Shown here piece after piece: positions 1 to 64,000 of a stretch of 64,000 nt of DNA. The DNA comes from an uncultured Candidatus Saccharibacteria bacterium. GTDB taxonomy: Bacteria > Patescibacteriota > Minisyncoccia > UBA6257 > UBA9933. A program made the translations under genes and the position numbers. Below the pieces are notes generated by a model. That model was not told the origin of the DNA and searched no databases. It worked only from the letters and a program-made list of their open reading frames with translations. Each line of letters opens with the position of its first letter. Within the stretch, counting starts at the first letter, position 1. The stretch is from contig CAYRXZ010000002.1 in assembly GCA_964428615.1 (NCBI GenBank), positions 968 through 64,967 of the forward strand, read 5' to 3'.

Positions 1-57
1 TTTAAAATTATAACATAAGAAAAATAGAGTTTAAGGTATAAAAATAAAGTGCACAAA

Positions 58-95
58 CATTACGCTTATCTCGCTATAGCGAGATAAGCGTAATG
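58..95. terminator. Perfect 17-bp-stem palindromic hairpin (cattacgcttatctcgc-TATA-gcgagataagcgtaatg) directly 3' of the minus-strand LTD gene; likely intrinsic terminator
   Basis: Perfect inverted repeat read directly from the sequence. Abuts the minus-strand stop codon at 98-100 with T/A-rich flanks. The centre is CGCTATAGCG. Confidence 0.55.
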
Positions 96-97
96 TT

Positions 98-658
98 TTA
101 TTTATCATAATTATTTTTTGCAAATAATTCCAACTCTATAGAAATAAAAATAAAAAACGCCGATAAAACTAGCGCAATAAAAATGCCTATTGAAAAATTA
201 AGGGGGTGGAAATTATTATTTATAATAATTCCTGAATTAAAATTTTCCTGAGATATAGATATTGGAGCATTCATCAATTCGGATTCTTTTTCAATAATAT
301 TATCATCACCACCTGGAATAAATTTTCCATTTTCGGCGCGGATATAAACTTTACCATCGGCGGCCGTACCGCTATATTCCGCCTTATCAATCAAATTATC
401 AGTCTTGTCGTAAAGAAAAATCGTTTCGCCGTTATTATTTAAAGAAATTTTTGTAGTTTTATAATCCAGTGTTAAAGTCTCTTTGCTGGCAATTATATTT
501 TTATTTGTGGTAGAAAAAATAAATACTCTACTTGAAGCGTCTTTTATTCGCCAGCCGCTAAGATTAACTGCGATATTGCCATTATTAAACAATTTAATCC
601 ATTCACCATCGGTATCTTTACCAATTGGATTAGGGAGAAACTCATTAATAATTACCAT
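98..658 (-). CDS. Lamin-tail-domain (LTD) protein with C-terminal transmembrane anchor
   Basis: N-terminus INEFLPNP..GEWIKLFN..NLSGWRIKD matches the LTD signature. Hydrophobic C-terminal helix. Overlaps the ruvB start by 7 nt, so probably co-transcribed. Confidence 0.65.
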   Translation of the reverse strand: MVIINEFLPNPIGKDTDGEWIKLFNNGNIAVNLSGWRIKDASSRVFIFSTTNKNIIASKETLTLDYKTTKISLNNNGETIFLYDKTDNLIDKAEYSGTAADGKVYIRAENGKFIPGGDDNIIEKESELMNAPISISQENFNSGIIINNNFHPLNFSIGIFIALVLSAFFIFISIELELFAKNNYDK

Positions 659-1656
659 AATCCCAAATGCTGATATGCTTCTTGTGTCGCGATTCTGCCT
701 TGTGGAGTTCTTTGAATAAATCCTATTTTCATTAAATATGGTTCATATATTTCTTCTATTGTCCCTTTTTCTTCACCTAAAAACGAGGTTAAAACATTAA
801 TACCAACGGGCCTGTTGTGAAATTTAACTATAATTGCTTTTAAAAAATCGCGCTCACAAGTTTCAAGCCCAAGCTCGTCAACTTCAAAAAATTTAAGGGT
901 TTTATTAATAACTTCAGAATTTATGCTTTCTAGGTTATTCACTTCGGAAAAGTCGCGGGCGCGTTTTAATAACCGGTTTGCTGTTCGAGGAGTGAATCTT
1001 GAAGCTTTTGCCAACGCTAAAATCGCGCCTGAGTCCATATTAAGATTCATAAGATTCGCTGAGCGTTTTATTATTGTTTCTATTTCGCCAGAATTATAAT
1101 AATCAAAATGAAAAATTCCGCCAAATCTTGAACGCAACGGATTTGAAAGCAAGCTTGGCCTGGTAGTAGCGGCAATTAATGTAAAAGCCGGTAAATCTAT
1201 TGAAACAATTTTACTCGCTAATCCCTTCCCGACCATTAAACATAATTTTCTTGCTTCCATTGCTGGATATAAAATTTCTTCTATTGCCCGGGGAATTCTA
1301 TGGGCTTCGTCTATAAATAAAACATCACCATTTTCCAGATTTGAAAGCACCGCCGCCAAATCACCAAGTTTTTGGAGAGCTGTACCAGTAGCAGTTTTTA
1401 AATTAGCTCCTATTTCTTTAGCTGCTAAATTCGCTAATGTTGTCTTGCCAAGCCCTGCCGGGCCGTAAAACAGTAAATGGTCTGCCGATTCTTTCCTTTT
1501 TTTTGCCGCAGCTAAAATAAGGGCAAGGGCTTTCTTTATTTTCTCTTGTCCTATATAATCATTCCACGACACCGGTCTTAGTGCGGAATCTATAAATTCC
1601 TCATCGTTTTGTTTCTTCTTATTAATTTTAGTTTTAGATAAATTAATTTTAGACAT
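652..1656 (-). CDS. ruvB: Holliday junction branch-migration helicase RuvB
   Basis: AAA+ Walker A LLFYGPAGLGKTTLANLAAKE, Walker B LFIDEAHR, RuvB C-terminal winged-helix region. Full length, 334 aa. Confidence 0.93.
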   Translation of the reverse strand: MSKINLSKTKINKKKQNDEEFIDSALRPVSWNDYIGQEKIKKALALILAAAKKRKESADHLLFYGPAGLGKTTLANLAAKEIGANLKTATGTALQKLGDLAAVLSNLENGDVLFIDEAHRIPRAIEEILYPAMEARKLCLMVGKGLASKIVSIDLPAFTLIAATTRPSLLSNPLRSRFGGIFHFDYYNSGEIETIIKRSANLMNLNMDSGAILALAKASRFTPRTANRLLKRARDFSEVNNLESINSEVINKTLKFFEVDELGLETCERDFLKAIIVKFHNRPVGINVLTSFLGEEKGTIEEIYEPYLMKIGFIQRTPQGRIATQEAYQHLGLW

Positions 1657-1742
1657 ATTATTTGGTGTCCTATCCCCACACCGAACACTTAGTTAAGTGG
1701 GGTTGACTTTTACAATAAAGTGTGCTATATTGATTTTAATTA

Positions 1743-1906
1743 AATATTAGACCGTCTAATCCTGTGGGCTCTAGAGAATTTTTTTTAGATCACGGAATAT
1801 CTGGCTCCGGCTGGAGATCTCCTCGGAAAAATTCTTAATCTCTTTTTTATAAAAGAGTTTCAATTCTCGTCCGAGAATCGCCCACAGAATTAGGCGGTTT
1901 TATAAT
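1743..1906. repeat. Imperfect ~27-bp terminal inverted repeats (22/27 matches) flanking a ~110-bp core with internal palindromes (GGAGATCTCC; CTCTTTT-TTAT-AAAAGAG); MITE-like or structured intergenic element
   Basis: Left arm aatattagaccgtctaatcctgtgggc (1743-1769) against the reverse complement of the right arm gcccacagaattaggcggttttataat (1880-1906). Lies in the ruvB-pilB intergenic region. Confidence 0.3.
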
Positions 1907-3630
1907 TCAATTAACCCAGTTGTATTTTCTACCTCCTCAAAGGTGGTTATCCCGGAAATTACTTTTAAAATTCCGTCCTCCTGCATTAATACTATTCCTT
2001 TTTTTTCAGCTAGTTCTTTAATACCAATTTCTGTTGGGTTTTTGCCTATTAATAATTCCATATCGCCATCAACCAAAAGAAGTTCAAATACTCCCACTCT
2101 ACCTTTATATCCTAAATTATTACACTTATTACATCCTTTTTGTTCAAAAATTTTAATGTTTGATTTATAAAAATCTTTATCTATTCTATCTGGCAATTTT
2201 TCAATGAAATTTTTTATCTTGCCCTCTAATTCAACGTCTATTTTCTTTTCGACCTTACAATTTTCGCAAAGCTTTCTTACTAAACGCTGAGCAATTATCA
2301 TATTAACCGCCGGCGCAAGCACGGAAGTTTTAACCCCTAAATCCAACATTCTCGGAATCGCGCCCGATGCGTCATTTGTATGAAGAGTTGAAAATACCAA
2401 GTGGCCGGTTAATGAAGCATGAATTGCTATTTCGGCAGTTTCTAAATCCCTAATTTCACCAATTAAAATCATATCCGGGTCCTGCCTTAATAAAGAACGT
2501 AAACCACTTGAAAAGTTATACCCGGCCTCAGGGTCAACTTGTGTCTGCTCTATGCCCTCAAGATGATATTCTATTGGGTCTTCAATGGTGATTGTTTTTG
2601 ACTCTGATTTTTGAGTGTGTTGTAAAAAAGCGTAAAGAGTTGTTGTTTTTCCGGAACCGGTAGGACCGGTATTCAAAATCATTCCATTGGGCTTTGAAAG
2701 TTCTCTTTCAACTATTTCCAAATCATCTTTTCTAAACCCCAATTGGGGCAGTTCCACATGAATTGCATCTGGATTTAAAATTCTTAAAACCACAGTCTCT
2801 CCAAACTCTGAAGGATTGATTGATGTTCTTATTTCTATTTCTTTATCGGATAAAGAAATAGTAAAGCGGCCATCTTGAGCTTGATTGTCTACATTAATTT
2901 TAAGACCAGAAAGAAGTTTTATACGAGAAACAATACTAATATGAATTTTTGACTTTAATCCATTAAAAATATCATATAATAAGCCGTCTATTCTTAAACG
3001 AATTTTTGCTGAATCTTCTGATGGTTCAAAGTGAATATCTGACGCCCTCATAGAAAGAGCTCCAGCTAAAATAGCTTCCAAAATTTCACCAGTGTACCTA
3101 ATATCTTCATTCATCTTTCCTATTGAGTTATTTATACTCTGCAAGGAAACAAGTTCTTTTTTGAGCGCTACTAGTTTTTCTTCTTTAATTTTAATCCTAC
3201 CAGTAATGTTTTCCCCTTTTTGAGAGATAAATCTATAAAAATTCCAGATGTTATTCAACCCACTCAATGAAGTTGTGAAAACAGAAACAAAGTACCCTTG
3301 GGATTTTAACTTTTCGATAATTTTTTTTACTTCAAAGTCTTCTGAAGAAAAAACCGCCAAGGCAATTTTTTTTTCTTTAAATTCAACCGCTGCGAGTTTG
3401 GCGTTTTTTGCTTCTTCTTCGGGTATTAAAGAAAGCGCTTCTATATTTATTGATGTGGCTGATAGGTCAACATAAGGAAAGCCTGTTTTTTCCGCCCGAC
3501 GCTTAGCATCTCTTTCTTCGGCCTCACGTCTCATATTCGCCAATTTATCTTTTATTTTTAAAAAAGAGTTTTTGGGATTCATTTGTATAAATAATAAGGG
3601 CAAAATAATAAATAGTAAAGCTGAAACCAC
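1900..3630 (-). CDS. Type II secretion / type IV pilus assembly ATPase (GspE/PilB family)
   Basis: Walker A LNTGPTGSGKTTTLYAFL, Asp/His boxes, C-terminal tetracysteine zinc motif (CENC...CNKC). The first ~16 residues are hydrophobic, so the true start is probably an internal Met (MNPKN.. or MRREAEE..). Confidence 0.88.
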   Translation of the reverse strand: MVSALLFIILPLLFIQMNPKNSFLKIKDKLANMRREAEERDAKRRAEKTGFPYVDLSATSINIEALSLIPEEEAKNAKLAAVEFKEKKIALAVFSSEDFEVKKIIEKLKSQGYFVSVFTTSLSGLNNIWNFYRFISQKGENITGRIKIKEEKLVALKKELVSLQSINNSIGKMNEDIRYTGEILEAILAGALSMRASDIHFEPSEDSAKIRLRIDGLLYDIFNGLKSKIHISIVSRIKLLSGLKINVDNQAQDGRFTISLSDKEIEIRTSINPSEFGETVVLRILNPDAIHVELPQLGFRKDDLEIVERELSKPNGMILNTGPTGSGKTTTLYAFLQHTQKSESKTITIEDPIEYHLEGIEQTQVDPEAGYNFSSGLRSLLRQDPDMILIGEIRDLETAEIAIHASLTGHLVFSTLHTNDASGAIPRMLDLGVKTSVLAPAVNMIIAQRLVRKLCENCKVEKKIDVELEGKIKNFIEKLPDRIDKDFYKSNIKIFEQKGCNKCNNLGYKGRVGVFELLLVDGDMELLIGKNPTEIGIKELAEKKGIVLMQEDGILKVISGITTFEEVENTTGLIEL

Positions 3631-3634
3631 TAAG

Positions 3635-3662
3635 TTGACAAATTAAAAAAAGGTGGTATACT
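3635..3662 (+). promoter_or_regulatory. Near-consensus sigma70-type promoter: TTGACA, 16-nt spacer, TATACT
   Basis: TTGACA at 3635-3640 and TATACT at 3657-3662. Followed by a strong Shine-Dalgarno (aaaggagg, and gaggagggg before the 3752 ATG). Confidence 0.55.
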
Positions 3663-3751
3663 GCATTGTAGCGACATTGAAATAACTAAATATCAAAAAG
3701 GAGGTTTAAGTATGGAAACAAAAAATAAAAAATCCGAGGAGGGGAAAGATT

Positions 3752-4279
3752 ATGCGAGTTATCATAATAATTGCAAGATTTTTACTGGTAGTGGTTGTGG
3801 CGACAACGATGTTGTCGGGTTGCGCTGTAATGACCACGAAAGCGAAACCCCCAATCATCATCACGGGACCAATGGGGATACAAACAGACAGAGACAGCTA
3901 CAGGCTGATTCGAATTAAGAACGCCAGTCAGGCGTACTGGCGATTCTGGCTCGGGGCAAACAGACAAGAATTTATCCTGTTTCCGGGTAGAGTCTTGTTT
4001 GTAAAAATGCCCAATAACTTCTGGGGAAAATGCCAGGGGTTTTGGTCCCACGCATACATGGAAGTCAACAACAACGGCACGGTTGATATTTCAACCTTCG
4101 CAGGAGAACAATGGTCCCAGGTTTGTATAACCGGGAATAAGTGGATATGTGAAACTGGGGAAGTCATCGGTGGAGACATCGTCTTTGGTGGAATACCTCA
4201 GTCTAATTATCATTATCCCACTCATTTTAGTGTTTCAGTTCCATTTGTACCTGTGGGTTTGCACCTACAAACGCGTTAA
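3752..4279 (+). CDS. Secreted lipoprotein (signal peptide plus lipobox L-S-G-C), unknown function; gene is GC-rich relative to surroundings
   Basis: MRVIIIIARFLLVVVVATTMLSGC is a classic lipoprotein signal peptide. The body of the gene is about 50% GC against about 30% in the flanks. An alternative 68-aa ORF in another frame starting at the 3712 ATG has an even better Shine-Dalgarno site. Confidence 0.6.
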   Translation: MRVIIIIARFLLVVVVATTMLSGCAVMTTKAKPPIIITGPMGIQTDRDSYRLIRIKNASQAYWRFWLGANRQEFILFPGRVLFVKMPNNFWGKCQGFWSHAYMEVNNNGTVDISTFAGEQWSQVCITGNKWICETGEVIGGDIVFGGIPQSNYHYPTHFSVSVPFVPVGLHLQTR

Positions 4280-4295
4280 CCTCCCAATTCTTAGT

Positions 4296-4350
4296 CCCCG
4301 CGACTCGCAATGGCATTCCAAACCAAAGCGAATCGTGGGGCATTTTTTAT
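4296..4350 (+). terminator. Intrinsic terminator: 13-bp stem (one mismatch, one G-U pair) followed by T-rich tract
   Basis: ccccgcgactcgc ... gcgaatcgtgggg, then cattttttattgattttttt, directly after the lipoprotein stop. Confidence 0.5.
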
Positions 4351-4404
4351 TGATTTTTTTATAAACTTCTTGATTATAAATTAATAAATTTATAAAATAG
4401 TGGT

Positions 4405-4941
4405 ATGTCAGGACACTCTCATTGGGCGGGGATAAAACATAAAAAAGGCGCGGCAGACCAAAAACGCGGTTTGGTTTTTTCAAAACTTTTAAACGCAATT
4501 TCTATCGCCACTAAAACCGAATCTAATCCTCAGTTCAACCCGCGACTAAGAACAGCTATTGAAAAAGCCCAACAAAAAAATGTCCCAAAAGATAATATTG
4601 AACGGGCGGTTAAGCGCGCATCTGAACAAAAAGATTTAGAGGAACTTATCATTGAAGCTTATGGACCAGAAGGCTCAGCTATTTTAATAGAGGCTATAAC
4701 CGATAGTCGCAATCGGACAATTTCAGAGGTTAAAAAGATTTTGAGCGATAATAATGCGAAATTCGGCGAACAAGGAAGTGTGCGTTGGGCTTTTGAAAAT
4801 ATAAATGGTGACGATGGAATTATTTGGCAAATAAAATTTAAACAAGAAATATCTAAAGACGCCAAACAAAAACTTCAAGGATTAATCAAAAAACTTGAAG
4901 AGCGCGACGACATACAAAATATTTATACAAATATAAATTAA
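4405..4941 (+). CDS. yebC: YebC/PmpR-family transcriptional regulator (short form, 178 aa)
   Basis: N-terminus MSGHSHWAGIKHKKGAADQKRG..FSKL is the YebC signature. Classic yebC-ruvC adjacency. About 70 aa shorter than the canonical ~245 aa protein. Confidence 0.8.
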   Translation: MSGHSHWAGIKHKKGAADQKRGLVFSKLLNAISIATKTESNPQFNPRLRTAIEKAQQKNVPKDNIERAVKRASEQKDLEELIIEAYGPEGSAILIEAITDSRNRTISEVKKILSDNNAKFGEQGSVRWAFENINGDDGIIWQIKFKQEISKDAKQKLQGLIKKLEERDDIQNIYTNIN

Positions 4942-4950
4942 AATAATTTT

Positions 4951-5406
4951 ATGATTATTCTTGGTATTGACCCTGGCAGCACAAGGATCGGCTATGGACT
5001 CATAGAAAAATCCGGCGGCAAATTAAAATTTATAAAAGCCGGTTTGTTAAAAATAAAAGCTAAAGATAAATGTGAACGATTGGTTGATTTAGAAAAATCT
5101 TTTTCTGTATTAATTAAAAAAGAAAAACCCGATCAAGTTGTGATGGAAAAACTTTATTTTGTAAAAAATCAAAAAACTGGTCTTGAGGTAGCACAATCTA
5201 GAGGTGTTTTAACTCTTTTAATAACTAAAAATAAAATACCACTTCTTGAATTAACACCACTTGAAATAAAACAGGGTGTGACGGGGTATGGAATGGCAGA
5301 TAAAAAATCTGTTGCTAAGATGGTTGCAAAAATTTTAAAAATAGATAAAATCAACGATTATGATGACGCCACTGACGCATTAGCAGCGGCTATCACTGGA
5401 AGTTAG
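4951..5406 (+). CDS. ruvC: Crossover junction endodeoxyribonuclease RuvC
   Basis: MIILGIDPGSTRIGYGLIE N-terminal RNase-H-fold motif. 151 aa. Located downstream of yebC. Confidence 0.88.
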   Translation: MIILGIDPGSTRIGYGLIEKSGGKLKFIKAGLLKIKAKDKCERLVDLEKSFSVLIKKEKPDQVVMEKLYFVKNQKTGLEVAQSRGVLTLLITKNKIPLLELTPLEIKQGVTGYGMADKKSVAKMVAKILKIDKINDYDDATDALAAAITGS

Positions 5407-5476
5407 ATAAAAAATAAATAATATAATTTTTACACATAACCAAAAAGGTCGTTTGATTATAAAACAATATTTGATC

Positions 5477-5614
5477 ATGGCTATGGATTACGACGAAGAT
5501 TCAAAAACTCCAAAAGAAGATAACGAAGATCTTGACGGTTTCTCTATTGAAGGGGACGATAAAGAAGAGGATGAAAAAGAAGATTTTGAAGACGAAGAAA
5601 AATATCTTGAATGA
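5477..5614 (+). CDS. Candidate 45-aa highly acidic micro-protein (MAMDYDEDSKTPKEDNEDLDGFSIEGDDKEEDEKEDFEDEEKYLE); stop overlaps PBP1A start (ATGA)
   Basis: Manual translation. Not in the ORF track because it is under 60 aa. Overlaps the PBP1A ATG by 4 nt, suggesting translational coupling. No database support is possible here. Confidence 0.3.
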   Translation: MAMDYDEDSKTPKEDNEDLDGFSIEGDDKEEDEKEDFEDEEKYLE

Positions 5615-7713
5615 AAAATAGAAAACGCTTTATATTAAAACTCACAGGCTTATTTATATTGGCCTGTTTGTTATTGGGAGTATGGGGATTAATTAGTATC
5701 GCGAAAATGGCACAAGAACTGCCGAACCCGGGAGAATTTATAGATGGGCAAATTACTCAATCAACTAAAATTTATGATCGTACAGGTGAGGTCTTACTTT
5801 ATGAAATTCATGGAGATGAAAAAAGAACTGTTATTCTTTTTGAAGAAATCCCCGATTATGCCAAAAAGGCAACACTAGCCATAGAAGACCAGAGTTTTTA
5901 TGAACATGCAGCAATGGATATAAAGGGTACTATTAGGGCATTAATCGCCGATATAACATCGGGCGATATGTCCCAAGGGGGGTCAACTATTACACAACAA
6001 CTTGCAAGAAATACATTCTTAACGCCGGAAAAAACAATAAAAAGAAAAATAAAAGAACTTATTTTAGCGAATTGGATAGAAGAAAAATATACTAAAGATA
6101 AAATTTTAGAATTATATCTCAATCAAATTCCCTATGGTACAAACGCTTATGGAATAGAGTCTGCTAGTCAAACATATTTCAATAAACCAGCCAAAAATCT
6201 TTCATTGGCTGAATCAGCGACATTAGCAGCAATGATTCAAGCGCCATCTTATTATTCTCCATGGGGAACTCATGTTGATGAATTAATATCTAGAAAGAAT
6301 TATGTTTTAGACCAAATGTATAATTTGGGTTTTATAGACACACAAGAAAAAGATAGCGCCAAGAAGGTCGAGCTTGTTTTCACTAGTCAAAATATTGGGA
6401 AAATTAAAGCTCCACATTTTGTAATGATGATAAAAGATTATTTAAGCCAGAAATATGGCGAAGACATAGTTGAAAAGGGTGGGTTGAAAGTTATTACTAC
6501 TCTTGATTGGGGCCTTCAACAACTTGCTGAAAAAATAATTGAAACTGGTGCGCAAAGAAACACTGAATTATATCAAGGTAAAAACGCAGCCATGGTAGCG
6601 CAAGACCCTAAAACTGGCCAGATTTTAGTATTAGTAGGATCAAAAGATTATTTTGACAACTCTATTGATGGAAAATTCAATGTTGCAGTTCAAGGGTTAA
6701 GACAACCAGGGTCGTCTTTTAAACCATTTGCATATATTACTGCTTTTGAAAAGGGTTATTCTCCAAACGCTGTAATTTTTGACCTACCAACAGAGTTTTC
6801 TTCATATACTGATATATGTCCGTTAATAAATATAAACTATGACAACAAAAATTCACTTTGTTTTCACCCACAAAACTTTGACGGCGATTTCCGTGGACCG
6901 ATTAATTTAAGAAATAGCCTAGCTCAGTCAGTGAATATATCCTCTGTTAAGGTTCTTTATCTTGCTGGCTTGGTAGATACAATACAAACAGCTCAAAAAT
7001 TTGGATTAAGCACAATAAATGATCCGGCACGTTATGGACTTTCACTTGTTTTGGGTGGCGGCGAAATTAAATTAATTGATATGGTTGGAGCTTATTCTAT
7101 TTTCTCACAAGAGGGAATAAAACATAACCAAGTCATGATATTAGAGGTAAATAATTCAAATGGAGAAATTTTAGAAAAATATATTGATCAAGCGATTAGG
7201 GTAATTGACCAACAATATCCAAAACTTATAAATAATATTCTTTCTGATAATGAAGCTCGGTCTGGATTGTTCCAAGGAAGCTTAGGTTTAACTGTTTTTC
7301 CAGGTAGAGATGTCGCGCTTAAAACAGGAACTACTAATGATTATAAAGATGCGTGGACTATGGGCTACACCCCATCCTTAGTTGTTGGTGTTTGGGCGGG
7401 AAATAGTGATAATACCCCAATGCAAAAACATGCTGGTAGTATTTTAGCAGCTGTCCCAATTTGGAGTGAATTTATAAATACAGCGCTTTTAAATTATCCA
7501 ATGGAATTTTTTAATAAACCCGACGAAATTATTGAGAATAATAAACCAATGATGAATGGAAAATATATTATCAATAATCAAATTCATAATATTTTATATT
7601 ATGTAGATAAAAATAATCCGACCGGACCACAACCTATAAACCCAGAATTAGATTCTCAATATTGGAATTGGGAATTACCAATAAGAAACTGGTGGCAAAA
7701 CCTACCCGGCTAA
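5611..7713 (+). CDS. Class A penicillin-binding protein (PBP1A-type bifunctional transglycosylase/transpeptidase)
   Basis: N-terminal TM anchor. GT51 motifs (EDQSFYEH, GGSTITQQLARN). Transpeptidase SxxK region (GSSFKP), SxN, KTGT. Confidence 0.9.
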   Translation: MKNRKRFILKLTGLFILACLLLGVWGLISIAKMAQELPNPGEFIDGQITQSTKIYDRTGEVLLYEIHGDEKRTVILFEEIPDYAKKATLAIEDQSFYEHAAMDIKGTIRALIADITSGDMSQGGSTITQQLARNTFLTPEKTIKRKIKELILANWIEEKYTKDKILELYLNQIPYGTNAYGIESASQTYFNKPAKNLSLAESATLAAMIQAPSYYSPWGTHVDELISRKNYVLDQMYNLGFIDTQEKDSAKKVELVFTSQNIGKIKAPHFVMMIKDYLSQKYGEDIVEKGGLKVITTLDWGLQQLAEKIIETGAQRNTELYQGKNAAMVAQDPKTGQILVLVGSKDYFDNSIDGKFNVAVQGLRQPGSSFKPFAYITAFEKGYSPNAVIFDLPTEFSSYTDICPLININYDNKNSLCFHPQNFDGDFRGPINLRNSLAQSVNISSVKVLYLAGLVDTIQTAQKFGLSTINDPARYGLSLVLGGGEIKLIDMVGAYSIFSQEGIKHNQVMILEVNNSNGEILEKYIDQAIRVIDQQYPKLINNILSDNEARSGLFQGSLGLTVFPGRDVALKTGTTNDYKDAWTMGYTPSLVVGVWAGNSDNTPMQKHAGSILAAVPIWSEFINTALLNYPMEFFNKPDEIIENNKPMMNGKYIINNQIHNILYYVDKNNPTGPQPINPELDSQYWNWELPIRNWWQNLPG

Positions 7714-7714
7714 A

Positions 7715-8833
7715 TTAATTAGCATTTATAGGCATTAAAATATAAAAACAAGATATATCTGTTGGTGATTTTATTAAAACTGGTTTATTTCCACCATTAA
7801 ATCCAAAAAATATATTATCTGAATTAATAGATTTAATTCCATCTATAATAAATCTCCAATTAAAAATTATTTCAACGCCCGCGCCCTTTATTTTCGCCGG
7901 TATTAAATAATTATTCTCTCCAAGTGATTGATTTGAAGAAAAAACTTTAATATTTTTTGAATTATCTTTTATAGAAATTTTTATCTCATTTAATTTATCC
8001 GTAAAAGAGCTTACTAATTTTAACGCTGAAATTAATTGCTCTTTTTCAAATATAGTTTCAGTTTCAAAAGATTGAGGAATAATTATTTGATAATCAGGAA
8101 ATTCACCACTAATTAAACGTGAAATAATTTCACAATTTTCATTTTTAAATAAAACCTGATTAGAATCAAAATAAATTTTTATTTCCCCATCTTCATTTTT
8201 AAAATTTCTTATTATTTCGTGTATTGTTTTTAAGGGAATTATAATTTTAAAATTATCTTCTATTTCTGTTTTAAATTGGGTATTTATTATTGTTTTTTCA
8301 GCAAGTCTAAAACTATCAGTAACAACAATTTTAAAATAATTATTTTGGAAATCAAAAAGTGCACCACTTAGTTCTGGTTTTATTTCTGAAATTTGACCAG
8401 CTCCAACGACAGACATAAAAGCGTTTTTAATTAAAGATGATGATATTTTAATAAATAAATCATTTTTTATTTGAGGAATTATTGGAAAATCATCTTTTTT
8501 TCCAATATGAATCTTGGCTTGATAATTATCTGTTTTTATAAATAAATAACCACCTTCAGTTTCAAGATTTATTCTTTCACTTTGAATATTATTTATAATT
8601 AAATTAAAAATATTAAATGGAATAGTAAAAATTCCACCTTCAACAACCTTACACGGAATAAATGCCGTAACTGCTATTTCAAGATTTGTGGCTAATAATT
8701 TTATTTTATTATCAATTGTTTCTAATAAAAAATTTTTTAAAACTGGTAAAGCGGCGGAATTATTATCCATTCCAACTTTTCCAATTATATCCAATCCTGT
8801 TTTAAGATTATTTTTTAAAATTATTATTTTCAT
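7715..8833 (-). CDS. dnaN: DNA polymerase III beta sliding clamp DnaN
   Basis: 372 aa, three-domain size. Lies immediately downstream of dnaA in the same orientation. N-terminus MKIIILKNNL.. is clamp-like. Sequence is divergent, so the call rests mostly on synteny and size. Confidence 0.75.
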   Translation of the reverse strand: MKIIILKNNLKTGLDIIGKVGMDNNSAALPVLKNFLLETIDNKIKLLATNLEIAVTAFIPCKVVEGGIFTIPFNIFNLIINNIQSERINLETEGGYLFIKTDNYQAKIHIGKKDDFPIIPQIKNDLFIKISSSLIKNAFMSVVGAGQISEIKPELSGALFDFQNNYFKIVVTDSFRLAEKTIINTQFKTEIEDNFKIIIPLKTIHEIIRNFKNEDGEIKIYFDSNQVLFKNENCEIISRLISGEFPDYQIIIPQSFETETIFEKEQLISALKLVSSFTDKLNEIKISIKDNSKNIKVFSSNQSLGENNYLIPAKIKGAGVEIIFNWRFIIDGIKSINSDNIFFGFNGGNKPVLIKSPTDISCFYILMPINAN

Positions 8834-9012
8834 ATATTTTTATAATAACTCCTATTATAATATATTAATAAATAATAGTAGTAGTTAGTGTGGTTAATTA
8901 TGTTAATTAGTTTTTAATATAATGTATTTATTGATTAAATTTTAAGTTTATTTTTTTATAACAACTTAATTAAAACTTAATTAATAGTGGAAAACTAAAA
9001 ATAATATTTTTA
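8834..9012. promoter_or_regulatory. dnaA-dnaN intergenic AT-rich region with DnaA-box-like motifs (TGTGGTTAA, AGTGGAAAA); candidate DNA-unwinding element and second half of a bipartite oriC
   Basis: About 85-90% AT over 180 bp. 9-mers one or two mismatches from the TGTGGATAA consensus. Repeated cttaatta motifs. Position is analogous to the Bacillus-type oriC between dnaA and dnaN. Confidence 0.4.
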
Positions 9013-10371
9013 TTAATTTTTATAAATATTATCTTTAATTAAAACAATTCTTTGTCCGAGATTTTGATTTTTATTTATTTCTCGAGATATTTTCTCACAC
9101 GCGTATATAGCGGTTGTATGGTCCCTTTTCCCTAATTTATCCCCAATATCATTATAAGACATATTTATTAATTCTCTTAATAAAAAAGCGGCAATTTGTC
9201 TTGGTTCAACAACACTTTTTTTCCTCGACCTATTTATTAAATCAGTTATTGTTATTTCATAAAAATCAGCTACAGCTTTGATAATTTGATTTCCGGTAAT
9301 ATTTTTTGCCGATTGTTGGATTATATTATTTATTATTTCTTCAACGGTTTTTGTGTCTAAATCAATATTTTTTACTTCTTGATAAAATAATATTTTATTA
9401 AGAATACCTTCTAATTCTCTTATATTTCTTTGAATTTTTGTAGAAATAAGAGAACAAACCTCATCTTTAAGTGAAACATTTTTTTCTTGGAGTTTATTTT
9501 TAATAATAGCAAGGCGCATTTCATAATCTGGATAAGTAATATCAACAATCATCCCGCCCTCAAACCGTGATCTAAGGCGCGCTTCAAGTGTTGGGATGGC
9601 CGCTGGGGGCCTATCAGAAGAAAGAATAATTTGTTTATTATTTTCATAAAGAACATTAAATGTATGAAAAAATTCTTCTTCACTTCTTTCTTTTCCACCA
9701 ATAAATTGTATATCATCTATTATTAAAACATCAATATTACGATATTTTTCTTTAATATCATCCATTCTTTTATTTCTTATTGCCCAAACAACATCGTTAA
9801 CAAATTTTTCCGACGGGACATATTTAATTTTAATTTTATTTTTATATTTTTCTTTAATTTCATTACCCATTGCTTGAATAAGATGAGTTTTGCCAAGTCC
9901 GGTCCCACCATAAATAAAAAATGGATTATATTTTTTCCCAACATTTTTAATTATCGCCGTTGTAGCGGCGTAAGCGAGTTCATTAGAAGAACCAACAACA
10001 AAGGAACTCATTGTATATCGTGGGTGAAGATTGGTTTCTAGATCTATTTTAAATTCCGGTAATGATTCTTGGTGAGGAAAATATTTTTTTTCTTCAATTT
10101 TAATTTCAACCCGTCCCTTATTTTCAAAAACAACAATATATTCAACCTTTTTAATAGTGTCGTCAAATTCTCTAAGCGCCTCCAATATTATTTTATTATA
10201 TTTATTTTCAACCCACTCTTTTGCAAAATTATTATTAAAACCAATAATAACCCTCCCATCATCCTCTTTTTTAATAAGACGACTATTTTTAAGCCATGTA
10301 AGAAAATTTGGTCTGGAAATTTGGAGTTCCAATTCAGCTAAAACAGATTGCCATGTTTTATTAAGATCCAT
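9013..10371 (-). CDS. dnaA: Chromosomal replication initiator DnaA
   Basis: AAA+ Walker A GGTGLGKTHLIQAMGNE, Walker B LIIDDIQF, sensor motifs, C-terminal DnaA-box-binding helix-turn-helix (..YNDIGDKLGKRDHTTAIYA..). Confidence 0.95.
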   Translation of the reverse strand: MDLNKTWQSVLAELELQISRPNFLTWLKNSRLIKKEDDGRVIIGFNNNFAKEWVENKYNKIILEALREFDDTIKKVEYIVVFENKGRVEIKIEEKKYFPHQESLPEFKIDLETNLHPRYTMSSFVVGSSNELAYAATTAIIKNVGKKYNPFFIYGGTGLGKTHLIQAMGNEIKEKYKNKIKIKYVPSEKFVNDVVWAIRNKRMDDIKEKYRNIDVLIIDDIQFIGGKERSEEEFFHTFNVLYENNKQIILSSDRPPAAIPTLEARLRSRFEGGMIVDITYPDYEMRLAIIKNKLQEKNVSLKDEVCSLISTKIQRNIRELEGILNKILFYQEVKNIDLDTKTVEEIINNIIQQSAKNITGNQIIKAVADFYEITITDLINRSRKKSVVEPRQIAAFLLRELINMSYNDIGDKLGKRDHTTAIYACEKISREINKNQNLGQRIVLIKDNIYKN

Positions 10372-10516
10372 AAATTTTTATTCTAAATTATTTCCTAATC
10401 TTATTTAAATCTAAAACTAAGTCAAATACCTCTAATGTTTCTAACATGTTAATTAATTGTGGAAAACTTTTAATAGATAATTTGATTTTTAAGTTTTTAT
10501 GTTTTATATTTAATCT
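10372..10516. promoter_or_regulatory. rpmH-dnaA divergent intergenic region with DnaA-box-like TTGTGGAAAA; candidate oriC / dnaA autoregulatory region
   Basis: AT-rich. TGTGGAAAA is one mismatch from the TGTGGATAA consensus. Classic rpmH-dnaA origin synteny. Confidence 0.4.
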
Positions 10517-10654
10517 ATGCCAAAAAGAACATATCAACCCAAAAAAAGAAAAAGGGCGAGGACTCACGGGTTTATAAAAAGAAACAGAACGGCGTCAGGA
10601 AGGAAGGTTATAAAAAGAAGAATTCAAAAGGGCAGAAAGAGAATTGCTCTTTAA
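10517..10654 (+). CDS. rpmH: 50S ribosomal protein L34
   Basis: Manual translation: [45 protein letters not shown]. Canonical L34 motifs (KRTYQP..KR.R.HGF..R...GRKV...RR.KGRK.L). Immediately upstream of rnpA. Missing from the ORF track because it is 45 aa. Confidence 0.9.
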
Positions 10655-10660
10655 AGTGTA

Positions 10661-10999
10661 ATGCTAAAAAAATTTTTTCGTCTTCCGATTCAAAATTGGA
10701 TGAAAGATAAAAAAATCAAAACGATTACCATTAAAGGTGATTTTTTTGTAGTAAAAATAAGAGACAATAATAAAGATTTCAGCCGATTTGGAGTTATAAT
10801 AAGCGCGAAAGTTTTTAAAAGAGCGGTAAGGCGCAACAAGCTTAAAAGAAAAATTTTTGAATTAATTCGCACAACCAAATTGATTGAAAAATTTTCCGGT
10901 AAAGATATTCTATTAAGTGTTTCACCACAAGCCGCTGAAGCGCAAGAGAGAATTATTATTCAGTCATTATTATTGGTTTTAAATAAAATTATAAAATGA
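10661..10999 (+). CDS. rnpA: Ribonuclease P protein component
   Basis: 112 aa, basic. rpmH-rnpA-yidC-jag synteny. RNR-like motif region (KRAVRRNKLKRKIFE). Confidence 0.8.
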   Translation: MLKKFFRLPIQNWMKDKKIKTITIKGDFFVVKIRDNNKDFSRFGVIISAKVFKRAVRRNKLKRKIFELIRTTKLIEKFSGKDILLSVSPQAAEAQERIIIQSLLLVLNKIIK

Positions 11000-11685
11000 T
11001 AAACCTTTTTAATAAATTTCTTTACGATCCACTTTTAAAGTCATTAGTTTTTTTATACCAGAAATTTTCTTTTCACGATTTAGGAATTGCGATTATTATT
11101 TTAACAATAATAATTAGGTTTATTTTATTTCCATTATTTTATAAAGGCGCCAAAGATCAAGCGATTATGCAACGCCTTTCACCTAAAATAAAAGAAATCC
11201 AAAAAAATCATAAAGATGATAAAGAGAAACAAACTCGGGCGCTTTTGGATTTATATAAAGAACACAAAGTAAATCCATTTTCTGGATTTTTATTACTTCT
11301 TGTCCAGTTGCCAATTTTAATCGCGCTTTATAAGGTTTTTTTAAACGGCCTTTCAGTAATTACACTAAACGGTCCGATAAATAATTTATTTTTAGGAATT
11401 ATAGATTTAAACCAAAGAAATATAGTACTTGTTGTTGTGGCGGCGGCTGTGCAGTATTATCAAGGGAAGTTGGCGCTGCCTAAAATAAATAAGCCATCAA
11501 ATGAGCTTGATATTGCCGAAAAGATGGGCAGGCAAATGGTTTTTATGGGACCGGTTTTAACTTTTGTATTTTTATATTTTTTTAATCTTCCGTCAGCTGT
11601 TGCGCTTTATTGGTTGACAACATCCATTTTTTCAGTTATTCAACAGATAATAATCAATAAAAGAATTAAAACGATGAATATATAA
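10996..11685 (+). CDS. yidC: Membrane protein insertase YidC (short Oxa1/YidC2-type)
   Basis: Multi-pass TM protein, 229 aa. Conserved synteny after rnpA. ATGA overlap with rnpA. Confidence 0.78.
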   Translation: MINLFNKFLYDPLLKSLVFLYQKFSFHDLGIAIIILTIIIRFILFPLFYKGAKDQAIMQRLSPKIKEIQKNHKDDKEKQTRALLDLYKEHKVNPFSGFLLLLVQLPILIALYKVFLNGLSVITLNGPINNLFLGIIDLNQRNIVLVVVAAAVQYYQGKLALPKINKPSNELDIAEKMGRQMVFMGPVLTFVFLYFFNLPSAVALYWLTTSIFSVIQQIIINKRIKTMNI

Positions 11686-11686
11686 A

Positions 11687-12154
11687 ATGGAAAAAAAGAA
11701 GGAATTGGAAATTTTAAAAAAGGCGATAGAGATGATGGGATTTGATGATTTTTCTGTAAATTATGACTCTGAAAACGGGCGGTTTTCTGTTTTTGTGAAT
11801 GAGGGAGAATATTTTAAAAAATTAATTCCAAATTTTGTTTCGGGGATAAATTGTGTTTTCAGATTAATCTCCGATAAGGATAGAAAAGAGGGAGACGAAT
11901 ACAACACAACATTTATAGATGTAAATAATTATCGCAAAGAACGTGATAATATAATTTTAGAACTTGCTAGGGCGGCTGCCAGAAAATCAGCGACTACAAA
12001 CGAAGAAGTTTCTTTGCCGGCGATGAATGGCTATGAGCGTCGGTTGATTCATATGGAACTTTCTTCAAGACCAGATGTTTTAACTGAGAGTGTGGGAGAG
12101 GGAAAAGAAAGATATATAATTATTAAACCGGCGACGGGCGATAAGAGCGAATAG
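11687..12154 (+). CDS. jag: Jag/KhpB RNA-binding protein (KH plus R3H domains)
   Basis: C-terminal R3H motif (MNGYERRLIHMELS..VLTESVGEG..R). Synteny after yidC. Confidence 0.75.
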   Translation: MEKKKELEILKKAIEMMGFDDFSVNYDSENGRFSVFVNEGEYFKKLIPNFVSGINCVFRLISDKDRKEGDEYNTTFIDVNNYRKERDNIILELARAAARKSATTNEEVSLPAMNGYERRLIHMELSSRPDVLTESVGEGKERYIIIKPATGDKSE

Positions 12155-12164
12155 GAAAAATTCT

Positions 12165-13052
12165 TTAAAAACCCAAATTGCCGTTTTCAGAAATTCTTTT
12201 TATTAAACTTTTAAACTTGAATTTTTCGAAGTAAATTAACACGCTTTCTTTTGGCAAAACACTAAATTTTATCTCCTCGATATTTTCTATTTCGAGTGGC
12301 GCTTCATAATTTATTGTGGCCAAATTCTTTGAGAGAATCGCCTGGTCTTTTTGTTTGTAAATTTTTTGATAAGTTTTTTCTTCTTGCCCTTTCTCTAGAA
12401 AGTTTTCTAAGGTGCCATATTTTTTAATTAGCGGCATAGCGGTTTTTGGGCCGATGCCTTGTACGCCAGGGATATTATCAGAAGCATCACCTACAAGGCC
12501 TTTGTAGTCGGGAATTTGATTAGGATTTAAGCCCTCATATTTTTCTCTAACCTCCTCACTCCCATAAATTTTCATTTCACTTATGCCTTTTTGCGGGGTT
12601 TCAACAACTATTTTTTGGTCTTCAACTACTTGGAGAATATCAGAATCACTTGTTAATATTTTTACTTTTATGCCATTGGTGAGTTTTAATTGTTTAGCTC
12701 CCACACCTATTAAATCGTCAGCTTCATATCCCGGCGCTTCATAAGTTTTTATCCCAAAAGCTGTAAATAGATTATGCGCTTCAATAATTTGTGAAATTAA
12801 TTCATCAGGGGCCTTGGGTCTGTGAATTTTATAATCATCAAAAAGTTCTTTTCTTAATGTTGGCTCCGGCCTATCAAAAAAAGCGGCGATATAATCGGGT
12901 TTTTGCTCACGCAAAACTTTAAGTATTATATTTGAAATACCATAAAGCGCGCCCGTTGGAATTCCTCCCGGTCCGGTAAAGGGCGGCAGGGCATGAAAGC
13001 ACCGGTGAATTAAAGAATTGGCGTCGATTAAAATTGCGAGTTTTTGTTCCAT
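12165..13052 (-). CDS. 5'-3' exonuclease / flap endonuclease (PolI N-terminal-domain-like)
   Basis: MEQKLAILIDANSLIHRCFHALPP.., acidic metal-binding clusters, helix-3-turn-helix region (GDASDNIPGVQGIGPKTA). Confidence 0.85.
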   Translation of the reverse strand: MEQKLAILIDANSLIHRCFHALPPFTGPGGIPTGALYGISNIILKVLREQKPDYIAAFFDRPEPTLRKELFDDYKIHRPKAPDELISQIIEAHNLFTAFGIKTYEAPGYEADDLIGVGAKQLKLTNGIKVKILTSDSDILQVVEDQKIVVETPQKGISEMKIYGSEEVREKYEGLNPNQIPDYKGLVGDASDNIPGVQGIGPKTAMPLIKKYGTLENFLEKGQEEKTYQKIYKQKDQAILSKNLATINYEAPLEIENIEEIKFSVLPKESVLIYFEKFKFKSLIKRISENGNLGF

Positions 13053-13255
13053 TTTTAGTAATTAAGTAGTAATTAGATAGTAATTAAGTAATTAATTAAG
13101 ATAAATTTTAATTATCAAATTACTCAATTACCTAATTATAAATATTTTATATTCACCACATTATAAATTATTTGCGAAGATTTATCCAATAGCTAAGCTT
13201 CAATAAAATTCAATGAAATTGACAAAATCTTCTAAAAAACATATCTTAAATTCAA

Positions 13256-13738
13256 ATGGATATGTGTTTCAATAATTCAACTGGAATGAAATTAAGCGTT
13301 TCCGATGTGGCGAAGGCCGTTGTTAAATTTATGACAGAAGACGATAGTCGCCGGTATAAAATTTTTATCGGCAGCGATTCCGAGGGCCATGCCGGCGAAA
13401 ATACTGATTTTGTGACGGCGGTCGTGGTTCACAGAGTCGGCAACGGCGGAAGATTTTTTTGGAGAAGAACGGAGTTTAAAAGATTTCATAATTTACATGA
13501 CAGGATAATTCAAGAAGTTTTATTATCAATTGACGCGGCGAAAGAAATTTTAGAAAGTTTGAAAAAAATAAAAGACGTACCGGATTTTGATTTTGAAATT
13601 CACATTGACGTTGGCGAAAAAGGCGAAACAAAAATAATGACCCAAGAAGTTATTGGAATGGTGAGGGCATACAATTTCGAGCCCCGCATAAAGCCGGAAA
13701 GTTGTGCTGCTACAAATGTGGCGGATCGTTATGTTTAG
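13256..13738 (+). CDS. YkuK/DUF458-family RNase-H-fold protein (putative)
   Basis: The KIFIGSDSEGHAGENTDFVTAVVVHRVGNGGRFF pattern resembles the DUF458 family. Recall-based assignment. The true start may be the internal Met (MKLSV..). Confidence 0.45.
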   Translation: MDMCFNNSTGMKLSVSDVAKAVVKFMTEDDSRRYKIFIGSDSEGHAGENTDFVTAVVVHRVGNGGRFFWRRTEFKRFHNLHDRIIQEVLLSIDAAKEILESLKKIKDVPDFDFEIHIDVGEKGETKIMTQEVIGMVRAYNFEPRIKPESCAATNVADRYV

Positions 13739-13778
13739 AGGTTAAAAATTGGTAATTGGAAATTGAAAATTTAGTTAT

Positions 13779-13853
13779 GCTCCTATCGTCTAGTCTGGTC
13801 TAGGACGCCAGGTTTTCATCCTGGTAACTCGGGTTCGAATCCCGATGGGAGCG
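13779..13853 (+). tRNA. tRNA-Glu (anticodon TTC)
   Basis: Manual cloverleaf: acceptor GCTCCTA/TGGGAGC, anticodon stem CCAGG/CCTGG with loop TTTTCAT, T-arm TCGGG-TTCGAAT-CCCGA. CCA is not encoded. Confidence 0.85.
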
Positions 13854-13915
13854 CCGAAGGTGGTATTTAGTATTTACAATTTAAGATACTTCTTATTTGT
13901 GGTGGGGGTTTTTTT

Positions 13916-13949
13916 GCTTAAAGTAAACGCTATAGCGTTTACTTTAAGC
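13916..13949. repeat. Perfect 15-bp-stem palindrome gcttaaagtaaacgc-TATA-gcgtttactttaagc, same CGCTATAGCG centre as the palindrome at 58-95
   Basis: Read directly from the sequence. Preceded by G5T7 (ggtgggggttttttt). Lies between tRNA-Glu and the Mrr-like gene. Confidence 0.5.
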
Positions 13950-14107
13950 AAGGTTTTAAGGAATAAGATAAAGAATAAGTTTACGATAAAAATGATGTTT
14001 TAAATGGTTTGTAGATTATGGTAAAATGGGGTTATGGCGAAAGTTAATGTTTTATTATCCGGCTATACAAATACGGATTCAAAAAAAATTTTAAAACTCG
14101 CGGATTT

Positions 14108-14150
14108 TGTTGTTCCTGGGCATGCGGGGATGTATAAAATTGAGAAATAA
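14108..14150 (+). repeat. 43-bp direct repeat, copy 1 (tgttgttcctGggcatgcggggatgtataaaattgagaaataa); contains promoter-like TTGTTC-17-TATAAA and the 3' end of a 38-aa ORF (14034-14150, MAKVNVLLSGYTNTDSKKILKLADFVVPGHAGMYKIEK)
   Basis: Exact comparison with 14999-15041: 42 of 43 positions identical. Confidence 0.8.
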
Positions 14151-14164
14151 ATTATAATTTTACT

Positions 14165-14995
14165 ATGGCAAGACGAAGATACTACAGAAGAAGAGACGAT
14201 GATTTAGAGCGGGCGCTGGCAGGAATTACCGTTTTTGGGCTAATAGGTCTGTTTTGGTATTTTTATAACAACCCACAAAAATCAATTGCTATATTATTAG
14301 GAGTTGCTGTAATTATCCTAGTTATTTTATTTTTGATAAAACAGTGGCGTAAAAAGCATTTTAATGATTTACTGGGTAAATTAAAAAATTCTGGGCAAGA
14401 AGATAATTTTAAAAACTTTATAAATAGATTTGGTTTAGAAGGTAGGAAGGGAGATGGATATTCTTTTAGAAATCATAAATTTGAGTGGGATAGAATTGAC
14501 GATTTAAAAAAGATATTAAAAGAAAAAGGGATAACTTCAAATAAGAAGGATGTTTTTACTCTGCTTCGATTTTATATTCAAGAAAATGAAGAAAACCTAA
14601 CAAGAGAAAGTATTAAAAAGGAGCCGCAAAAATTTTCTGTTTTATCGGGTACAGAATTTGAAAAGTTATTATATCGTCTTTTTGAAGCGATGGGGTACAA
14701 AACAGAATGGATAGGTAGGTCTGGAGATCAGGGTGGAGATTTAATTGCGAATAAAAACGGAGAAAGAACTTTAGTGCAGGCGAAATGTTATCGAGATTGG
14801 TCTACGGGAAATGCTGCTGTTCAGCAAGTTGTTGGCGCAATGAGATATTATGATTGTAATAATGCGATGGTGGTTACAACTTCTCATTTTACAAACGAGG
14901 CTATTTTATTGGCCAAGGCTAATAAAACAGAGCTTATCTCTAAAGAACGATTACAAGAATTGCTTTTACAGTTTTTGAGCGAAAGTTGGGCTTAA
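14165..14995 (+). CDS. Membrane-anchored restriction-endonuclease-fold protein (two N-terminal TM helices plus C-terminal Mrr_cat / PD-(D/E)xK domain)
   Basis: C-terminal FEKLLYRLFEAMGY..GRSGDQGGDLIA..ERTLVQAKCY..VVTTSHFTNEA matches the Mrr-type restriction endonuclease catalytic domain (Mrr_cat). TM segments ITVFGLIGLFWYF and ILLGVAVIILVILFLI. Confidence 0.7.
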   Translation: MARRRYYRRRDDDLERALAGITVFGLIGLFWYFYNNPQKSIAILLGVAVIILVILFLIKQWRKKHFNDLLGKLKNSGQEDNFKNFINRFGLEGRKGDGYSFRNHKFEWDRIDDLKKILKEKGITSNKKDVFTLLRFYIQENEENLTRESIKKEPQKFSVLSGTEFEKLLYRLFEAMGYKTEWIGRSGDQGGDLIANKNGERTLVQAKCYRDWSTGNAAVQQVVGAMRYYDCNNAMVVTTSHFTNEAILLAKANKTELISKERLQELLLQFLSESWA

Positions 14996-14998
14996 AAA

Positions 14999-15041
14999 TG
15001 TTGTTCCTAGGCATGCGGGGATGTATAAAATTGAGAAATAA
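14999..15041 (+). repeat. 43-bp direct repeat, copy 2 (tgttgttcctAggcatgcggggatgtataaaattgagaaataa), 3 nt after the Mrr-like stop and 133 nt upstream of lysS
   Basis: One mismatch to copy 1. Carries the same promoter-like hexamers. Confidence 0.8.
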
Positions 15042-15174
15042 TAGGAAATAAGTGCTGCGAATAAAAAACTTTAATTTAATCACAATTGAGCGCAATAACA
15101 CCTTAGCGCTATATTAAAACGCATTTGGTTGTTAGGTGAGTACGTTTTTTATTTTTGTGATATAATTATTTCAA

Positions 15175-16626
15175 ATGAGCGAGGAAATTAAAATAAAACT
15201 TGAAAAGCTTGAGAATTTGAAGAAGGCGGGAATGGACCTGTATCCTGAGAAAACCGATAGAACGATTTCTAATGCCGAGGCGCTGGAGAAATTTGAAGCC
15301 TTAAAAGAATCACAAAAAGAGGTTGTTTTAGCCGGTAGGCTTAAATCTTTTCGTTTGATGGGTGGAGCGGCCTTTGGACACATTGAAGATGGTTCGGCGA
15401 AAATGCAGATTTTTTTGCGGAAAGAAAATTTAACAGAAGGGAAATATGAACTTTTCGTGAATAATATTGAGATGGGCGATTTTGTAGAAGCGAAAGGAAT
15501 TCTTTTTTTGACGAAGAAAGAAGAAAAAACTTTAGAAGTCCGCGATTGGAAAATTCTTTCAAAAAACATCCGCCCGATTCCGACGGAATATTTTGGCTTG
15601 AAAGACGAAGAAGAAATTTTACGGAAAAGATATTTGGATTTGGCGCTTAACCCGGACAGCCGCGATTTATTCAAAAAGAAAAACGTTTTTTGGCAGACAA
15701 TAAGGAATTATTTGGCGGGTGCCGGATTTTTAGAAGTGCAGACTCCGGTGCTTGAGCACATTCCGGGCGGAGCAGATGCCGAACCGTTTATCACTCATCA
15801 CAACGCTTTAGACCAGGATTTTTACCTCCGCATTTCCTTGGAGCTTTCACTTAAACGGCTTTTAGTGGGAGGATTTGAAAAAGTTTTTGAAATCGGCAGG
15901 GTTTTTAGGAACGAGGGAATGGATAGAGAACACCTTCAGGAATTTGAGTATACGGAATTTTATTGGGCGTATTCGGATATGAAAAAGGGAATGGAATTCG
16001 TGGAAAAATTTTTTAAGGAAATTGTTTTGAAGGTTGTCGGAAAATACGAAACAGAATACGAAGGAAAAAAAATAAATTGGGATATTGATTTTCCTTGCGT
16101 GGATTATTTTGAAGAATTTAAAAAAGAAGCGGGTATTGATTTAAATAAAGAAATTAAAATTTCGGAATTGAAAAAAAAATTGGATGAATTGGGAGTGAAA
16201 TATGAAAAAAGTTGGGGCAAGGGCAGATTAATAGATGCGATTTATAAAAGAACAGTGCGGCAAAAACTTATTCAACCGTGCTTTTTAACCGGGCACCCAA
16301 TTGAGATTTCACCACTGGCGAAAGCTGACCCGGAAAATCCGAAAAAAGTTTTACGTTTCCAATTGGTTGCCGGAAAGTCCGAGCTTGGCAACGGGTTCGC
16401 GGAACTTAACGACCCGATAGACCAGAAAAACAGGTTTATGGAGCAGATGAAAGCACGCGAAGCCGGGGATAAAGAAGCGCAAATGATGGATGAAGATTTT
16501 GTGGAGGCGCTTGAATATGGAATGCCGCCGGCGCTTGGCTTTGGAATGAGCGAAAGATTTTTTGCTTTTATAATGAATAAATCAGTGAGAGAAACGACAA
16601 TTTTTCCGCCGGTGAGGAATAAATAA
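15175..16626 (+). CDS. lysS: Lysyl-tRNA synthetase, class II
   Basis: N-terminal OB anticodon-binding domain. Class II motifs (..FRNEG.., GGADAEPF, ..GFGMSERF..). 483 aa. Confidence 0.93.
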   Translation: MSEEIKIKLEKLENLKKAGMDLYPEKTDRTISNAEALEKFEALKESQKEVVLAGRLKSFRLMGGAAFGHIEDGSAKMQIFLRKENLTEGKYELFVNNIEMGDFVEAKGILFLTKKEEKTLEVRDWKILSKNIRPIPTEYFGLKDEEEILRKRYLDLALNPDSRDLFKKKNVFWQTIRNYLAGAGFLEVQTPVLEHIPGGADAEPFITHHNALDQDFYLRISLELSLKRLLVGGFEKVFEIGRVFRNEGMDREHLQEFEYTEFYWAYSDMKKGMEFVEKFFKEIVLKVVGKYETEYEGKKINWDIDFPCVDYFEEFKKEAGIDLNKEIKISELKKKLDELGVKYEKSWGKGRLIDAIYKRTVRQKLIQPCFLTGHPIEISPLAKADPENPKKVLRFQLVAGKSELGNGFAELNDPIDQKNRFMEQMKAREAGDKEAQMMDEDFVEALEYGMPPALGFGMSERFFAFIMNKSVRETTIFPPVRNK

Positions 16627-16642
16627 AATTTATAATTTCAAA

Positions 16643-16666
16643 CAGCCGCGAGAGCGACTGTTTTTT
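16643..16666 (+). terminator. Intrinsic terminator after lysS (cagccgc-gaga-gcgactg + TTTTTT)
   Basis: Short GC stem with one mismatch followed by a T6 tract. Confidence 0.45.
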
Positions 16667-16719
16667 ATTAGTGTAATAAATCTATTGTTTCTATTGGTTG
16701 TACTATATATAGTATATTT

Positions 16720-17781
16720 ATGAAAATTCTTGCGATTGAAACAAGCTGCGATGAAACGGCTATCGCCTTGGTAAGTGCTGATGGCGGACTAAAAAGTCCA
16801 CGTTTTAAAATTTTAGAAAATTTAGTGGCTTCGCAAATAAAAATTCACCGGCCGTTCGGGGGGGTGGTGCCAAACCTCGCTAAGCGCGAACATCAAAAGA
16901 ATCTACCGATTCTTTTTAAGCAAATACAAAATACTAAATACAAAATACAAAATACTGACCTAATCGCGGTTACGGTTGGACCGGGTTTGGAGCCGGCGCT
17001 TTGGACGGGTATCAACTTTGTTGAAGAATTAAGAATTAAGAATGAAGAATTAAGAATTGTTGGGGCGAATCATTTGTCGGGGCATTTATATAGCTTTTTG
17101 TTATCACCCGCCTTCGCTAATGCTTCGGCGAGGCAGGCAGAAAATAAACAAGGAAGTATTTTTCCAGCAGTGGCACTGGTTATAAGCGGCGGGCATACGA
17201 TTCTTTTATTAATGAAAAATTTGGCGCATTATAAAAAACTTGGGGAAACAAGAGACGACGCGGTGGGTGAGTGCTTTGATAAAGTCGCAAGATTACTCAA
17301 GCTCCCCTATCCCGGCGGGCCGGAGATTGAAAAACTTGCCAAGCTTGGCAATTCAAAAGCTATAGATTTTCCCAGGCCGATGCTTAACCAAAAAAACTAT
17401 GACTTCAGTTTTTCGGGGTTGAAAACGTCGGTATTGTATTTTTTTAGAGACAAGGAAAATGCGACATGTAAAAAGGCAGACATCGCGGCGAGTTTTCAGC
17501 AAGCGGCATTCGATGTTTTAATTAAAAAAACCCTTCGCGCCGTAGAGGAATTTGGCGCCAAATCTGTTATGATTTCAGGAGGTGTGGCGGCGAATTGTTC
17601 GCTTCGAAAAGAATTTCGAAGCGCCTTGAAACATAAAATTTGGAACTTGAAACTCAAGCCGAAATTACTTGTCACGAAATTTCCGACAGACAACGCGGCG
17701 ATGATTGCGGCGGGAGCGTATATTGATTATTTGAATAAGAAAAAATATAAATTAATCGCTAATGGGAGTTTATCACTTTAG
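16720..17781 (+). CDS. tsaD: tRNA N6-adenosine threonylcarbamoyltransferase TsaD (Kae1/Gcp family)
   Basis: MKILAIETSCDETAIALV.., metal-binding HxxGH (SGHLYS), ISGGVAANCSLR. Contains two short in-frame tandem duplications (see finding). Confidence 0.88.
   Translation: MKILAIETSCDETAIALVSADGGLKSPRFKILENLVASQIKIHRPFGGVVPNLAKREHQKNLPILFKQIQNTKYKIQNTDLIAVTVGPGLEPALWTGINFVEELRIKNEELRIVGANHLSGHLYSFLLSPAFANASARQAENKQGSIFPAVALVISGGHTILLLMKNLAHYKKLGETRDDAVGECFDKVARLLKLPYPGGPEIEKLAKLGNSKAIDFPRPMLNQKNYDFSFSGLKTSVLYFFRDKENATCKKADIAASFQQAAFDVLIKKTLRAVEEFGAKSVMISGGVAANCSLRKEFRSALKHKIWNLKLKPKLLVTKFPTDNAAMIAAGAYIDYLNKKKYKLIANGSLSL
16922..17058 (+). repeat. Two short in-frame tandem DNA duplications inside tsaD: heptamer-type (aaatac/aaaatac)n at 16922-16956 (protein IQNTKYKIQNT) and gaagaattaagaatt x2 at 17023-17058 (EELRIKNEELRI)
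   Basis: Read directly from the sequence. The DNA repeats are exact. Confidence 0.7.
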
Positions 17782-17812
17782 TGAAATATTTAAACACTAA
17801 AACACATATAAA

Positions 17813-18889
17813 ATGCTTTCACTTGTCCGACAATTTGATTGGAAATTGAATTTTGCGGTTTTATTTTTAATAGTGGCCGGACTGGCCTCTTTAGCTTCAA
17901 GCCAGCCAGATTTGTTTTGGAAGCAGCTCATTTTCGCCATTATTGGGATCCTTGTGGCCACAGCATTTCTCTTTTTTAATTGGCAAGCTTACGCAAATTA
18001 TCGAGGGGCTATTTTTTGGCTTTATACTATTTCAATTTTACTTTTACTTATTACTGAATTTTTTGCTCCTTCAATAAGGGGTACAAAAGGTTGGTTGGTT
18101 TTTGGAGATATTCATTTTCAAGTTTCGGAGTTCGCCAAGTTGGCGCTTATATTGGTGTTCGCGAAATTTTTTAGTCGGAAAAACATCGGCATCGCTAAAT
18201 TTTCAAATTTACTCGGTTCGTTTTTGTATTTTTGTGTGCCGGCAGGATTAGTAGCTCTTCAGCCGGATTTCGGTTCGGCTTTGGTGCTCTTTTGTATTTG
18301 GTTCGGCTTTCTCTTGGTAAGTGGGATAAAATATAAACATTTAATAATCGCCGTGATAATTTTTTCTATCTTAGGAGGAGTAGTTTGGAATGCGGTTTTG
18401 GAAGGTTATCAAAAAGATAGAGTTATGGGTTTTATTTTCCCCGATAGAGATCCATTGGGTGTAAATTATAATGTTATTCAGGCGAAAATCGCTATTGGTT
18501 CGGCTGGACTTTTCGGCAAGGGATTTGGTCAGGGAAGTCAGGTACAACTTGGATTTTTACCTGAGGCATCGACAGATTTTATTTTTTCAGCCTTTATTGA
18601 AGAATGGGGGACACTTGCGGGATTTTTCCTGATTTTAGTTTTTACGTTTTTGATTTTTAGGATTATTAGAATAGGATTGGATGCGGATAATAATTTTGGG
18701 CGATTTATTTGCTTGGGAACGGTGATTTTATTTGTGGTGCAATTTATTTTTAATATTGGTTCAAATTTAGGGCTGACTCCGGTTATAGGAGTCACGTTCC
18801 CATTTTTAAGTTATGGAGGTTCGAGTCTATTGACGAATTTAATTTTCATGGGTATAATCCAGTCAGTTTTTATGCGCCGTTCCATTTAA
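17813..18889 (+). CDS. SEDS-family peptidoglycan glycosyltransferase (FtsW/RodA)
   Basis: 10-TM protein. Motifs PDFGSALV, GSAGLFGKGFGQGSQ, FPFLSYGGSS. Confidence 0.85.
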   Translation: MLSLVRQFDWKLNFAVLFLIVAGLASLASSQPDLFWKQLIFAIIGILVATAFLFFNWQAYANYRGAIFWLYTISILLLLITEFFAPSIRGTKGWLVFGDIHFQVSEFAKLALILVFAKFFSRKNIGIAKFSNLLGSFLYFCVPAGLVALQPDFGSALVLFCIWFGFLLVSGIKYKHLIIAVIIFSILGGVVWNAVLEGYQKDRVMGFIFPDRDPLGVNYNVIQAKIAIGSAGLFGKGFGQGSQVQLGFLPEASTDFIFSAFIEEWGTLAGFFLILVFTFLIFRIIRIGLDADNNFGRFICLGTVILFVVQFIFNIGSNLGLTPVIGVTFPFLSYGGSSLLTNLIFMGIIQSVFMRRSI

Positions 18890-18894
18890 TTTAA

Positions 18895-19914
18895 ATGAAC
18901 AAAAATAAATTAATACCCTCGGCTTTTTTTATTTTAGCGGCTTTGGTAATCGGATGGGGACTTTTTCACGAAAAAGAATCTATAGATTTTTTAAAACTTA
19001 AAGAAGTAGAAATTAACAAGGGAATGAGTTTTGGTGAGGTTTCAAGTGAATTAAAGACGATAGGAGTTATTTCATCAGAAGTGATTTTTAAAATTTATGG
19101 TGCACTAAGTGGAGCTTTTAGAGATATAAAGCCGGGAAGATATTTTGTCCCAGAAAGTATTAGTATTTCAAAATTGATAAAAGTTTTAGTTGAAGGGCCG
19201 GAAGAAATTAAAATAATTATTCCTCCGGGGCTGACGCTTATAGAGATAAACGATAAATTAAGTGTGGCAGGAGTAATTAAACCGGGTGAATTGATAAATT
19301 TTAACATTGATAATTTAAGAGAGGAATACCCATGGTTGCCAGCTTGGAGAAAAAGCGTTATTGCCGGGCCGCTGGAAGGATTTTTAATGCCCGATACTTA
19401 TAATTTTTTTGCAGGCGCAGATATTGAATCAACAGTAAGAATATTCCTTGATAATTTTTACAAAAAGGCGGGGGGTATAGGGGGCTTGCTTTTTTTTGCG
19501 GAACAAGGTAGTGTTTTGAAAATAATCAATTTGGCTTCAATCTTGGAAAAAGAAGTGCCGGATAGTTCCGAGCGGCGTTTGGTTGCGGGTATTTTAGAAA
19601 AGAGATTATCAGTAGGAATGCCATTACAGGTTGATGCCGTTTTGGTTTATGAAAATTGCGATGGAAGATTTTTAAATTGTCCATCGCTTAATAAAAATAA
19701 TTTCAAAGAAGATTCGGCATACAATGTTTATACAAGACAAGGATTGCCGCCCGGACCGATTTCGAATCCATCAATTGACGCAATTGAAGCCGCCCTAACT
19801 CCGATAAAATCAGATTATTGGTATTATCTTTCTGACCCAAAAACAAAACAAACTATTTTTAGCAAAACATTAGACGAGCATAATGAAAATAGGGCAAAAT
19901 ATTTAAATTTGTGA
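18895..19914 (+). CDS. mltG: Endolytic murein transglycosylase MltG (YceG-like)
   Basis: N-terminal TM. YceG motifs (..GLPPGPISNPS.., E..D.. catalytic region). 339 aa. Confidence 0.8.
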   Translation: MNKNKLIPSAFFILAALVIGWGLFHEKESIDFLKLKEVEINKGMSFGEVSSELKTIGVISSEVIFKIYGALSGAFRDIKPGRYFVPESISISKLIKVLVEGPEEIKIIIPPGLTLIEINDKLSVAGVIKPGELINFNIDNLREEYPWLPAWRKSVIAGPLEGFLMPDTYNFFAGADIESTVRIFLDNFYKKAGGIGGLLFFAEQGSVLKIINLASILEKEVPDSSERRLVAGILEKRLSVGMPLQVDAVLVYENCDGRFLNCPSLNKNNFKEDSAYNVYTRQGLPPGPISNPSIDAIEAALTPIKSDYWYYLSDPKTKQTIFSKTLDEHNENRAKYLNL

Positions 19915-19923
19915 TTAATTTTG

Positions 19924-19965
19924 TTCCCGTATTTAAGGCTTAGTGTAAAACGGGGAATTTTATTT
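19924..19965 (+). terminator. Hairpin (ttcccgt...acggggaa) plus T-tract between mltG and rpoB
   Basis: 7-bp GC-containing stem with a long loop, followed by ttttattttt. Confidence 0.4.
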
Positions 19966-19967
19966 TT

Positions 19968-22900
19968 ATGAAAATGCCGACCAAAATTTTTTCATCGCAT
20001 CCGGCTCCATTTTTTGAGCAGCAATTCCTAGCGGAAATTCAAATCGCTTCATGGAATTGGTTCGTGAAAAAGGGGCTGAAAGAGCTTTTTGATGAAATTT
20101 CGCCAATACGCGATTATTCCGGAAAAGAACTTGAGCTTTATTTTTCTAATTACTTTTTTGACGAACCGAAATATGACGAAGAAACCGCGCAATATAAGGG
20201 CCTTTCTTATGAGGCTGCTTTAAGAGCGAAAGTAAAACTTGTGAACAAACATGACAAGTCGGACACCAGGGAACAAGAGGTTTATCTTGGTGATTTTCCT
20301 GTGATGACTAAGCGCGGAACCTTTATAATTAATGGAGTAGAAAGAGTTGTAGTTTCGCAACTTATTCGTTCTTCCGGGGTTTTCTTTACGGCTGATGTTT
20401 TTAAAAATAAGAAACTTTTTGGCGGAAAAATAATTCCAAATCGTGGAGCGTGGCTTGAATTTAACACGGAGTCCGATGGATTTATTAGTGTAAAAATAGA
20501 CCGGCACCGCAAAGCGCCGGTTACCGCGCTTTTTAAGATTTTCGGCATGGAGAATAACGAGCAGATATTAAAAGAATTTGCCGATGTTTCAGATGAGTTT
20601 AACTCAATAGAAGCGACGTTAAAAAAAGATGTTTCTAAAACCTCTTTAGAAGCTTATAGCGAAATTTATAAACGGCTTAGGCCAGGTGATTTAGCGACCG
20701 CCGAAAACGCCAAAAGTTTAATAGACGCTATGTTTGAAAGACTTGATCGTTATAGTCTTTCGCCTGTTGGCCGATTCAAAATAAATCAAAGACTTGGACT
20801 AAAAAATAAAGATTCACAACTTCTTAACTTAGAAGATTTAATTTTAATGGTTAAGGAAATTATTCGACTTAATAATACGCCTTCTGCAGAAGCAGATGAT
20901 ATAGACCATTTGGGAAATCGTAGAATTAGGGCGGTGGGAGAGCTTTTACAAAGCAGGCTTTATGTCGGTTTTGCAAGGCTTCGCAGAATAATTCAAGATA
21001 GAATGTCTACGCTTGAAGAGGAAAATTTGACTCCGCTCCAGCTTATAAATGCCAGACCATTGGTGGCGGTAGTGAAAGAATTCTTCTCTTCTTCTCAGCT
21101 TTCGCAATTTATGGATCAGGTTAATCCTCTTGCCGAACTTGAACATAAACGCCGACTTTCCGCTATGGGTCCAGGGGGTTTAACTAGAGAACGCGCGGGT
21201 TTTGAAGTTCGCGATGTTCATAGCTCTTATTATGGAAGAATTTGCCCAATTGAAACTCCAGAGGGTCAAAACATCGGTCTTATCAGCCATTTGGCAAACT
21301 ATTCTCGTTTGAATGAGTATGGATTTTTGGAAACTCCTTATTTCCCTGTTAAGAATGGGAAAATTGGAGCGGATGTGGTTTGGATGAATGCCTTGGATGA
21401 AGAAAAATATAAAATTGCGCAGGGGAGTACAAGATTGGATAATAATGGAAAAATAGCTGATGAAATAGTTAATATTAGATTAAATAATCAGCCGACTGTG
21501 GTTAAAAAAGAAGAGGTTGAATATATAGATGTTTCATATAATCAAATTATGGCCGTTGCTCCGTCGCTTATTCCTTTTTTAGAACATGATGACGCGAATA
21601 GAGCGTTAATGGGTTCGAATATGCAGAGACAAGCGGTTCCTCCAATAAGGCCGCAGGCACCTTTAGTTTCAACAGGGATAGAAGAAAAAGCCGCGTTTGA
21701 TTCAGGCAGATTAATTATTGCTGAGGCTGATGGAATTGTTGTGGAAGTTGATGGTAGAGGAATCACAATTGAAGAAAATAACGGTAAAAAGAAAAATTAT
21801 ATAGTTCATAAATTCCAGCGTTCAAATTATTACACTTCAATTTCAGAAAGACCGTTGGTAAAAAAAGGCGCAAAAGTAAAGAAAGGGGATGTCTTGGCGG
21901 ATTGTTCTTCTTCGGAAGACGGTGTTTTAGCTTTAGGACAAAATCTTTTAGTGGCCTTTACTCCATGGGAAGGAGCAAACTTTGAAGACGCTATAATTCT
22001 TTCAGAGCGTGTAAGAGGAAATGATATTTTTAGTTCAATATATATAGAAGATTTTTATTGCGATATTCGTGATACTAAACTTGGACCGGAATTAACGACT
22101 CCAGATATTCCGAATGTGCCGGAAGATAGGCTTAAAAATTTGGATGAAGAAGGAATAATTAGAATCGGCGCCGAAGTTAGAGCCGGTGATATTTTAGTTG
22201 GAAAAATTTCTCCTAAAGGAGAGGTGGAGATGACATCAGAAGAAAAACTTTTGCGTGCGGTTTTTGGCGAAAAAGTTGCTGATGTGCGCGATACTTCTTT
22301 GGTTTTGCCACACGGAAAATCAGGGAGAATTGTCGGGATAAAAATATTCTTAAGAGATCATGGCGATAAACTTGAACCGGGCGTAATCAAAAGAATTCAA
22401 GTTGATATTGCTCAATTAAGAAAAGTGCGCGCCGGAGACAAACTTGCCGGACGCCATGGAAACAAAGGTGTTATTTCACAAGTTCGGCCGGTTGAAGATA
22501 TGCCGTATCTTGAAGACGGTACTCCGGTAGATATTATATTAAATCCACTTGGTATTGCTTCCCGTATGAATTTGGGACAGGTTCTGGAAACGCATTTGGG
22601 TATGGCTGCTAAAAAACTTGGTTATCGCGCAATTACTCCGGTTTTTGTCGGCGCCACAGAAAAGCAGATAAAGGAGGAGCTTAAGAAGGCGAATTTGCCG
22701 GAAACCGGTAAGATGATTGCTTACGATGGTAGAACAGGAAAGCCGTTCCCTTGTCCAATTACTGTGGGTTATATATATATGTTGAAACTTAATCATTTAG
22801 TTGAAGATAAAATCCATATGCGCTCTACCGGACCGTACTCACTTATTACTCAACAGCCACTTGGCGGAAAGGCTCAATTTGGAGGCCAGCGTTTTGGAGA

Positions 22901-23156
22901 AATGGAAGTGTGGGCTCTTGAAGGTTATGGCGCAGCACATACGCTTCAGGAAATGCTTACGATAAAATCAGATGATATTTTTGGCCGTGGCGCAGCATTT
23001 GAATCAATTATTCGTGGAGAAAAAATTAAAAATCCCAGCACACCTTCAGCATTCAATGTCTTGGTTAGTGAAATAAAAGCTTTGGGGCTTGGAGTAGAAA
23101 CGATTATGGGAGAAGAAAAGCCGCGAAGATTAATTAAAGAAGAAGATAAAGAATAA
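19968..23156 (+). CDS. rpoB: DNA-directed RNA polymerase beta subunit
   Basis: 1062 aa. Rifampicin-cluster and catalytic regions recognisable (..GPGGLTRERAGFEVRDVH.., NMQRQAVP, RFGEMEVWALE). Confidence 0.97.
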   Translation: MKMPTKIFSSHPAPFFEQQFLAEIQIASWNWFVKKGLKELFDEISPIRDYSGKELELYFSNYFFDEPKYDEETAQYKGLSYEAALRAKVKLVNKHDKSDTREQEVYLGDFPVMTKRGTFIINGVERVVVSQLIRSSGVFFTADVFKNKKLFGGKIIPNRGAWLEFNTESDGFISVKIDRHRKAPVTALFKIFGMENNEQILKEFADVSDEFNSIEATLKKDVSKTSLEAYSEIYKRLRPGDLATAENAKSLIDAMFERLDRYSLSPVGRFKINQRLGLKNKDSQLLNLEDLILMVKEIIRLNNTPSAEADDIDHLGNRRIRAVGELLQSRLYVGFARLRRIIQDRMSTLEEENLTPLQLINARPLVAVVKEFFSSSQLSQFMDQVNPLAELEHKRRLSAMGPGGLTRERAGFEVRDVHSSYYGRICPIETPEGQNIGLISHLANYSRLNEYGFLETPYFPVKNGKIGADVVWMNALDEEKYKIAQGSTRLDNNGKIADEIVNIRLNNQPTVVKKEEVEYIDVSYNQIMAVAPSLIPFLEHDDANRALMGSNMQRQAVPPIRPQAPLVSTGIEEKAAFDSGRLIIAEADGIVVEVDGRGITIEENNGKKKNYIVHKFQRSNYYTSISERPLVKKGAKVKKGDVLADCSSSEDGVLALGQNLLVAFTPWEGANFEDAIILSERVRGNDIFSSIYIEDFYCDIRDTKLGPELTTPDIPNVPEDRLKNLDEEGIIRIGAEVRAGDILVGKISPKGEVEMTSEEKLLRAVFGEKVADVRDTSLVLPHGKSGRIVGIKIFLRDHGDKLEPGVIKRIQVDIAQLRKVRAGDKLAGRHGNKGVISQVRPVEDMPYLEDGTPVDIILNPLGIASRMNLGQVLETHLGMAAKKLGYRAITPVFVGATEKQIKEELKKANLPETGKMIAYDGRTGKPFPCPITVGYIYMLKLNHLVEDKIHMRSTGPYSLITQQPLGGKAQFGGQRFGEMEVWALEGYGAAHTLQEMLTIKSDDIFGRGAAFESIIRGEKIKNPSTPSAFNVLVSEIKALGLGVETIMGEEKPRRLIKEEDKE

Positions 23157-23163
23157 TAAAAAA

Positions 23164-26100
23164 ATGTTAGAAATAAATGCTTTAAAAATAAAAATAGCGT
23201 CGCCCGAAGAAATTCTTTCATGGTCTCATGGAGAGGTTTTAAAAGCGGAAACAATCAATTATCGGAGCCAGCGCCCTGAAAAAGACGGACTTTTTTCCGA
23301 GCGGATTTTTGGTCCGACAAAAGATTACGAATGTTATTGTGGAAAATACAAAAGAGTTCGTTATAAAGACATTGTTTGTGATCGTTGTGGCGTGGAAGTA
23401 ACTCGCTCCTCTGTTCGTCGTGAAAGGATGGGGCATATTAAATTAGCGACTCCAGTGGCGCATATTTGGTTTTTAAGAACAATTCCTTCAAAAATAGGAT
23501 TGTTTTTGAATTCACCTCTTCAAAAGTTGGAAAAAGTTATTTATTACGCCGCATATATTGTTACCAAGGTAAATGAAGAGAATAAAAAATTAGCGTTAGA
23601 AGAACTTGAACGCGAACTTCGTTCAAAAAAGAAAAACTCTTCGTCAAAAGATAATAAAAGTGATCTTGAAAGTGCGGCTTCCGATGTTAGAGATATCATT
23701 CTTTCACTTAAACCCGGAAAAATTTTAACTGAAAACGAATATTTTAGTCTGGCAAAAAGATTTGGCAGTGTTTTTGAGGCAGGTAGTGGAGCTGAAGCAG
23801 TTAAAAAGATATTAGAAGGCATTGATTTGAAAAAAGAGGCAGCAAAAATAGAGAAAGAGCTTGCAGATATAAAAGACATTAGCCGTGAACGCTATTTGCT
23901 TTATAGGCTTAAGTTGATGAAGTCTTTTATAAAAAATAAAAATAGGCCTGAATGGATGGTTATGACTGTTTTGCCGATTTTGCCGCCGGATTTACGGCCG
24001 ATGGTTGCCTTGGATGGAGGTAGATTTGCCACATCCGATCTTAATGATTTATATCGCCGAGTTATAAACCGTAATAATCGCTTAAAAAAATTAATAGAGC
24101 TGAAGGCGCCGGAAATTATCGTCACTAATGAAAAAAGGATGTTACAGGAATCAATAGATGCCCTAATAGACAATACCGCCAGATTTGGTAATCAGCCGCA
24201 ACTTTCAAGCCAGCGCCGGCCATTACGTTCTCTTGCGGACATGCTTAAGGGAAAACAGGGCAGATTCCGCCAAAACCTACTTGGAAAACGCGTTGATTAT
24301 TCCGGACGTTCGGTTATCGCCGTCGGTCCTGATTTAAAACTTAATGAATGCGGTTTGCCTAAAAAAATGGCATTGGAAATTTTTAAACCCTTTGTCATTA
24401 ATAAAATAATTGAGCGAGGTATGGCCCATAATATCAGAAATGCCAACCATTTAATAGAAGCTGCTACGCCGGAAATCTGGGAAATTTTAGAAGAAGTTAT
24501 TGCCGGTAAGAAAGTGCTTTTAAACCGCGCGCCGACACTTCACAGGCTTGGCATTCAAGCGTTTAAACCGATATTAATAGAAGATTTATGTATAAGAATC
24601 CCGCCGATGGTTTGTACTGCCTTTAATGCCGACTTTGACGGAGACCAAATGGCTGTTCATTTGCCTTTAACAGAAGAAGCCCAAAAAGAAGCGAGCGAAT
24701 TAATGCTCGCCTCGGGAAATATTTTAAAGCCGGCAACCGGTGAGCCGGTTATTACCCCCTCGCAGGATATTGTTTTGGGTTGTTATTATTTAACTAAAAT
24801 TGTCGAAGAAGATAGCGTAAAAGAAGGAGAAGAAAAAGTTTTTGTTGATATTGATGAGGCGATGATGGCTTATGAATTTGGCTACATTAAAATAAATGAA
24901 TATATTAGAGTAGGCAGAATTATTGGAGAAGAAAAATTAGTAAGAACCAGTGTTGGCAGGCTTATTTTTAATTCCATTTTACCGAAAGGTTTTAACTTTG
25001 TTAATAAAGTAATGGCAAAGAAAGAGCTTCAGAAGTTCATAATGGAATTAATAGAGAAGTATAAGCTTAATAAAGTTTGGGAGATTTTAGATGAAATAAA
25101 AAAACTTGGATTTTATTGGGCAACTATTTCCGGTATCAGTTGGGGAATGGATGATTTAAGTGTCCCGCCGGAAAAAAAGAAATTATTTGAGGAAGCAGAG
25201 AAAGAAATAGTTAAAATAAAAGAACAATATGGAGACGGCCTTTTGACCGCTTCGGAGTCAAGAATAAAAACAATTGAAATTTGGGAAAAAACAATTATTG
25301 CGGTTGGTAAGCAAGTTGCCGCCTCTTTTAATAAGCGAAGCCCGGTTTTTTCAATTATTGAATCTGGCGCAAGAGGAAGTTGGTCGCAACCGATTCAGAT
25401 GGCGGGTATGAAAGGATTAGTTGCGAATCCAAAAGGAGAAACAATAGAATTGCCGATTAAAGCGTCTTATAAAGAAGGGTTAAGCGTTTTAGAGTTTTTT
25501 ATTAATACCCATGGCGCTAGAAAAGGATTGATTGATACTGCTTTAAAAACTGCTTCTGCCGGATATCTGACAAGGCGCTTGGTTGATGTTTCGCAAGACT
25601 TGGTTATCAGAGAAAGAGATTGTAGAACAAAAGAATCAATAGAAGTTTTGAGAGTTGACGGCGATGCTTTTGGATATAATTTTGGCCAAAGGCTCATTAG
25701 CCGTACTACTGCGGATGATATTAAAGATGGGAAGAAAATAATAGTGAAAGCCGGGGAAATAATTGATCGTGAAAATGCGGAGATTATTAGTAAATCGGAA
25801 ATTAAATCCATTAGGTTGCGTTCACCAATAACATGTAAGACTCTTTATGGCATTTGTTCTAAATGTTACGGCTCTGACCTTGGAAAAAACAAGCCGGTAA
25901 AAATAGGCGAGGCGGTTGGAGTTATCGCTGCACAATCAATTGGAGAGCCTGGTACTCAGCTTACATTGAGAACTTTCCACACAGGAGGAACTGCCGGTAT
26001 TGATATTACACATGGTTTGCCGAGGGTTCAGGAACTTTTTGAAGTTAGAATTCCAAAAGGAAAGGCTCCTTTAGCTGAAGCTGATGGAATGATAGAGGAG

Positions 26101-26763
26101 ATAGAAGAAAAAGAAAATTTGAAAATAATAAAATTGAAAATCTTAAAGCCGGGCAAGACGACTAAAGGCGCAAAAAAAGCTAAAGAAAAAATAGTAGAAT
26201 ATATCATCCCGCGCGCCAACACTCTTTTTATAGAAACAGGTCAAACAGTTGAAAAAGGATACCAGCTTTGCGAAGGCTCAATAGAATTAAAAGAACTTTT
26301 CAATTTGAAGGGGCGCGAGGCGGTTGAAAGGTATGTTATAAATGAAGTTCAAAAGATTTACGTTTCCGAAGGAACAAATATAAGCGATAAACACATTGAA
26401 ATTATTATCAAAAAAATGTTTTCTCGCGTTATGATAAAAAGCCTAGGAGCCACAGATTTTGTAATGGGCGAAATAGTGGAAAAGTCGAAATTTCTTGAAG
26501 CTAATCGTGAGGTTAAGCGCAAAGGAAAAGAATTGGCGCGCGCAAAACAACTCTTAACAGGTATAACAAAAACCGCTCTTTCAACAGAGAGTTTCTTATC
26601 TTCCGCCTCGTTCCAAGAAACTGCGAGGGTTTTAGTGCTTGCTGCTTCAGAAGGAAGAATAGATAATTTGAGAGGATTGAAGGAAAATGTTATTATTGGT
26701 CGATTGATTCCGGCGGGCACAGGGTTTAGAGATGATTTGACTAATAGTCATGAAAAAGATTAA
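23164..26763 (+). CDS. rpoC: DNA-directed RNA polymerase beta' subunit
   Basis: Zinc-finger [19 protein letters not shown] catalytic motif, trigger-loop and bridge-helix regions. 1199 aa. Confidence 0.97.
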
Positions 26764-26782
26764 TATAAGGTGAATATAAATT

Positions 26783-27235
26783 ATGTCTGAAGAAATAAAA
26801 AATTACGAAATAGGCTTTTTGTTGAAATCTGAAGAGGACCGTAAGATTATTTTTAGCGTTATTGAAAGCGCGGGGTTTAATCTTTTAAATGAAGGATTGA
26901 TATCAAATGTTAAACTTGCCTATCCAATAAAGAAGCAAAATTTTGCCCAATTTGGCTATGTTTATTTTTCAGCAGAACCAGACAAAATAGAGGAATTTAA
27001 GAAAGATTTAAGTATGGCACCGGCTGTTTTGAGATTTACGGTTTTCGCCGATCCTGTCATTAAAATAAAAGAAGACGAAGCGCGTGCCGAAAAAAAATAT
27101 TTCGAAAGCGAAAAACATGTGAATATTCAAGAGGCGCAGCCGGTAAAAGAAAGAAGACAAACTGTAAAATCACAAAAAGTTGAAACTTTAACCAATGAGG
27201 ATTTAGAGAGAAAATTAGAAGAAATATTGAAATAA
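26783..27235 (+). CDS. rpsF: 30S ribosomal protein S6 with C-terminal charged extension
   Basis: YEIGFLL...KLAYPIKKQNFAQFGYVYF pattern. rpsF-ssb-rpsR operon context. Confidence 0.8.
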   Translation: MSEEIKNYEIGFLLKSEEDRKIIFSVIESAGFNLLNEGLISNVKLAYPIKKQNFAQFGYVYFSAEPDKIEEFKKDLSMAPAVLRFTVFADPVIKIKEDEARAEKKYFESEKHVNIQEAQPVKERRQTVKSQKVETLTNEDLERKLEEILK

Positions 27236-27239
27236 AGAT

Positions 27240-27692
27240 ATGGATTTAAATAAAGTTTTTGTTCTTGGTAGATTAACAGCGGACCCGCAATTAAGGTCTA
27301 CACCAACAGGACAGCAAGTTACAAGTTTTGGCGTGGCTACAAATAGGGTTTGGAATGATAAAAGTGGAATTAAGCAGCAGGAAGTAGAGTTTCACAATAT
27401 TGTGCTTTGGGGCAGGCAGGCGGAAATAGTTACTCAATTTTTAACTAAGGGGAGTATGATATTAATAGAAGGTAGATTAAGAACAAGAACTTGGCAAAAC
27501 CAGCAAGGGCAAACAATGAGAACAACTGAGATTATTGGAGAAAGAATTCAGTTAGGGCCAAGACCAATGGGGCAAGGCCAGCCAAAAGATTCTTCAGGTT
27601 CGGCAAAAGAAGGTTTTTCTTCGCCGAAAAACGATTTGCCCGAAATAAATATAGATGAAGAAGAAATAACAGCGGAAGATCTTCCATTTTAA
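27240..27692 (+). CDS. ssb: Single-stranded DNA-binding protein
   Basis: OB-fold (NKVFVLGRLTADPQLRSTPTGQQV...HNIVLWGRQAE) and acidic C-terminal tip ..EEITAEDLPF. Confidence 0.92.
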   Translation: MDLNKVFVLGRLTADPQLRSTPTGQQVTSFGVATNRVWNDKSGIKQQEVEFHNIVLWGRQAEIVTQFLTKGSMILIEGRLRTRTWQNQQGQTMRTTEIIGERIQLGPRPMGQGQPKDSSGSAKEGFSSPKNDLPEINIDEEEITAEDLPF

Positions 27693-27697
27693 AAAAT

Positions 27698-27895
27698 ATG
27701 CAATGTTTTTTCTGTTCGCAAAATTCAAAAACGATAGATTATAAAGAAGTTGAAATACTTAAAAGGCTTGTTTCTTCGCAGGGTAAAATTATTGACCCTC
27801 GGTATACTGGCGCTTGCGCCAAGCACCAAAGGATGATAAGTAACGCTATAAAAAGAGCGAGAATAATGGGATTGTTGCCGTTTGTTAAGCGGTAA
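27698..27895 (+). CDS. rpsR: 30S ribosomal protein S18
   Basis: IDYKEVEILKRLVSSQGKII..R.TG.CAKHQR.ISNAIKRAR.MGLLPF. Confidence 0.92.
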   Translation: MQCFFCSQNSKTIDYKEVEILKRLVSSQGKIIDPRYTGACAKHQRMISNAIKRARIMGLLPFVKR

Positions 27896-27925
27896 AAATT
27901 ACAAAAAATAAAACTTTTGATAAAA

Positions 27926-27969
27926 AACGGGGTTGCAAATACAATAAGCTTTGCAATTCCGTTTTTTTA
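27926..27969 (+). terminator. Intrinsic terminator after rpsR (aacggggttgcaaa...tttgcaattccgtt + TTTTTT)
   Basis: 13-bp stem containing G-U pairs, then a T6 tract. The recA promoter-like tatagtataat follows. Confidence 0.5.
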
Positions 27970-27985
27970 TCTTTTATAGTATAAT

Positions 27986-29008
27986 TTGTTTATGAAAAAA
28001 GACGTTGATAAAAATAAGACTCAAGATAATGTCGGTGATATAGATAAATTTGTGGAGTCCATAAATGAAAAATTTGGCGAAGGTACAATGATGAGGCTGG
28101 GCGAGATAAAGAAGGTTAATGTGGCTTCTATCTCAACAGGCTCTTTTTCTTTAGATTTAGCGCTGGGAGTCGGCGGTTTGCCAAAAGGTAGGATAGTGGA
28201 GATTTTTGGACCGGAATCAAGCGGTAAGAGCACTATGGCGCTTCATGTAATAGCTGAAACTCAAAAGAAGGGTGATAAAGCTGCTTATATTGATGCCGAG
28301 CACGCCATGGATCCGGATTATGCTAAAAAGCTTGGCGTTAAACTAGACGAACTTTTGATTTCCCAGCCAGATAGCGGTGAAGACGCTTTAAATATTTTAG
28401 AAGCGCTTGTGCGTTCCGGAAAAATAGATGTTGTTGTTATTGATTCTGTGGCGGCTTTAACTCCTCGGGCGGAAATAGAAGGTGAAATGGGAGCGCAATT
28501 TATTGGTCTTCAAGCAAGAATGATGGGTCAGGCATTAAGAAAAATTACGGCGTTGGCTGCCAAAGGAAATGTTTTAATTATTTTTATAAATCAGTTGCGC
28601 GATAAAATTGGAATGATGGGCTATGGCGAACCGACAACTACCCCGGGCGGTAGAGCATTAAAATTTTTCGCTTCAGTAAGAATTGATTTAAGGCGTATTG
28701 CTCAAATTAAAAAAGGAGAAGAGGCGGTTGGTAATCGTACTCGCGCCAAAGTCGCCAAAAACAAAGCGGCAGCGCCGTTTAAAATCGCGGAATTCGACAT
28801 AATATATGGTGAAGGAATTTCTTATGAGGGCGACATACTCGCTGTAGCGATTAAAAATGGAATTGTTAAAAAAGCCGGAAATACTTACAGTTTTGAAAAC
28901 GAAAAGATTGGAGTTGGCATGGAAGCCAGTCGCGAAAAACTCAAAGAAGACAAAAAACTTTTAAATGAAATAAAGAAAAAAACACTGGAAGTTCTTGATG
29001 TTAAATAA
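27986..29008 (+). CDS. recA: Recombinase RecA
   Basis: Walker [11 protein letters not shown]1/L2 loops, 340 aa. No intein. Confidence 0.97.
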
Positions 29009-29365
29009 ATGACTGCTTTTATTTATATAATAAATAGGGTTTTCTACCGGTTCGTTGATTTTTGGCAGCATTGGTATATTGGCAGTTTTAAAATAGCAAA
29101 TCATATTCTTTTATCTTTATTGGAAAGATTAGATAGGAGAATAGCGTTAAAAATAACCTTTAAAAATTTTTTTCAGCCATTATATCAAGATAGAAGTTTT
29201 ATAGGTTATGTTTTAGGATTTATTTTTAGGACAATTCGCCTATTTTTCGGCGGAATTTTTTATTTATTTGTTGTTATTTTAGTACTGACGGCTTATCTTT
29301 TTTGGCTGGTAATTCCACTTTTAATTATTTTTGAAATTATTAAGGGTATAAATTCTAAGCTTTAA
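29009..29365 (+). CDS. Hypothetical small membrane protein (two C-terminal TM helices)
   Basis: Hydropathy only. Abuts the recA stop (TAAATG) and precedes the Clp-like gene. Confidence 0.35.
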   Translation: MTAFIYIINRVFYRFVDFWQHWYIGSFKIANHILLSLLERLDRRIALKITFKNFFQPLYQDRSFIGYVLGFIFRTIRLFFGGIFYLFVVILVLTAYLFWLVIPLLIIFEIIKGINSKL

Positions 29366-29370
29366 GTTTT

Positions 29371-31887
29371 ATGGAAAACATATATTTTGACGAGCCGCGT
29401 TTGAAAATGACCATGTTTGGGAGAACGGCGATTCGTTTTGCCTCTTATTGTTTTTATGCGATTTTTTCAGTTGCAGCCTTTATATTTTTAATGTCTGATG
29501 TAGATTTTTTGTTTTGGGTTGGAGTTTTTAGTACATTATTTCTTTTTTACAGAATTATCCATCTTAAACAAGCCGATGCCGAGCTTTTTAGTATTAAAAA
29601 TAAAATTTCTCCAGAAGAAAAAATAAATATCAGAAAATATTTTTCTCCAACAAGTATTTCGGTTTTAGAGCGAGCACTGGGAAAATCATTGGCTTCAAAA
29701 ATAAATTTTTTCCTTTGCCTGACTGATTTTTTAGCTAAAACAAAAGAGATAGAAAACGGACTTGAAAGAATGAGTATCTCTTTATCTGAATTTCGCGGTA
29801 AAATAAATAATTTAAAAAATAATTCTAAAGAAAAAGAATCATTTTATAAACAGGAAATAATTTCTAAAATTGAAAATTTAGCCAAAATTTCTTTTGAGAT
29901 TGCGCTTGCGAATAACGAAAAATTTGTTGAACCAAGAAATATTTTTTCAGCATTGAGTTTGATTAAAGAAGAAAAAATATCGCAGTTGTTAAATTATTTT
30001 TCAATAGACCCGAAAGACGTAGAAAATGCGCTTATTTTTAGCCGTTTTAAAAATAAGTTTAGGTGGCTTAAAAAACTTCCGGCTTCTTTGGGTGGATTTG
30101 CGAATAAGCCATATAAAATACGCCATCGTTTTATGAATAGGGCGTGGACTGCCAGGCCGACGCCGACACTAGATAAGTACGGCACGGATTTTACTGATTT
30201 GGCACGCGAAGAAAGAATAGGCTTTTTAATTGGGCATCAAAATGAATATGACCATATGACAGATGTTTTGTCGCGTCAGAACAAGTCAAATGTTCTTTTA
30301 GTGGGAGAACCAGGCAGCGGAAAAGAAACAATAGTTTGTCATTTGGCGTATGAATTAGTGAAAGATAAGACTCAACAAAAACTTTTCGATAAAAGATTAG
30401 TATCTTTATCTTTTGGCAGTTTAATTTCGGGCGCCGCAGATGCCGAAATTGCTTTACGTATCAGTAAAATAATTGAAGAAATAGTTTTAGCGGGGAATAT
30501 TATACTTTACATTTCTGATGTTCACAATCTTTATAAAACTTCCGGCCAACAATCTATGAGTGCGGCAGATATATTAATACCGGCGATTACAGGAGACGCC
30601 TTCCCGGTAATAGCAGCTACTTATCCGAAAGAATATAAAGAATATATTGAATCAAAAAGTGATTTTGTCAGCGCGTTTGAAATGATAAGGGTAGATGAAA
30701 TTAGTGAAGACGAAGCTATAAAGCTTTTAACGTACGATGCCATTATTTTAGAAAATCAGATGGGGGTTATTATATGTTTTGAAGCTATAAAGCAGGCGGT
30801 TTTTTTGGCGCATAAATATTTCCGCCAAAAATTATTGCCCTCAAGCGCGGAAGATTTACTTAAAGAAGCATTAGCGGATGCTAGCCAAAAAGGGAGTAGG
30901 ATTTTATCAGGAAATGACGTTATCGCTATTGCTGAAAGAAAAACAAATATACCCATTCATAAAACAACAAAAGAAGAAGCAAATAAGCTTTTAAATTTAG
31001 AAAATATAATCCATCAAAAATTAATAGATCAAGAAGAAGCGGTTAAATCGGTTAGCAGGGTTTTGCGTGAGTATCGGAGCGGACTTTCACGAAGGGGCGG
31101 GCCTATCGCGGTTTTTCTTTTTGTCGGTCCGACCGGCGTGGGCAAAACCGAACTTTCTAAAATTTTAACCAAAATTCAATTCGGTTCGGAGAATATGATG
31201 ATCCGTTTTGACATGTCGGAATATCAAAACAAACAAAGCATTGCCAGATTTATTGGTTCGCCTGATGGTAAAATTGCCGGCGCTTTAACCGAAGCGGTAA
31301 TTCAAAAACCATATTGCTTAATTTTACTTGATGAATTTGAAAAAGCCCATCCGGATATTTTAAACTTATTTTTACAGTTGTTTGACGAAGGCAGATTAAC
31401 GGATAATTTAGGCAGAACGGTTGATTTTACAAATACAATTATTATTACTACATCAAATGCCCATTCCGATTTTATAAAATCACACATTGAAGCACACACT
31501 TCATTTGGGATTATTACAGGAGAGCTTAAGAAAAAACTTACAGATTATTTTAAGCCAGAATTACTTAATCGTTTTTCCGACATCATTGTTTTTAAAACGC
31601 TTTCAATTTCCGATATTGAGGCGATAGCCGGTTTTCAACTTGCTGATGTGGCAAGAACGGTAGAAGAATCCCATGGAATAAGTTTGGTTTTTGACGAAGC
31701 GGTAGTTAAAAAAATTGCCGAATTGGGGTTTGACCCGGTATTCGGCGCCAGGCCGTTACGGGGAGTAATCTCGGAGAAAATTCGCAGTGTTTTAGCGGAA
31801 AAAATTTTGCGGGGCGAAATAGAAAAAGGGAATAACTTGTATGTTTCATTAGATAGTCGAGAAAACCTTGATTTTATATCAAAATAA
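29371..31887 (+). CDS. Membrane-anchored Clp/Hsp100-family double AAA+ protein (Clp_N-like repeats, degenerate D1, canonical D2)
   Basis: N-terminal ~60 aa is hydrophobic (2 TM). Clp_N-like repeats. D1 Walker A GEPGSGKE (T/S replaced by E) and Walker B ILYISDV (no catalytic Glu). D2 is canonical: GPTGVGKTE, LILLDEFEKAHPD, GARPLRG sensor-2. Confidence 0.75.
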   Translation: MENIYFDEPRLKMTMFGRTAIRFASYCFYAIFSVAAFIFLMSDVDFLFWVGVFSTLFLFYRIIHLKQADAELFSIKNKISPEEKINIRKYFSPTSISVLERALGKSLASKINFFLCLTDFLAKTKEIENGLERMSISLSEFRGKINNLKNNSKEKESFYKQEIISKIENLAKISFEIALANNEKFVEPRNIFSALSLIKEEKISQLLNYFSIDPKDVENALIFSRFKNKFRWLKKLPASLGGFANKPYKIRHRFMNRAWTARPTPTLDKYGTDFTDLAREERIGFLIGHQNEYDHMTDVLSRQNKSNVLLVGEPGSGKETIVCHLAYELVKDKTQQKLFDKRLVSLSFGSLISGAADAEIALRISKIIEEIVLAGNIILYISDVHNLYKTSGQQSMSAADILIPAITGDAFPVIAATYPKEYKEYIESKSDFVSAFEMIRVDEISEDEAIKLLTYDAIILENQMGVIICFEAIKQAVFLAHKYFRQKLLPSSAEDLLKEALADASQKGSRILSGNDVIAIAERKTNIPIHKTTKEEANKLLNLENIIHQKLIDQEEAVKSVSRVLREYRSGLSRRGGPIAVFLFVGPTGVGKTELSKILTKIQFGSENMMIRFDMSEYQNKQSIARFIGSPDGKIAGALTEAVIQKPYCLILLDEFEKAHPDILNLFLQLFDEGRLTDNLGRTVDFTNTIIITTSNAHSDFIKSHIEAHTSFGIITGELKKKLTDYFKPELLNRFSDIIVFKTLSISDIEAIAGFQLADVARTVEESHGISLVFDEAVVKKIAELGFDPVFGARPLRGVISEKIRSVLAEKILRGEIEKGNNLYVSLDSRENLDFISK

Positions 31888-31901
31888 ATTAATATTTAAA
31901 A

Positions 31902-32576
31902 ATGAAAATAAAAATAGATATAAATATTAAAATAAACAAGGTAATAAAACATTTGGTTGTTTCGGACCTTCTTTTTTTGGGAAGTTGGGGAATGATTTCT
32001 CCGATTTTTCCCATTTTTATTATTTCAAAAATTGAAGGCGCAAGCGTGATTATTGTGGGAGTTGTTGCCGCGCTATATTGGTTGGTAAAATCACTTTTTC
32101 AATTACCAGTATCAAAATATCTTGATAAAGAAAAAGGAGAAAGGGATGACTTTTATGCTCTTGTTACAGCAGTAGCTTTAGCAGCGGTGGCTTCTTTTAG
32201 TTTTGCTATGACTAAAAGTTTATGGCAATTATTTTTGACGCAATTTTTGTACGCTTTAGCCATGGGATTGTATATTCCTGCATGGACGTCAATTTTTTCA
32301 AGGCATTTAGACAAAGATAGAATCTCATTTAATTGGTCTTTGGATAGTACTGCTGTTGGACTGACTTCATTTGTCGCCGCGATTTCAAGTGGATTTTTAG
32401 TAAGTTGGCTTGGATTTTCTTTTGTATTTTTTGCCGTAGGTACATTGTCCCTTTTAAGTGCTCTTCTTATCTTTTTCACTCCAAGCCTAATTGTTCCTCC
32501 AAAAGCCACTACTGGTGCTGAAGAGAAATTGTCTTTGGAAATGAGAGATCATACTCCAGCGGGATTAGGTAAATAA
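31902..32576 (+). CDS. 6-TM membrane protein resembling one half of an MFS transporter
   Basis: Six predicted TM helices. Resembles an MFS C-terminal half. No room for a partner half upstream. Confidence 0.35.
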   Translation: MKIKIDINIKINKVIKHLVVSDLLFLGSWGMISPIFPIFIISKIEGASVIIVGVVAALYWLVKSLFQLPVSKYLDKEKGERDDFYALVTAVALAAVASFSFAMTKSLWQLFLTQFLYALAMGLYIPAWTSIFSRHLDKDRISFNWSLDSTAVGLTSFVAAISSGFLVSWLGFSFVFFAVGTLSLLSALLIFFTPSLIVPPKATTGAEEKLSLEMRDHTPAGLGK

Positions 32577-32585
32577 AATTTTATT

Positions 32586-34325
32586 ATGGCCAATCAAGAG
32601 ATTGCTAAGATTTTTTATAAAATCGCCCTTTATTTTGAAATGGATGATGTGCCTTTTAAGCCGCAGGCGTATGAAAAAGCGGCAATAAATTTGGAAATTC
32701 TTTCTGGGGACGTAGTAGATATTTATAAAAAAGGTGGGCAAGAGGCGTTAAAAGAAATTCCTGGAGTCGGGAAAAATATTGCAGATAAAATTATTGAATA
32801 TATCAAAACAGGAAAAATAAAAGAATATCAATCGTTGAAGAAAAAAATACCCGTTGATATCGAAGAACTTATTTCGGTTGAGGGAATTGGACCGAAAGGT
32901 GTTAAGTATTTATATAAAACTCTTAAAATAAAAAATCTTAAGGATTTGGAGCAGGCGGCAAAAACCGGAAAGATTAAAAATTTGCCGAACTTTGGCGAGA
33001 AAAAAGAGCAAAATATTTTAGAAGGCATTGAATTTTTAAAACGCAGCAAGGGCAGATTTTTACTTGGCGAAATTTTACCAAGAGTTCAAGAAATTATTTT
33101 AAGGCTCAAAGAGTTAAAGGAAGTTAAGCAAATTTCTGAGGCTGGTTCTGTTCGTCGCAGAAAAGAGACAATCGGCGATGTTGATATTTTAATAACATCG
33201 CCAAATCCCAAAAAAGTTATTGATTATTTTGTGGCGATGCCGGGTGTGGTTAAAATTTGGGGTAAAGGTCTGACAAAAGCTTCGGTAAAACTAAAAGATG
33301 GCTTTGATGTTGATTTGCGAGTTTTGCCTGACAGTCAATTCGGTTCGGCGCTGCAATATTTCACAGGTTCAAAAGAGCATAATATTGTTTTAAGGAAAAT
33401 TGCCATTGATAATGGCTTAAAATTAAGCGAATATGGGCTTTTTAGAGGTTCTAAGATGGTTGCCGGTAAAACAGAAAAAGAAATCTATAAGACTTTAAAG
33501 ATGGACTATATTGAGCCGGAATTAAGAGAAAATACCGGCGAAATTGATTTTGCCCTGAAAAAGAATTTACCCAAAATTATTAACTATAGTGACATAATGG
33601 GCGATTTACACATTCATTCAAAGTGGGGCGACTCTAAGCGCGAGGGTAAGAATTCAATTAAAGAATTAGCGGAATTGGCGATAAAAATGGGTTATCAATA
33701 TATTGGCATTGCCGACCATACAAAATTTTTACGAATTGAAAACGGTTTAAATGAAAAGCAATTAATTGAACGCAATAAAGAAATTGATAAGCTAAATACA
33801 GAATACAAGGTACAAAATACTAAATTTAAAATATTTAAGGGTTGCGAGACGAATATTATGGCTGACGGTTCGATTGATATCGAAGATAAAGTTTTGGCGC
33901 AAATGGATTTTGTTATTGCTGGAATTCATTCGCAGATGAAAATGCCAAAAGTACAAATGACTGAAAGAATAATTAATGCTATGAAAAATCCGAATATCGA
34001 TATTATTTCTCATCCAACTGGCAGAATTTTAAAGAAAAGAGATGAATATGAGGTTGATTTCGAAAAACTTTTAAAAGTGGCTGAAGAGACAAGAACAATT
34101 TTAGAAATAAATGCCTCACCAATAAGACTTGATTTAAACGACATTCGTATAAAAAAAGCGAAACAAGTCGGAGTGAAAATGATTATAAACACGGATGCTC
34201 ATAAAAAAGAGCAATTGCGGTTTATGGAATATGGAGTTTCGCAGGCGCGTCGCGGCTGGACGGAAAAGAAGGATATAATAAATGCTTGGCCCGTGGAGAA
34301 ACTTTTAAAGATGATGAAAAAATAA
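32586..34325 (+). CDS. polX: DNA polymerase X family protein with C-terminal PHP phosphoesterase domain (PolX)
   Basis: Pol-beta-like N-terminus (helix-hairpin-helix motifs, GSVRRRKETIGDVDIL nucleotidyltransferase motif). C-terminal PHP histidine/aspartate cluster (HIHSKWGD.., IADH..). Confidence 0.85.
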   Translation: MANQEIAKIFYKIALYFEMDDVPFKPQAYEKAAINLEILSGDVVDIYKKGGQEALKEIPGVGKNIADKIIEYIKTGKIKEYQSLKKKIPVDIEELISVEGIGPKGVKYLYKTLKIKNLKDLEQAAKTGKIKNLPNFGEKKEQNILEGIEFLKRSKGRFLLGEILPRVQEIILRLKELKEVKQISEAGSVRRRKETIGDVDILITSPNPKKVIDYFVAMPGVVKIWGKGLTKASVKLKDGFDVDLRVLPDSQFGSALQYFTGSKEHNIVLRKIAIDNGLKLSEYGLFRGSKMVAGKTEKEIYKTLKMDYIEPELRENTGEIDFALKKNLPKIINYSDIMGDLHIHSKWGDSKREGKNSIKELAELAIKMGYQYIGIADHTKFLRIENGLNEKQLIERNKEIDKLNTEYKVQNTKFKIFKGCETNIMADGSIDIEDKVLAQMDFVIAGIHSQMKMPKVQMTERIINAMKNPNIDIISHPTGRILKKRDEYEVDFEKLLKVAEETRTILEINASPIRLDLNDIRIKKAKQVGVKMIINTDAHKKEQLRFMEYGVSQARRGWTEKKDIINAWPVEKLLKMMKK

Positions 34326-34333
34326 CGAAGAAA

Positions 34334-34675
34334 TTATATTTTCTTCGCTATTTTTTCAAAAACGTCCGGTTCGTTTTGGGCCAGTTCGGCCAATATTTTT
34401 CTGTTAAGTTTAATATTCGCTTTTTTCAGGCCGGCTATGAATTTACTATAAGAGATATCTTGGGTTCTTGAAGCGGCATTAATTTGCACTTGCCAAAGTT
34501 GGCGGTAATTTCGTTTTTTTTCCTTTCTGCCCTGGAAAGCATGCGTCCAAGCGTGAAGCAGTGCTTCTTTAGCCGCTCTTTCCTTAGATTTTCTCCCCCA
34601 TTTAAACCCTTTGGTATATTTAAGAATTTTTGTTCTCTTTTTATTTGCGGTTGTGCCGCGTTTAACTCTGGTCAT
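34334..34675 (-). CDS. rplT: 50S ribosomal protein L20
   Basis: MTRVKRGTTANKKRTKILK..AKEALLHAW..YRQLW. Follows rpmI. Confidence 0.93.
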   Translation of the reverse strand: MTRVKRGTTANKKRTKILKYTKGFKWGRKSKERAAKEALLHAWTHAFQGRKEKKRNYRQLWQVQINAASRTQDISYSKFIAGLKKANIKLNRKILAELAQNEPDVFEKIAKKI

Positions 34676-34678
34676 AGC

Positions 34679-34855
34679 TTAATGATATTTTTTTATTATT
34701 TTATTTCCATCGCTCATTTCCCGGTAACGTTTTTTTCTGTTTTTCTGGACAGTTCTCTTTTTCGCCAGATTGTGCCCTTGACCCATTGTCCTTTTCAGGA
34801 TTTTTCCGGTTTTTGTAATTTTTATTCTTTTTCTAACGCTATGTTTTAAATTCAT
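34679..34855 (-). CDS. rpmI: 50S ribosomal protein L35 (coordinates approximate)
   Basis: Manual translation gives MNLKHSVRKRIKITKTGKILKRTMGQGHNLAKK..KKRYREMSDGNKIIKKYH, which is L35-like. The ATG overlaps the infC stop (ATGA). My count of a T/A homopolymer near 34797-34802 is uncertain and would shift the frame. Missing from the ORF track because it is under 60 aa. Confidence 0.7.
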   Translation of the reverse strand: MNLKHSVRKRIKITKTGKILKRTMGQGHNLAKKRTVQKNRKKRYREMSDGNKIIKKYH

Positions 34856-35358
34856 TTTTTTGCTATTTGCATCGTCATTCCTCGGCCTCCGAATTTCGGC
34901 TCGGAAATAACTTTGTATTCAATGGTTATTATTTTTAAAAATTCATTCAATTTTTGCTTAGCCCAGTCTTTATTAGCTTTTTCTCTGCCCTTTAGCTGAA
35001 ACATAATCTCCACGTTATTGCCTTTTGTGAGAAATTTTTCGACTAGCCGCGCTTTTATATCCAAATCGTTTTTTGCCGCTCGCGGGCTAACTCTAATTCC
35101 TTTTAATTCTCCGATTTTCTGCGAAGATTTTTGTTTTTTTAACTCTTTTTCTTTTTGAAATCGGAATTTATCAAAATCAATCATTTTCGCCACCGGTGGT
35201 TTGGCCATTGGAACTGTTTCTATTAAATCAAGTTCGCTTTCTTGCGCCAATTTAAACGCCGCTTCGCGCGACATTATACCGATGCTTTCTCCCTTTTCGT
35301 TTACAACCCTAAGCTCGGGAGCTGTTATTTGATTGTTAACTCTGTAATTTATTTGCAA
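34852..35358 (-). CDS. infC: Translation initiation factor IF-3 (TTG start)
   Basis: IF-3 N- and C-domains (..INYRVNNQITAPELRVV.. ). A non-ATG start is characteristic of infC autoregulation. infC-rpmI-rplT operon. Confidence 0.9.
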   Translation of the reverse strand: MQINYRVNNQITAPELRVVNEKGESIGIMSREAAFKLAQESELDLIETVPMAKPPVAKMIDFDKFRFQKEKELKKQKSSQKIGELKGIRVSPRAAKNDLDIKARLVEKFLTKGNNVEIMFQLKGREKANKDWAKQKLNEFLKIITIEYKVISEPKFGGRGMTMQIAKK

Positions 35359-35378
35359 ATTATTAATTTATTAATTGG

Positions 35379-35722
35379 TGGTGGAGATGGGGGTATTGAA
35401 ACCCCGTCCAAATGCTTTTCTAAAAAACTTCTACAAGCTTAGTCCCGATAGTTTGAAGAATTAAGAGATATAATCGGGACGAAAAACTCTTAACTCTTTT
35501 GCCTAATGGTCTCCCGGTTTTTGGCGGAAACCGGAACGAGCTCAAGTTATAACACCCTTGCCGCTAATATGAGCAATTAGCGAAGGATGCCGCATTTACG
35601 CAAAAGCGAATGCGGGAGCAACATTTCTGTTGGCAGTTATATATTTTTTGATTGGTTTAACGAGTCAATCGGCTCGGCTGCTGTTTTTTTGAAATGAACA
35701 TTTGTCGAAGCCTGGCATCCCC
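35379..35722 (-). ncRNA. ssrA: tmRNA (ssrA), ~344 nt, encoded tag ANRNVAPAFAFA
   Basis: Minus-strand 5' end GGGGAUGCCAGGCUUCGACAAA and 3' end GGACGGGGUUUCAAUACCCCCAUCUCCACCA (tRNA-like T-arm, acceptor, encoded CCA). Internal ORF GCC AAC AGA AAT GTT GCT CCC GCA TTC GCT TTT GCG TAA. Lies 7 nt downstream of smpB. Confidence 0.85.
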
Positions 35723-35729
35723 AGTTGCT

Positions 35730-36170
35730 TTAGAGATGGCTCGCCATCTCTCTGTCGGCCTCTCTTTTTTTGAGAAGCTCTCTTTTATCCGCTTTTTTGC
35801 GACTTTTTGCTAATCCGATTTCAATTTTTATCAGATTTAACTTGCCTTTAGTATAGACTTTGAGAGGCAGTAAAGTCAAGCCTTTTTCTTGTGTTTTACC
35901 TATTAATTCTTTTATTTCATTACTTTTTAAAAGTAATCTGCGCGTGCGTTTTGAATTATAATCTTCCGGCGCATTTTTTGGCTGATATGCCGGAATGTCG
36001 GCGCCTAAAAGCCAAAATTGGTTTTCTCTAAAGACAACATAAGAACTAGCCAGATTTATTCTGCCATTTTTTATTGATTTAACCTCAAGGCCCTTTAATT
36101 CAACTCCTGCTTCAAAGGTTTTAAGGATTTCGTGGTCAAAATATGCTCTTTTATTGGTGGTGATAACCAT
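35730..36170 (-). CDS. smpB: SsrA-binding protein SmpB
   Basis: ..RAYFDHEILKTFEAGVELKGLEVKSIK.. with a basic C-terminal tail. Adjacent to tmRNA. Confidence 0.92.
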   Translation of the reverse strand: MVITTNKRAYFDHEILKTFEAGVELKGLEVKSIKNGRINLASSYVVFRENQFWLLGADIPAYQPKNAPEDYNSKRTRRLLLKSNEIKELIGKTQEKGLTLLPLKVYTKGKLNLIKIEIGLAKSRKKADKRELLKKREADREMASHL

Positions 36171-36247
36171 GTGTTAAGTATCATGTATCATGTATTAAGT
36201 ATCAAGTATCTCTTTAAATTTATCTTTTTATCAATTAAAATAAGACT

Positions 36248-37954
36248 ATGATTAAAGCGGATATCGGTAAATATATCGATGAGGCGGTAAAAAAACTTTT
36301 TAGCCGCGAAATATCTTTTAATATTTTAATTCCGGAAAAAGAAAACTTTGGGCATTATTCAACCAATGCTGCTTTGAAATTGGCAAAGACTTTAAAGAAA
36401 AATCCAATGGAAATAGCGGAAAGTATTGAACATCAAGTATTAAGTATTAGTAAGGGATTTTTTGAGAAAATAGAAGTGGCACAACCTGGATTTATAAACT
36501 TCTGGGTTTCAAAAGAAATATTGCAAAAAGAGTTTGGCGGAATTTATAAAGCGGGCGATAAATGGGGCAAAACAAAAAATAAAGATAAAAAAAATGTTAT
36601 CGTTGATTATTGCGGTGTAAATATTGCTAAGCCGATGAGCGTGGGTCATTTACGTTCAACAATAATAGGACAAGCCTTGTATAATATTTTTAAATTTAAC
36701 GGTTGGAAAGTTATTGGAGATAATCACTTGGGTGATTGGGGAAAGCAATTTGGAGTTTTAATTGCGGCGTACAAGGAATACAAAAACAAACAAGCAAAGA
36801 AGAGTAAAAAAATTACCATAGACGATTTAATGGAATTATATGTAGATTATACTGCGCGAATGAAGGTGAATATTAAACTTGAAGAAATGGCGAGAGAAGA
36901 GACGAGAAAACTTCAATTCAACGAGAAAGAGAACATTAAAATCTGGAAAAAATTCCATAAAATAACATTTGGCGAACTTCAGGAAATTTTTAAAATACTT
37001 GAAATAAAATTTGACCATCAATTGGGCGAAAGTTTTTACAGTTCAATGCTTGAAAATGTCGTTAAAGACGCGATTAAAAATAGAGTTGCCGTAAAAAGTG
37101 AAGGCGCTATTGCTATTTTTATTAATAGAGATAAGGCTCCATTTTTAATACAAAAATCCGATGGTGCTTATTTATATGGGACAACAGATATCGCCACGGT
37201 TAAATATAGAATAGAAAAATTTAAAGCGGATATTATTTTGTATGTAATTGGAAACGAACAATCATTACATTTAGTCCAATTATTTGAGGTAGTAAAAAAA
37301 TTAGGAATTGTGAAAAATCAAAAATTAATTCATGTTAAATTCGGCTTAGTGCTTGGCGAGGATATGAAAAAACTTTCCACACGGACGGGAAAGCATATTT
37401 CTTTGGAAAATTTATTAAACGAAGCGGTTAAAAGATCTGCGAAAATTATTGAGAATAAAAATCCAAAGTTAAGCGTTAAAAATAAAAAGAAAGCAGCAGA
37501 AATTATTGGCATCGGCGCTGTGAAATATAATGATTTATCCCAAAACAGGCAATCGGATATTATTTTTGATTGGGATAAAATGCTTAATTTTGACGGGAAC
37601 TCAGCCCCATACATTCAATATACTTATGTGCGGTTAAAAAGCATTTTGAGAAAAACTAAGACGTCAAAATTTAATCCAAAATATCTTACCGAGAAATTGG
37701 AAATGGATTTAATTTTAAAACTGGAAGAATTTCCCGATGTTATTAAAAATATTACAGATACTTATTTTACCCATTATTTGTCGGACTATTTATTTGAATT
37801 AGCAAGAATAACAAATGTTTTCTATCAAACAATGCCGGTTCTTAAAGCCGAAAAGGGAAAAAAAGAAGCTCGTCTTGCTTTGATTAAATCAGTAACTGAG
37901 ATTTTAAAAACTGGACTTAATCTTTTGGGAATAAATATTTTAGAAAAAATGTAA
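36248..37954 (+). CDS. argS: Arginyl-tRNA synthetase
   Basis: Class I HIGH-like PMSVGHLRSTIIG. C-terminal DALR anticodon-binding domain ending in M. 568 aa. Confidence 0.88.
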   Translation: MIKADIGKYIDEAVKKLFSREISFNILIPEKENFGHYSTNAALKLAKTLKKNPMEIAESIEHQVLSISKGFFEKIEVAQPGFINFWVSKEILQKEFGGIYKAGDKWGKTKNKDKKNVIVDYCGVNIAKPMSVGHLRSTIIGQALYNIFKFNGWKVIGDNHLGDWGKQFGVLIAAYKEYKNKQAKKSKKITIDDLMELYVDYTARMKVNIKLEEMAREETRKLQFNEKENIKIWKKFHKITFGELQEIFKILEIKFDHQLGESFYSSMLENVVKDAIKNRVAVKSEGAIAIFINRDKAPFLIQKSDGAYLYGTTDIATVKYRIEKFKADIILYVIGNEQSLHLVQLFEVVKKLGIVKNQKLIHVKFGLVLGEDMKKLSTRTGKHISLENLLNEAVKRSAKIIENKNPKLSVKNKKKAAEIIGIGAVKYNDLSQNRQSDIIFDWDKMLNFDGNSAPYIQYTYVRLKSILRKTKTSKFNPKYLTEKLEMDLILKLEEFPDVIKNITDTYFTHYLSDYLFELARITNVFYQTMPVLKAEKGKKEARLALIKSVTEILKTGLNLLGINILEKM

Positions 37955-37957
37955 ATT

Positions 37958-38485
37958 ATGGTTATTGTTTTTACCGGCAATGGAAAAGGAAAAACAACAG
38001 CTGCTTTAGGTCAAGCGATAAGAGCATTAGGCAGAGAGAAGAAAGTCTTAATAATTCAATTTATTAAAAATTGTGAAAGCGGTGAGCATTTATTTTTCAA
38101 GAAAATTCAAACGATTGATTTTTCTGAGAAAATCAAAATAATTCCGGCCGGGAAGGGATTTGTGAAGATTTTAGGCGATAAACTTCCATTAAGCGAACAT
38201 AAAAAAGCCGCTAATAATGCCTTAAAATTGGCTAAAAAGGAGATTTTAAGCGGAAAATGGGATTTAGTTGTTTTGGATGAAATTAATGTGGCAACGAACA
38301 TTAAATTAATCAAAGAGAAAGACGTTTTTAAAATTTTATCGTGTAAGGTTGTGCCGGTGGTAATTTTAACGGGTCGTGGCGCGCCAAAAAGTTTTATTAA
38401 AATAGCGGATTTGGTTACGGAAATGAAAGAAATAAAACACCCTTTTAAAAAAGGCGCGGCAGCTCAAATCGGAGTTGAATTTTAA
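37958..38485 (+). CDS. Corrinoid (cob(I)yrinic acid a,c-diamide) adenosyltransferase, CobA/CobO/BtuR family
   Basis: VIVFTGNGKGKTTAALG..QF.K....GE...LVVLDE...ILTGRGAP..ADLVTEM..IKHPF..G.AAQIGVEF closely parallels BtuR. Confidence 0.82.
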   Translation: MVIVFTGNGKGKTTAALGQAIRALGREKKVLIIQFIKNCESGEHLFFKKIQTIDFSEKIKIIPAGKGFVKILGDKLPLSEHKKAANNALKLAKKEILSGKWDLVVLDEINVATNIKLIKEKDVFKILSCKVVPVVILTGRGAPKSFIKIADLVTEMKEIKHPFKKGAAAQIGVEF

Positions 38486-39935
38486 AATGCGAATTCATGA
38501 TGTCGCTTTTTATACTGCCGGGTTTTTCATTTTAGGAATCTTTGGCTCTAGCTTAAAAATAAGTTTGCCGACTATTCTATTTATGACCGTTTTTATCGCG
38601 GTTCTATTTTTATTTACAGGATTTTATAAAAATTCAAAAAAATTATTTTGGCTCGCGGCGATTTCTTTGATGATTATCATCGGCGCTTTTTATTTTAATT
38701 TCCGAGATTTTAACAGAGAGGAAAATGTTAAAATCGTTTTTAACGAGAAAACTGATTTTCAGGGATTGGTGATGGGGGATCCTAGACGGGGCGAATGGCA
38801 GGATTTAAAAATAAAATTAATGCCACCTTATAGCGGAAATATTGCGGTTAAGCTATCACTTTATCCGAGTTTTAAATATGGCGATTTGATAAATTTTTCC
38901 GGTAAGATTAAAAAACCAGCAATGGATGAATACGCCGATTATCTTAAAAATGAAAATATTTCCGGGACTGCTGCTTTTTTAGGAACAGAATTAGTTGCCG
39001 AAAATCAAAACTCAAAAATAAAATCAATTCTTTTTGGTTTAAAAAATAAAACAATCGTCAATCTCCAAAAAGTTTTGCCGGCTGAAAGCGCGGCATTTAT
39101 GTCGGGAATTATTCTGGGGGAGCGGGCGGAATTTTCAAAAGAATTAAAAACCGCGATGTCTAATTCTGGCACGACTCATTTAGTAGCGCTTTCAGGCTAT
39201 AATATTTCAGTTATTGGTATAGCGATCGGCGTAATATTTGGTTATTTTTTAAATAGGCGATGGACTTTCTTTTTAAGTGTTTTAGTTATTGTTATTTTTG
39301 TTTTAATGACTGGAGCTGAAGCTTCAGTGGTTAGGGCAGCTATTATGGGCTCAATTTTGCTTCTAGCGAAACAAGTAGGTAGAATTTATAGTTTTAGAAA
39401 CGCTATTGCTTTAGCGGCGTTTTTTATGATATTGGAGAATCCGAGAATTTTAAATTTTGATATCGGTTTTCAATTATCATTTGTTGCGCTTTTAGGGCTT
39501 GTATATTTAGTGCCGGCACTCGAAAAAATTTTTAATTTAAATAAAGAAAATGATTTTTGGGGGGTAAAAGAGAATTTTTTGAATACTTTTTCGGCGCAAC
39601 TTGCCGTAGCGCCAATGCTTATTTTTTATTTCGGGAATTTTTCGCTTATTGCGGTTATTAGTAATATTTTAATTTTAACTTTTATACCGATTACAATGGC
39701 TTTGGGATTTATTTTGGCTGGGATAGGATTTATTTCTTATTATTTTTCTTTGGTTTTCGGTTGGTTTGTAAATTTATTTTTGGCGTACGAGCTTTTTATA
39801 ATAAAATTTTTCGGCGGACTAAATATTTTAAAAATAAATTTCTCCGGCGCGGTGCTGTTTGTTGTTTATTATATTATATTAATAGGATTAATAGTTTGGG
39901 CAAATAAAAAACATAATAGTGGGCCATCGAGATAG
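38475..39935 (+). CDS. comEC: DNA internalisation competence protein ComEC/Rec2 (OB-fold plus competence domain, no C-terminal metallo-beta-lactamase domain)
   Basis: Multi-TM. Competence-domain motif TAMSNSGTTHLVALSGYNIS. 486 aa, so shorter than the ~750 aa full form. Confidence 0.78.
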   Translation: MNFKMRIHDVAFYTAGFFILGIFGSSLKISLPTILFMTVFIAVLFLFTGFYKNSKKLFWLAAISLMIIIGAFYFNFRDFNREENVKIVFNEKTDFQGLVMGDPRRGEWQDLKIKLMPPYSGNIAVKLSLYPSFKYGDLINFSGKIKKPAMDEYADYLKNENISGTAAFLGTELVAENQNSKIKSILFGLKNKTIVNLQKVLPAESAAFMSGIILGERAEFSKELKTAMSNSGTTHLVALSGYNISVIGIAIGVIFGYFLNRRWTFFLSVLVIVIFVLMTGAEASVVRAAIMGSILLLAKQVGRIYSFRNAIALAAFFMILENPRILNFDIGFQLSFVALLGLVYLVPALEKIFNLNKENDFWGVKENFLNTFSAQLAVAPMLIFYFGNFSLIAVISNILILTFIPITMALGFILAGIGFISYYFSLVFGWFVNLFLAYELFIIKFFGGLNILKINFSGAVLFVVYYIILIGLIVWANKKHNSGPSR

Positions 39936-39963
39936 AGTTGGGAATTTAAAATCAAGTGTTTTG

Positions 39964-40821
39964 TCATGGCAAAGTACTTGAGTTTAACCTGTAGAAATTT
40001 TCCATTATTTTCGCCACCAAAATCGGGCCTGTGCCGCCGGGGGTTGGAGTGTAAAAAAACGATGAATTTTTGGCATTAAATAATGAGGTGTCGAAGTCTC
40101 CCTTTATTTTTTTACTCATTACTCCATACTTATTTCTCTTTTTTGTTATACTATAACCGAAATCAATTACAATAGCACTTTCTTTTAAATCTTTTTCGGA
40201 AAATAAGTTTGGCTTACCGGCGCCACTAATTATTACATCGGCGTTTTTTAACTCTTCTTTAATGTTTTCCGTTTTGCTGTTTAAAATTATCAGTTCCGCG
40301 GTTTTTTCTTTGAGCCACGCCGCAATTGGTCTGCCTATTAAATTGCCGGTGCCCATGACGGCAACTTTTTTAGAATTTAGAATATAGGATTGAGAATTTA
40401 GTATTTCTTTAACGACTTCAACTGCCGGCGGTAAAATTGTGCTCTTTCCAGCGTTAAAAACTTTAAGTGCCTGCTTGCCTAAAACATCAATATCTTTTTC
40501 CGCCGGAATGATATTTAAAATTTCTTGGCTATTAAATTGTTTAGGCAAAGGAAGTTGAATAATTATTCCGCCAACAGATTCTTGGTTGACGATTTCATCT
40601 ACCTTTTGGAGAAGTTCTCCTCGGGAAATATTTTCCGGGAATTCATAAATTTGAAAATCAACATTAAGTTCTTTAGCAGCTTTTTCTTTTTGTTTGAGAA
40701 AACTTATTGAGGCGAAATTTTTTCCGACTAAAACAGCTGCTAAAGTTTTATTTGGCGTTGGGTGTAATTTAAGCCTATTTGTAATTTTTTTGACTATCTC
40801 TTTACAGGGAATTTGTGGCAT
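39964..40821 (-). CDS. folD: Bifunctional methylenetetrahydrofolate dehydrogenase/cyclohydrolase FolD
   Basis: ..AAVLVG...S..Y...K.K.....G, GIIIQLPLP, VAVMGTGNLIGRP, PTPGGTGP(I). Confidence 0.9.
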   Translation of the reverse strand: MPQIPCKEIVKKITNRLKLHPTPNKTLAAVLVGKNFASISFLKQKEKAAKELNVDFQIYEFPENISRGELLQKVDEIVNQESVGGIIIQLPLPKQFNSQEILNIIPAEKDIDVLGKQALKVFNAGKSTILPPAVEVVKEILNSQSYILNSKKVAVMGTGNLIGRPIAAWLKEKTAELIILNSKTENIKEELKNADVIISGAGKPNLFSEKDLKESAIVIDFGYSITKKRNKYGVMSKKIKGDFDTSLFNAKNSSFFYTPTPGGTGPILVAKIMENFYRLNSSTLP

Positions 40822-42014
40822 AATCTTTGAACTTCTTTTTTGATTTCCGTAGTATTTTCTTCTTCTTTTAAAGTTTTATCAATAAGTTTAGCGATTTTTT
40901 TCATTTCTTTTTCTTTCATACCTCGGCTGGTTAGCGCCGGGGTCCCAAGTCGGATTCCCGAGGGGTTATTAGGAGTTTTCTCATCGTAAGGAATGGTATT
41001 TTTATTGACGATAATATTCGCTTTTTCAAGTATCTCGCTGGCTTGTTTTCCACCGATGCCACGAGAAAAAACATCTATTAATAAAAGGTGGGTATCGGTA
41101 CCGCCGGAAATAACGCGCCAGTCAAGCTTTTTGAGTTCTTCGGCTAATGCTTTGGCATTTTTAACAATTTGTTTAGCGTAATTTTTAAATTCCGGCTTGC
41201 TGGCTTCATATAAAGCGGTGGCAGTTGCGGTAATTTGGTTTATGTGAGGGCCGCCTTGCATCCCAGGGAATACTGCTTTATCTATTTTTTCGGAAAACCC
41301 TTTTTTTGAAAAAATCATGGCTCCGCGGGGCCCGCGAAGAGTTTTATGGGTGGTTGTCATAACAACATCGGCATATTTAAAGGGAGAAGGATAAACCTTG
41401 CCCGCCACCAAGCCAGCAAAATGCGACATATCAACCATAAGAATCGCGCCAATACTATCGGCGATTTTTCTGAATTTTTTAAAATCAATAATTCTTGAAT
41501 ATGCAGTAAAGCCGGCAACTATTAATAATGGTTTTTCTTTTTTGGCGATTTTTAAAATTTCGTCATAATCCAGCATTTCAGTTTTTTTATCTACGCCATA
41601 AGGGATTTGTTTCCATAATTTCCCGACTGCGCTTGCTTTGTGACCGTGAGTTAAGTGGCCACCCATATCAAGTCGCATACCCATTATTTTTCCTCTAACT
41701 GGAACTAGGGCGAGATAAATCGCGATATTAGCGGGCGAGCCGGAATAAGGTTGGACATTAACATTCCAATCCTGAGAAAGCTTAAAAACTTTTTTTGCTC
41801 GGTTTTTGGCAAGATTTTCAATTTTATCCACGATTTCATTTCCGGCATAATAACGTTTTCCTGAATAGCCTTCGGAGTATTTATTGGTTAAAACGGAACC
41901 AAGCGCTTCTAAAACGCTTTTTGAAACGATATTTTCCGACGGAATTAAGTTTAATGTTTCTGTTTGACGTTTTTCTTCGGCTTTTATAAGCTTTTTAAGC
42001 TTTTTATCTTCCAT
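40794..42014 (-). CDS. glyA: Serine hydroxymethyltransferase
   Basis: LNLIPSENIVS, pyridoxal-phosphate lysine motif TTTHKTLRGPRGA. 406 aa. Overlaps the folD start. Confidence 0.95.
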   Translation of the reverse strand: MEDKKLKKLIKAEEKRQTETLNLIPSENIVSKSVLEALGSVLTNKYSEGYSGKRYYAGNEIVDKIENLAKNRAKKVFKLSQDWNVNVQPYSGSPANIAIYLALVPVRGKIMGMRLDMGGHLTHGHKASAVGKLWKQIPYGVDKKTEMLDYDEILKIAKKEKPLLIVAGFTAYSRIIDFKKFRKIADSIGAILMVDMSHFAGLVAGKVYPSPFKYADVVMTTTHKTLRGPRGAMIFSKKGFSEKIDKAVFPGMQGGPHINQITATATALYEASKPEFKNYAKQIVKNAKALAEELKKLDWRVISGGTDTHLLLIDVFSRGIGGKQASEILEKANIIVNKNTIPYDEKTPNNPSGIRLGTPALTSRGMKEKEMKKIAKLIDKTLKEEENTTEIKKEVQRLCHKFPVKR

Positions 42015-42129
42015 ATTTCAATAATAAACTAAATTGGAGTTATCCACAATGAGAGGTTTTAATTAGCGGTTTTAAGATATATAATAGAATTAATAAAGGT
42101 CGAAGAATTGAATCTAGTAAATAAATTTT

Positions 42130-42813
42130 ATGGTAATTCAAACTTGGACGGAAATCTTAGTTGCTGCACTTCAAAATGTTTGGTATGGCGTTGTCAGTTT
42201 TTTACCGTCTTTACTGGGCGCTATAATAGTCCTAATCATCGGTTTAGTGGTAGCTTCAGTGGTTAAAACACTAATAGAAAAAATAGTTGCGGTTCTTAAA
42301 ATGGATGCTGGTTTGAAAAAAATCGGTTTAGCGCCGTTTTTTGAAAGAGCAGGTCTGCAAATTAATTCTGGGAAGTTCTTGGGCCTTTTAGTCTATTGGT
42401 TCTTAATGATTGTTTTCGTTTTAGCGATTACGGATATATTGGGCCTCTATGGAATTTCTTTGTTCCTTAAAGATGTTCTTTCTTATGTCCCCAACATCAT
42501 TGTCGCAGTTTTGATAATGTTGGCTTCGATTGTTGTCGCGAATTTCTTGAAATCATTGGTGAGAGCCACGGTTGCAAGCGCGAACCTTCCCAGCTCGCGT
42601 TTCTTGGGAACCTTGGCATGGTGGACAGTAGTTGTTTTCGGTTTATTGGCTGCTTTAATTCAGGTTGGCATTGCAGTTAGTCTTATAAATACCCTTATGA
42701 CGGGTTTTGTAGCTATGCTCGCCTTGGCTGGAGGTATTGCCTTTGGTATTGGCGGGAAAGATTATGCTGCGCATTTGCTTGAAAAATTCAGAAAAGAAAC
42801 CGAAGAAAGATAA
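42130..42813 (+). CDS. Membrane protein with two copies of an MscS-like 'conserved TM helix' repeat
   Basis: Internal repeat LLGAIIVLIIGLVVASVVKTLIEKIV against IIVAVLIMLASIVVANFLKSLVRATV. Domain assignment is recall-based. Confidence 0.35.
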   Translation: MVIQTWTEILVAALQNVWYGVVSFLPSLLGAIIVLIIGLVVASVVKTLIEKIVAVLKMDAGLKKIGLAPFFERAGLQINSGKFLGLLVYWFLMIVFVLAITDILGLYGISLFLKDVLSYVPNIIVAVLIMLASIVVANFLKSLVRATVASANLPSSRFLGTLAWWTVVVFGLLAALIQVGIAVSLINTLMTGFVAMLALAGGIAFGIGGKDYAAHLLEKFRKETEER

Positions 42814-42844
42814 ATTTAGTTCGAATTCGGTCTGAAAAACAGAA

Positions 42845-42876
42845 ATCCCGTTCTTGTGAGGAGACGGGGTTTTTGT
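42845..42876 (+). terminator. Intrinsic terminator (tcccgtt...gacgggg + TTTTT)
   Basis: Short GC stem followed by a T-tract after the 42130 gene. Confidence 0.45.
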
Positions 42877-42940
42877 TATTGAAAATTTATTAAAAATAAA
42901 TTATAATAATTTAAAGATTAAAGATTAAAGATTTTAACCT

Positions 42941-43576
42941 ATGGTCATCACTTTTTATGGCGAAGGCTGTTTTAAAATTCAAAGCGGCGAGCTTTCTGTT
43001 TTGATAGATCCTTTTGACGCTCAAACAGGGCTGACGCCGCCTCGTTTTAAGGCGGATATTGTTCTAAAAACGATTACATCAACTTCTTTTTTCGAGAAAA
43101 AAGAAGTTCCACTTTCTTCGGAAATTATCGGTCAGGGAGAGTATAATATTAAGGGCGCTGATATTTCGGGATTCCAATTAATAAAAGAATCGTCGAAAAT
43201 TTTTTTTAAAACAGTGTATGTCTTAAGAATTGAGGATATTAATTTATGTTTTTTAGGGCATATTTCTGAGGTTCCCGAGCCGACGGTTTTAGAACGTTTA
43301 GGAGAACCGGATATTATTTTTATTCCGGCCGGAGGTTCGCCATTTATAGATTTAAAGTCAGCGGTGAAAATTGCCAAACAGTTCCAGCCCAAAATGGTAA
43401 TACCTTCCTTCTTTAAAGTCCCCTCACTAAAAAGAAAAGCAGGAGATATTAAAGATTTTTTGGAAGAGTTTAACGGAGCTAAAGAAAAAATTAATGAAGC
43501 TGTTGAAAAATTAACAATAAAAAAGAAAGATTTGGCAGGAATAAAAAAAACGCAAATTACTGTATTAAAAATATGA
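42941..43576 (+). CDS. Metallo-beta-lactamase-fold hydrolase (UPF0173-like), metal-binding motif apparently degenerate
   Basis: ITFYGEGCFKIQSGELSVLIDPF resembles the MBL-fold family. The canonical HxHxDH motif is not evident. Confidence 0.45.
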   Translation: MVITFYGEGCFKIQSGELSVLIDPFDAQTGLTPPRFKADIVLKTITSTSFFEKKEVPLSSEIIGQGEYNIKGADISGFQLIKESSKIFFKTVYVLRIEDINLCFLGHISEVPEPTVLERLGEPDIIFIPAGGSPFIDLKSAVKIAKQFQPKMVIPSFFKVPSLKRKAGDIKDFLEEFNGAKEKINEAVEKLTIKKKDLAGIKKTQITVLKI

Positions 43577-43863
43577 TGTGGGTTAAAAGATTTATTGGAC
43601 GAATTCAAAATTCTGATGAACAAATAAAAAGGCGGTGGACGATTTTATTTAGTGTTACGGCGATTATGGTAGTTACTGCATTTTGGATTCTTTTTATGGT
43701 TCGTCAGATATCTTTTGTTGCGCCGGAAATTACCAATATAGATGAGCCGGGATTTTGGCAGATTTTTAAAAATGGAGCGTTAATGATTTTTAATTCAATT
43801 GGTGAAAATATTAAAAACATTTTTTTATTAATAACGGAGAAAAATACGATCGTAATAGAATAG
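43573..43863 (+). CDS. Hypothetical single-pass membrane protein
   Basis: ORF with ATGA overlap to the upstream gene. One TM helix (WTILFSVTAIMVVTAFWILFMV). Confidence 0.3.
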   Translation: MMWVKRFIGRIQNSDEQIKRRWTILFSVTAIMVVTAFWILFMVRQISFVAPEITNIDEPGFWQIFKNGALMIFNSIGENIKNIFLLITEKNTIVIE

Positions 43864-43877
43864 ACATGTCATAGAGA

Positions 43878-46328
43878 ATGGATATAAAAAATCAAAAAAT
43901 TGAAAAACAGGAAATAACAGATGAGCTTCGCGAATGTTATCTTGATTATGCGATGTCGGTTATAGTTTCGCGTGCTTTGCCTGACTTAAGAGACGGATTA
44001 AAACCAGTTCAAAGAAGAATTTTATGGACAATGTGGGAAGAAGGATTGGGATATTCGGCAAAATTCAGAAAATCGGCAAATGTTACAGGAACTGTTTTGG
44101 CGCGCTATCATCCGCATGGCGATATGGCAGTTTATGACGCTCTTGCCAGAATGGCGCAAGATTTTTCTTTAAGATATCCCCTTATTAAAGGACAGGGGAA
44201 CTGGGGCAGTATTGATGGTGATGCACCCGCCGCCCAACGTTACACCGAGGCCAAACTCACAAAAATTTCCGAGGAACTTTTATTTGATATTGAAAAAGAA
44301 ACCGTAGATTGGCAGCAGAATTATGATTCAACAAGAGAAGAACCAAAAGTCTTACCTTCAAAACTCCCAAACCTTTTACTTAATGGTTCATTTGGTATTG
44401 CCGTGGGAATGTCGACAAATATTCCTCCACATAATCTTTCTGAAATAGTAGACGCTTCAATTTATTTGGCAGATCACCCAAAAAGCGGGAATGAAGAACT
44501 TACGCAATTTATCCAAGGACCGGATTTTCCGACTGGTGGAATTATTTACGATAAAAAAGCGATTATTGAAGCATATGCCTCGGGTAAGGGAGCAATAACT
44601 TGCAGAGCTAAAACCGAAATAGAAGAAAGAAAGGCGGGGCAATTCAATATTGTAGTTACAGAAATTCCTTATCAAGTGAACAAGTCGGAACTTATAATTA
44701 AAATTGCCGAATTAGTTACAGATAAAAGAATAGAAGGAGTTCGCGATTTGCGCGATGAGAGCGACAGAGATGGTATGAGAATAGTGGTTGAACTTAAAAA
44801 TGACGCCAACCCTCAGAAAATTTTAAATCAGCTTTTCAAGCACACCGATCTACAGAAAAACTTTAATCTTAATATGATTGCGCTAGTAAGTGGAATTCAG
44901 CCGCAGCTTTTGTCTCTAAAGGAGGTTTTGGCTGGCCACTTGGAACATCGTAGGTTAGTGGTTGAAAAACGCGCTAAATATGAACTTAAAAAAGCTAAAG
45001 AACGCGAGCATATTCTTGAAGGTTTGGCAAAAGCACTTTCAAAAATAGATGAGATAATTTCAACAATTAAAAAATCAAAAGACCGTTCGGACGCTCATGA
45101 GAATTTGGTAAAGAAATTTAAATTTACCGATATCCAAGCGACTGCCATTTTGGAAATGAGACTCCAAAACTTGGCGGCTTTAGAAAGAAACAAAATAGAA
45201 GCTGAGCTTGAAGAGAAAAGAAAAATAATACGTGAACTTGAAATTTTACTTAAGAGTCCGGAAAAAATTCTTAAGGTTATCAAAGAAGAAATGCTTGAGC
45301 TTAAGACTATTTATGGTGATAGCCGTCGGACAAGGCTCGTTTCTTCCGGTTTAACAGAGTTTAAGGAAGAGGATTTAATTCCACAAGAAGAAGTTATGAT
45401 TACACTTTCGGGCAGTGGCTACATCAAAAGAGTCCCGCCTTCGACAATTAAAGTTCAGCATCGCGGCGGCAAAGGGGTTGTTGGCTCCGATGTCAGCGAG
45501 GAAGATTTTATAAGTCATTTTATTTCAGCGGATACTCATGATAATATTTTATTCTTTACAAATAGGGGCAGAGCTTTTCAAACGAAGGTTTATGAAATTC
45601 CAGCCGGTTCACGCACAAGCAAGGGCAAGGTAATTCAAAACTTTTTAGAAATTCCGACAGATGAAACAATAAGCGCCATCATTAGTTATTCGGATAAAAA
45701 AAATTCAGGTGGCGGAAAGTTTTTGGTGATGGTGACAAAAAAGGGAATAATTAAGAAAACCGGTTTGGAAAACTTTGAAAATATTCGCCGGAACGGAATA
45801 GCGGCGATTAACTTACAAAAAGGAGATGAACTTAAATGGGTTGAATTATCTTCGGGTAGGGACGAAATTATTTTGATTACTGCTAATGGTAAGGCGATAA
45901 GATTTAAGGAATCTCAATTAAGGTCGATGGGTAGAACAGCCGCCGGCGTGAAAGCTATTAAGATAAAAGGTAATGACTTTATTGCCGGGCTTGATATAAT
46001 AAATAGAGGTGATAAAACAAAAACAATAAGTGAAAAATTATTAATAATTACCGAAAATGGTTTCGCCAAACAGACACCATTAAAAGAATATAAAGTTCAA
46101 AGCCGTGGAGGACAAGGAATTAAAACGGCTAAAATTACCGAAAAAACAGGTAAAATAGTTACAGCGAAAATAATAGAAGGAGAAGAAGAACTTATGGCGC
46201 TTTCAAATAAGGGGCAGATTATAAAAACAAAAATTTCGGATATTAGAACGGCCGGCCGCGCTACTTCTGGAGTAAAAGTAATGAGGTTGAATAGCGGAGA
46301 TAAGGTGGCGGGAGCGGCAATATTGTAA
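43878..46328 (+). CDS. gyrA: DNA gyrase subunit A
   Basis: Active-site Tyr region (..AMRYTEAKL-like: QRYTEAKL), GyrA box QRRGGKG, C-terminal beta-pinwheel repeats. 816 aa. Confidence 0.95.
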
Positions 46329-46330
46329 AT

Positions 46331-47635
46331 ATGAATTTTTCTAAAACTCAGATAATAATTTTAGGAATAATAGGATCAATAGTTTTGTTTTTCACGCTGG
46401 TTTTTTTGGGTGTTATCCCGGGCCTAAAAACTTCAGGCTTGGGTAGTTTTACATTTGGGCCAGGTGGAGGAGATCAAGTAAAAATTAATTTTTGGGGTAT
46501 AGCTGAGGCTGATAGTCAAAATTCAGTACAGAAATTAATTGAAGAATATTCAAAAACTAATGGGAATATCCAAATAGCTTATCGTCACTTTGATGATGCG
46601 GAAACCTATGAAAAAACCTTATTGAATTCTTTAGCAATAGGGCAGGGGCCCGACATTTTTATGTTCCATAGCAGCTGGCTGATAAAACATTATGACAAAG
46701 CCGCGTCAGCACCTGAACCTTTAAATTTAAATTATATTCAACAAATATTTCCTGATGTGGTCCGGTATGATTTTTCGATAGAAAATAACGTTTACGCTTT
46801 GCCGCTTTATATAGACACATTAGCTATTATTTATAATAAAGATATTTTTAATGCTAAATCAATCGCTTTGGTGCCGAAAACATGGGCGGAATTTGAAAGT
46901 TTAGTTCCACAACTTCGGGAATTAAATATTTTAAATCAAGTAGTTAGGCCGGCTGCGGCAATAGGCGGTTCAAATAAGAGCATTAATACGGCTTCGGATA
47001 TATTAAATCTTTTGATTCTTCAATCAGGCAGTCAAATAGTTGATAAGCAAGGGCAAGTGACTTTAGGGCAAGATGCATTATCGGCTTTCAATTTTTATAT
47101 TCAATTTGCTGACCCTTCGGGCAGCTATTATACGTGGAATGATAATATCGGCAATTCGATAGAGCTTTTTAGTAGGGGAGATTTAGCGACAATTTTTGAT
47201 TATCAGTCGTCTCTTGCGTCAATAAAGGCAAGAAATCCTTATTTAAATATAGGAATTAGCGCTATGCCGCAATCAAATCTTGCGCAGCCAATTAATTATT
47301 CTGATTATTGGGGACTAGCAGTTTCAAGACAGAGCAAAAATCAAATTTTAGGATGGAATTTTATTATTGCTGTAACAGCAGACCCAAAAATGTCGGAAAT
47401 TTATCTTAAAGCAGCTGGAAAGCCACCGGCATTACGTTCTCTTATAGAAAAATATAAAATAGATGCCAATTTGAGTATTTTTGCCAAACAGGCGCTTACG
47501 GCAAAGTCTTGGCTCAAGTCAGACGGTAAAGCCATTAATCAAATTTTCTCAAATATGATAGGATATGTTTTAAATGGGAAATTATCTTCAGATAAGGCGA
47601 TGAATCAGGCCAAAAACGAAATAAACGCTTTATGA
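46331..47635 (+). CDS. Membrane-anchored extracellular solute-binding protein (ABC-type, family-1-like); no permease or ATPase genes adjacent
   Basis: N-terminal TM anchor, then a MalE-like fold pattern (KINFWGIAE.., GPDIFMF..). 434 aa. Confidence 0.65.
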   Translation: MNFSKTQIIILGIIGSIVLFFTLVFLGVIPGLKTSGLGSFTFGPGGGDQVKINFWGIAEADSQNSVQKLIEEYSKTNGNIQIAYRHFDDAETYEKTLLNSLAIGQGPDIFMFHSSWLIKHYDKAASAPEPLNLNYIQQIFPDVVRYDFSIENNVYALPLYIDTLAIIYNKDIFNAKSIALVPKTWAEFESLVPQLRELNILNQVVRPAAAIGGSNKSINTASDILNLLILQSGSQIVDKQGQVTLGQDALSAFNFYIQFADPSGSYYTWNDNIGNSIELFSRGDLATIFDYQSSLASIKARNPYLNIGISAMPQSNLAQPINYSDYWGLAVSRQSKNQILGWNFIIAVTADPKMSEIYLKAAGKPPALRSLIEKYKIDANLSIFAKQALTAKSWLKSDGKAINQIFSNMIGYVLNGKLSSDKAMNQAKNEINAL

Positions 47636-48048
47636 TTAGTAAAATGAAAAATTCAATTTTATTTTTTGCTTTGTATTTCGCGTTTTTTGCCGCTCGCGCC
47701 AATGCCGCTGGCGCTGGCCTGGTGCCTTGCGGAGGAGCCGAGCAAAACCCATGTACTTGGTGTCATTTCAGTCAGTTGGCGATAAATATTATAGACTTTA
47801 TGATGTATTTGGTTTTTCCTCTGGCGGCGGTAATGATTGTTATTGGTGGTATATTTATTATGACTTCCGGAGGTTCAAGCGCCAGGTTTAGCAAAGGGAA
47901 AGAAATGATTACTGGAGCGGTTATCGGAATTTTAATTGCCTTGCTTTCTTGGATAATTATTGATACAATAATTCAAACAATCGCGGTAGGTTGGGACGGT
48001 TTAAACTTAACTCCGTGGAATAAAATAAATTTAGGCGAAAAATGTTAA
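47632..48048 (+). CDS. TrbC/VirB2-like small secreted two-helix protein, paralogue 1 (signal peptide; Cys-rich CGGAEQNPCTWCH segment)
   Basis: Signal peptide MKNSILFFALYFAFFAARANA, then two hydrophobic helices separated by a short Lys-rich loop. Paralogous to the next four genes. Confidence 0.5.
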   Translation: MISKMKNSILFFALYFAFFAARANAAGAGLVPCGGAEQNPCTWCHFSQLAINIIDFMMYLVFPLAAVMIVIGGIFIMTSGGSSARFSKGKEMITGAVIGILIALLSWIIIDTIIQTIAVGWDGLNLTPWNKINLGEKC

Positions 48049-48051
48049 TTT

Positions 48052-48390
48052 ATGGCTAAATTTTCAAAAAAATTATTAGGCGTCGCTTTAGCGGCAGGTA
48101 ATGATTTAAAAAGCGCTGCTCAGCAGTTAGCGCAGGGTTCGCCAATCAGCAGTCCCGAAAAAATATTCTCAATTTTACAAAAAGTAGTCCAATATACCTA
48201 TACGGTTTTTTTCATTGTCGCAGTTTTATTTATTTTAATCGCCGCTTTTAATTTTTTAAATGCAAAAGGGGACCCGATTAAAATTAATAGCGCCAAAAGC
48301 CAAATTCTTTGGGCAATAGTGGCGATTGTTGTTGCTTTAGTATCGCTTGGAGCAGCTCAAATAATAAATAGTTTTATTGAGGGCGCCTAA
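48052..48390 (+). CDS. TrbC/VirB2-like small two-helix protein, paralogue 2
   Basis: Core ..ILQKVVQYTYTVFFIVAVLFILIAAFNFLNAKGDPIKINSAKSQILWAIVAIVVALVSLG shared with its neighbours. Confidence 0.5.
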   Translation: MAKFSKKLLGVALAAGNDLKSAAQQLAQGSPISSPEKIFSILQKVVQYTYTVFFIVAVLFILIAAFNFLNAKGDPIKINSAKSQILWAIVAIVVALVSLGAAQIINSFIEGA

Positions 48391-48398
48391 GAATAAAA

Positions 48399-48842
48399 AT
48401 GAGGAAAGCACTTATATTTTCAACTATTTTAATTTCTTTTTTGCCCTTTTTTGCTTTGGCGCAATTTACGCCGGGCTCAATTCCGGAACCCAGCGATTAC
48501 GGCATAAAAGGAGCAGAAAATATACCCACAAATAGCGATGATTTATTAGATATTTTAAGGTCAGTGGTTAAATTTGTTTATATAGCCTTTTTTATCATTG
48601 CTGTTTTGTTTATAGTGATTGCTGCGTTTAATTATTTGACTGGAGCTGATGCTCCAGATAAGATTAAAGCTGCTCATACACAGTTAGTTTATTCAATTAT
48701 CGCTATTGGCATAGCCTTACTAGCGTTGACATTACAGGTAGTTGTTGGAAGTTTCATTAAAAACACCGGCGGTTCAACTGTGCAAGAAAATCAAATTCAG
48801 TCCGGCTATCAATTAAATGATGGGTCTACGATGTATCGATAA
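48399..48842 (+). CDS. TrbC/VirB2-like small secreted two-helix protein, paralogue 3
   Basis: Signal peptide ..FFALA/QF. Core DILRSVVKFVYIAFFIIAVLFIVIAAFNYLTGADAPDKIKAAHTQLVYSIIAIGIALLALT. Confidence 0.5.
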   Translation: MRKALIFSTILISFLPFFALAQFTPGSIPEPSDYGIKGAENIPTNSDDLLDILRSVVKFVYIAFFIIAVLFIVIAAFNYLTGADAPDKIKAAHTQLVYSIIAIGIALLALTLQVVVGSFIKNTGGSTVQENQIQSGYQLNDGSTMYR

Positions 48843-48899
48843 ATTAAAAATTACATAATATAGACATAAAAGGTCGATTATTGAAAAATTAATTAAATT

Positions 48900-49280
48900 A
48901 TGAATTTATCAAAATCAAAGTTTATAGCGGCAGTTATTGCGGTTTCGATTATTTTGCCGCTTGCGAGTGTTGTTTATGCTCAACCGCAAACAGGTCTTAC
49001 TTTGCCTGGGGCAAATACCAATATTACAACTGTCTCTGGCATGGTTGACATTCTTCGCGGAATTGTTAGGTGGGTTTATGTTATATTCTTTATAATCGCT
49101 GTGTTATTTATTATTTTCGCGGCGTTCACCTATTTAACTGCGGGCGGAGACCCGGAAAAAACAAACAAAGCAAAGAATCAACTGATTTATGCAGCTGTTG
49201 CTATCGCCGTAGCTTTATTAGCGGTTGGGTTTCAGTCTATCGTAAGTAATTTCTTAGCTGCTCCGACAGCAGGAGTGTAA
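48900..49280 (+). CDS. TrbC/VirB2-like small secreted two-helix protein, paralogue 4
   Basis: Signal peptide ..SVVYA/QP. Core DILRGIVRWVYVIFFIIAVLFIIFAAFTYLTAGGDPEKTNKAKNQLIYAAVAIAVALLAVG. Confidence 0.5.
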   Translation: MNLSKSKFIAAVIAVSIILPLASVVYAQPQTGLTLPGANTNITTVSGMVDILRGIVRWVYVIFFIIAVLFIIFAAFTYLTAGGDPEKTNKAKNQLIYAAVAIAVALLAVGFQSIVSNFLAAPTAGV

Positions 49281-49298
49281 TTAATTATTGAATTTAAA

Positions 49299-49333
49299 CA
49301 TACGAGTCCCGTTTATACGGCGGGGCTCGTATG
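49299..49333 (+). terminator. Stable hairpin after pilin-like paralogue 4 (catacgagtcccg...cggggctcgtatg); no clear U-tract
   Basis: 13-bp stem with one G-U pair. May act as a partial terminator or processing site inside the array. Confidence 0.35.
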
Positions 49334-49357
49334 AAAATCGATTAGGATATTTTAATA

Positions 49358-49702
49358 ATGATAAAGTCTTTTCTAGAAAATATTTTTTTGAGTTTTAATA
49401 ATGTAGCGCATGGTGCTCCTGGTATAGGCGGTTTTCCTGGCGGTGGAACACTTCCAAATCCACTTGGAGAAGGCAGCACTTTTATTACAGTAATAAATAA
49501 TATTTTAAATTATTTAATATACATCAGCGCGCCGATTTTAGCGATAATGATTTTAGTCGGCGGTTTTCAGATTTTAACCGCTAAAGGCGAACCCGGAAAG
49601 ATAGTTTCTGGAAAACAGACGATAACATACGCCATTATAGGATTTCTTATAATTTTGGTTTCAAAAGGTGTGGCACTTATTCTTTTGAAAATAATGCAAT
49701 AA
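49358..49702 (+). CDS. TrbC/VirB2-like small two-helix protein, paralogue 5 (Gly/Pro-rich N-terminal segment)
   Basis: Core ..ILNYLIYISAPILAIMILVGGFQILTAKGEPGKIVSGKQTITYAIIGFLIILVS. The most divergent member. Confidence 0.45.
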   Translation: MIKSFLENIFLSFNNVAHGAPGIGGFPGGGTLPNPLGEGSTFITVINNILNYLIYISAPILAIMILVGGFQILTAKGEPGKIVSGKQTITYAIIGFLIILVSKGVALILLKIMQ

Positions 49703-49760
49703 AAAAAAATGACCCCGACAGCGAATGAATAAATAATTCACTGTCGGGGTTTTTGTTTTA
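49701..49760. terminator. Bidirectional intrinsic terminator (A9, ccccgacag...ctgtcgggg, T-rich) between the pilin-like array and the GC-rich island
   Basis: 9-bp GC stem flanked by A and T runs. Convergent genes on either side. Confidence 0.6.
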
Positions 49761-50174
49761 TCGCACTCGTACGATTTCTACGAGTGTCGTCGTTTTTACG
49801 CCTTGTGCGTTTATTAGGCGTAATCTCCCGGCGGGTGCTTCGCCGGTCCAACTTTCCCATCCGGCGGGCATATCGTAGATGATACGCTTACCGTCGAGTT
49901 GGTTTGCTATTGCTCTGTATGGAGCATTCCCACGCAAGCGGTGCAGTGTACCTGGACCGCCATAGATAGTGAGTACTTCATTGCATTTGCCCTTTTCGTC
50001 GCAGGGCGGGAGACAGAATGTTTGGGGTTGGAGTTGTGCTACCCGCGTTTCAGTCGGCGGCTTACTCTTGTCATCTTTTGTCACTATTACTATTGTTATC
50101 GCAATAATAACAACCGAAACAATTAGCAACGCCGCGCTTTTACCGCTAAGTATTTTTACTTTATTAACTGCCAT
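49758..50174 (-). CDS. Membrane-anchored hypothetical protein (N-terminal TM, CxxxC..C segment), GC-rich, co-oriented with the SPFH gene
   Basis: About 50-55% GC. TM helix AALLIVSVVIIAITIVIV. Start overlaps the SPFH stop by 11 nt. Possible NfeD-like partner, but no clear match. Confidence 0.45.
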   Translation of the reverse strand: MAVNKVKILSGKSAALLIVSVVIIAITIVIVTKDDKSKPPTETRVAQLQPQTFCLPPCDEKGKCNEVLTIYGGPGTLHRLRGNAPYRAIANQLDGKRIIYDMPAGWESWTGEAPAGRLRLINAQGVKTTTLVEIVRVR

Positions 50175-51243
50175 TTTTTCTCTCCTTCCAATTTTTTAAC
50201 AGATTAGACAGCAGATCTAAACCCTCAAGAGAAATTATTTTTCTGTCAATCGTGGCCTTGCCGGTCATTGCCGTTTCCGCTAAATTAACCGCCAGTTGCT
50301 CAGGGAGTTTCATATTCACATACTCGTTAATCATCTTTACTTTTTGCTCTTGTCTTTTTTGCGCTGCTTCCATTTCAGCCCCAGCTTGCCTCACGCTTTC
50401 CAGCGCTTTTTTGGTTGCTTCTGAAAAATCGACATCTGCAAGTCTGAAGATAGCGATATCAATCCCATAGAGTTTCTCTATGGATGAGAGTTTTTCTTTC
50501 AATTCCGCCTCCTGCTCAAGGAGAAAAGAAGCTCTTGTGATGTTTTGTTCATAAAAAGACAGTTCATCAAGAACAATTTCTTTTTCTCCTTTCTCTTCTT
50601 TTAACACTATCGGCAACTGCCATCTCGACTTTTCTATTTTTTCCGCTATCTCATTATATTCTTCGCCTTTAACCGATTTTTCTATGTCTACCAAATACTC
50701 TTTCAGGCACTCTTCATCCATTTCATATTTTTCTACTTTTCCCTTGTTATCCCTTACTGGATTTACCCAATGATGAGGAGGTTTTTCCAGTCTTAAAACA
50801 CAGTTAATGAAAATTTCCAATGCTCTTCTTGACCGAATAAAGTTATCGCCTTCTTTAATACCGGCGATTTTCCCCAATTCGCTCTTCACAGCATCGGCCA
50901 TTCCATCAACAATTGTTTTTTCCTGCATCTCGATAAAAACATCAAGATTATCGGGCCGCCACTGAATCGAGCCGGCCGTCTTAATTTCAAGCCGATCCAT
51001 AGAAAAAACATCGAAAGAAAGTGATTTTGTTTGTAATTCTCTAGAAAAAAGCACTACTTTGTCTATGAAAGGCGCAATCGTATTTAGCCCTTCCCTGAGA
51101 ATCCTCACCTTTCCATTTCTTTTAATCCGCTCCTTAAATCGCGTTACTATCCCGAAATATACTGTCGGGATAATAACAATAGCATTAAGCGCTATCACAA
51201 CGGCTATTACAATCAATCCTATCAAGATTATCCATCCCATCAC
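50164..51243 (-). CDS. SPFH/band-7 (stomatin/prohibitin/flotillin-like) membrane protein with long C-terminal coiled coil
   Basis: N-terminal TM, then an SPFH pattern (PTVYFGIVTRFKER...GLNTIAPFIDKVVLFSRELQT..FSMDRLEIKTAGSIQWR). Strong Shine-Dalgarno ggaaggagg. Elevated GC. Confidence 0.7.
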   Translation of the reverse strand: MMGWIILIGLIVIAVVIALNAIVIIPTVYFGIVTRFKERIKRNGKVRILREGLNTIAPFIDKVVLFSRELQTKSLSFDVFSMDRLEIKTAGSIQWRPDNLDVFIEMQEKTIVDGMADAVKSELGKIAGIKEGDNFIRSRRALEIFINCVLRLEKPPHHWVNPVRDNKGKVEKYEMDEECLKEYLVDIEKSVKGEEYNEIAEKIEKSRWQLPIVLKEEKGEKEIVLDELSFYEQNITRASFLLEQEAELKEKLSSIEKLYGIDIAIFRLADVDFSEATKKALESVRQAGAEMEAAQKRQEQKVKMINEYVNMKLPEQLAVNLAETAMTGKATIDRKIISLEGLDLLSNLLKNWKERKNGS

Positions 51244-51333
51244 TCTTCCTCCTTCCGGCCAATGGCCTTTCTATATTTTTATTTGCCTTTCTTATATACT
51301 TTTTAAAGTCCGCAAGAGCGGGCTTTTCCCACG

Positions 51334-51352
51334 CTTGTAATGCTATAAAATA
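51334..51352. promoter_or_regulatory. Perfect palindrome atgctata-aaa-tatagcat about 90-110 bp upstream of the SPFH gene; candidate operator
   Basis: 8-bp perfect inverted repeat with a 3-bp spacer. Shares a GCTATA half-site with the CGCTATAGCG palindromes. Confidence 0.3.
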
Positions 51353-51522
51353 TAGCATAAAATAATAAAAAAGTCAATCCACACACTTAATTTAACGATA
51401 ATTAAGTACGGAGTATGGATTTTCGCTCCCGTTAACATATTGGCAGAAAGGCGAGAGGCGCGGAAAAAGAAAAAAAGTATTTTCAGGTTCAATTTGGAGA
51501 TAAAAATTTTTATGAGTTTTTA

Positions 51523-51900
51523 TTGTCTATAAGATTAACTCATGCGAAATCAAAGACAGTTAAAGATCTAGATATCCCAAACAATTATTTTGCAGATTTT
51601 TTAAGGGGCTGCATTGACGGAGATGGTTCTATTGGCGCGTTTAAGCATCCCGAAAGTAAACATCCTCAATTGCGAATAAGATTATATTCCGCAAGCGTAC
51701 CATTTTTACAATGGATTAAGAAAGAAGTTTTGTATAATACAAAAATAAAAACCGGCTGGATTGAAGAAAAAGAAGGTATTAATGTATTAGCTTATGCAAA
51801 AGAGGACTCTATTAAATTATTAAATTTTGTTTATTATAAAAACGTTGAATATTATTTAAAACGTAAATATAATATTGCGAAAGCATTTTTGCGGGTATAG
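51523..51900 (+). CDS. Free-standing single-motif LAGLIDADG-family homing-endonuclease-like protein (TTG start; 3' end overlaps tRNA-Leu by ~10 nt)
   Basis: FADFLRGCIDGDGSIGAF matches the LAGLIDADG signature at an I-CreI-like position. 125 aa, so short. Confidence 0.6.
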   Translation: MSIRLTHAKSKTVKDLDIPNNYFADFLRGCIDGDGSIGAFKHPESKHPQLRIRLYSASVPFLQWIKKEVLYNTKIKTGWIEEKEGINVLAYAKEDSIKLLNFVYYKNVEYYLKRKYNIAKAFLRV

Positions 51901-51972
51901 CCAAATTGGTAAAGGCGCATGGCTTAGAACCATGTGAGGAAACTCTTGGAGGTTCGAGTCCTCCTACCCGCA
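51891..51972 (+). tRNA. tRNA-Leu (anticodon TAG), type II with long variable arm
   Basis: Acceptor GCGGGTA/TACCCGC. Anticodon stem CATGG/CCATG with loop CTTAGAA. Variable arm tgaggaaactcttggag. T-arm GGTTCGAGTCC. Confidence 0.8.
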
Positions 51973-51976
51973 CAAT

Positions 51977-52933
51977 CTATTTTCTTCTTCTGCCGTGGAA
52001 AGTCTGATGGATTTCGCGGAGTTCTTTGTTTGTTAAATGAGTATAGATTTGAGTTGTGGAGACATTGGCATGGCCTAATAATTCTTGCACCGAACGCAAA
52101 TCCGCTCCGCCGATGAGTAAATCGGTGGCGAAAAGATGGCGAATAGTATGCGGATGTACTTTCTGCGGGATGCCGGCCTTTCTGGAATAAAAATCAACAA
52201 TTCTTTGAATGGTGCGGGGGAGTATTCTTCCGATTATTTTTGGGTTATCCGCTTTTGTTAAACTTATAAACAAAGCTTCTTCGGCATCGCCGCGTTTTTC
52301 CAAATAATTTTTAATTGCAGTTTTTGCGCGTTCGGAAAGAAAAACTATTCTTAGTTTTCCGCCTTTGCCGCGAATACTAATTTCTCCACGTTTTAAATCC
52401 AAATGTCGATTAAGCGCGCAAAGTTCGGAAATACGGAGACCGGTTGAAAACAGCATTTCTAAAATAGCTTTATCACGGAGAGAACGCAAGTCAGAACCTT
52501 TAGGCGCGGCAAGCAGTCTTTCTAGGTCGGCATATTCAATGATTTCAATCTGTCGGGTGGGAATTTTGGGCAGCTCTATTTTGTCCGGAGACATCACTTC
52601 AATATCGCGTTTGTTTATGTATTTCAGAAAATTTCTAATGGCAATGACATAATAACTTTGGGTAATTTTTTTTATATTTCTTCTTGCTAGAAAAAGCCGG
52701 AATTCGCGAATAATATCCGGTGTAATACTTTTTTCGGTTTTTATTTTCCCGAATCCCAAAAATGCTTTTAAATAGCGATCGTAATTTTCACGAGTTTTAA
52801 TTGAGCGGTTTTTTTCTATTTCCAGATAATTTAGGTAGTCATTAAGAAGCTTTTTTATATCTGCCATATTATTGTTGATTTTACCATTTTTAGTGGTATA
52901 ATTAAATGAAAGCTGAAAATGTTTATTGTTCAA
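51977..52933 (-). CDS. Tyrosine recombinase, XerC/XerD family (3' end 5 nt from the tRNA-Leu 3' end)
   Basis: Catalytic region ..GLRISELCALN.., HPHTIRHLFATDLL..G.DLR.VQELLGHANVSTTQIYTHL. The likely true start is the internal MADIKKLL.. (core-binding domain). Confidence 0.85.
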   Translation of the reverse strand: MNNKHFQLSFNYTTKNGKINNNMADIKKLLNDYLNYLEIEKNRSIKTRENYDRYLKAFLGFGKIKTEKSITPDIIREFRLFLARRNIKKITQSYYVIAIRNFLKYINKRDIEVMSPDKIELPKIPTRQIEIIEYADLERLLAAPKGSDLRSLRDKAILEMLFSTGLRISELCALNRHLDLKRGEISIRGKGGKLRIVFLSERAKTAIKNYLEKRGDAEEALFISLTKADNPKIIGRILPRTIQRIVDFYSRKAGIPQKVHPHTIRHLFATDLLIGGADLRSVQELLGHANVSTTQIYTHLTNKELREIHQTFHGRRRK

Positions 52934-53278
52934 CTTATTTTTTATTTCCTCTCCAATATACTCGCCTTGTTGGTAGCGACATATTTTATAGAGGGGTTTA
53001 TTCTTGAGCCGGGCCTGAATAGCTTGGTTTTAACAGCGGTTGCTTTAACCCTTATAAACACACTTATAAGGCCGATTATCAAGCTTATTCTTACACCGAT
53101 AATCCTTTTTACTTTTGGGTTGGGGGTTATAATAGTAAATACCTTGATGCTCTATTTACTTGACAAACTTTTGCCAAACATTACTATAACAGGTGTATTG
53201 CCGCTTTTTTACGCAACACTGATTATTAGTGTGGTCAATCTTGTGGTTAATTTTTCAGCAAGAAAAATAACAAGTTAA
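52919..53278 (+). CDS. DUF360-like (phage-holin-4 superfamily) small four-TM membrane protein
   Basis: LINTLIRPIIKLILTPIILFTFGLGVIIVNTLMLYLL resembles the DUF360 family. Recall-based. Confidence 0.45.
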   Translation: MFIVQLIFYFLSNILALLVATYFIEGFILEPGLNSLVLTAVALTLINTLIRPIIKLILTPIILFTFGLGVIIVNTLMLYLLDKLLPNITITGVLPLFYATLIISVVNLVVNFSARKITS

Positions 53279-53294
53279 AATTAAATTTAAATTT

Positions 53295-53507
53295 ATGTAT
53301 CTCGGGATAGCTCAAATAATAGTTTCAATAGTTTTAATTGTCTTAATTCTTCTTCAGGAACGCTCTTCGGGGCTTTCTGGGGTTTTTGGCGGAGGCGGAG
53401 GAGAATTTTATTCTCAAAGGCGTGGTATGGAGCGCATGATTTTTATCGCTACCATTGTTTTAGCCGTGGCTTTCGTTCTTTTATCAGCTTTGAATTTGGT
53501 TGTATGA
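53295..53507 (+). CDS. secG: Preprotein translocase subunit SecG
   Basis: 70 aa, two TM helices around a LLQERSSGLSGVFGGGGGEFY glycine-rich loop. Confidence 0.78.
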   Translation: MYLGIAQIIVSIVLIVLILLQERSSGLSGVFGGGGGEFYSQRRGMERMIFIATIVLAVAFVLLSALNLVV

Positions 53508-55162
53508 ATTTTTTAATAAAGATTTTTAAAAGTTTCTCAAAAAAAGAGAAACTGCTGTTCGCGGTTTCTTTTTTGGCGTTTCTATCATCTTCAATTTTTT
53601 GGACCGCAGACTTTTTTTCTCAAAGAACGGTTTTAGCGGCAGTTTCTGGCGGTGAATACATCGAGGGTATTATGGGCCAGCCTAGTTTTATCAACCCGGT
53701 TTTATCTGTTCAAGGAGGAGTAGATAGTGATATTAATGAGTTAATTTTCAGTAAAATTATTGATATGTCGGATAGCGTTAAAATGAATAATAATGGAAAA
53801 GCCTGGGATATACGCTTAAAGGCAGATATTTTTTGGGATGATAAACAGCCAATAACAAGTAAGGATATTGATTTTACAATTAAAAAAATTCAAAACAGTG
53901 ATACTCAGTCGCCGCTTGAGCCGATGTGGCGCGGAGTTCAAACAGAGATAGTAAGTAAATTAGAAATAAAAGTAATACTTTCCGAACAGTATTTCTTCTT
54001 TGATGAAACATTGAAAAATTTAATGATAATCCCAGAGCATCTTTTTGCTGAAACTCCGGCGGCTAATATCAAGATTTCCGATTATAATCTTGAACCGACA
54101 GGCAACGGACTTTTTAGGTTTAAGTCTTTTAAAAAAGAAAAGTCGGGATTTATTTCAGAGTATAGATTTACCAGAAATGAAGCTTATTTCGGCAAAAAAC
54201 CTTATATTGAAAGTGTAGTTTTTAAATTTTATAAAAATGAGGATGAGTTGATAAAAGCTTTTAATTTAGGAGAAATTAATGGCTTTGGCGGAGTAAGCGC
54301 GAAAAATCTTAATAATATAAACATAAACAGTAAAGTTTTTAATTTGATGATGCCAAGATATTACGCTTTATTTTTCAACTCTTACGCGCAAAAGAATTTA
54401 GCAGGGAAGAATGTAAGAATGGCTTTGAATTATGCCACTGATAAGAAAAGAATAGTAGATGAAATTTTTAATGGCAATGCAATTGTTGTCGACGGGCCGA
54501 TAATTTTAGGGATGAATGGTTATAAACCGGAAACTTTTTCAGAAAACGTTTTTTCATTGGAAAAGGCGGCAAGTGTTTTAGATGTTGACGGTTGGCGAAT
54601 TGATGAAGATGGGATTCGCGCAAAAACAGTTAAAAAAGAAATATTACGCTTAGAATTTAATTTGATTTGTCCGAAAGTTCAATACATGGAAGACTCCGCT
54701 AATATAATTACTTCTGATTGGGCAAAAATAGGAATTAAGCTTAATATTTTGATTAAATCCCCCGAAGAAATAGATGAAATAATCAAAACTAGAAATTATG
54801 AAATGATAATTTTTGGCAATAGTTTTGTAAGTTACAATAACCCCGATTTGTCATCGTTCTGGTATTCATCGCAAAAGTTTTATCCAGGGTTTAATTTATC
54901 GCTTTACGAAAATAAATCAGTTGATAATTTAATTAAAATTTCAAGAGAAACAACAAGTGATTCAAGGCGCCAGTCTGCTCTTTCAAGTTTGCAATCTATT
55001 ATTGTCGGCGATCAACCGGCGATATTTCTTTTTTCGCCAGATTATATTTACATTAACAAGTTGCAATTGGGAGGTTTTGAGGAAACAAAAATAAATTCTG
55101 CAAGCGACCGTTTTCGAAATATTGAAAATTGGTATATTAAAACTGCAAGAGTATTTAAATAA
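53504..55162 (+). CDS. Membrane-anchored extracellular solute-binding protein, family 5 (oligopeptide/nickel-type); orphan
   Basis: N-terminal TM, then a family-5 solute-binding pattern (..YRFTRNEAYFGKKPYIESVVFKFYKNEDE..A...GEIDG). 552 aa. No permease genes nearby. Confidence 0.6.
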   Translation: MNFLIKIFKSFSKKEKLLFAVSFLAFLSSSIFWTADFFSQRTVLAAVSGGEYIEGIMGQPSFINPVLSVQGGVDSDINELIFSKIIDMSDSVKMNNNGKAWDIRLKADIFWDDKQPITSKDIDFTIKKIQNSDTQSPLEPMWRGVQTEIVSKLEIKVILSEQYFFFDETLKNLMIIPEHLFAETPAANIKISDYNLEPTGNGLFRFKSFKKEKSGFISEYRFTRNEAYFGKKPYIESVVFKFYKNEDELIKAFNLGEINGFGGVSAKNLNNININSKVFNLMMPRYYALFFNSYAQKNLAGKNVRMALNYATDKKRIVDEIFNGNAIVVDGPIILGMNGYKPETFSENVFSLEKAASVLDVDGWRIDEDGIRAKTVKKEILRLEFNLICPKVQYMEDSANIITSDWAKIGIKLNILIKSPEEIDEIIKTRNYEMIIFGNSFVSYNNPDLSSFWYSSQKFYPGFNLSLYENKSVDNLIKISRETTSDSRRQSALSSLQSIIVGDQPAIFLFSPDYIYINKLQLGGFEETKINSASDRFRNIENWYIKTARVFK

Positions 55163-55189
55163 AATTATTTATGGGGTTGACTTTTTCTT

Positions 55190-55525
55190 ATGGATATTGA
55201 ACAATATAAACAACTTGCCAAGCTTATAAAGGATAATGAGGTTTATAAAGTTTACGATCTTCCCGAGCTTAAGGACCTGGAAATTTCTTTAACCGAACTT
55301 AACCCCCACGAGTCAACGATTGGGCATTCTCATGCCGAAGCCGATGAGGTTTATCTTTTTATTAAGGGACAAGGGATTATGGAAAATGGTTCGCAAAATA
55401 TCGATGTAAAAACCGGCGATGTTGTTCCTGTTAAAGGAGGTGATTTTCATAGGGTTCATAATAAAAGTGAAGAAATCTTGAGTTTTTGGGCAATTTTTGA
55501 AAAATACGGAGGACGAGGAAAATAA
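55190..55525 (+). CDS. Small cupin-domain protein
   Basis: G.HSH...EVY..I.G.G......DV..GD.V....G..HR cupin motifs. 111 aa. Confidence 0.55.
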   Translation: MDIEQYKQLAKLIKDNEVYKVYDLPELKDLEISLTELNPHESTIGHSHAEADEVYLFIKGQGIMENGSQNIDVKTGDVVPVKGGDFHRVHNKSEEILSFWAIFEKYGGRGK

Positions 55526-55569
55526 TTTTTAATTTCTAATTATTAATTTTTAACTGAACTATGACTTAG

Positions 55570-55652
55570 GGGCGAGTGGTGAAATGGCAAACACGTAGGC
55601 TTCAGGAGTCTATGATCGTAAGATCTTGAGGGTTCAAGTCCCTCCTCGCCCA
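55570..55652 (+). tRNA. tRNA-Leu (anticodon CAG), type II
   Basis: Acceptor GGGCGAG/CTCGCCC. Anticodon stem TAGGC/GTCTA (one G-U pair) with loop TTCAGGA. Long variable arm. T-arm GAGGG-TTCAAGT-CCCTC. Confidence 0.75.
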
Positions 55653-55703
55653 CTTTTGTAATGTGTATTAATAAATAAAATTAAATAAAAAATAAATAAA
55701 AAA

Positions 55704-57473
55704 ATGGTAAGACAATCGGTTAGACAATTAGCCAGGCAAAAATCAACAACAACACGGAGAAAAATTTATGCTCCGAGAAAAGAAAAGGAAATAGAATTAT
55801 CCAAAGGAGAAGCGGTGATGCGTTTTGCTACCTTGGGCGGTCTTGAGGAAGTCGGTCGCAATATGATGTTTTTTGAGTATGAAGACGAGATTATTATTTT
55901 GGATGCCGGCTTGCAGTTTCCTGAAGAAGCGACGCCGGGAATAGACTATATTATTCCTAATGTTTCTTATCTCGAGGAAAGGAAAAACAAGGTTAAAGCA
56001 TTAATAATTACTCATGGTCATTATGACCATATAGGCGCTATTCCGCACATAATGGATAAAATTGGCAATCCGCCGCTTTTTACGGCTGCGATGACAAAAG
56101 AAATTATTCTTAGAAGACAGGAAGATTATTCGAAAGCGCCGAAAATCAATTTTGAAGTAGTTAAAGCAGGGGATATCCGTCAACTTTCGAAAAATTTTAA
56201 AGCGGAATTTTTCGGCGTTACCCATAACATTCCCGATGGCGTCGGGGTAATTTTAGAAACACCTATCGGTAAAATGGTCCATGGTGGAGAATTTAAATTT
56301 GATTATGACGCCGATGGTAAGCCGAAAAATTTAGATGCGTGGGAAAAAATCGGTAAGCAAAAAATTCATACTTTGTTTTTAGAATCAACAGGAGCGGAAG
56401 AGCCGGGCTATTCCATTTCTGAAAGAGTAGTTGAACAAGAAATAGAAAAGCTTTTCAAAAAAGCCGGCGGTAGAATCATTGTCGGAACATTTGCTTCGCT
56501 TTTAGATAGAATAGCGGAGATAATTAAAATCGCCGAAAAAATGAACAAAAAAGTGGCTATAAGCGGCCTTTCAATGAAAATAAACATTCAGATAGCCAGA
56601 AATCTTAATTTTATGAAAATAAAAAAAGATACAATCATCCCATTGGAAGAAATTCATAAACATCGCGATGATAAGCTTGTTCTTCTTTGTACTGGCGCTC
56701 AAGGTGAGCCAAATGCTAGTTTAATGAAAATTGCCAATGGCGAACATCGCTATATTCGTATCAAAGAAGGAGATAGTATTATTCTCTCTTCTTCGATAGT
56801 TCCGGGGAATGAAAGAAGCGTTCAGATTTTAAAAGATGATTTTTCTCGGCAAGGCGCTTTGGTTTATCATTATAAAATGATAGATATTCACTCCAGTGGC
56901 CATGCGCCACAAGAAGAATTAAAAGCTGTTGTAAGAATGGTTAAACCTAAATACGTCGTTCCAATTCACGGTTACTATTTTATGCGTTGGCAAAATGCTC
57001 AGAATGCGCAAGAAGCTATTGGGTTGAAGCCCAAAGAAACAATTTTAATTGATAACGGCCAAATAGTTTTATTTACAAAAGACTCAGCAAGAATAACTTC
57101 TGAAAATATTCCGGCGTTTTATGTTATGGTTGATGGTTTGGGAGTGGGCGATGTGGGAGAAATTGTTTTAAGAGATAGAAGGGTTTTAGCGGAAGAAGGA
57201 ATGGTGGTGGTAATCGCTACTCTTGACCGTAGGACCGGCCAATTCCTTAAAAATCCCGACATTATTTCACGCGGGTTCATTCATTTGCGCGAGAGCAAAG
57301 ATTTTGTGGAAGACCTAAGAAAATATATCAGAGCTTTAGTTGCTAGAATTCCCCGGCATCAGCAAATAGACACGGATTATTTAAAATCTTTAATTAGAGA
57401 CCAAATCGGACAATTTTTGTATAATAAGACCAAGAGAAGGCCGATGATTTTGCCGGTAGTAATAATAGTATAA
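55704..57473 (+). CDS. rnj: Ribonuclease J (beta-CASP metallo-beta-lactamase RNase)
   Basis: HxHxDH (ITHGHYDHIGAIP), beta-CASP motifs, C-terminal domain. Basic N-terminal extension. 589 aa. Confidence 0.88.
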   Translation: MVRQSVRQLARQKSTTTRRKIYAPRKEKEIELSKGEAVMRFATLGGLEEVGRNMMFFEYEDEIIILDAGLQFPEEATPGIDYIIPNVSYLEERKNKVKALIITHGHYDHIGAIPHIMDKIGNPPLFTAAMTKEIILRRQEDYSKAPKINFEVVKAGDIRQLSKNFKAEFFGVTHNIPDGVGVILETPIGKMVHGGEFKFDYDADGKPKNLDAWEKIGKQKIHTLFLESTGAEEPGYSISERVVEQEIEKLFKKAGGRIIVGTFASLLDRIAEIIKIAEKMNKKVAISGLSMKINIQIARNLNFMKIKKDTIIPLEEIHKHRDDKLVLLCTGAQGEPNASLMKIANGEHRYIRIKEGDSIILSSSIVPGNERSVQILKDDFSRQGALVYHYKMIDIHSSGHAPQEELKAVVRMVKPKYVVPIHGYYFMRWQNAQNAQEAIGLKPKETILIDNGQIVLFTKDSARITSENIPAFYVMVDGLGVGDVGEIVLRDRRVLAEEGMVVVIATLDRRTGQFLKNPDIISRGFIHLRESKDFVEDLRKYIRALVARIPRHQQIDTDYLKSLIRDQIGQFLYNKTKRRPMILPVVIIV

Positions 57474-57502
57474 AATATTAAGTATTTTGTATTAGATATT
57501 TT

Positions 57503-58561
57503 ATGAAACCAATTTTAATTTCTGGTGTTCAGCCGACTGGAAAACTTCATATCGGAAATTATTTGGGAGCGTTAAAAAACTTCGTTGATCTGCAAAACTC
57601 TGGGAAATATCAGTGTTATTTTTTTATAGCTGATTTGCACGCGCTTACAGAAAATCCCAGCGCTAAAGATTTAAGTCGTAATATCCCAAATCTTATGACG
57701 GATTTTTTAGCTGCAGGCTTAGATCCTTCGACAGGCTCAGGACAAAACCCGAAAAAGTCAGTGATTTTTCAGCAATCTCAAGTCAGGTTCGTACAAGAAT
57801 TAAAGTGGATTTTAAGTACTCTTACGCCCGTAAGTGAATTGTTGCGAATGACCGCTTTTAAGGAAAAGATTTTACAGCCGCTAAAACCCTCAGAAAGGGA
57901 AAATATCACAAAAGAGAAATTTGATGAAATTGTTGAAGAGTCGAATTTTGGGTTGGCGGAGTATCCTATTTTAATGGCTGCAGATATTTTATTGTATAAT
58001 GCTCAATTTGTTCCTGTTGGCAATGATCAATTACAACATCTTGAATTTGCTCGAACACTTGCCAGGAAATTTAATTCAAAATTCGGCAAAACTTTTATTG
58101 AGCCAAAAGCCATTCAGACGAAAACGCCGAGGGTGATGAGTTTAGCGAACCCCGAGAAAAAAATGTCAAAGTCTCAACCCGAGAGTTGTCTTTTCATAGA
58201 CGATTTTCCGGAAGAAATAAAAGATAAAATTAAAAGAGCGGTGACAGATTCCGGCTCGGAAATAAAATATGATAAAAAGAACAAGCCGGCGATAAGTAAT
58301 TTACTTGAAATTTATTCGGCTTTAAGCGGTGAAACAATTTCAAAATTGGAAAGGAAATTCACAGGTAAAAATTATTCAACTTTAAAAAATGACTTGGCGG
58401 AACTTGTTACCGATTATTTTGCTGATTTTAGGAAAAAGAAAGCAGTTTTACTTAAAAACCCTGAAAAGCTATCTTCTGTTTTAATGGCTGGCTCAAAAAA
58501 AGCCGAGAAAATTGCTAATAAAAAAATCTTAGAAGTTAAAAAGAAAATTGGTTTGATCTAA
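57503..58561 (+). CDS. trpS: Tryptophanyl-tRNA synthetase
   Basis: Class Ic: ..SGVQPTGKLHIGNYLGA.., KMSKS. 352 aa. Confidence 0.9.
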   Translation: MKPILISGVQPTGKLHIGNYLGALKNFVDLQNSGKYQCYFFIADLHALTENPSAKDLSRNIPNLMTDFLAAGLDPSTGSGQNPKKSVIFQQSQVRFVQELKWILSTLTPVSELLRMTAFKEKILQPLKPSERENITKEKFDEIVEESNFGLAEYPILMAADILLYNAQFVPVGNDQLQHLEFARTLARKFNSKFGKTFIEPKAIQTKTPRVMSLANPEKKMSKSQPESCLFIDDFPEEIKDKIKRAVTDSGSEIKYDKKNKPAISNLLEIYSALSGETISKLERKFTGKNYSTLKNDLAELVTDYFADFRKKKAVLLKNPEKLSSVLMAGSKKAEKIANKKILEVKKKIGLI

Positions 58562-58626
58562 TTTGTAGGCTAAAAATGTTTTTAGAAGCGATTAATTTTA
58601 TTTTTTTTAAGCTTTATTCTTAAACC

Positions 58627-60114
58627 TTATCGGTGTTTTGGCGTAACCCAGAATCCAAGCCTGGATTTACCACCAATCATCATTCTTGTTTGCGCTTCCA
58701 ATCCTGGTATGGCACCAAACAAAATTAAAGTAATTGGCATTAAAATCCACTGGAGAACGTAAAAAATATAATGCCATTTTTTAAACCATTCCGGCTTTGG
58801 GGGAAGAAGAATAATACTTAAAATTGCCGAGCTTACAACCCCAATCATTGCTAAGGTCATAATAAATCTTGTTATCTGCGGTAAATTATATGAAAGCAAT
58901 GTAAGATTAAACTTTGTGCCACCTAAAAAAATCGGTAGCCAGCCTAATGCAAACAGTATAATTGCGTTTGTTGCCCACGAATGGAAACTTTCGAGAATAT
59001 TAAACCTCCAATATAATTTTTTAGTCCATGGAATTCTTTTCTTTTCATTAGAATCTTTTCTAAATCCTTCTAGAAAATAAGGGATATTTTCACATCCCCA
59101 ACCCCAGCGGCGCTGTTGTTTATATTGATTAATCATTGTTTTCCAAAAGCCCGGAGCGACATTTGCGTCCATTGAAACCGGATATAAAAGTGCTTCAACT
59201 CGCCAATTACCGCCGTAATGAAGATAGCATTGCCAAAAAATTCGTGAATCTTCAGAGACGACGTCTTTGTCCCAAAAATCCACCTCTACGATTGCCTTGA
59301 AAGACATTGAATGAGAAGAAAAAGTTGTTTGGCGTTCTGGCCGGGATTGCTGAATCATATGCCAAAAAGTAGAGGAAAACGCGATTACTCTTGCCAAGGC
59401 CGGCGCCTGAAAAATATTATTTGTAAATAGCGGAATTGGCTGAAAACTTGAATGTTGAGGATTTTCGCATGTTAAAAAAACATAAGTAAGCCTGCCAAAA
59501 TAATCAGTGGGTACCTGTGTATCAACGTCAAAGACTGACAATAAAATATTCTCGTATGAAATTCCCAATGGGTCTATTATTGATTTTTTTACCTCCTTCG
59601 CCGCCCAGGCTTGATTTGAGCCTTTGCCCGGAATTTCTCCCGGTAAATTCATCGGGTGGAAGACGGTTAAAAATTTAAAGAATTTATTACCGAATTCACT
59701 TTCTATTTTTTTAGCGGTTTCGCGCGCTTCTTCGCCTGCTTTTTCTTCGGGCGCTAAAACAACAATAACTTTATCTTTTGGATAATTTATATTCGCTAGC
59801 GCGTCAAAAGATTCTTTAACGACTTCATACTGTTCTTTATACATCGGTAAAATCAAAAGATGATGAACTTTTTGCCAATTTGCCAATTGTCGAACTTTCT
59901 CCAGCCAATCAATTTTTAAATTTTCCTGTATTTTTTTGAAGCTTACTCGAAGATGGAATGAAAGATAAATTGTTTTAAGTAGCCAATAAATATCAAAAAA
60001 AATAATAAAAATGGCCACCCAAGTCGGAAAAAACCAAGAAAATAAAAACATTAAAACTATAGTTATCCAGGCAAGAGCTCCCGGAATTATTTCAAAAAAT
60101 CTATAAAAAGTCAT
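58627..60114 (-). CDS. Membrane-embedded family-2 glycosyltransferase with QxxRW motif (processive beta-glycan synthase-like)
   Basis: N- and C-terminal TM clusters. GT-A core with D..D (FDVDTQ) and QYKQQRRWGWG (QxxRW). 4-nt overlap with the upstream glyQS stop. Confidence 0.65.
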   Translation of the reverse strand: MTFYRFFEIIPGALAWITIVLMFLFSWFFPTWVAIFIIFFDIYWLLKTIYLSFHLRVSFKKIQENLKIDWLEKVRQLANWQKVHHLLILPMYKEQYEVVKESFDALANINYPKDKVIVVLAPEEKAGEEARETAKKIESEFGNKFFKFLTVFHPMNLPGEIPGKGSNQAWAAKEVKKSIIDPLGISYENILLSVFDVDTQVPTDYFGRLTYVFLTCENPQHSSFQPIPLFTNNIFQAPALARVIAFSSTFWHMIQQSRPERQTTFSSHSMSFKAIVEVDFWDKDVVSEDSRIFWQCYLHYGGNWRVEALLYPVSMDANVAPGFWKTMINQYKQQRRWGWGCENIPYFLEGFRKDSNEKKRIPWTKKLYWRFNILESFHSWATNAIILFALGWLPIFLGGTKFNLTLLSYNLPQITRFIMTLAMIGVVSSAILSIILLPPKPEWFKKWHYIFYVLQWILMPITLILFGAIPGLEAQTRMMIGGKSRLGFWVTPKHR

Positions 60115-61391
60115 AAAACCGATTTTATTCTGTCGCTTAAATCGCTTATTTTTATTCTTTCTTGTTTAGCGGTGTCGCGGTCGCGGACTGTGACAGTATT
60201 ATCTTCTAAACTGTCAAAATCAACTGTAATGCAAAACGGCGTACCAATTTCGTCTTGTGAGTAATAACGTTTGCCGATGTTTCCTCTATCGTCCCATGCC
60301 ACGGAAAAATATTTTTGCAGGTTGTCATAAATTTCTTTTGCTCTTTCAACTAATTTCGGCTTATTTGCGAGTAAAGGGAAAACTGCCGCTTTATAAGGTG
60401 TTAATCTTGGGTCGAGCTTTAAAATAATTCTGTCTTCTTCTTCGGTATATGCATCTAATAATAAAAACAAAAACATGCGGTCTACTCCACCTGAAGTTTC
60501 AACAATATTTGGGATAAATTTTTCACCAGCTTCCAGATCGGTATAGCTTAAATCTTGACCGGAAAATTCCGAGTGTCTAGATAGATCCCAATCTCCGCGC
60601 CAATGAATACCTTCCATTTCTTTACCCACGGGTGAAACGGCATATTCAACATCAAAAGCCTTTTTGGCATAATGCGCCAACTTTTCATGTTTATAAAAAC
60701 TAAGATTTTCCGGATGGGTAAAAATACTTTTAAACCATTTCATTCTCTCGCTTTTCCAATATTCAAACCATTTTTCCATTTCATTAGGGTGGCAGAACCA
60801 TTGTAAATCACATTGTTCAAATTCCCGTTGCCTAAATAAAAAATTGCCAGGCGTGACTTCGTTACGGAAAGCCTTGCCTATTTGGCAGACACCAAAAGGA
60901 ATTTTTAAACGCGACGTATTTAAAACATTCTTATAATTCAAATATATTGTTTGGCATGCTTCACCCCTTAAATAAGTATTCATTTTTTCACCTTCAATTA
61001 CGCCAAGTTGAGTTGGAACTAAAATATTGAAAATTTTCGGCTCGGTTAAATGTCCGTTACAATCAGGGCATTTGTCGCCATCAATATCATCTGCTTTAAA
61101 TCGATGATGACATTTTTTACATTCAACTAATGGATCTACAAAATTTTTAACATGACCACTAGCTTCCCAAACCTTAGGATTGGTGATAATAGCACCATCG
61201 ATACCAACAATATTGCTGTGTTCTTTAGTCATCCAATCCCACCACAATCTTTTTAGATTATTTTTCATCTCTACGCCTAGGGGCCCAAAATCGTAAAATC
61301 CTTGCAGTCCGCCGTAAATTTCCGAACTCGGAAAAACAAATCCCCGGCGTTTACATAAAGAAACTATTTTTTCCATTAAGTTATCAATCAT
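60111..61391 (-). CDS. glyQS: Glycyl-tRNA synthetase (dimeric GlyQS type)
   Basis: ..FVFPSSEIYGGLQGFYDFGPLG.., class II motifs, C-terminal anticodon-binding domain. 426 aa. Confidence 0.9.
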   Translation of the reverse strand: MIDNLMEKIVSLCKRRGFVFPSSEIYGGLQGFYDFGPLGVEMKNNLKRLWWDWMTKEHSNIVGIDGAIITNPKVWEASGHVKNFVDPLVECKKCHHRFKADDIDGDKCPDCNGHLTEPKIFNILVPTQLGVIEGEKMNTYLRGEACQTIYLNYKNVLNTSRLKIPFGVCQIGKAFRNEVTPGNFLFRQREFEQCDLQWFCHPNEMEKWFEYWKSERMKWFKSIFTHPENLSFYKHEKLAHYAKKAFDVEYAVSPVGKEMEGIHWRGDWDLSRHSEFSGQDLSYTDLEAGEKFIPNIVETSGGVDRMFLFLLLDAYTEEEDRIILKLDPRLTPYKAAVFPLLANKPKLVERAKEIYDNLQKYFSVAWDDRGNIGKRYYSQDEIGTPFCITVDFDSLEDNTVTVRDRDTAKQERIKISDLSDRIKSVL

Positions 61392-61393
61392 TT

Positions 61394-63184
61394 TTATTTG
61401 CCGACTATCGCTTCACTTGAAAGCGTGGCGGCCGAATTGGTTAATATTTTATTATTAAAATTATCTATTGCTTGAATTGTTGTCTTGCTTAAGATTGGCA
61501 TTAATTGGTTTGTTTGGGTAATGTCGGGAATTGCCTCTATTTGGAAAATTGCCTCTATCGGACTTAAGACTATTCCTTGAGTCGCTAAGACTTTGTCTAT
61601 GTTCCAAACTACCTCTTGAGTTCTTTCATTATAAGAAGGCAATGAATTTATATTACTTTTAACTTGTCCTGTCCAGTGAACGCCGGATTGCAAAAACCCG
61701 CTTATTTTAACATTGCTTATGTCAGTAGAATAATTAGTTACAGTCCAATGTATGGTAAAATTAGTTGGTTGATTTACCCTTAAGGGAAGTTGCCCCTTAT
61801 TACTTATTCCCGAGCTTGGGTCGTAGAAAAACAATTTAGGAATAATTATTACTGCGCCCGAAACGTTGTTTTTAAGACTGGCAAAACTGATTGTTTTGTC
61901 GCTCGTGACACCATAGGCTACTGTTGGTGAAGATATTTCAGCCGCAACATTCAACGTGAAGTTCTTATCGCTTTGCTTTTTGATAGGATAATCTTCTTTT
62001 GTCTGTATTTGAAATTCTACGTAATTACTGCCGCCCGGACTGACGACCTTAAGATTTGGCGTATTGGCGACGTTCCACGTTATGATGTTGTTTTTTGAAT
62101 CAAAAAATCCGTTACCGATTAAACTTTTGAAATCAAAAACTTCGCCGGTTAATTTAGCGGTTATCACCACGTCGTTGAGACCAACATCGGAAGAGTTATG
62201 GTAATTTATTTTGTATTTTAAAGTATCCCCCAAAGAAGCAATATAATTTAAATTGTCATTTAGGCTTATGTTTAAAATTAGCGGTGATGTGGCTATGCTT
62301 AATTGGGCAGATTTTTTATTAATAGAATATTTTTGTCCCAGAATTTCCGCAGTTATTTCGCCTTTGATTTCAAAATTATTTAAAGATTCGTTTGAATTTA
62401 CTGCTTTGCCAGTAATTATAAAATTGCCCCCATCGCTATTGGCGGGGAGAGAGCCAAATTCCCAATTGTCATTTTCAGAAAAAGGAGCTATTGTTGCGTT
62501 TTTGAATGTGAAAAAAATTGGATACTCTAATTTCAATTTTACGTTTTCAAATTGTATATTTGAAACATTTTGATAACGAATCTCAACTTCAAAATCTTCG
62601 TTGTTTAAAATTTTTTGAGGGGCGGAAATGTCTAATTTTATTGCTGGTTCTTTAGCAGAAACATCAACAGTTTTTGTTTGTTCAAATCGCGCTTTTGATC
62701 CTAGTGCGGGAGTGTAATAAGAAATCTTAACGTTAAATTTTTTAATTGCTTGACTATCGGAAATAATCACAATAGGGATTCTCTCTTGAAAATAAGCGTC
62801 TTTGTCGAGATCGCCGAAATTTTTATCATAAAATCTTTTTTCTTGGCTTTCTCCCGCGAAAAATGCTCCATCGGGCAAAACAAGTGATATTTTTACGTCA
62901 TTTAATGAATTATTAAAGTTATTTTTTACTCCAATGTCAACGCTAAACGGAACTCCTGACAGAGTATTTTGCGGGGCGTTTAGGGAAAAAGCGATATCTC
63001 GATTAACAAAATAAGAGTAAAGGTAAAAGCCTATTCCGGCGGCAACTAAAATAAAAACAGCGATTATCGTCCAAAAAATCGGTCTACTAATGCTGTCTAT
63101 TTTTGAGTAGATTTCCGAATAATCCTTTTTAGATTTCTGAAATTCTGTGCCCCAAGCATTTTTATTTAAATCATTTAATGCCAT
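61394..63184 (-). CDS. Membrane-anchored cell-surface protein with repeated DUF11/CARDB-like beta-sandwich domains
   Basis: N-terminal TM (IFWTIIAVFILVAAGIGFYLY). Repeats such as ..GDTLKYKINYHNSSDVGLNDVVITAKLTGEV.. and ..EDFEVEIRYQNVSNIQFENVKLKL.. 596 aa. Confidence 0.5.
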   Translation of the reverse strand: MALNDLNKNAWGTEFQKSKKDYSEIYSKIDSISRPIFWTIIAVFILVAAGIGFYLYSYFVNRDIAFSLNAPQNTLSGVPFSVDIGVKNNFNNSLNDVKISLVLPDGAFFAGESQEKRFYDKNFGDLDKDAYFQERIPIVIISDSQAIKKFNVKISYYTPALGSKARFEQTKTVDVSAKEPAIKLDISAPQKILNNEDFEVEIRYQNVSNIQFENVKLKLEYPIFFTFKNATIAPFSENDNWEFGSLPANSDGGNFIITGKAVNSNESLNNFEIKGEITAEILGQKYSINKKSAQLSIATSPLILNISLNDNLNYIASLGDTLKYKINYHNSSDVGLNDVVITAKLTGEVFDFKSLIGNGFFDSKNNIITWNVANTPNLKVVSPGGSNYVEFQIQTKEDYPIKKQSDKNFTLNVAAEISSPTVAYGVTSDKTISFASLKNNVSGAVIIIPKLFFYDPSSGISNKGQLPLRVNQPTNFTIHWTVTNYSTDISNVKISGFLQSGVHWTGQVKSNINSLPSYNERTQEVVWNIDKVLATQGIVLSPIEAIFQIEAIPDITQTNQLMPILSKTTIQAIDNFNNKILTNSAATLSSEAIVGK

Positions 63185-63188
63185 TGTA

Positions 63189-63704
63189 TTAAAATAATAT
63201 TACTTCATTTTCTGGCGTTTTGGAAGCACAGCGTTTACATAAAAAAACTTGGTCAGTTTTCAAAAAAAATTCCGGCTTCTTTTTATTGCAATTCGCGCAT
63301 TCGGCAAAGGCGGGATTAAAACCTAAAACACTTAACAAGTCTTTACCAGAAACATTATTTTTATTTTTTAAAAGAATCCATAAATCATTATCGGGTTGAA
63401 GTTCGGGTGTCATTTCTTTGATAAATTGTACGGTCGCTAATGACTCTAGAGATCTCTCCATTTTTTTAAAAGCTAGGGCATCAACTATTTGAAAGCCGTT
63501 TTTTTTTATTAAACGTACTCTTGTAAAATCAAGGGGTTGAAGATGTCCAATTAGTTTTGAAGTGATTTTTCTAGCGCCTTTAGCTTTAGCTAAAACTTTA
63601 CCCAAACTTTTAGTATATAGACTTACAACCCTGTCATATTCGGCAAGGTCTTCAAATCCTAAAACTAATGCTTCAGTTAAAAACTCTTTCATACGTGTTG
63701 ACAA
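63189..63704 (-). CDS. recO: DNA repair protein RecO (short form)
   Basis: N-terminal OB-fold (..EALVLGFEDLAEYDRVVSLYT..). C-terminal zinc motif C..C...C..C (CANCNKK..CKRCAS). Confidence 0.7.
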   Translation of the reverse strand: MSTRMKEFLTEALVLGFEDLAEYDRVVSLYTKSLGKVLAKAKGARKITSKLIGHLQPLDFTRVRLIKKNGFQIVDALAFKKMERSLESLATVQFIKEMTPELQPDNDLWILLKNKNNVSGKDLLSVLGFNPAFAECANCNKKKPEFFLKTDQVFLCKRCASKTPENEVILF

Positions 63705-63752
63705 TAAAAAAATGTTCTATTATTATATCTATTATTATAATATTATTTATAT

Positions 63753-64000
63753 ATGAGCGATACACACAAAAGGGATGATAACTTTTTGGCAATAAGTATT
63801 TTGGTTGCCGCCATTTTAATTTCGGGGTCTGTTATTTATTCATTTGGAATAAAAAATCAAAATCCCCAAACAGCGGATTTAGAAGAAGCGGCTAAAGAAG
63901 CTATCGGCGCTTTGGACAAGCCTCAAATAGACGACAATGTTATTTTAGGAGATGCAAATGCTTCTCTCACAGTTTTTATTTTCAGTGATTATCAATGTCC
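63753..64000 (+). CDS. DsbA-like thiol:disulfide oxidoreductase (partial, runs off the window end)
   Basis: N-terminal TM, then ..LTVFIFSDYQCP at the window end (start of the CPxC thioredoxin motif). Confidence 0.55.
   Translation, partial: MSDTHKRDDNFLAISILVAAILISGSVIYSFGIKNQNPQTADLEEAAKEAIGALDKPQIDDNVILGDANASLTVFIFSDYQC

Follow-up and report, generated by a model that had tools for sequence, protein, structure and literature searches.

A probably resident SPFH-partner operon with exchangeable modules at a fixed site in a CPR lineage

The two minus-strand genes described here probably form a resident operon of a CPR (Parcubacteria-like) lineage, which encodes an SPFH/Band_7 protein and a small membrane-anchored partner, and which occupies a fixed slot with modular contents swapped by recombination. 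The unit that lineages, and even strains, exchange with one another would comprise the SPFH gene and the N-terminal transmembrane (TM) anchor of the partner, and the C-terminal ectodomain of the partner would tend to remain with the chromosome. A conspicuous GC peak at the locus, which a preliminary description took for the mark of a recently imported island, would be the coding sequence of this ectodomain itself. The window, i.e., the whole stretch of 64,000 nucleotides that was analysed, contains the features listed in Table 1.

Table 1. Features of the SPFH-partner locus and its surroundings (positions in the window).
Feature	Position	Strand	Remarks
T4SS-pilin-like genes (PF18895), five	47632-49702	plus	Pfam E 3e-7 to 3e-12; convergent on the operon, kept in all relatives
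Bidirectional intrinsic terminator	49703-49759	both	common to last pilin gene (plus) and partner gene (minus); 3' edge of variable slot
Partner gene, ORF	49758-50174	minus	138 aa
Partner, C-terminal ectodomain	49758-50018	minus	last ~87 codons; GC-rich core (52.9%); resident module
Partner, N-terminal part	50019-50174	minus	Lys-rich N-terminus, one TM anchor, linker; exchangeable module
SPFH/Band_7 gene, ORF	50164-51243	minus	359 aa from GTG, 358 aa from ATG at 51240; exchangeable module
Conserved 5' leader	51244-51348	minus	A-rich tract, hairpin, abutting Shine-Dalgarno site; 5' edge of variable slot
Sigma-70-type promoter of the operon	51349-51377	minus	TTGACT, 17 nt, TG-extended TATATT
tRNA-Leu(tag)	51891-51973	plus	tRNA detection
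XerC/D-type tyrosine recombinase	51977-52933	minus	235 bits to XerC

The two gene products

The larger protein belongs to the SPFH/Band_7 family, as the preliminary description had proposed, and its match to PF01145 (46.6 bits, E 5.2e-12; Pfam) exceeds the curated cut-off of 23.6. An N-terminal TM helix leads into an SPFH core, which bears an alpha/beta insert of ~100 amino acids, and a helix of ~36 residues lies at the C-terminus. The SPFH alpha/beta fold, the C-terminal helix and the N-terminal membrane anchor that characterize the superfamily are thus all present, and the fold matches HflC, HflK and QmcA. While the N-terminal TM helix had been recognized correctly, the “long” C-terminal coiled coil reduces to the single ~36-residue helix plus a short one. 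The SPFH domain is probably cytoplasmic, since orthologues with two TM segments carry a hairpin. An assignment to HflC was rejected, as the match to the TIGR01932 equivalog model reaches 31.4 bits, far below the cut-off of 134.4, and covers residues 6-104 only (NCBIfam), and the operon contains no second SPFH gene.

In the partner, residues 12-34 form a single TM helix, and an all-beta domain comes after it. These two elements of the preliminary description stand, whereas the cysteines emphasized there are not conserved in orthologues. According to a structure model of moderate confidence (pLDDT 62.9), the ectodomain is predicted to adopt a small, 8-stranded jelly-roll or double-stranded beta-helix (DSBH)-like fold. 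Charge distribution and the 2-TM orthologues suggest that it resides outside the cell, on the membrane side opposite the SPFH domain. The TM-plus-beta-domain architecture is consistent across ~76 representatives of the partner family; two large proteins with several matches to the partner profile (P0032, P0046) look repetitive or of low complexity and were left out. The ectodomains are homologous across the clade, and orthologues of the partner share 43-59% amino-acid identity.

NfeD proteins were a candidate family for the partner, which, like them, comes from an SPFH operon and joins N-terminal TM helices to a soluble beta domain at the C-terminus (~30 loci). Yet, the partner has no Pfam match and nothing real in NCBIfam, none of 12 partner family members matches NfeD (PF01957) in Pfam at E up to 1, and the partner family profile retrieved no NfeD chains from all PDB sequences. 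The predicted fold is a jelly-roll rather than the five-stranded OB-fold beta-barrel. NfeD is ruled out by sequence and predicted fold, on which grounds the locus documents a non-NfeD partner family.

Expression signals of the operon

The partner and SPFH ORFs overlap by 11 nt on the minus strand, at the SPFH stop codon, and a Shine-Dalgarno (SD) site for the partner lies within the SPFH gene, which agrees with the operonic arrangement of two overlapping genes proposed at the outset. The promoter reaches 10 of 12 matches plus the TG in a consensus scan and hardly varies among the aligned relatives. At the opposite end, the bidirectional terminator noticed earlier is a hairpin with 24-nt inverted arms between A and T runs, and folds at -29.8 and -33.5 kcal/mol on the two strands (z -7.5 and -8.5). 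Conserved promoter and leader would drive the operon, and the terminator common with the pilin array would end it.

The leader DNA is 79-90% identical to that of the relatives L016, L017 and L018, compared to only ~76-77% in flanking coding DNA. It is alignable across cassette types, and with an HMM of the leader it was recovered ahead of ~20 of 30 cassettes; L016 carries a second copy upstream of an M48 (HtpX-type) peptidase gene. A small hairpin (GGCC-AUU-GGCC, 51267-51257) abuts the SD site. A riboswitch or structured leader is not claimed, because leader folding is unexceptional (z -1.25), and Rfam yielded no match in the region, either with gathering thresholds over the whole window or with permissive thresholds at 51150-51560.

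Strong SD sites on both genes had been singled out as unlike those of the neighbours, and this holds true. The SPFH gene is preceded by GGAAGGAGG (51256-51248) and the partner gene by GGAAGGAG (50189-50182, inside the SPFH 3' end); SD sites of at least 6 nt occur in just 4 of the 59 ORFs of the window. Among relatives, 72-89% of the cassette genes have such a site versus 0-11% of other genes, and the partner SD and translational coupling are kept in orthologues. Judged by these comparisons, a strong SD is a clade-wide trait of the cassettes.

A conserved neighbourhood

In every context examined, gyrA is followed by an SBP gene, the T4SS-pilin array and the convergent partner and SPFH genes, with tRNA-Leu and XerC/D beyond. 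An SBP-anchored census of 80 loci found the SPFH-partner pair in ~30 loci long enough to judge. The pilin-like array next door was described correctly and comprises five PF18895 genes. The supposed homing endonuclease is a sub-threshold match to LAGLIDADG_3 (E 0.008). The recombinase is genuine, but its role at a junction is not borne out, as it is a housekeeping enzyme of the XerC/D type, syntenic in relatives and 87-92% identical in the close ones. The tRNA-Leu(tag) gene is likewise present in L016, L017, L019 and L026. Since tRNA and Xer genes are syntenic in relatives, they are conserved neighbours rather than an integration junction or scar.

The hallmarks of a genomic island, namely an empty site in relatives combined with a tRNA target, integrase or direct repeats, were not found. 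Close relatives have a different SPFH-partner pair at this site, contrary to the earlier notion of an inserted island absent from relatives, and no att-like, DGR-like or flanking direct repeats surround the pair. Matches from outside the CPR had been expected from BLASTP; there are none beyond CPR-like genomes, and the sole named match is Candidatus Lloydbacteria. Instead, the best matches all come from relatives that share the synteny (~30 lineages), which is the very outcome that the preliminary description had named as contrary to its import model.

Replacement of SPFH gene and anchor

Up to 49707, the window and L016, L017 and L018 are collinear, with 76-77% DNA identity; there, at the terminator, homology to L016 and L017 stops. 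L018 shares the ectodomain DNA (71% identity), and homology to it is absent beyond 50018. Homology to all three resumes at 51247-51377 (79-90%) and again from the Xer gene onward. Genomes with 90-93% identity in GyrA and 87-92% in Xer contain an SPFH protein without BLASTP match to that of the window; these slot proteins are also Band_7 members, yet they range from 246 to 376 aa, differ in architecture and cannot be aligned to the window protein. The best SPFH matches (37-45%) derive from genomes with just 51-76% GyrA identity, and no donor above 45% identity was found in the databases searched.

The same pattern recurs among strains. Over 9,020 nt, which take in the last 85 partner codons, L037 and L039 share 99.8% identity; beyond these, their anchors and SPFH genes are completely different, with sharp breakpoints, and identity returns to 97.6% in the leader. 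Three different anchors sit on an identical ectodomain in L037, L038 and L039; L037 and L039 stem from one metagenome assembly, where a chimeric bubble is possible, and L038 from another sample, which speaks against a chimera. The number of TM helices in the partner tracks the SPFH type in 30 of 30 loci: one helix in c5 (17/17), two in c18 (5/5) and c26 (3/3), three in c20 (2/2) and four in the others. A single ectodomain type is combined with three SPFH types, and a single SPFH type with six or more ectodomain clusters. Relatives that are equally close differ in ectodomain type, too (L016 and L017 on the one hand, the window and L018 on the other), and therefore the ectodomain is not strictly immobile. 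Horizontal exchange, as suspected initially, does occur at the locus in that SPFH gene and anchor are swapped, whereas a recent import from a higher-GC, non-CPR donor finds no support.

The exchange would proceed by homologous recombination, with the conserved leader as one anchor point and the partner ectodomain, the terminator and pilin DNA as the other.

Base composition of the ectodomain

The exchanged segment (SPFH gene plus partner TM anchor, ~50020-51246) has a GC content of only 39-41%. The preliminary description assigned 45-55% GC to both genes in a genome of ~30%; this applies to the partner gene only (48.2%, z +3.0, the highest among the 59 ORFs of the window) and not to the SPFH gene, which at 39.0% (z +0.8) is within the normal range, and the window itself was measured at 35.2%. 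The interval 49740-51360 as a whole has 41.3%, and the last ~87 partner codons, which encode the ectodomain, 52.9%. In codon usage the partner is the second and the SPFH gene the third most atypical of the 59 ORFs, so that, along with the strong SDs, the pair does stand out from its neighbours as described. Another ORF, at 3752-4279, is no less atypical.

The atypical composition sits in the ectodomain, which is shared with relatives and compositionally conserved, and the SPFH gene is only mildly atypical. The ectodomain has 50-53% GC in five lineages at dS of at least 1.4 or saturated, and a dN/dS of 0.18-0.31 indicates purifying selection. Since the GC content is kept despite saturated dS, it is an intrinsic, maintained property and not an un-ameliorated import, and because the composition is maintained in all orthologues, it is no relic of a high-GC donor. 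Partner GC exceeds that of the flank in 23 of 30 loci (mean +3.0 points), and the difference for SPFH is ~0. Gly, Pro, Ala and Arg abound in the ectodomain, and amino-acid composition explains about half of the GC excess of the partner (expected 42.9%, observed 48.2%). GC3 is raised as well, and we can only guess at GC-biased gene conversion at a recombination hotspot as its cause.

Alternative explanations

Four other accounts of the locus were weighed. According to the first reading, the whole two-gene island was recently supplied by a donor of higher GC content, probably from outside the CPR, and inserted at a tRNA/recombinase junction; GC content and SD sites would be donor signatures. The top-ranking GC content of the partner, the codon usage of both genes, the strong SDs unlike those of the neighbours and the lack of this SPFH type in the closest genomes would fit. 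Yet, an SPFH-partner pair fills the same slot throughout the clade, every homologue is found in the pilin/SBP/gyrA context typical of the same clade, and tRNA-Leu and Xer are syntenic with no flanking direct repeats found. Furthermore, the GC-rich piece is the part that close relatives share, with its GC content upheld despite saturated dS, the strong SD is clade-wide, and the SPFH gene has normal GC. Such an import is highly improbable and largely refuted already. Purely vertical inheritance with very fast divergence in situ, no exchange, and selection on the operon as the source of GC and SD is very unlikely, too. Synteny conserved everywhere, clade-wide ectodomain homology and SPFH identities that stay flat at 37-45% over very different GyrA distances are compatible with it. 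However, genomes with 90-93% GyrA identity hold unalignable SPFH proteins, flanks and partner 3' half can be 99.8% identical next to unrelated SPFH and anchor sequences, and ectodomain and SPFH types combine in several ways. These sharp breakpoints and the observed tree incongruence refute vertical divergence as the sole process.

A locus of conflict under diversifying selection, be it an anti-phage (abortive-infection-like) module or a determinant of phage or host contact, is unlikely, even though three alleles among near-identical strains represent the kind of strain-level turnover that is a signature of such loci. Many non-alignable types in one slot with a portable promoter, leader and SD, and an ectodomain predicted to be extracellular and adjoining surface pilin genes, point in the same direction. 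Opposed to this are the missing nuclease, toxin or NTPase partner, the lack of SPFH family relatives in a scan of viral contigs and the fact that the exposed ectodomain is the more stable module, under purifying selection. The suggestion of a defence-associated module also failed in a search of PADLOC-DB, where the SPFH protein, the partner, the LAGLIDADG-like ORF and Xer have no match at E up to 1. Finally, the cassettes have the leader in common with an HtpX-type protease, an indication of membrane homeostasis. RNA genes frequently account for GC peaks in AT-rich genomes, and the partner ORF lacks a Pfam match; the notion that the GC-rich stretch is a structured RNA or spurious, non-coding ORF nevertheless merits next to no credence. 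The absence of Rfam matches, orthologues at 43-59% amino-acid identity with dN/dS well below one, the conserved SD and translational coupling and the coherent architecture of the partner family are at odds with it, and this coding-conservation signal has already refuted it.

Relation to known systems

SPFH proteins are universal membrane scaffolds, the bacterial functions and partner specificity of which are poorly understood. The closest parallel is provided by SPFH-NfeD operons, such as Escherichia coli QmcA-YbbJ (PDB 8z5g), the Bacillus subtilis and Staphylococcus aureus flotillins with YuaF/NfeD, and Pyrococcus horikoshii PH1511/PH1510. Like these, the locus comprises two translationally coupled genes for an SPFH/Band_7 scaffold and a small partner with N-terminal TM and C-terminal all-beta parts, and the partner co-varies with the SPFH type. 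In contrast to the 5-stranded OB fold of NfeD, the beta domain here is a predicted 8-stranded jelly-roll/DSBH, probably extracellular and opposite the SPFH domain. Also, the unit that is swapped at the present locus ends within the partner gene, in that it includes the anchor and spares the ectodomain, and the site is constant, its promoter and leader being conserved. For SPFH-NfeD operons, frequent lateral transfer and co-evolution of SPFH proteins with their partners have already been described (PMC2636767; PMC13086221).

HflK/HflC modulate FtsH and are periplasmic, whereas the SPFH domain here is probably cytoplasmic, its core is broken by the ~100-aa insertion, the C-terminal helix is short, and the locus lacks an HflK paralogue as partner. 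Allelic cassette loci that are swapped through homologous flanks, e.g., capsule or O-antigen loci and defence-island hotspots amid conserved core genes, resemble the locus in their conserved flanks, non-homologous alleles at one site, sharp homology breakpoints and strain-level polymorphism. Unlike in these, the cassette always consists of SPFH and partner genes behind one promoter, leader and SD, one breakpoint is intragenic and respects a domain boundary, and mobility genes are absent, the adjacent recombinase being a housekeeping Xer.

Possible function and implications

We infer that the SPFH protein oligomerizes at the cytoplasmic side of the membrane into a cage or ring, which would enclose the matching partner TM anchor(s), while the partner would display its small, predicted jelly-roll domain outside. 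By analogy to SPFH-NfeD pairs, the two proteins may organize or quality-control a membrane patch. The patch is possibly linked to the adjacent pilin-like surface proteins, a link that is positional only, because the pilin genes are convergent and not co-transcribed with the operon.

The locus represents a natural domain-swap series, in which one ectodomain is found on three anchors, each with a different SPFH type. Given this series and the tracking of SPFH type by anchor TM number, the membrane anchor of the partner is predicted to be the specificity determinant. It is conceivable, albeit doubtful, that promoter, leader, strong SD and terminator constitute a dedicated plug-in expression site, by which Parcubacteria would shuffle SPFH proteins and matched anchors onto a lineage-specific surface ectodomain under frequency-dependent selection, e.g., by phage or host-cell contact. 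If so, SPFH-partner specificity would reside in the TM anchor.

The resident operon with swapped contents, which we favour, implies that cassettes in reduced CPR genomes turn over between strains at a site of the core genome. For genome scanning it carries the caution that a GC peak can mark the resident and not the imported part of a mosaic locus. The cassettes also exemplify a small gene class that keeps strong SD sites in an otherwise SD-poor clade.

A conserved slot for a rare gene pair

The SPFH (Band_7) gene and the gene of its small membrane-anchored partner overlap by 11 nt, in agreement with the operonic arrangement given in the preliminary description, and both are rare: a search of 5.8 billion clusters returned 10 relatives of the SPFH protein, at 35-45% identity, and two of the partner. 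Every contig carrying both has the same gene order, namely gyrA, a solute-binding protein (SBP) gene, 3-5 pilin-like genes (PF18895) and the convergent partner and SPFH genes; the arrangement is identical in the sole named genome match, Candidatus Lloydbacteria. A second search, anchored on SBP, provided 80 further loci, about 30 of them long enough to judge. In these, a convergent pair of a small transmembrane (TM) protein and a Band_7 protein comes after the pilin array, with tRNA-Leu(tag) and Xer frequently just past the pair, and a few distant loci pass from the pilins directly to Xer without it. The pair had been interpreted as a recently acquired island, lying next to a homing-endonuclease/tRNA/recombinase junction. 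It is not an insertion, as the same slot is filled in the roughly 30 judgeable relatives, and the supposed junction is ordinary conserved synteny. The recombinase is real but of the XerC/D type, 87-92% identical to that of close relatives.

Positions of features in the window and in related loci (L numbers)
Feature	Sequence	Position	Strand	Length
Terminator hairpin	window	49703-49759		
Partner gene	window	49758-50174	-	138 aa
Partner ectodomain	window	49758-50018	-	
Partner TM anchor	window	50019-50174	-	
SPFH gene	window	50164-51243	-	
Exchange unit	window	about 50020-51246		
No homology to L016, L017	window	49708-51246		
Conserved upstream region	window	51244-51377		
Leader	window	51244-51348		
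Promoter	window	51349-51377		
LAGLIDADG-like ORF	window	51523-51900	+	125 aa
Lipoprotein gene	window	3752-4279	+	175 aa
Lipoprotein upstream region	window	3640-3751		
Region compared with L016-L019	window	40000-56000		
Second leader copy	L016	12716-12857		
M48 peptidase gene	L016	12085-12711		
Helical protein at SPFH position	L017	11182-11940	-	252 aa
Its partner	L017	10220-11197	-	325 aa
Leader before c45 gene	L027	12919-13093		
Leader before c45 gene	L056	7052-7136		
c20-type pair	L051	about 8300-9700	+	

The putative homing endonuclease is an ORF whose LAGLIDADG_3 match stays below threshold (E 0.008) and which shares 10 nt with the 5' end of tRNA-Leu. It forms a singleton cluster, missing from every related locus, and is apparently a degenerate homing-endonuclease gene inserted in this lineage only. 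The tRNA comes almost directly after the leader in L017 and L019, and gyrA of L002 contains an intein with a LAGLIDADG domain. The pair is not restricted to the convergent slot, since in some lineages SPFH and partner genes of the c20 type (an SPFH protein cluster) read forward within or ahead of the pilin array: in L051, and past the first pilin in L054 and L055.

Replacement of the SPFH gene and the partner anchor

The closest genomes are L016-L019, whose identity to the window is 90-93% for GyrA, 68-77% for SBP and 71-79% for the last pilin. Their DNA runs collinear with that of the window, at 76-77% identity, as far as 49707, in the terminator. The bidirectional terminator of the preliminary description is confirmed as a strong hairpin with A and T runs on either side, folding at -29.8 and -33.5 kcal/mol on the two strands (z -7.5 and -8.5). 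Beyond this point homology to the window is lost in L016 and L017; it resumes, at 79-90% identity, over 51247-51377 and once more from Xer on. The slot holds Band_7 proteins of 246 aa in L016 and 376 aa in L018, both without similarity to the window's SPFH protein by BLASTP, and in L017 a 252-aa protein without any Pfam match. This helical protein, paired with a partner of about four TM helices plus the usual ectodomain, is either a non-SPFH occupant or an SPFH protein diverged past recognition. The best matches of the window's SPFH protein come from genomes with GyrA only 51-76% identical.

The breakpoint falls within the partner gene: L018 retains 71% DNA identity at 49700-50018, the ectodomain half, and none past 50018. 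Clearest of all are L037 and L039, two contigs of one sample: over 9,020 nt, through the partner's last 85 codons, their identity is 99.8%, but they are unrelated in the N-terminal anchor and the SPFH protein (465 aa versus 428 aa, different clusters), and identity is back at 97.6% in the leader; L038, from a different sample, combines the same ectodomain with a third anchor. The TM number of the anchor tracks the SPFH type in 30/30 loci, with one helix in type c5 (17/17), two in c18 (5/5) and c26 (3/3), three in c20 (2/2) and four in three singleton types, while ectodomain clusters pair freely with SPFH types. The unit of exchange is thus the SPFH protein together with the partner's membrane anchor.

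Lateral transfer of SPFH operons and co-evolution with their partners were documented earlier (PMC2636767; PMC13086221). New are the replacement of the cassette in place, behind a conserved promoter and leader; the breakpoint at a domain boundary within the partner gene; the ectodomain, which, unlike that of SPFH-NfeD pairs, is of a non-NfeD kind; and a Shine-Dalgarno (SD) usage that contrasts with the clade's remaining genes.

Promoter, leader and Shine-Dalgarno sites

The conserved upstream region comprises a near-consensus promoter (TTGACT-17-TG-TATATT), a partly variable stem region, an A-rich tract and a tiny GGCC-AUU-GGCC hairpin adjoining the SD, and in about 20 of 30 cassettes its profile matches directly upstream, irrespective of the SPFH type. 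In L016 an M48 (HtpX-type) peptidase gene is preceded by a second copy, and the element also precedes a small unknown gene (118-128 aa, cluster c45) located before SPFH in L027 and L056. These further copies suggest a small regulon or a recombination anchor that recurs. An Rfam search gave no match and the folding energy is unexceptional; the region is therefore treated as promoter plus leader rather than as a riboswitch.

Both cassette genes indeed have strong SDs, GGAAGGAG(G) at a spacing of 7, and just 4 of the 59 window ORFs have an SD at least 6 nt long. These sites do not mark foreign origin, since they are a clade-wide cassette trait: across all loci they precede 72% of cassette genes (89% allowing alternative starts), compared with 2-3% of pilin genes, 0/74 SBP genes, 0/64 gyrA/Xer genes and 8-11% of other genes. 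Throughout the window and L001-L095 the clade is almost without SDs, which are absent upstream of gyrA, rpoB/C, the SBP gene and pilin genes, as well as of the ribosomal-protein genes of L015, with their AT-rich leaders. The exception is a small class of genes with SDs of 7-11 nt: the SPFH cassettes, some last pilins (L005, L014) and the lipoprotein gene at 3752. The window holds no rRNA gene.

Partner family and possible function

The partner ectodomains of all loci align to a single pattern (PPG..FRI, DG+, W.G, FRL, G, terminal beta strand), and a search of 1.84 billion proteins with its profile yields 76 representatives, most of them 120-180 aa long and of unchanged architecture. The window's partner has the expected single TM helix, followed by eight beta strands; its extracytoplasmic Cys residues lack conservation in relatives, and the "long coiled coil" of the SPFH protein is a single helix of about 36 residues. 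The N-termini of one-TM anchors are Lys-rich and the loops of two-TM anchors strongly basic, a charge distribution that in both arrangements would place the ectodomain outside the cell. Some SPFH orthologues carry two N-terminal TM helices separated by a 2-residue loop, which suggests a cytoplasmic SPFH domain.

The pair most likely acts in the manner of SPFH-NfeD pairs: a ring or cage of SPFH protein on the cytoplasmic face would corral the partner's matched TM anchors, and the partner would present a small beta-sandwich on the outer face. The partner gene adjoins genes for pilin-like surface proteins. QmcA was found to suppress, in multicopy, the ftsH htpX double mutation of E. coli, and we favour membrane-protein homeostasis over defence because of this genetic link and because the leader also serves an HtpX-type protease. 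A locus driven by conflict is a less likely reading, prompted by the turnover of alleles at strain level; a PADLOC search, which bears on the defence module proposed earlier, gave no match.

Base composition of the cassette

Against a window GC of 35.2%, the supposed island of 45-55% GC reaches only 41.3% over its entire interval and 39.0% in the SPFH gene (z +0.8); the partner gene alone, at 48.2%, fits the description and tops the 59 window ORFs (z +3.0). The latter ranks second in GC3 and in atypical synonymous codon usage, the SPFH gene third in atypical codon usage. The island thus shrinks to about 420 bp, more precisely to the partner's last 87 codons (52.9% GC), which are the ectodomain, a module common to the window, L018, L019 and L024. 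The organism's codon preferences and the amino-acid composition predict 42.9% GC for the partner, and amino-acid composition accounts for about half of the excess.

These 87 codons stay at 50-53% GC in the window, L018, L024, L009 and L010, despite synonymous divergence of at least 1.4 or saturated and backgrounds spanning 35 to 42%. The GC content is therefore a property that the coding sequence maintains, not a donor signature; dN/dS of 0.18-0.31 indicates a real gene under purifying selection. Partner GC exceeds the flanks in 23/30 loci (mean 3.0 points), SPFH genes showing no excess (+0.6 points). The raised GC3 might reflect GC-biased gene conversion at a recombination hotspot. The contrast is largest in the window (+11 points), in part owing to a background that is more AT-rich by about 5 points than in close relatives: the shared flanking genes have 37% GC in the window and 41-43% in L016-L019. 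With GyrA 90-93% identical, this indicates recent AT drift in the window's lineage, which magnifies the local contrast. The observation of a GC-rich pair is partly confirmed and its interpretation partly supported: horizontal exchange did occur, but within the clade, in the other half of the locus and not as the cause of the GC peak.

Compositionally as odd as the partner is a predicted lipoprotein (lipobox LSGC; no family match in Pfam or NCBIfam), with 45.5% GC; it ranks first among the 59 ORFs in GC3 (0.483) and in atypical codon usage. Its gene is among the four with a strong SD (AGGAGG), and its upstream region contains a further AAAAGGAGGT site as well as a short upstream ATG.

What the first reader, a model, noticed from the sequence alone, without database searches (positions are those of the whole stretch)
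51523..52933. Free-standing LAGLIDADG homing-endonuclease-like gene overlapping tRNA-Leu(TAG), abutted by a tyrosine recombinase
A 125-aa single-motif LAGLIDADG ORF (FLRGCIDGDGSI) ends inside the 5' acceptor stem of tRNA-Leu(TAG). A XerC/D-family tyrosine recombinase terminates 5 nt beyond the tRNA 3' end on the opposite strand. Homing endonucleases normally live inside introns or inteins, so a free-standing copy pressed against a tRNA, next to a recombinase and a compositionally foreign island, suggests the remnant of an integrated mobile element. An alternative is a domesticated endonuclease. The recombinase may instead be the housekeeping Xer dimer-resolution enzyme. The two readings make different predictions (see checks).
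Basis: partly seen in the sequence, partly recalled or inferred. Interest (0 to 1): 0.5.

Follow-up and report, generated by a model that had tools for sequence, protein, structure and literature searches.

The report
Decayed tRNA-Leu-linked homing endonuclease gene
The small LAGLIDADG gene is the broken back half of a selfish endonuclease gene that sits against the tRNA-Leu(UAG) gene in hundreds of Patescibacteria (CPR) species, next to a leftover half-tRNA that now looks like its promoter; the neighbouring recombinase is an unrelated Xer-type housekeeping enzyme.

Summary
The coordinates are right. The ORF (51523-51900) has its stop codon at tRNA-Leu(TAG) nucleotides 8-10, and a tyrosine recombinase gene ends 3-4 nt after the tRNA.

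The ORF is not a single-motif endonuclease. It is the 3' two-thirds of a ~210-aa two-motif LAGLIDADG gene. Homology runs in frame from 51436. The promoter -10 box, the start codon and codons 1-56, which hold motif 1, are deleted, apparently between two ATTGGCA repeats.

At least 517 species genomes, nearly all Patescibacteria, encode the family. In 95 of 99 distinct intact copies the gene abuts tRNA-Leu, usually overlapping it. Most copies are preceded by a tRNA-Leu 5' half that stops at the anticodon and forms a TTGGCA-17-TATAAT promoter for a leaderless transcript.

Matched filled and empty sites, at least six differently decayed copies, and dN/dS of 0.06-0.16 in intact copies fit an intron-less homing element. 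The cleavage target is inferred, not shown.

The recombinase is Xer-type and is a neighbour only in relatives. No att repeat lies in the window. The region is core chromosome, about 40 kb from dnaA.

I found no published description of this tRNA-linked architecture.

The parts
51436..51900 (+). 5'-truncated remnant of a ~210-aa two-motif LAGLIDADG gene. The open frame is homologous to family residues ~57-210, and the stop is at 51898-51900.
   Evidence: In-frame translation HIGRKARGAEKEKKYFQVQFGDKNFYEFLLSIRL... aligns with full-length relatives. A TAA stop lies immediately upstream at 51433-51435.
51523..51900 (+).
   Evidence: No Shine-Dalgarno sequence within 20 nt, and no -10 element follows the retained TTGGCA (read sequence).
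51439..51447 (+). ATTGGCAGA, the proposed deletion junction. It is the first stretch of family homology (codons I-G-R). It is identical in type to the -35/D-loop element ATTGGCA(A/G)A of the family promoter.
   Evidence: Intact relatives carry both copies about 200 nt apart: L082 at 5965 and 6172, and L240 in its promoter and at its K-I-G-R codons.
51598..51633 (+). Second LAGLIDADG motif, FLRGCIDGDGSI, with the invariant catalytic Asp. It is the only motif left in this copy.
   Evidence: Alignment A1: D117, G118, D119 and G120 are invariant. Motif 1 (AIGLIATDG, D25 at least 90% conserved) is absent from the window.
51845..51873 (+). Promoter-like TTGAAT-17-TATAAT inside the 3' end of the remnant, 17 nt upstream of tRNA +1. 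It is the probable present promoter of the tRNA.
   Evidence: 10 of 12 matches. The same element sits at the same place in L082, L240 and L081. It is not a family-wide feature.
51891..51973 (+). tRNA-Leu(UAG), intact. Its first 10 nt are overlapped by the remnant ORF.
51977..52933 (-). Xer-type tyrosine recombinase. The likely ATG start is at 52867, giving 296 aa. It is not part of the endonuclease element.
   Evidence: Pfam Phage_integrase 4.6e-39 plus SAM-like N domain. NCBIfam XerC, XerD and XerA. PDB XerA and XerD. Synteny in relatives.
50164..51243 (-). SPFH/Band_7 gene, the left neighbour. It serves as a synteny marker shared with the intact-HEG locus L240 and the independently decayed locus L081.
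   Evidence: Its promoter-like site lies at 51377-51349 (-).

Best explanation
The ORF is a dead, 5'-truncated copy of a two-domain LAGLIDADG homing-endonuclease gene. The family lives at the tRNA-Leu(UAG) gene across Patescibacteria.

The intact unit reads, 5' to 3':
- A leftover tRNA-Leu 5' half (nt 1-36, ending at the anticodon). Its D-loop, TTGGCA, serves as the -35 element.
- A TATAAT -10 box at the junction.
- A start codon 6-8 nt later, so the transcript would be leaderless.
- A ~630-nt ORF.
- A complete tRNA-Leu. Its first 9-36 nt usually contain the ORF's stop codon.

I infer that the element entered the tRNA gene at the anticodon loop without an intron. The tRNA was kept whole by a duplicated 5' half, and the displaced half was kept as promoter for both the endonuclease and the tRNA. 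The element persists by homing within populations and decays repeatedly.

In this window, a deletion between the ATTGGCA of the promoter and an ATTGGCA inside the gene removed the -10 box, the start codon and codons 1-56. The tRNA survives on a lineage-specific promoter inside the gene's 3' end.

The Xer recombinase is an unrelated chromosomal neighbour.

Shown: the truncation, the family architecture, the tRNA linkage, filled and empty sites, decayed copies, and the Xer identity.
Inferred: endonuclease activity, the target site, promoter use, and the deletion mechanism.
For: Truncation:
- Homologues are ~210 aa with two motifs. The window matches residues 57-210 only.
- The intact relative L240 has the same Band_7 left neighbour.
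- Both ATTGGCA copies are present in intact relatives.

Fold:
- The AF2 model of a full-length relative has pLDDT 92. The best PDB matches are I-Tsp061I (TM 0.68-0.70), I-DmoI, I-SceI and I-AniI.
- Both catalytic Asp residues are conserved.

tRNA linkage:
- 75 of 80 species loci chosen by protein alone have tRNA-Leu next to the stop codon.
- Of 99 distinct intact genes, 95 have it. In 71 of the 89 same-strand cases the stop lies inside the tRNA, and in 36 it is at nt 8-10 as in the window.

Half-tRNA remnant and promoter:
- 65 of 92 upstream regions carry the 30-nt motif at 19 or more of 30 matches (maximum 17 in shuffles). It mostly ends 6 nt before the start codon.
- Remnants that extend to the tRNA 5' end align to real tRNA-Leu 5' halves with scores of 15-27, against a shuffle maximum of 11-15.
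- The remnant reads TTGAG where the downstream tRNA is Leu(GAG).
- The promoter scan gives 11 of 12 matches in L082.

Filled and empty sites with homologous flanks: L109 vs L131, and L002 vs L120.

Patchiness and decay:
- Among low-GC loci, about 23 are full, about 20 are empty, and several are decayed.
- Decayed copies with different lesions: the window, L081, L083/L124, L179, L090 and L105.

Other:
- Purifying selection on intact copies, dN/dS 0.06-0.16.
- No intron ribozyme.
- Xer identity and synteny. No att repeat.
Against: - No cleavage data exist, and the target is unknown.
- Identical tRNA-Leu genes occur with and without the gene. The intact tRNA sequence alone therefore cannot be the target unless carriers are protected in some other way.
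- Protein similarity broadly follows host taxon labels, and dS is saturated between lineages. Spread therefore looks mostly vertical, and recent cross-lineage homing is not shown.
- 'Empty' sites could be precise losses rather than never-invaded sites.
- The left side of the window's deletion junction shares only ATATTGGCA with relatives, so the repeat-mediated mechanism is plausible but not proven.
- Promoter calls are consensus matches in AT-rich DNA (5.5 expected by chance in 1.8 kb).
- Conserved bases in the promoter spacer are not explained by promoter function.
Confidence: 0.8

Rival explanations
1. The ORF, the tRNA and the recombinase are the edge of an integrase-mobilised island that integrated into tRNA-Leu, and the recombinase is its integrase.
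For: A tyrosine recombinase gene ends 3-4 nt from the tRNA 3' end. tRNA genes are common integration sites (general knowledge).
Against: - No second copy of the tRNA 3' end lies in the 64-kb window, even allowing 3 mismatches.
- The recombinase matches the XerC, XerD and XerA models and structures, not arm-binding phage integrases.
- It lies near the tRNA in only 8 of the 80 genome-scan loci (plus L082), at variable distance and about 62% identity, like a vertically inherited neighbour.
- Flanking gene order is conserved with L082, and GC is ordinary.
Confidence: 0.03
2. The truncated ORF is still a working protein: a single-domain LAGLIDADG that homodimerises like I-CreI, either active or domesticated.
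For: - The 153 remaining codons carry no stop or frameshift.
- The second motif and its catalytic Asp are intact.
- dN/dS against the independently truncated L081 copy is 0.15.
- There is weak sequence similarity to I-CreI variants.
Against: - The -10 box and the start codon are gone.
- The only start is a TTG with no ribosome-binding site nearby.
- Pfam scores the ORF below threshold.
- In relatives the second domain packs against a first domain that is missing here.
- The low dN/dS is equally explained by recent, independent truncations. L081's close relative P0003 is intact.
Confidence: 0.07
3. At family level, the LAGLIDADG protein is a domesticated host factor that acts on tRNA-Leu expression or processing, not a mobile homing endonuclease. 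The window has simply lost it.
For: - Strong purifying selection.
- Similarity largely tracks taxonomy.
- It forms an invariant operon-like unit with an essential tRNA.
- The upstream DNA motif is conserved beyond what a promoter needs and could be an operator.
Against: - Presence is patchy among genomes with identical tRNAs.
- At least six decayed copies carry different lesions.
- Both catalytic Asp residues are retained. Known domesticated LAGLIDADG proteins often lose them (established knowledge, e.g. WhiA).
- The half-tRNA scar is the signature of an insertion event.
Confidence: 0.15

Closest known systems
Monomeric two-domain LAGLIDADG homing endonucleases of archaeal rRNA introns (I-Tsp061I, I-DmoI) and I-SceI
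   Same: Same fold and size: about 200 aa, two alpha-beta-beta-alpha-beta-beta-alpha domains. Both motifs carry the acidic catalytic residue. Foldseek TM is 0.52-0.70 with E down to 8.5e-11.
   Different: Sequence identity is only 11-18%. Those enzymes are encoded in introns. This family is free-standing with no ribozyme and is tied to a tRNA gene. The window copy has only the second domain.
LAGLIDADG genes in rRNA introns, and group I introns in tRNA anticodon loops, of Patescibacteria (PMC11270868; PMC13011429)
   Same: Same phylum and same endonuclease superfamily. As with the tRNA introns, the insertion point is the anticodon loop: the remnant ends at nt 36.
   Different: The papers describe intron-borne elements. 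The tRNA introns mostly lack endonuclease genes, those found in Patescibacteria were HNH, and tRNA-Leu(UAG) is not among the hosts. Here there is no intron. The tRNA is kept intact by a duplicated 5' half.
Free-standing phage homing endonucleases and 'intronless homing' (T4 Seg/Mob enzymes, e.g. SegB in the tRNA cluster). From my own knowledge, not checked here.
   Same: The endonuclease gene lies between genes, next to a conserved target gene. It shows presence/absence polymorphism and needs no splicing.
   Different: Those are GIY-YIG or HNH enzymes in phage genomes. This is a LAGLIDADG in a cellular chromosome with a half-tRNA scar. Phage relatives of this family are only 26-33% identical.
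Mobile ORF elements of fungal mitochondria that insert into a gene and carry a replacement copy of the displaced gene end (e.g. Allomyces atp6). From my own knowledge, not checked here.
   Same: The logic is the same. The host gene is kept functional by a duplicated segment, and the displaced fragment remains beside the endonuclease ORF.
   Different: There the host gene codes for protein and the duplicated part is the 3' end. Here the host gene is a tRNA, the displaced part is the 5' half, and that part appears reused as a promoter.
tRNA-targeting integrative elements (tyrosine integrase plus att duplication of the tRNA 3' end)
   Same: A tRNA gene is the landing site, and a partial tRNA duplication flanks the insert.
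   Different: The duplicated part here is the 5' half. No integrase belongs to the unit, the insert is a single 0.7-kb gene, and no 3'-end repeat exists.

Membership tests
LAGLIDADG homing endonuclease (two-domain, monomeric) | Two LAGLIDADG motifs, each ending in a catalytic Asp/Glu | tested here: not met
   The window copy keeps only motif 2 (51598-51633). Motif 1 was deleted with codons 1-56. Full-length relatives meet the feature: D25 is at least 90% conserved and D119 is invariant.
LAGLIDADG homing endonuclease (two-domain, monomeric) | Pfam LAGLIDADG model at gathering score | tested here: not met
   The window ORF scores 16.8 bits against a cut-off of 22.5. Most full-length relatives carry a precomputed PF14528 hit.
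LAGLIDADG homing endonuclease (two-domain, monomeric) | Tandem alpha-beta-beta-alpha-beta-beta-alpha fold | tested here: met
   Tested on the full-length relative P0003 with alignment A1: pLDDT 92, pTM 0.90. The top PDB matches are all LAGLIDADG enzymes. By alignment, the window fragment corresponds to part of domain 1 plus domain 2.
LAGLIDADG homing endonuclease (two-domain, monomeric) | Site-specific double-strand cleavage of a long target | not testable with these tools
   Needs purified protein and DNA substrates.
LAGLIDADG homing endonuclease (two-domain, monomeric) | Mobility signature: the same site is occupied or empty in related genomes, with decayed copies | tested here: met
   Filled/empty pairs are L109 vs L131 and L002 vs L120. 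About 23 loci are full and about 20 empty among low-GC loci. Decayed copies carry different lesions.
Group I intron-encoded endonuclease in a tRNA anticodon loop | Self-splicing ribozyme around the ORF | tested here: not met
   No intron family was found in window 50900-52300 at E up to 1, or in 8 related loci at gathering score. The ORF fills almost the whole insert.
Group I intron-encoded endonuclease in a tRNA anticodon loop | Insertion inside the anticodon loop | tested here: met
   In relatives the leftover 5' half ends at the anticodon (…TTTAG|TATAAT), and its anticodon matches the downstream tRNA. The remnant itself is deleted in the window.
tRNA-integrating genomic island with tyrosine integrase | Direct repeat of the tRNA 3' end (attL/attR) | tested here: not met
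   There is one match only, the tRNA itself, with up to 3 mismatches allowed in 64 kb. One search shows no relevant repeat.
tRNA-integrating genomic island with tyrosine integrase | Island cargo absent from relatives, or foreign composition | tested here: not met
   Gene order is shared with L082. GC is 0.35-0.41.
Xer chromosome-dimer-resolution recombinase | Tyrosine-recombinase catalytic domain plus SAM-like N domain, with best matches to Xer models | tested here: met
   Pfam. NCBIfam XerA_Arch 226.5 bits, above its cut-off of 220. XerC (235 bits) and XerD (228 bits) are the top hits but fall below their equivalog cut-offs. PDB XerA and XerD at 4e-38.
Xer chromosome-dimer-resolution recombinase | A cognate dif site near the terminus | not tested
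   The window holds dnaA and dnaN, so it is the origin region. A terminus dif site would lie outside it.

The most novel reading that the evidence does not exclude
The family is an undescribed kind of intron-less invader of a tRNA gene.
- It is a LAGLIDADG element that entered the anticodon loop of tRNA-Leu(UAG).
- It keeps the tRNA whole through a duplicated 5' half.
- It has turned the displaced half-tRNA into the shared promoter, and perhaps an operator, of a leaderless endonuclease-tRNA transcript.
- Because the stop codon usually lies inside the tRNA, RNase P processing would leave a non-stop endonuclease mRNA. That would couple endonuclease dosage to tRNA maturation.

The window shows the decay stage of this cycle.
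Probability: 0.45. Interest if true: 0.7.

Novelty: new variant of a known kind. Interest (0 to 1): 0.55.

Why it matters
For this window the practical result is an annotation correction. The ORF is a pseudogene fragment, the recombinase is Xer, and there is no island.

The wider result is that hundreds of Patescibacteria species carry a compact endonuclease gene fused to their tRNA-Leu(UAG) locus, together with a half-tRNA scar. If the model holds, it shows a way for a homing element to occupy an essential RNA gene without a self-splicing intron. It is also a case of a gene fragment reused as a promoter, in a phylum already known for unusual intron and endonuclease content.

The family would also offer small (about 210 aa) meganuclease scaffolds with a guessable target.

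Tried and rejected
- A 12-mer search for tRNA fragments upstream of the gene found almost nothing. A 20-nt match to each locus's own tRNA was significant in only 7 of 89 loci. The remnant is a different tRNA-Leu sequence type from the functional tRNA, and it only became visible by reading the upstream regions.\n- Infernal on stretches ending at the remnant did not call a truncated tRNA. The output was noise.\n- I proposed that the 3' end of the gene carries the tRNA promoter in the whole family. This is rejected: scores equal those of shuffles. It holds only for the window's subclade.\n- My first strict regex for the motif was mis-spaced. An ungapped consensus scan replaced it.\n- The metagenome tRNA-pattern scan pulled in many high-GC non-Patescibacteria loci. 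These had to be set aside before counting occupancy.\n- The exact-sequence look-up of P0001, the 99% identical copy, found no contig. I therefore have no independent assembly of the truncated state.\n- Phage and viral collections hold only distant (26-33% identical) relatives.\n- Literature searches found no description of this architecture.

Full report
**1. What is at the coordinates**

The ORF 51523..51900 (+, 125 aa, TTG start) exists and contains FLRGCIDGDGSI. ARAGORN places tRNA-Leu(tag) at 51891..51973, and Rfam scores it 66.8 bits. The ORF's TAG stop is tRNA nt 8-10. A 318-aa ORF on the minus strand (51977..52933) has a Phage_integrase domain (4.6e-39) and a SAM-like N domain, and it ends 3-4 nt beyond the tRNA.

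**2. The ORF is a fragment**

- Pfam matches it to LAGLIDADG_3 only below threshold (16.8 vs 22.5 bits).
- A search of 5.8 billion proteins gave 228 homologues. Nearly all are ~210 aa and come from Patescibacteria/CPR metagenomes. The window ORF covers only their C-terminal 125 residues.
- Translating upstream in the same frame continues the homology to 51436 (HIGRKARGAEKEKKYFQVQFGDKNFYEFLL...). A stop follows, and beyond it there is no similarity in any frame.
- Full-length relatives have two motifs: AIGLIATDG (D25 at least 90% conserved) and LRGCIDGDG (D119 invariant).
- AlphaFold2 folds a full-length relative into two alpha-beta-beta-alpha-beta-beta-alpha domains (pLDDT 92). The best solved matches are I-Tsp061I, I-DmoI, I-SceI and I-AniI.
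- The window copy lacks residues 1-56, which include motif 1.

**3. The tRNA overlap is a property of the family**

The best 80 are almost all Patescibacteria.
- In 75 of those 80 loci a tRNA-Leu lies at the gene's stop codon.
- Over all fetched loci, 95 of 99 distinct intact genes have it: 85 are Leu(TAG) on the same strand, 6 are Leu(TAG) on the opposite strand, 3 are Leu(GAG) and 1 is Leu(CAG).
- In 71 of the 89 same-strand cases the stop codon is inside the tRNA. In 36 it sits at nt 8-10 exactly as here, and in 3 it is the anticodon itself.

**4. A half-tRNA lies upstream of intact copies**

- Reading the upstream regions shows a conserved motif, (A)TTGGCAGACGCTATATGGTTTAG|TATAAT. It is followed 6-8 nt later by the start codon.
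- 65 of 92 distinct upstream regions match it at 19 or more of 30 positions. Shuffled sequences reach at most 17.
- The motif corresponds to the D-loop, the D-stem, the 5' strand of the anticodon stem and the anticodon of a tRNA-Leu.
- In several loci it extends to the acceptor end (e.g. GCTGGGGTGGCGAAACTGGCAGACGC...). These extended remnants align to real tRNA-Leu 5' halves far better than shuffles do.
- Where the downstream tRNA is Leu(GAG), the remnant reads TTGAG.
- The motif is also a near-consensus sigma-70 promoter, TTGGCA-17-TATAAT (11 of 12 matches in L082). Its spacing puts the transcription start on the start codon, which implies a leaderless mRNA. This is an inference.
- Rfam finds no intron ribozyme in the window region or in eight related loci.

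**5. Filled and empty sites**

L002 (occupied) and L120 (empty) share the upstream terminator hairpin and the downstream flank. In L120 the tRNA follows the hairpin directly. In L002 that position holds the 38-nt half-tRNA, then TATAAT, the ORF and a complete host-type tRNA. L109 and L131 show the same arrangement.

**6. Occupancy and decay**

- Among low-GC loci retrieved by a tRNA pattern alone, about 23 carry a full gene and about 20 carry none. Some genomes with identical tRNAs differ in occupancy.
- Decayed copies carry different lesions:
  - L081 has an internal deletion plus a frameshift.
  - L083 and L124 keep only the last 26 codons, and L179 keeps residues 106-212.
  - L090 shows only traces.
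  - L105 keeps the promoter but almost none of the ORF.
  - The window has a 5' deletion.
- Intact close pairs show dN/dS of 0.06-0.16.
- Protein similarity broadly follows taxon labels.

This pattern fits a selfish gene that is maintained where active and lost repeatedly. It does not show recent transfer between distant lineages.

**7. How the window copy broke**

Intact relatives have ATTGGCA(A/G)A twice: once as the -35 element and once about 200 nt downstream at the codons for K-I-G-(R/K) (L082 at 5965 and 6172; also L240). In the window, family homology begins exactly at ATTGGCAGA (51439-51447). That stretch is preceded by AT, as in L081's promoter. A deletion between the two repeats would remove the spacer, the -10 box, the start codon and codons 1-56, which is the observed state. 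This is plausible but not proven.

A TTGAAT-17-TATAAT element sits inside the remnant's 3' end, 17 nt before the tRNA (51845-51873). It is shared with L082, L240 and L081 but is not a family-wide feature. It probably lets this lineage's tRNA do without the upstream promoter.

**8. The recombinase and the 'island'**

- The best family matches are XerC, XerD and XerA, and the XerA model passes its cut-off. The best structures are XerA and XerD.
- The recombinase occurs downstream of the tRNA only in the window's closer relatives. There it lies 0.3-2.3 kb away, at about 62% identity, sometimes with another gene in between.
- The window holds no second copy of the tRNA 3' end.
- The window contains dnaA and dnaN in a low-GC stretch with a skew turn, so this is the origin-proximal core chromosome.
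- The gene order gyrA, solute-binding protein, pilin-like genes, endonuclease, tRNA, Xer recurs in L082.

**9. What remains open**

- The cleavage target is not known. Because identical tRNAs occur with and without the gene, the intact tRNA alone cannot be the target.
- Bases in the promoter spacer (…ACGC…G..TTAG) are conserved beyond what a promoter needs. They could be a binding site for the protein itself or half of its recognition site.
- Six loci have the tRNA inverted.

**10. Literature**

[quoted passage not shown] It does not describe this tRNA-Leu-linked, intron-less arrangement.

Noticed in passing
window 7715-10371 and 8001-11000: dnaN (7715-8833, minus) and dnaA (9013-10371, minus) lie in the lowest-GC stretch of the window (0.21-0.28), at the cumulative GC-skew minimum. 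The window probably spans the replication origin.
   Followed up: partly
window 35379-35722 (-): A tmRNA gene with tag peptide ANRNVAPAFAFA. It is relevant only to the speculative idea that RNase P processing would leave non-stop endonuclease mRNAs in relatives.
   Followed up: no
L082 1-592 vs window 43878-46328: The relative's gyrA carries an intein (Intein_splicing hit). The window's 816-aa GyrA shows none. This is another selfish element that is variably present in this lineage.
   Followed up: no
L028, L030, L038, L051, L063, L076: In these loci the tRNA-Leu(TAG) sits on the opposite strand immediately after the endonuclease stop codon. L028, L030, L038, L051 and L076 still keep the upstream half-tRNA/promoter motif; L063 could not be checked because its contig starts inside the gene.
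   Followed up: no
L105 3220-3301: The half-tRNA promoter is retained 51 nt upstream of the tRNA. Only the first ~10 and last ~7 codons of the endonuclease are left. This suggests the promoter is kept for the sake of the tRNA.
   Followed up: partly
L109 / L195, about 85 nt upstream of the endonuclease start: The half-tRNA remnant is interrupted by a GC-rich hairpin-like insert (GGGAGACGAGATTACCCCTCTCGG) and has lost its anticodon-stem part.
   Followed up: no
window 49358-49702 and L082 2034-3598: Small T4SS-pilin-like (PF18895) genes lie upstream of the locus in both the window and its relative.
   Followed up: no
window 52919-53278 (+): A 119-aa four-TM 'phage holin 4_2' family ORF (PF04020, 9e-18) overlaps the annotated 5' end of the Xer ORF. 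This supports the later ATG (52867) as the real Xer start.
   Followed up: partly
L085-L200 (high-GC loci): High-GC (0.61-0.71) soil-metagenome contigs share the same 34-nt tRNA-Leu(TAG) pattern as the Patescibacteria loci, and none carries the endonuclease.
   Followed up: partly
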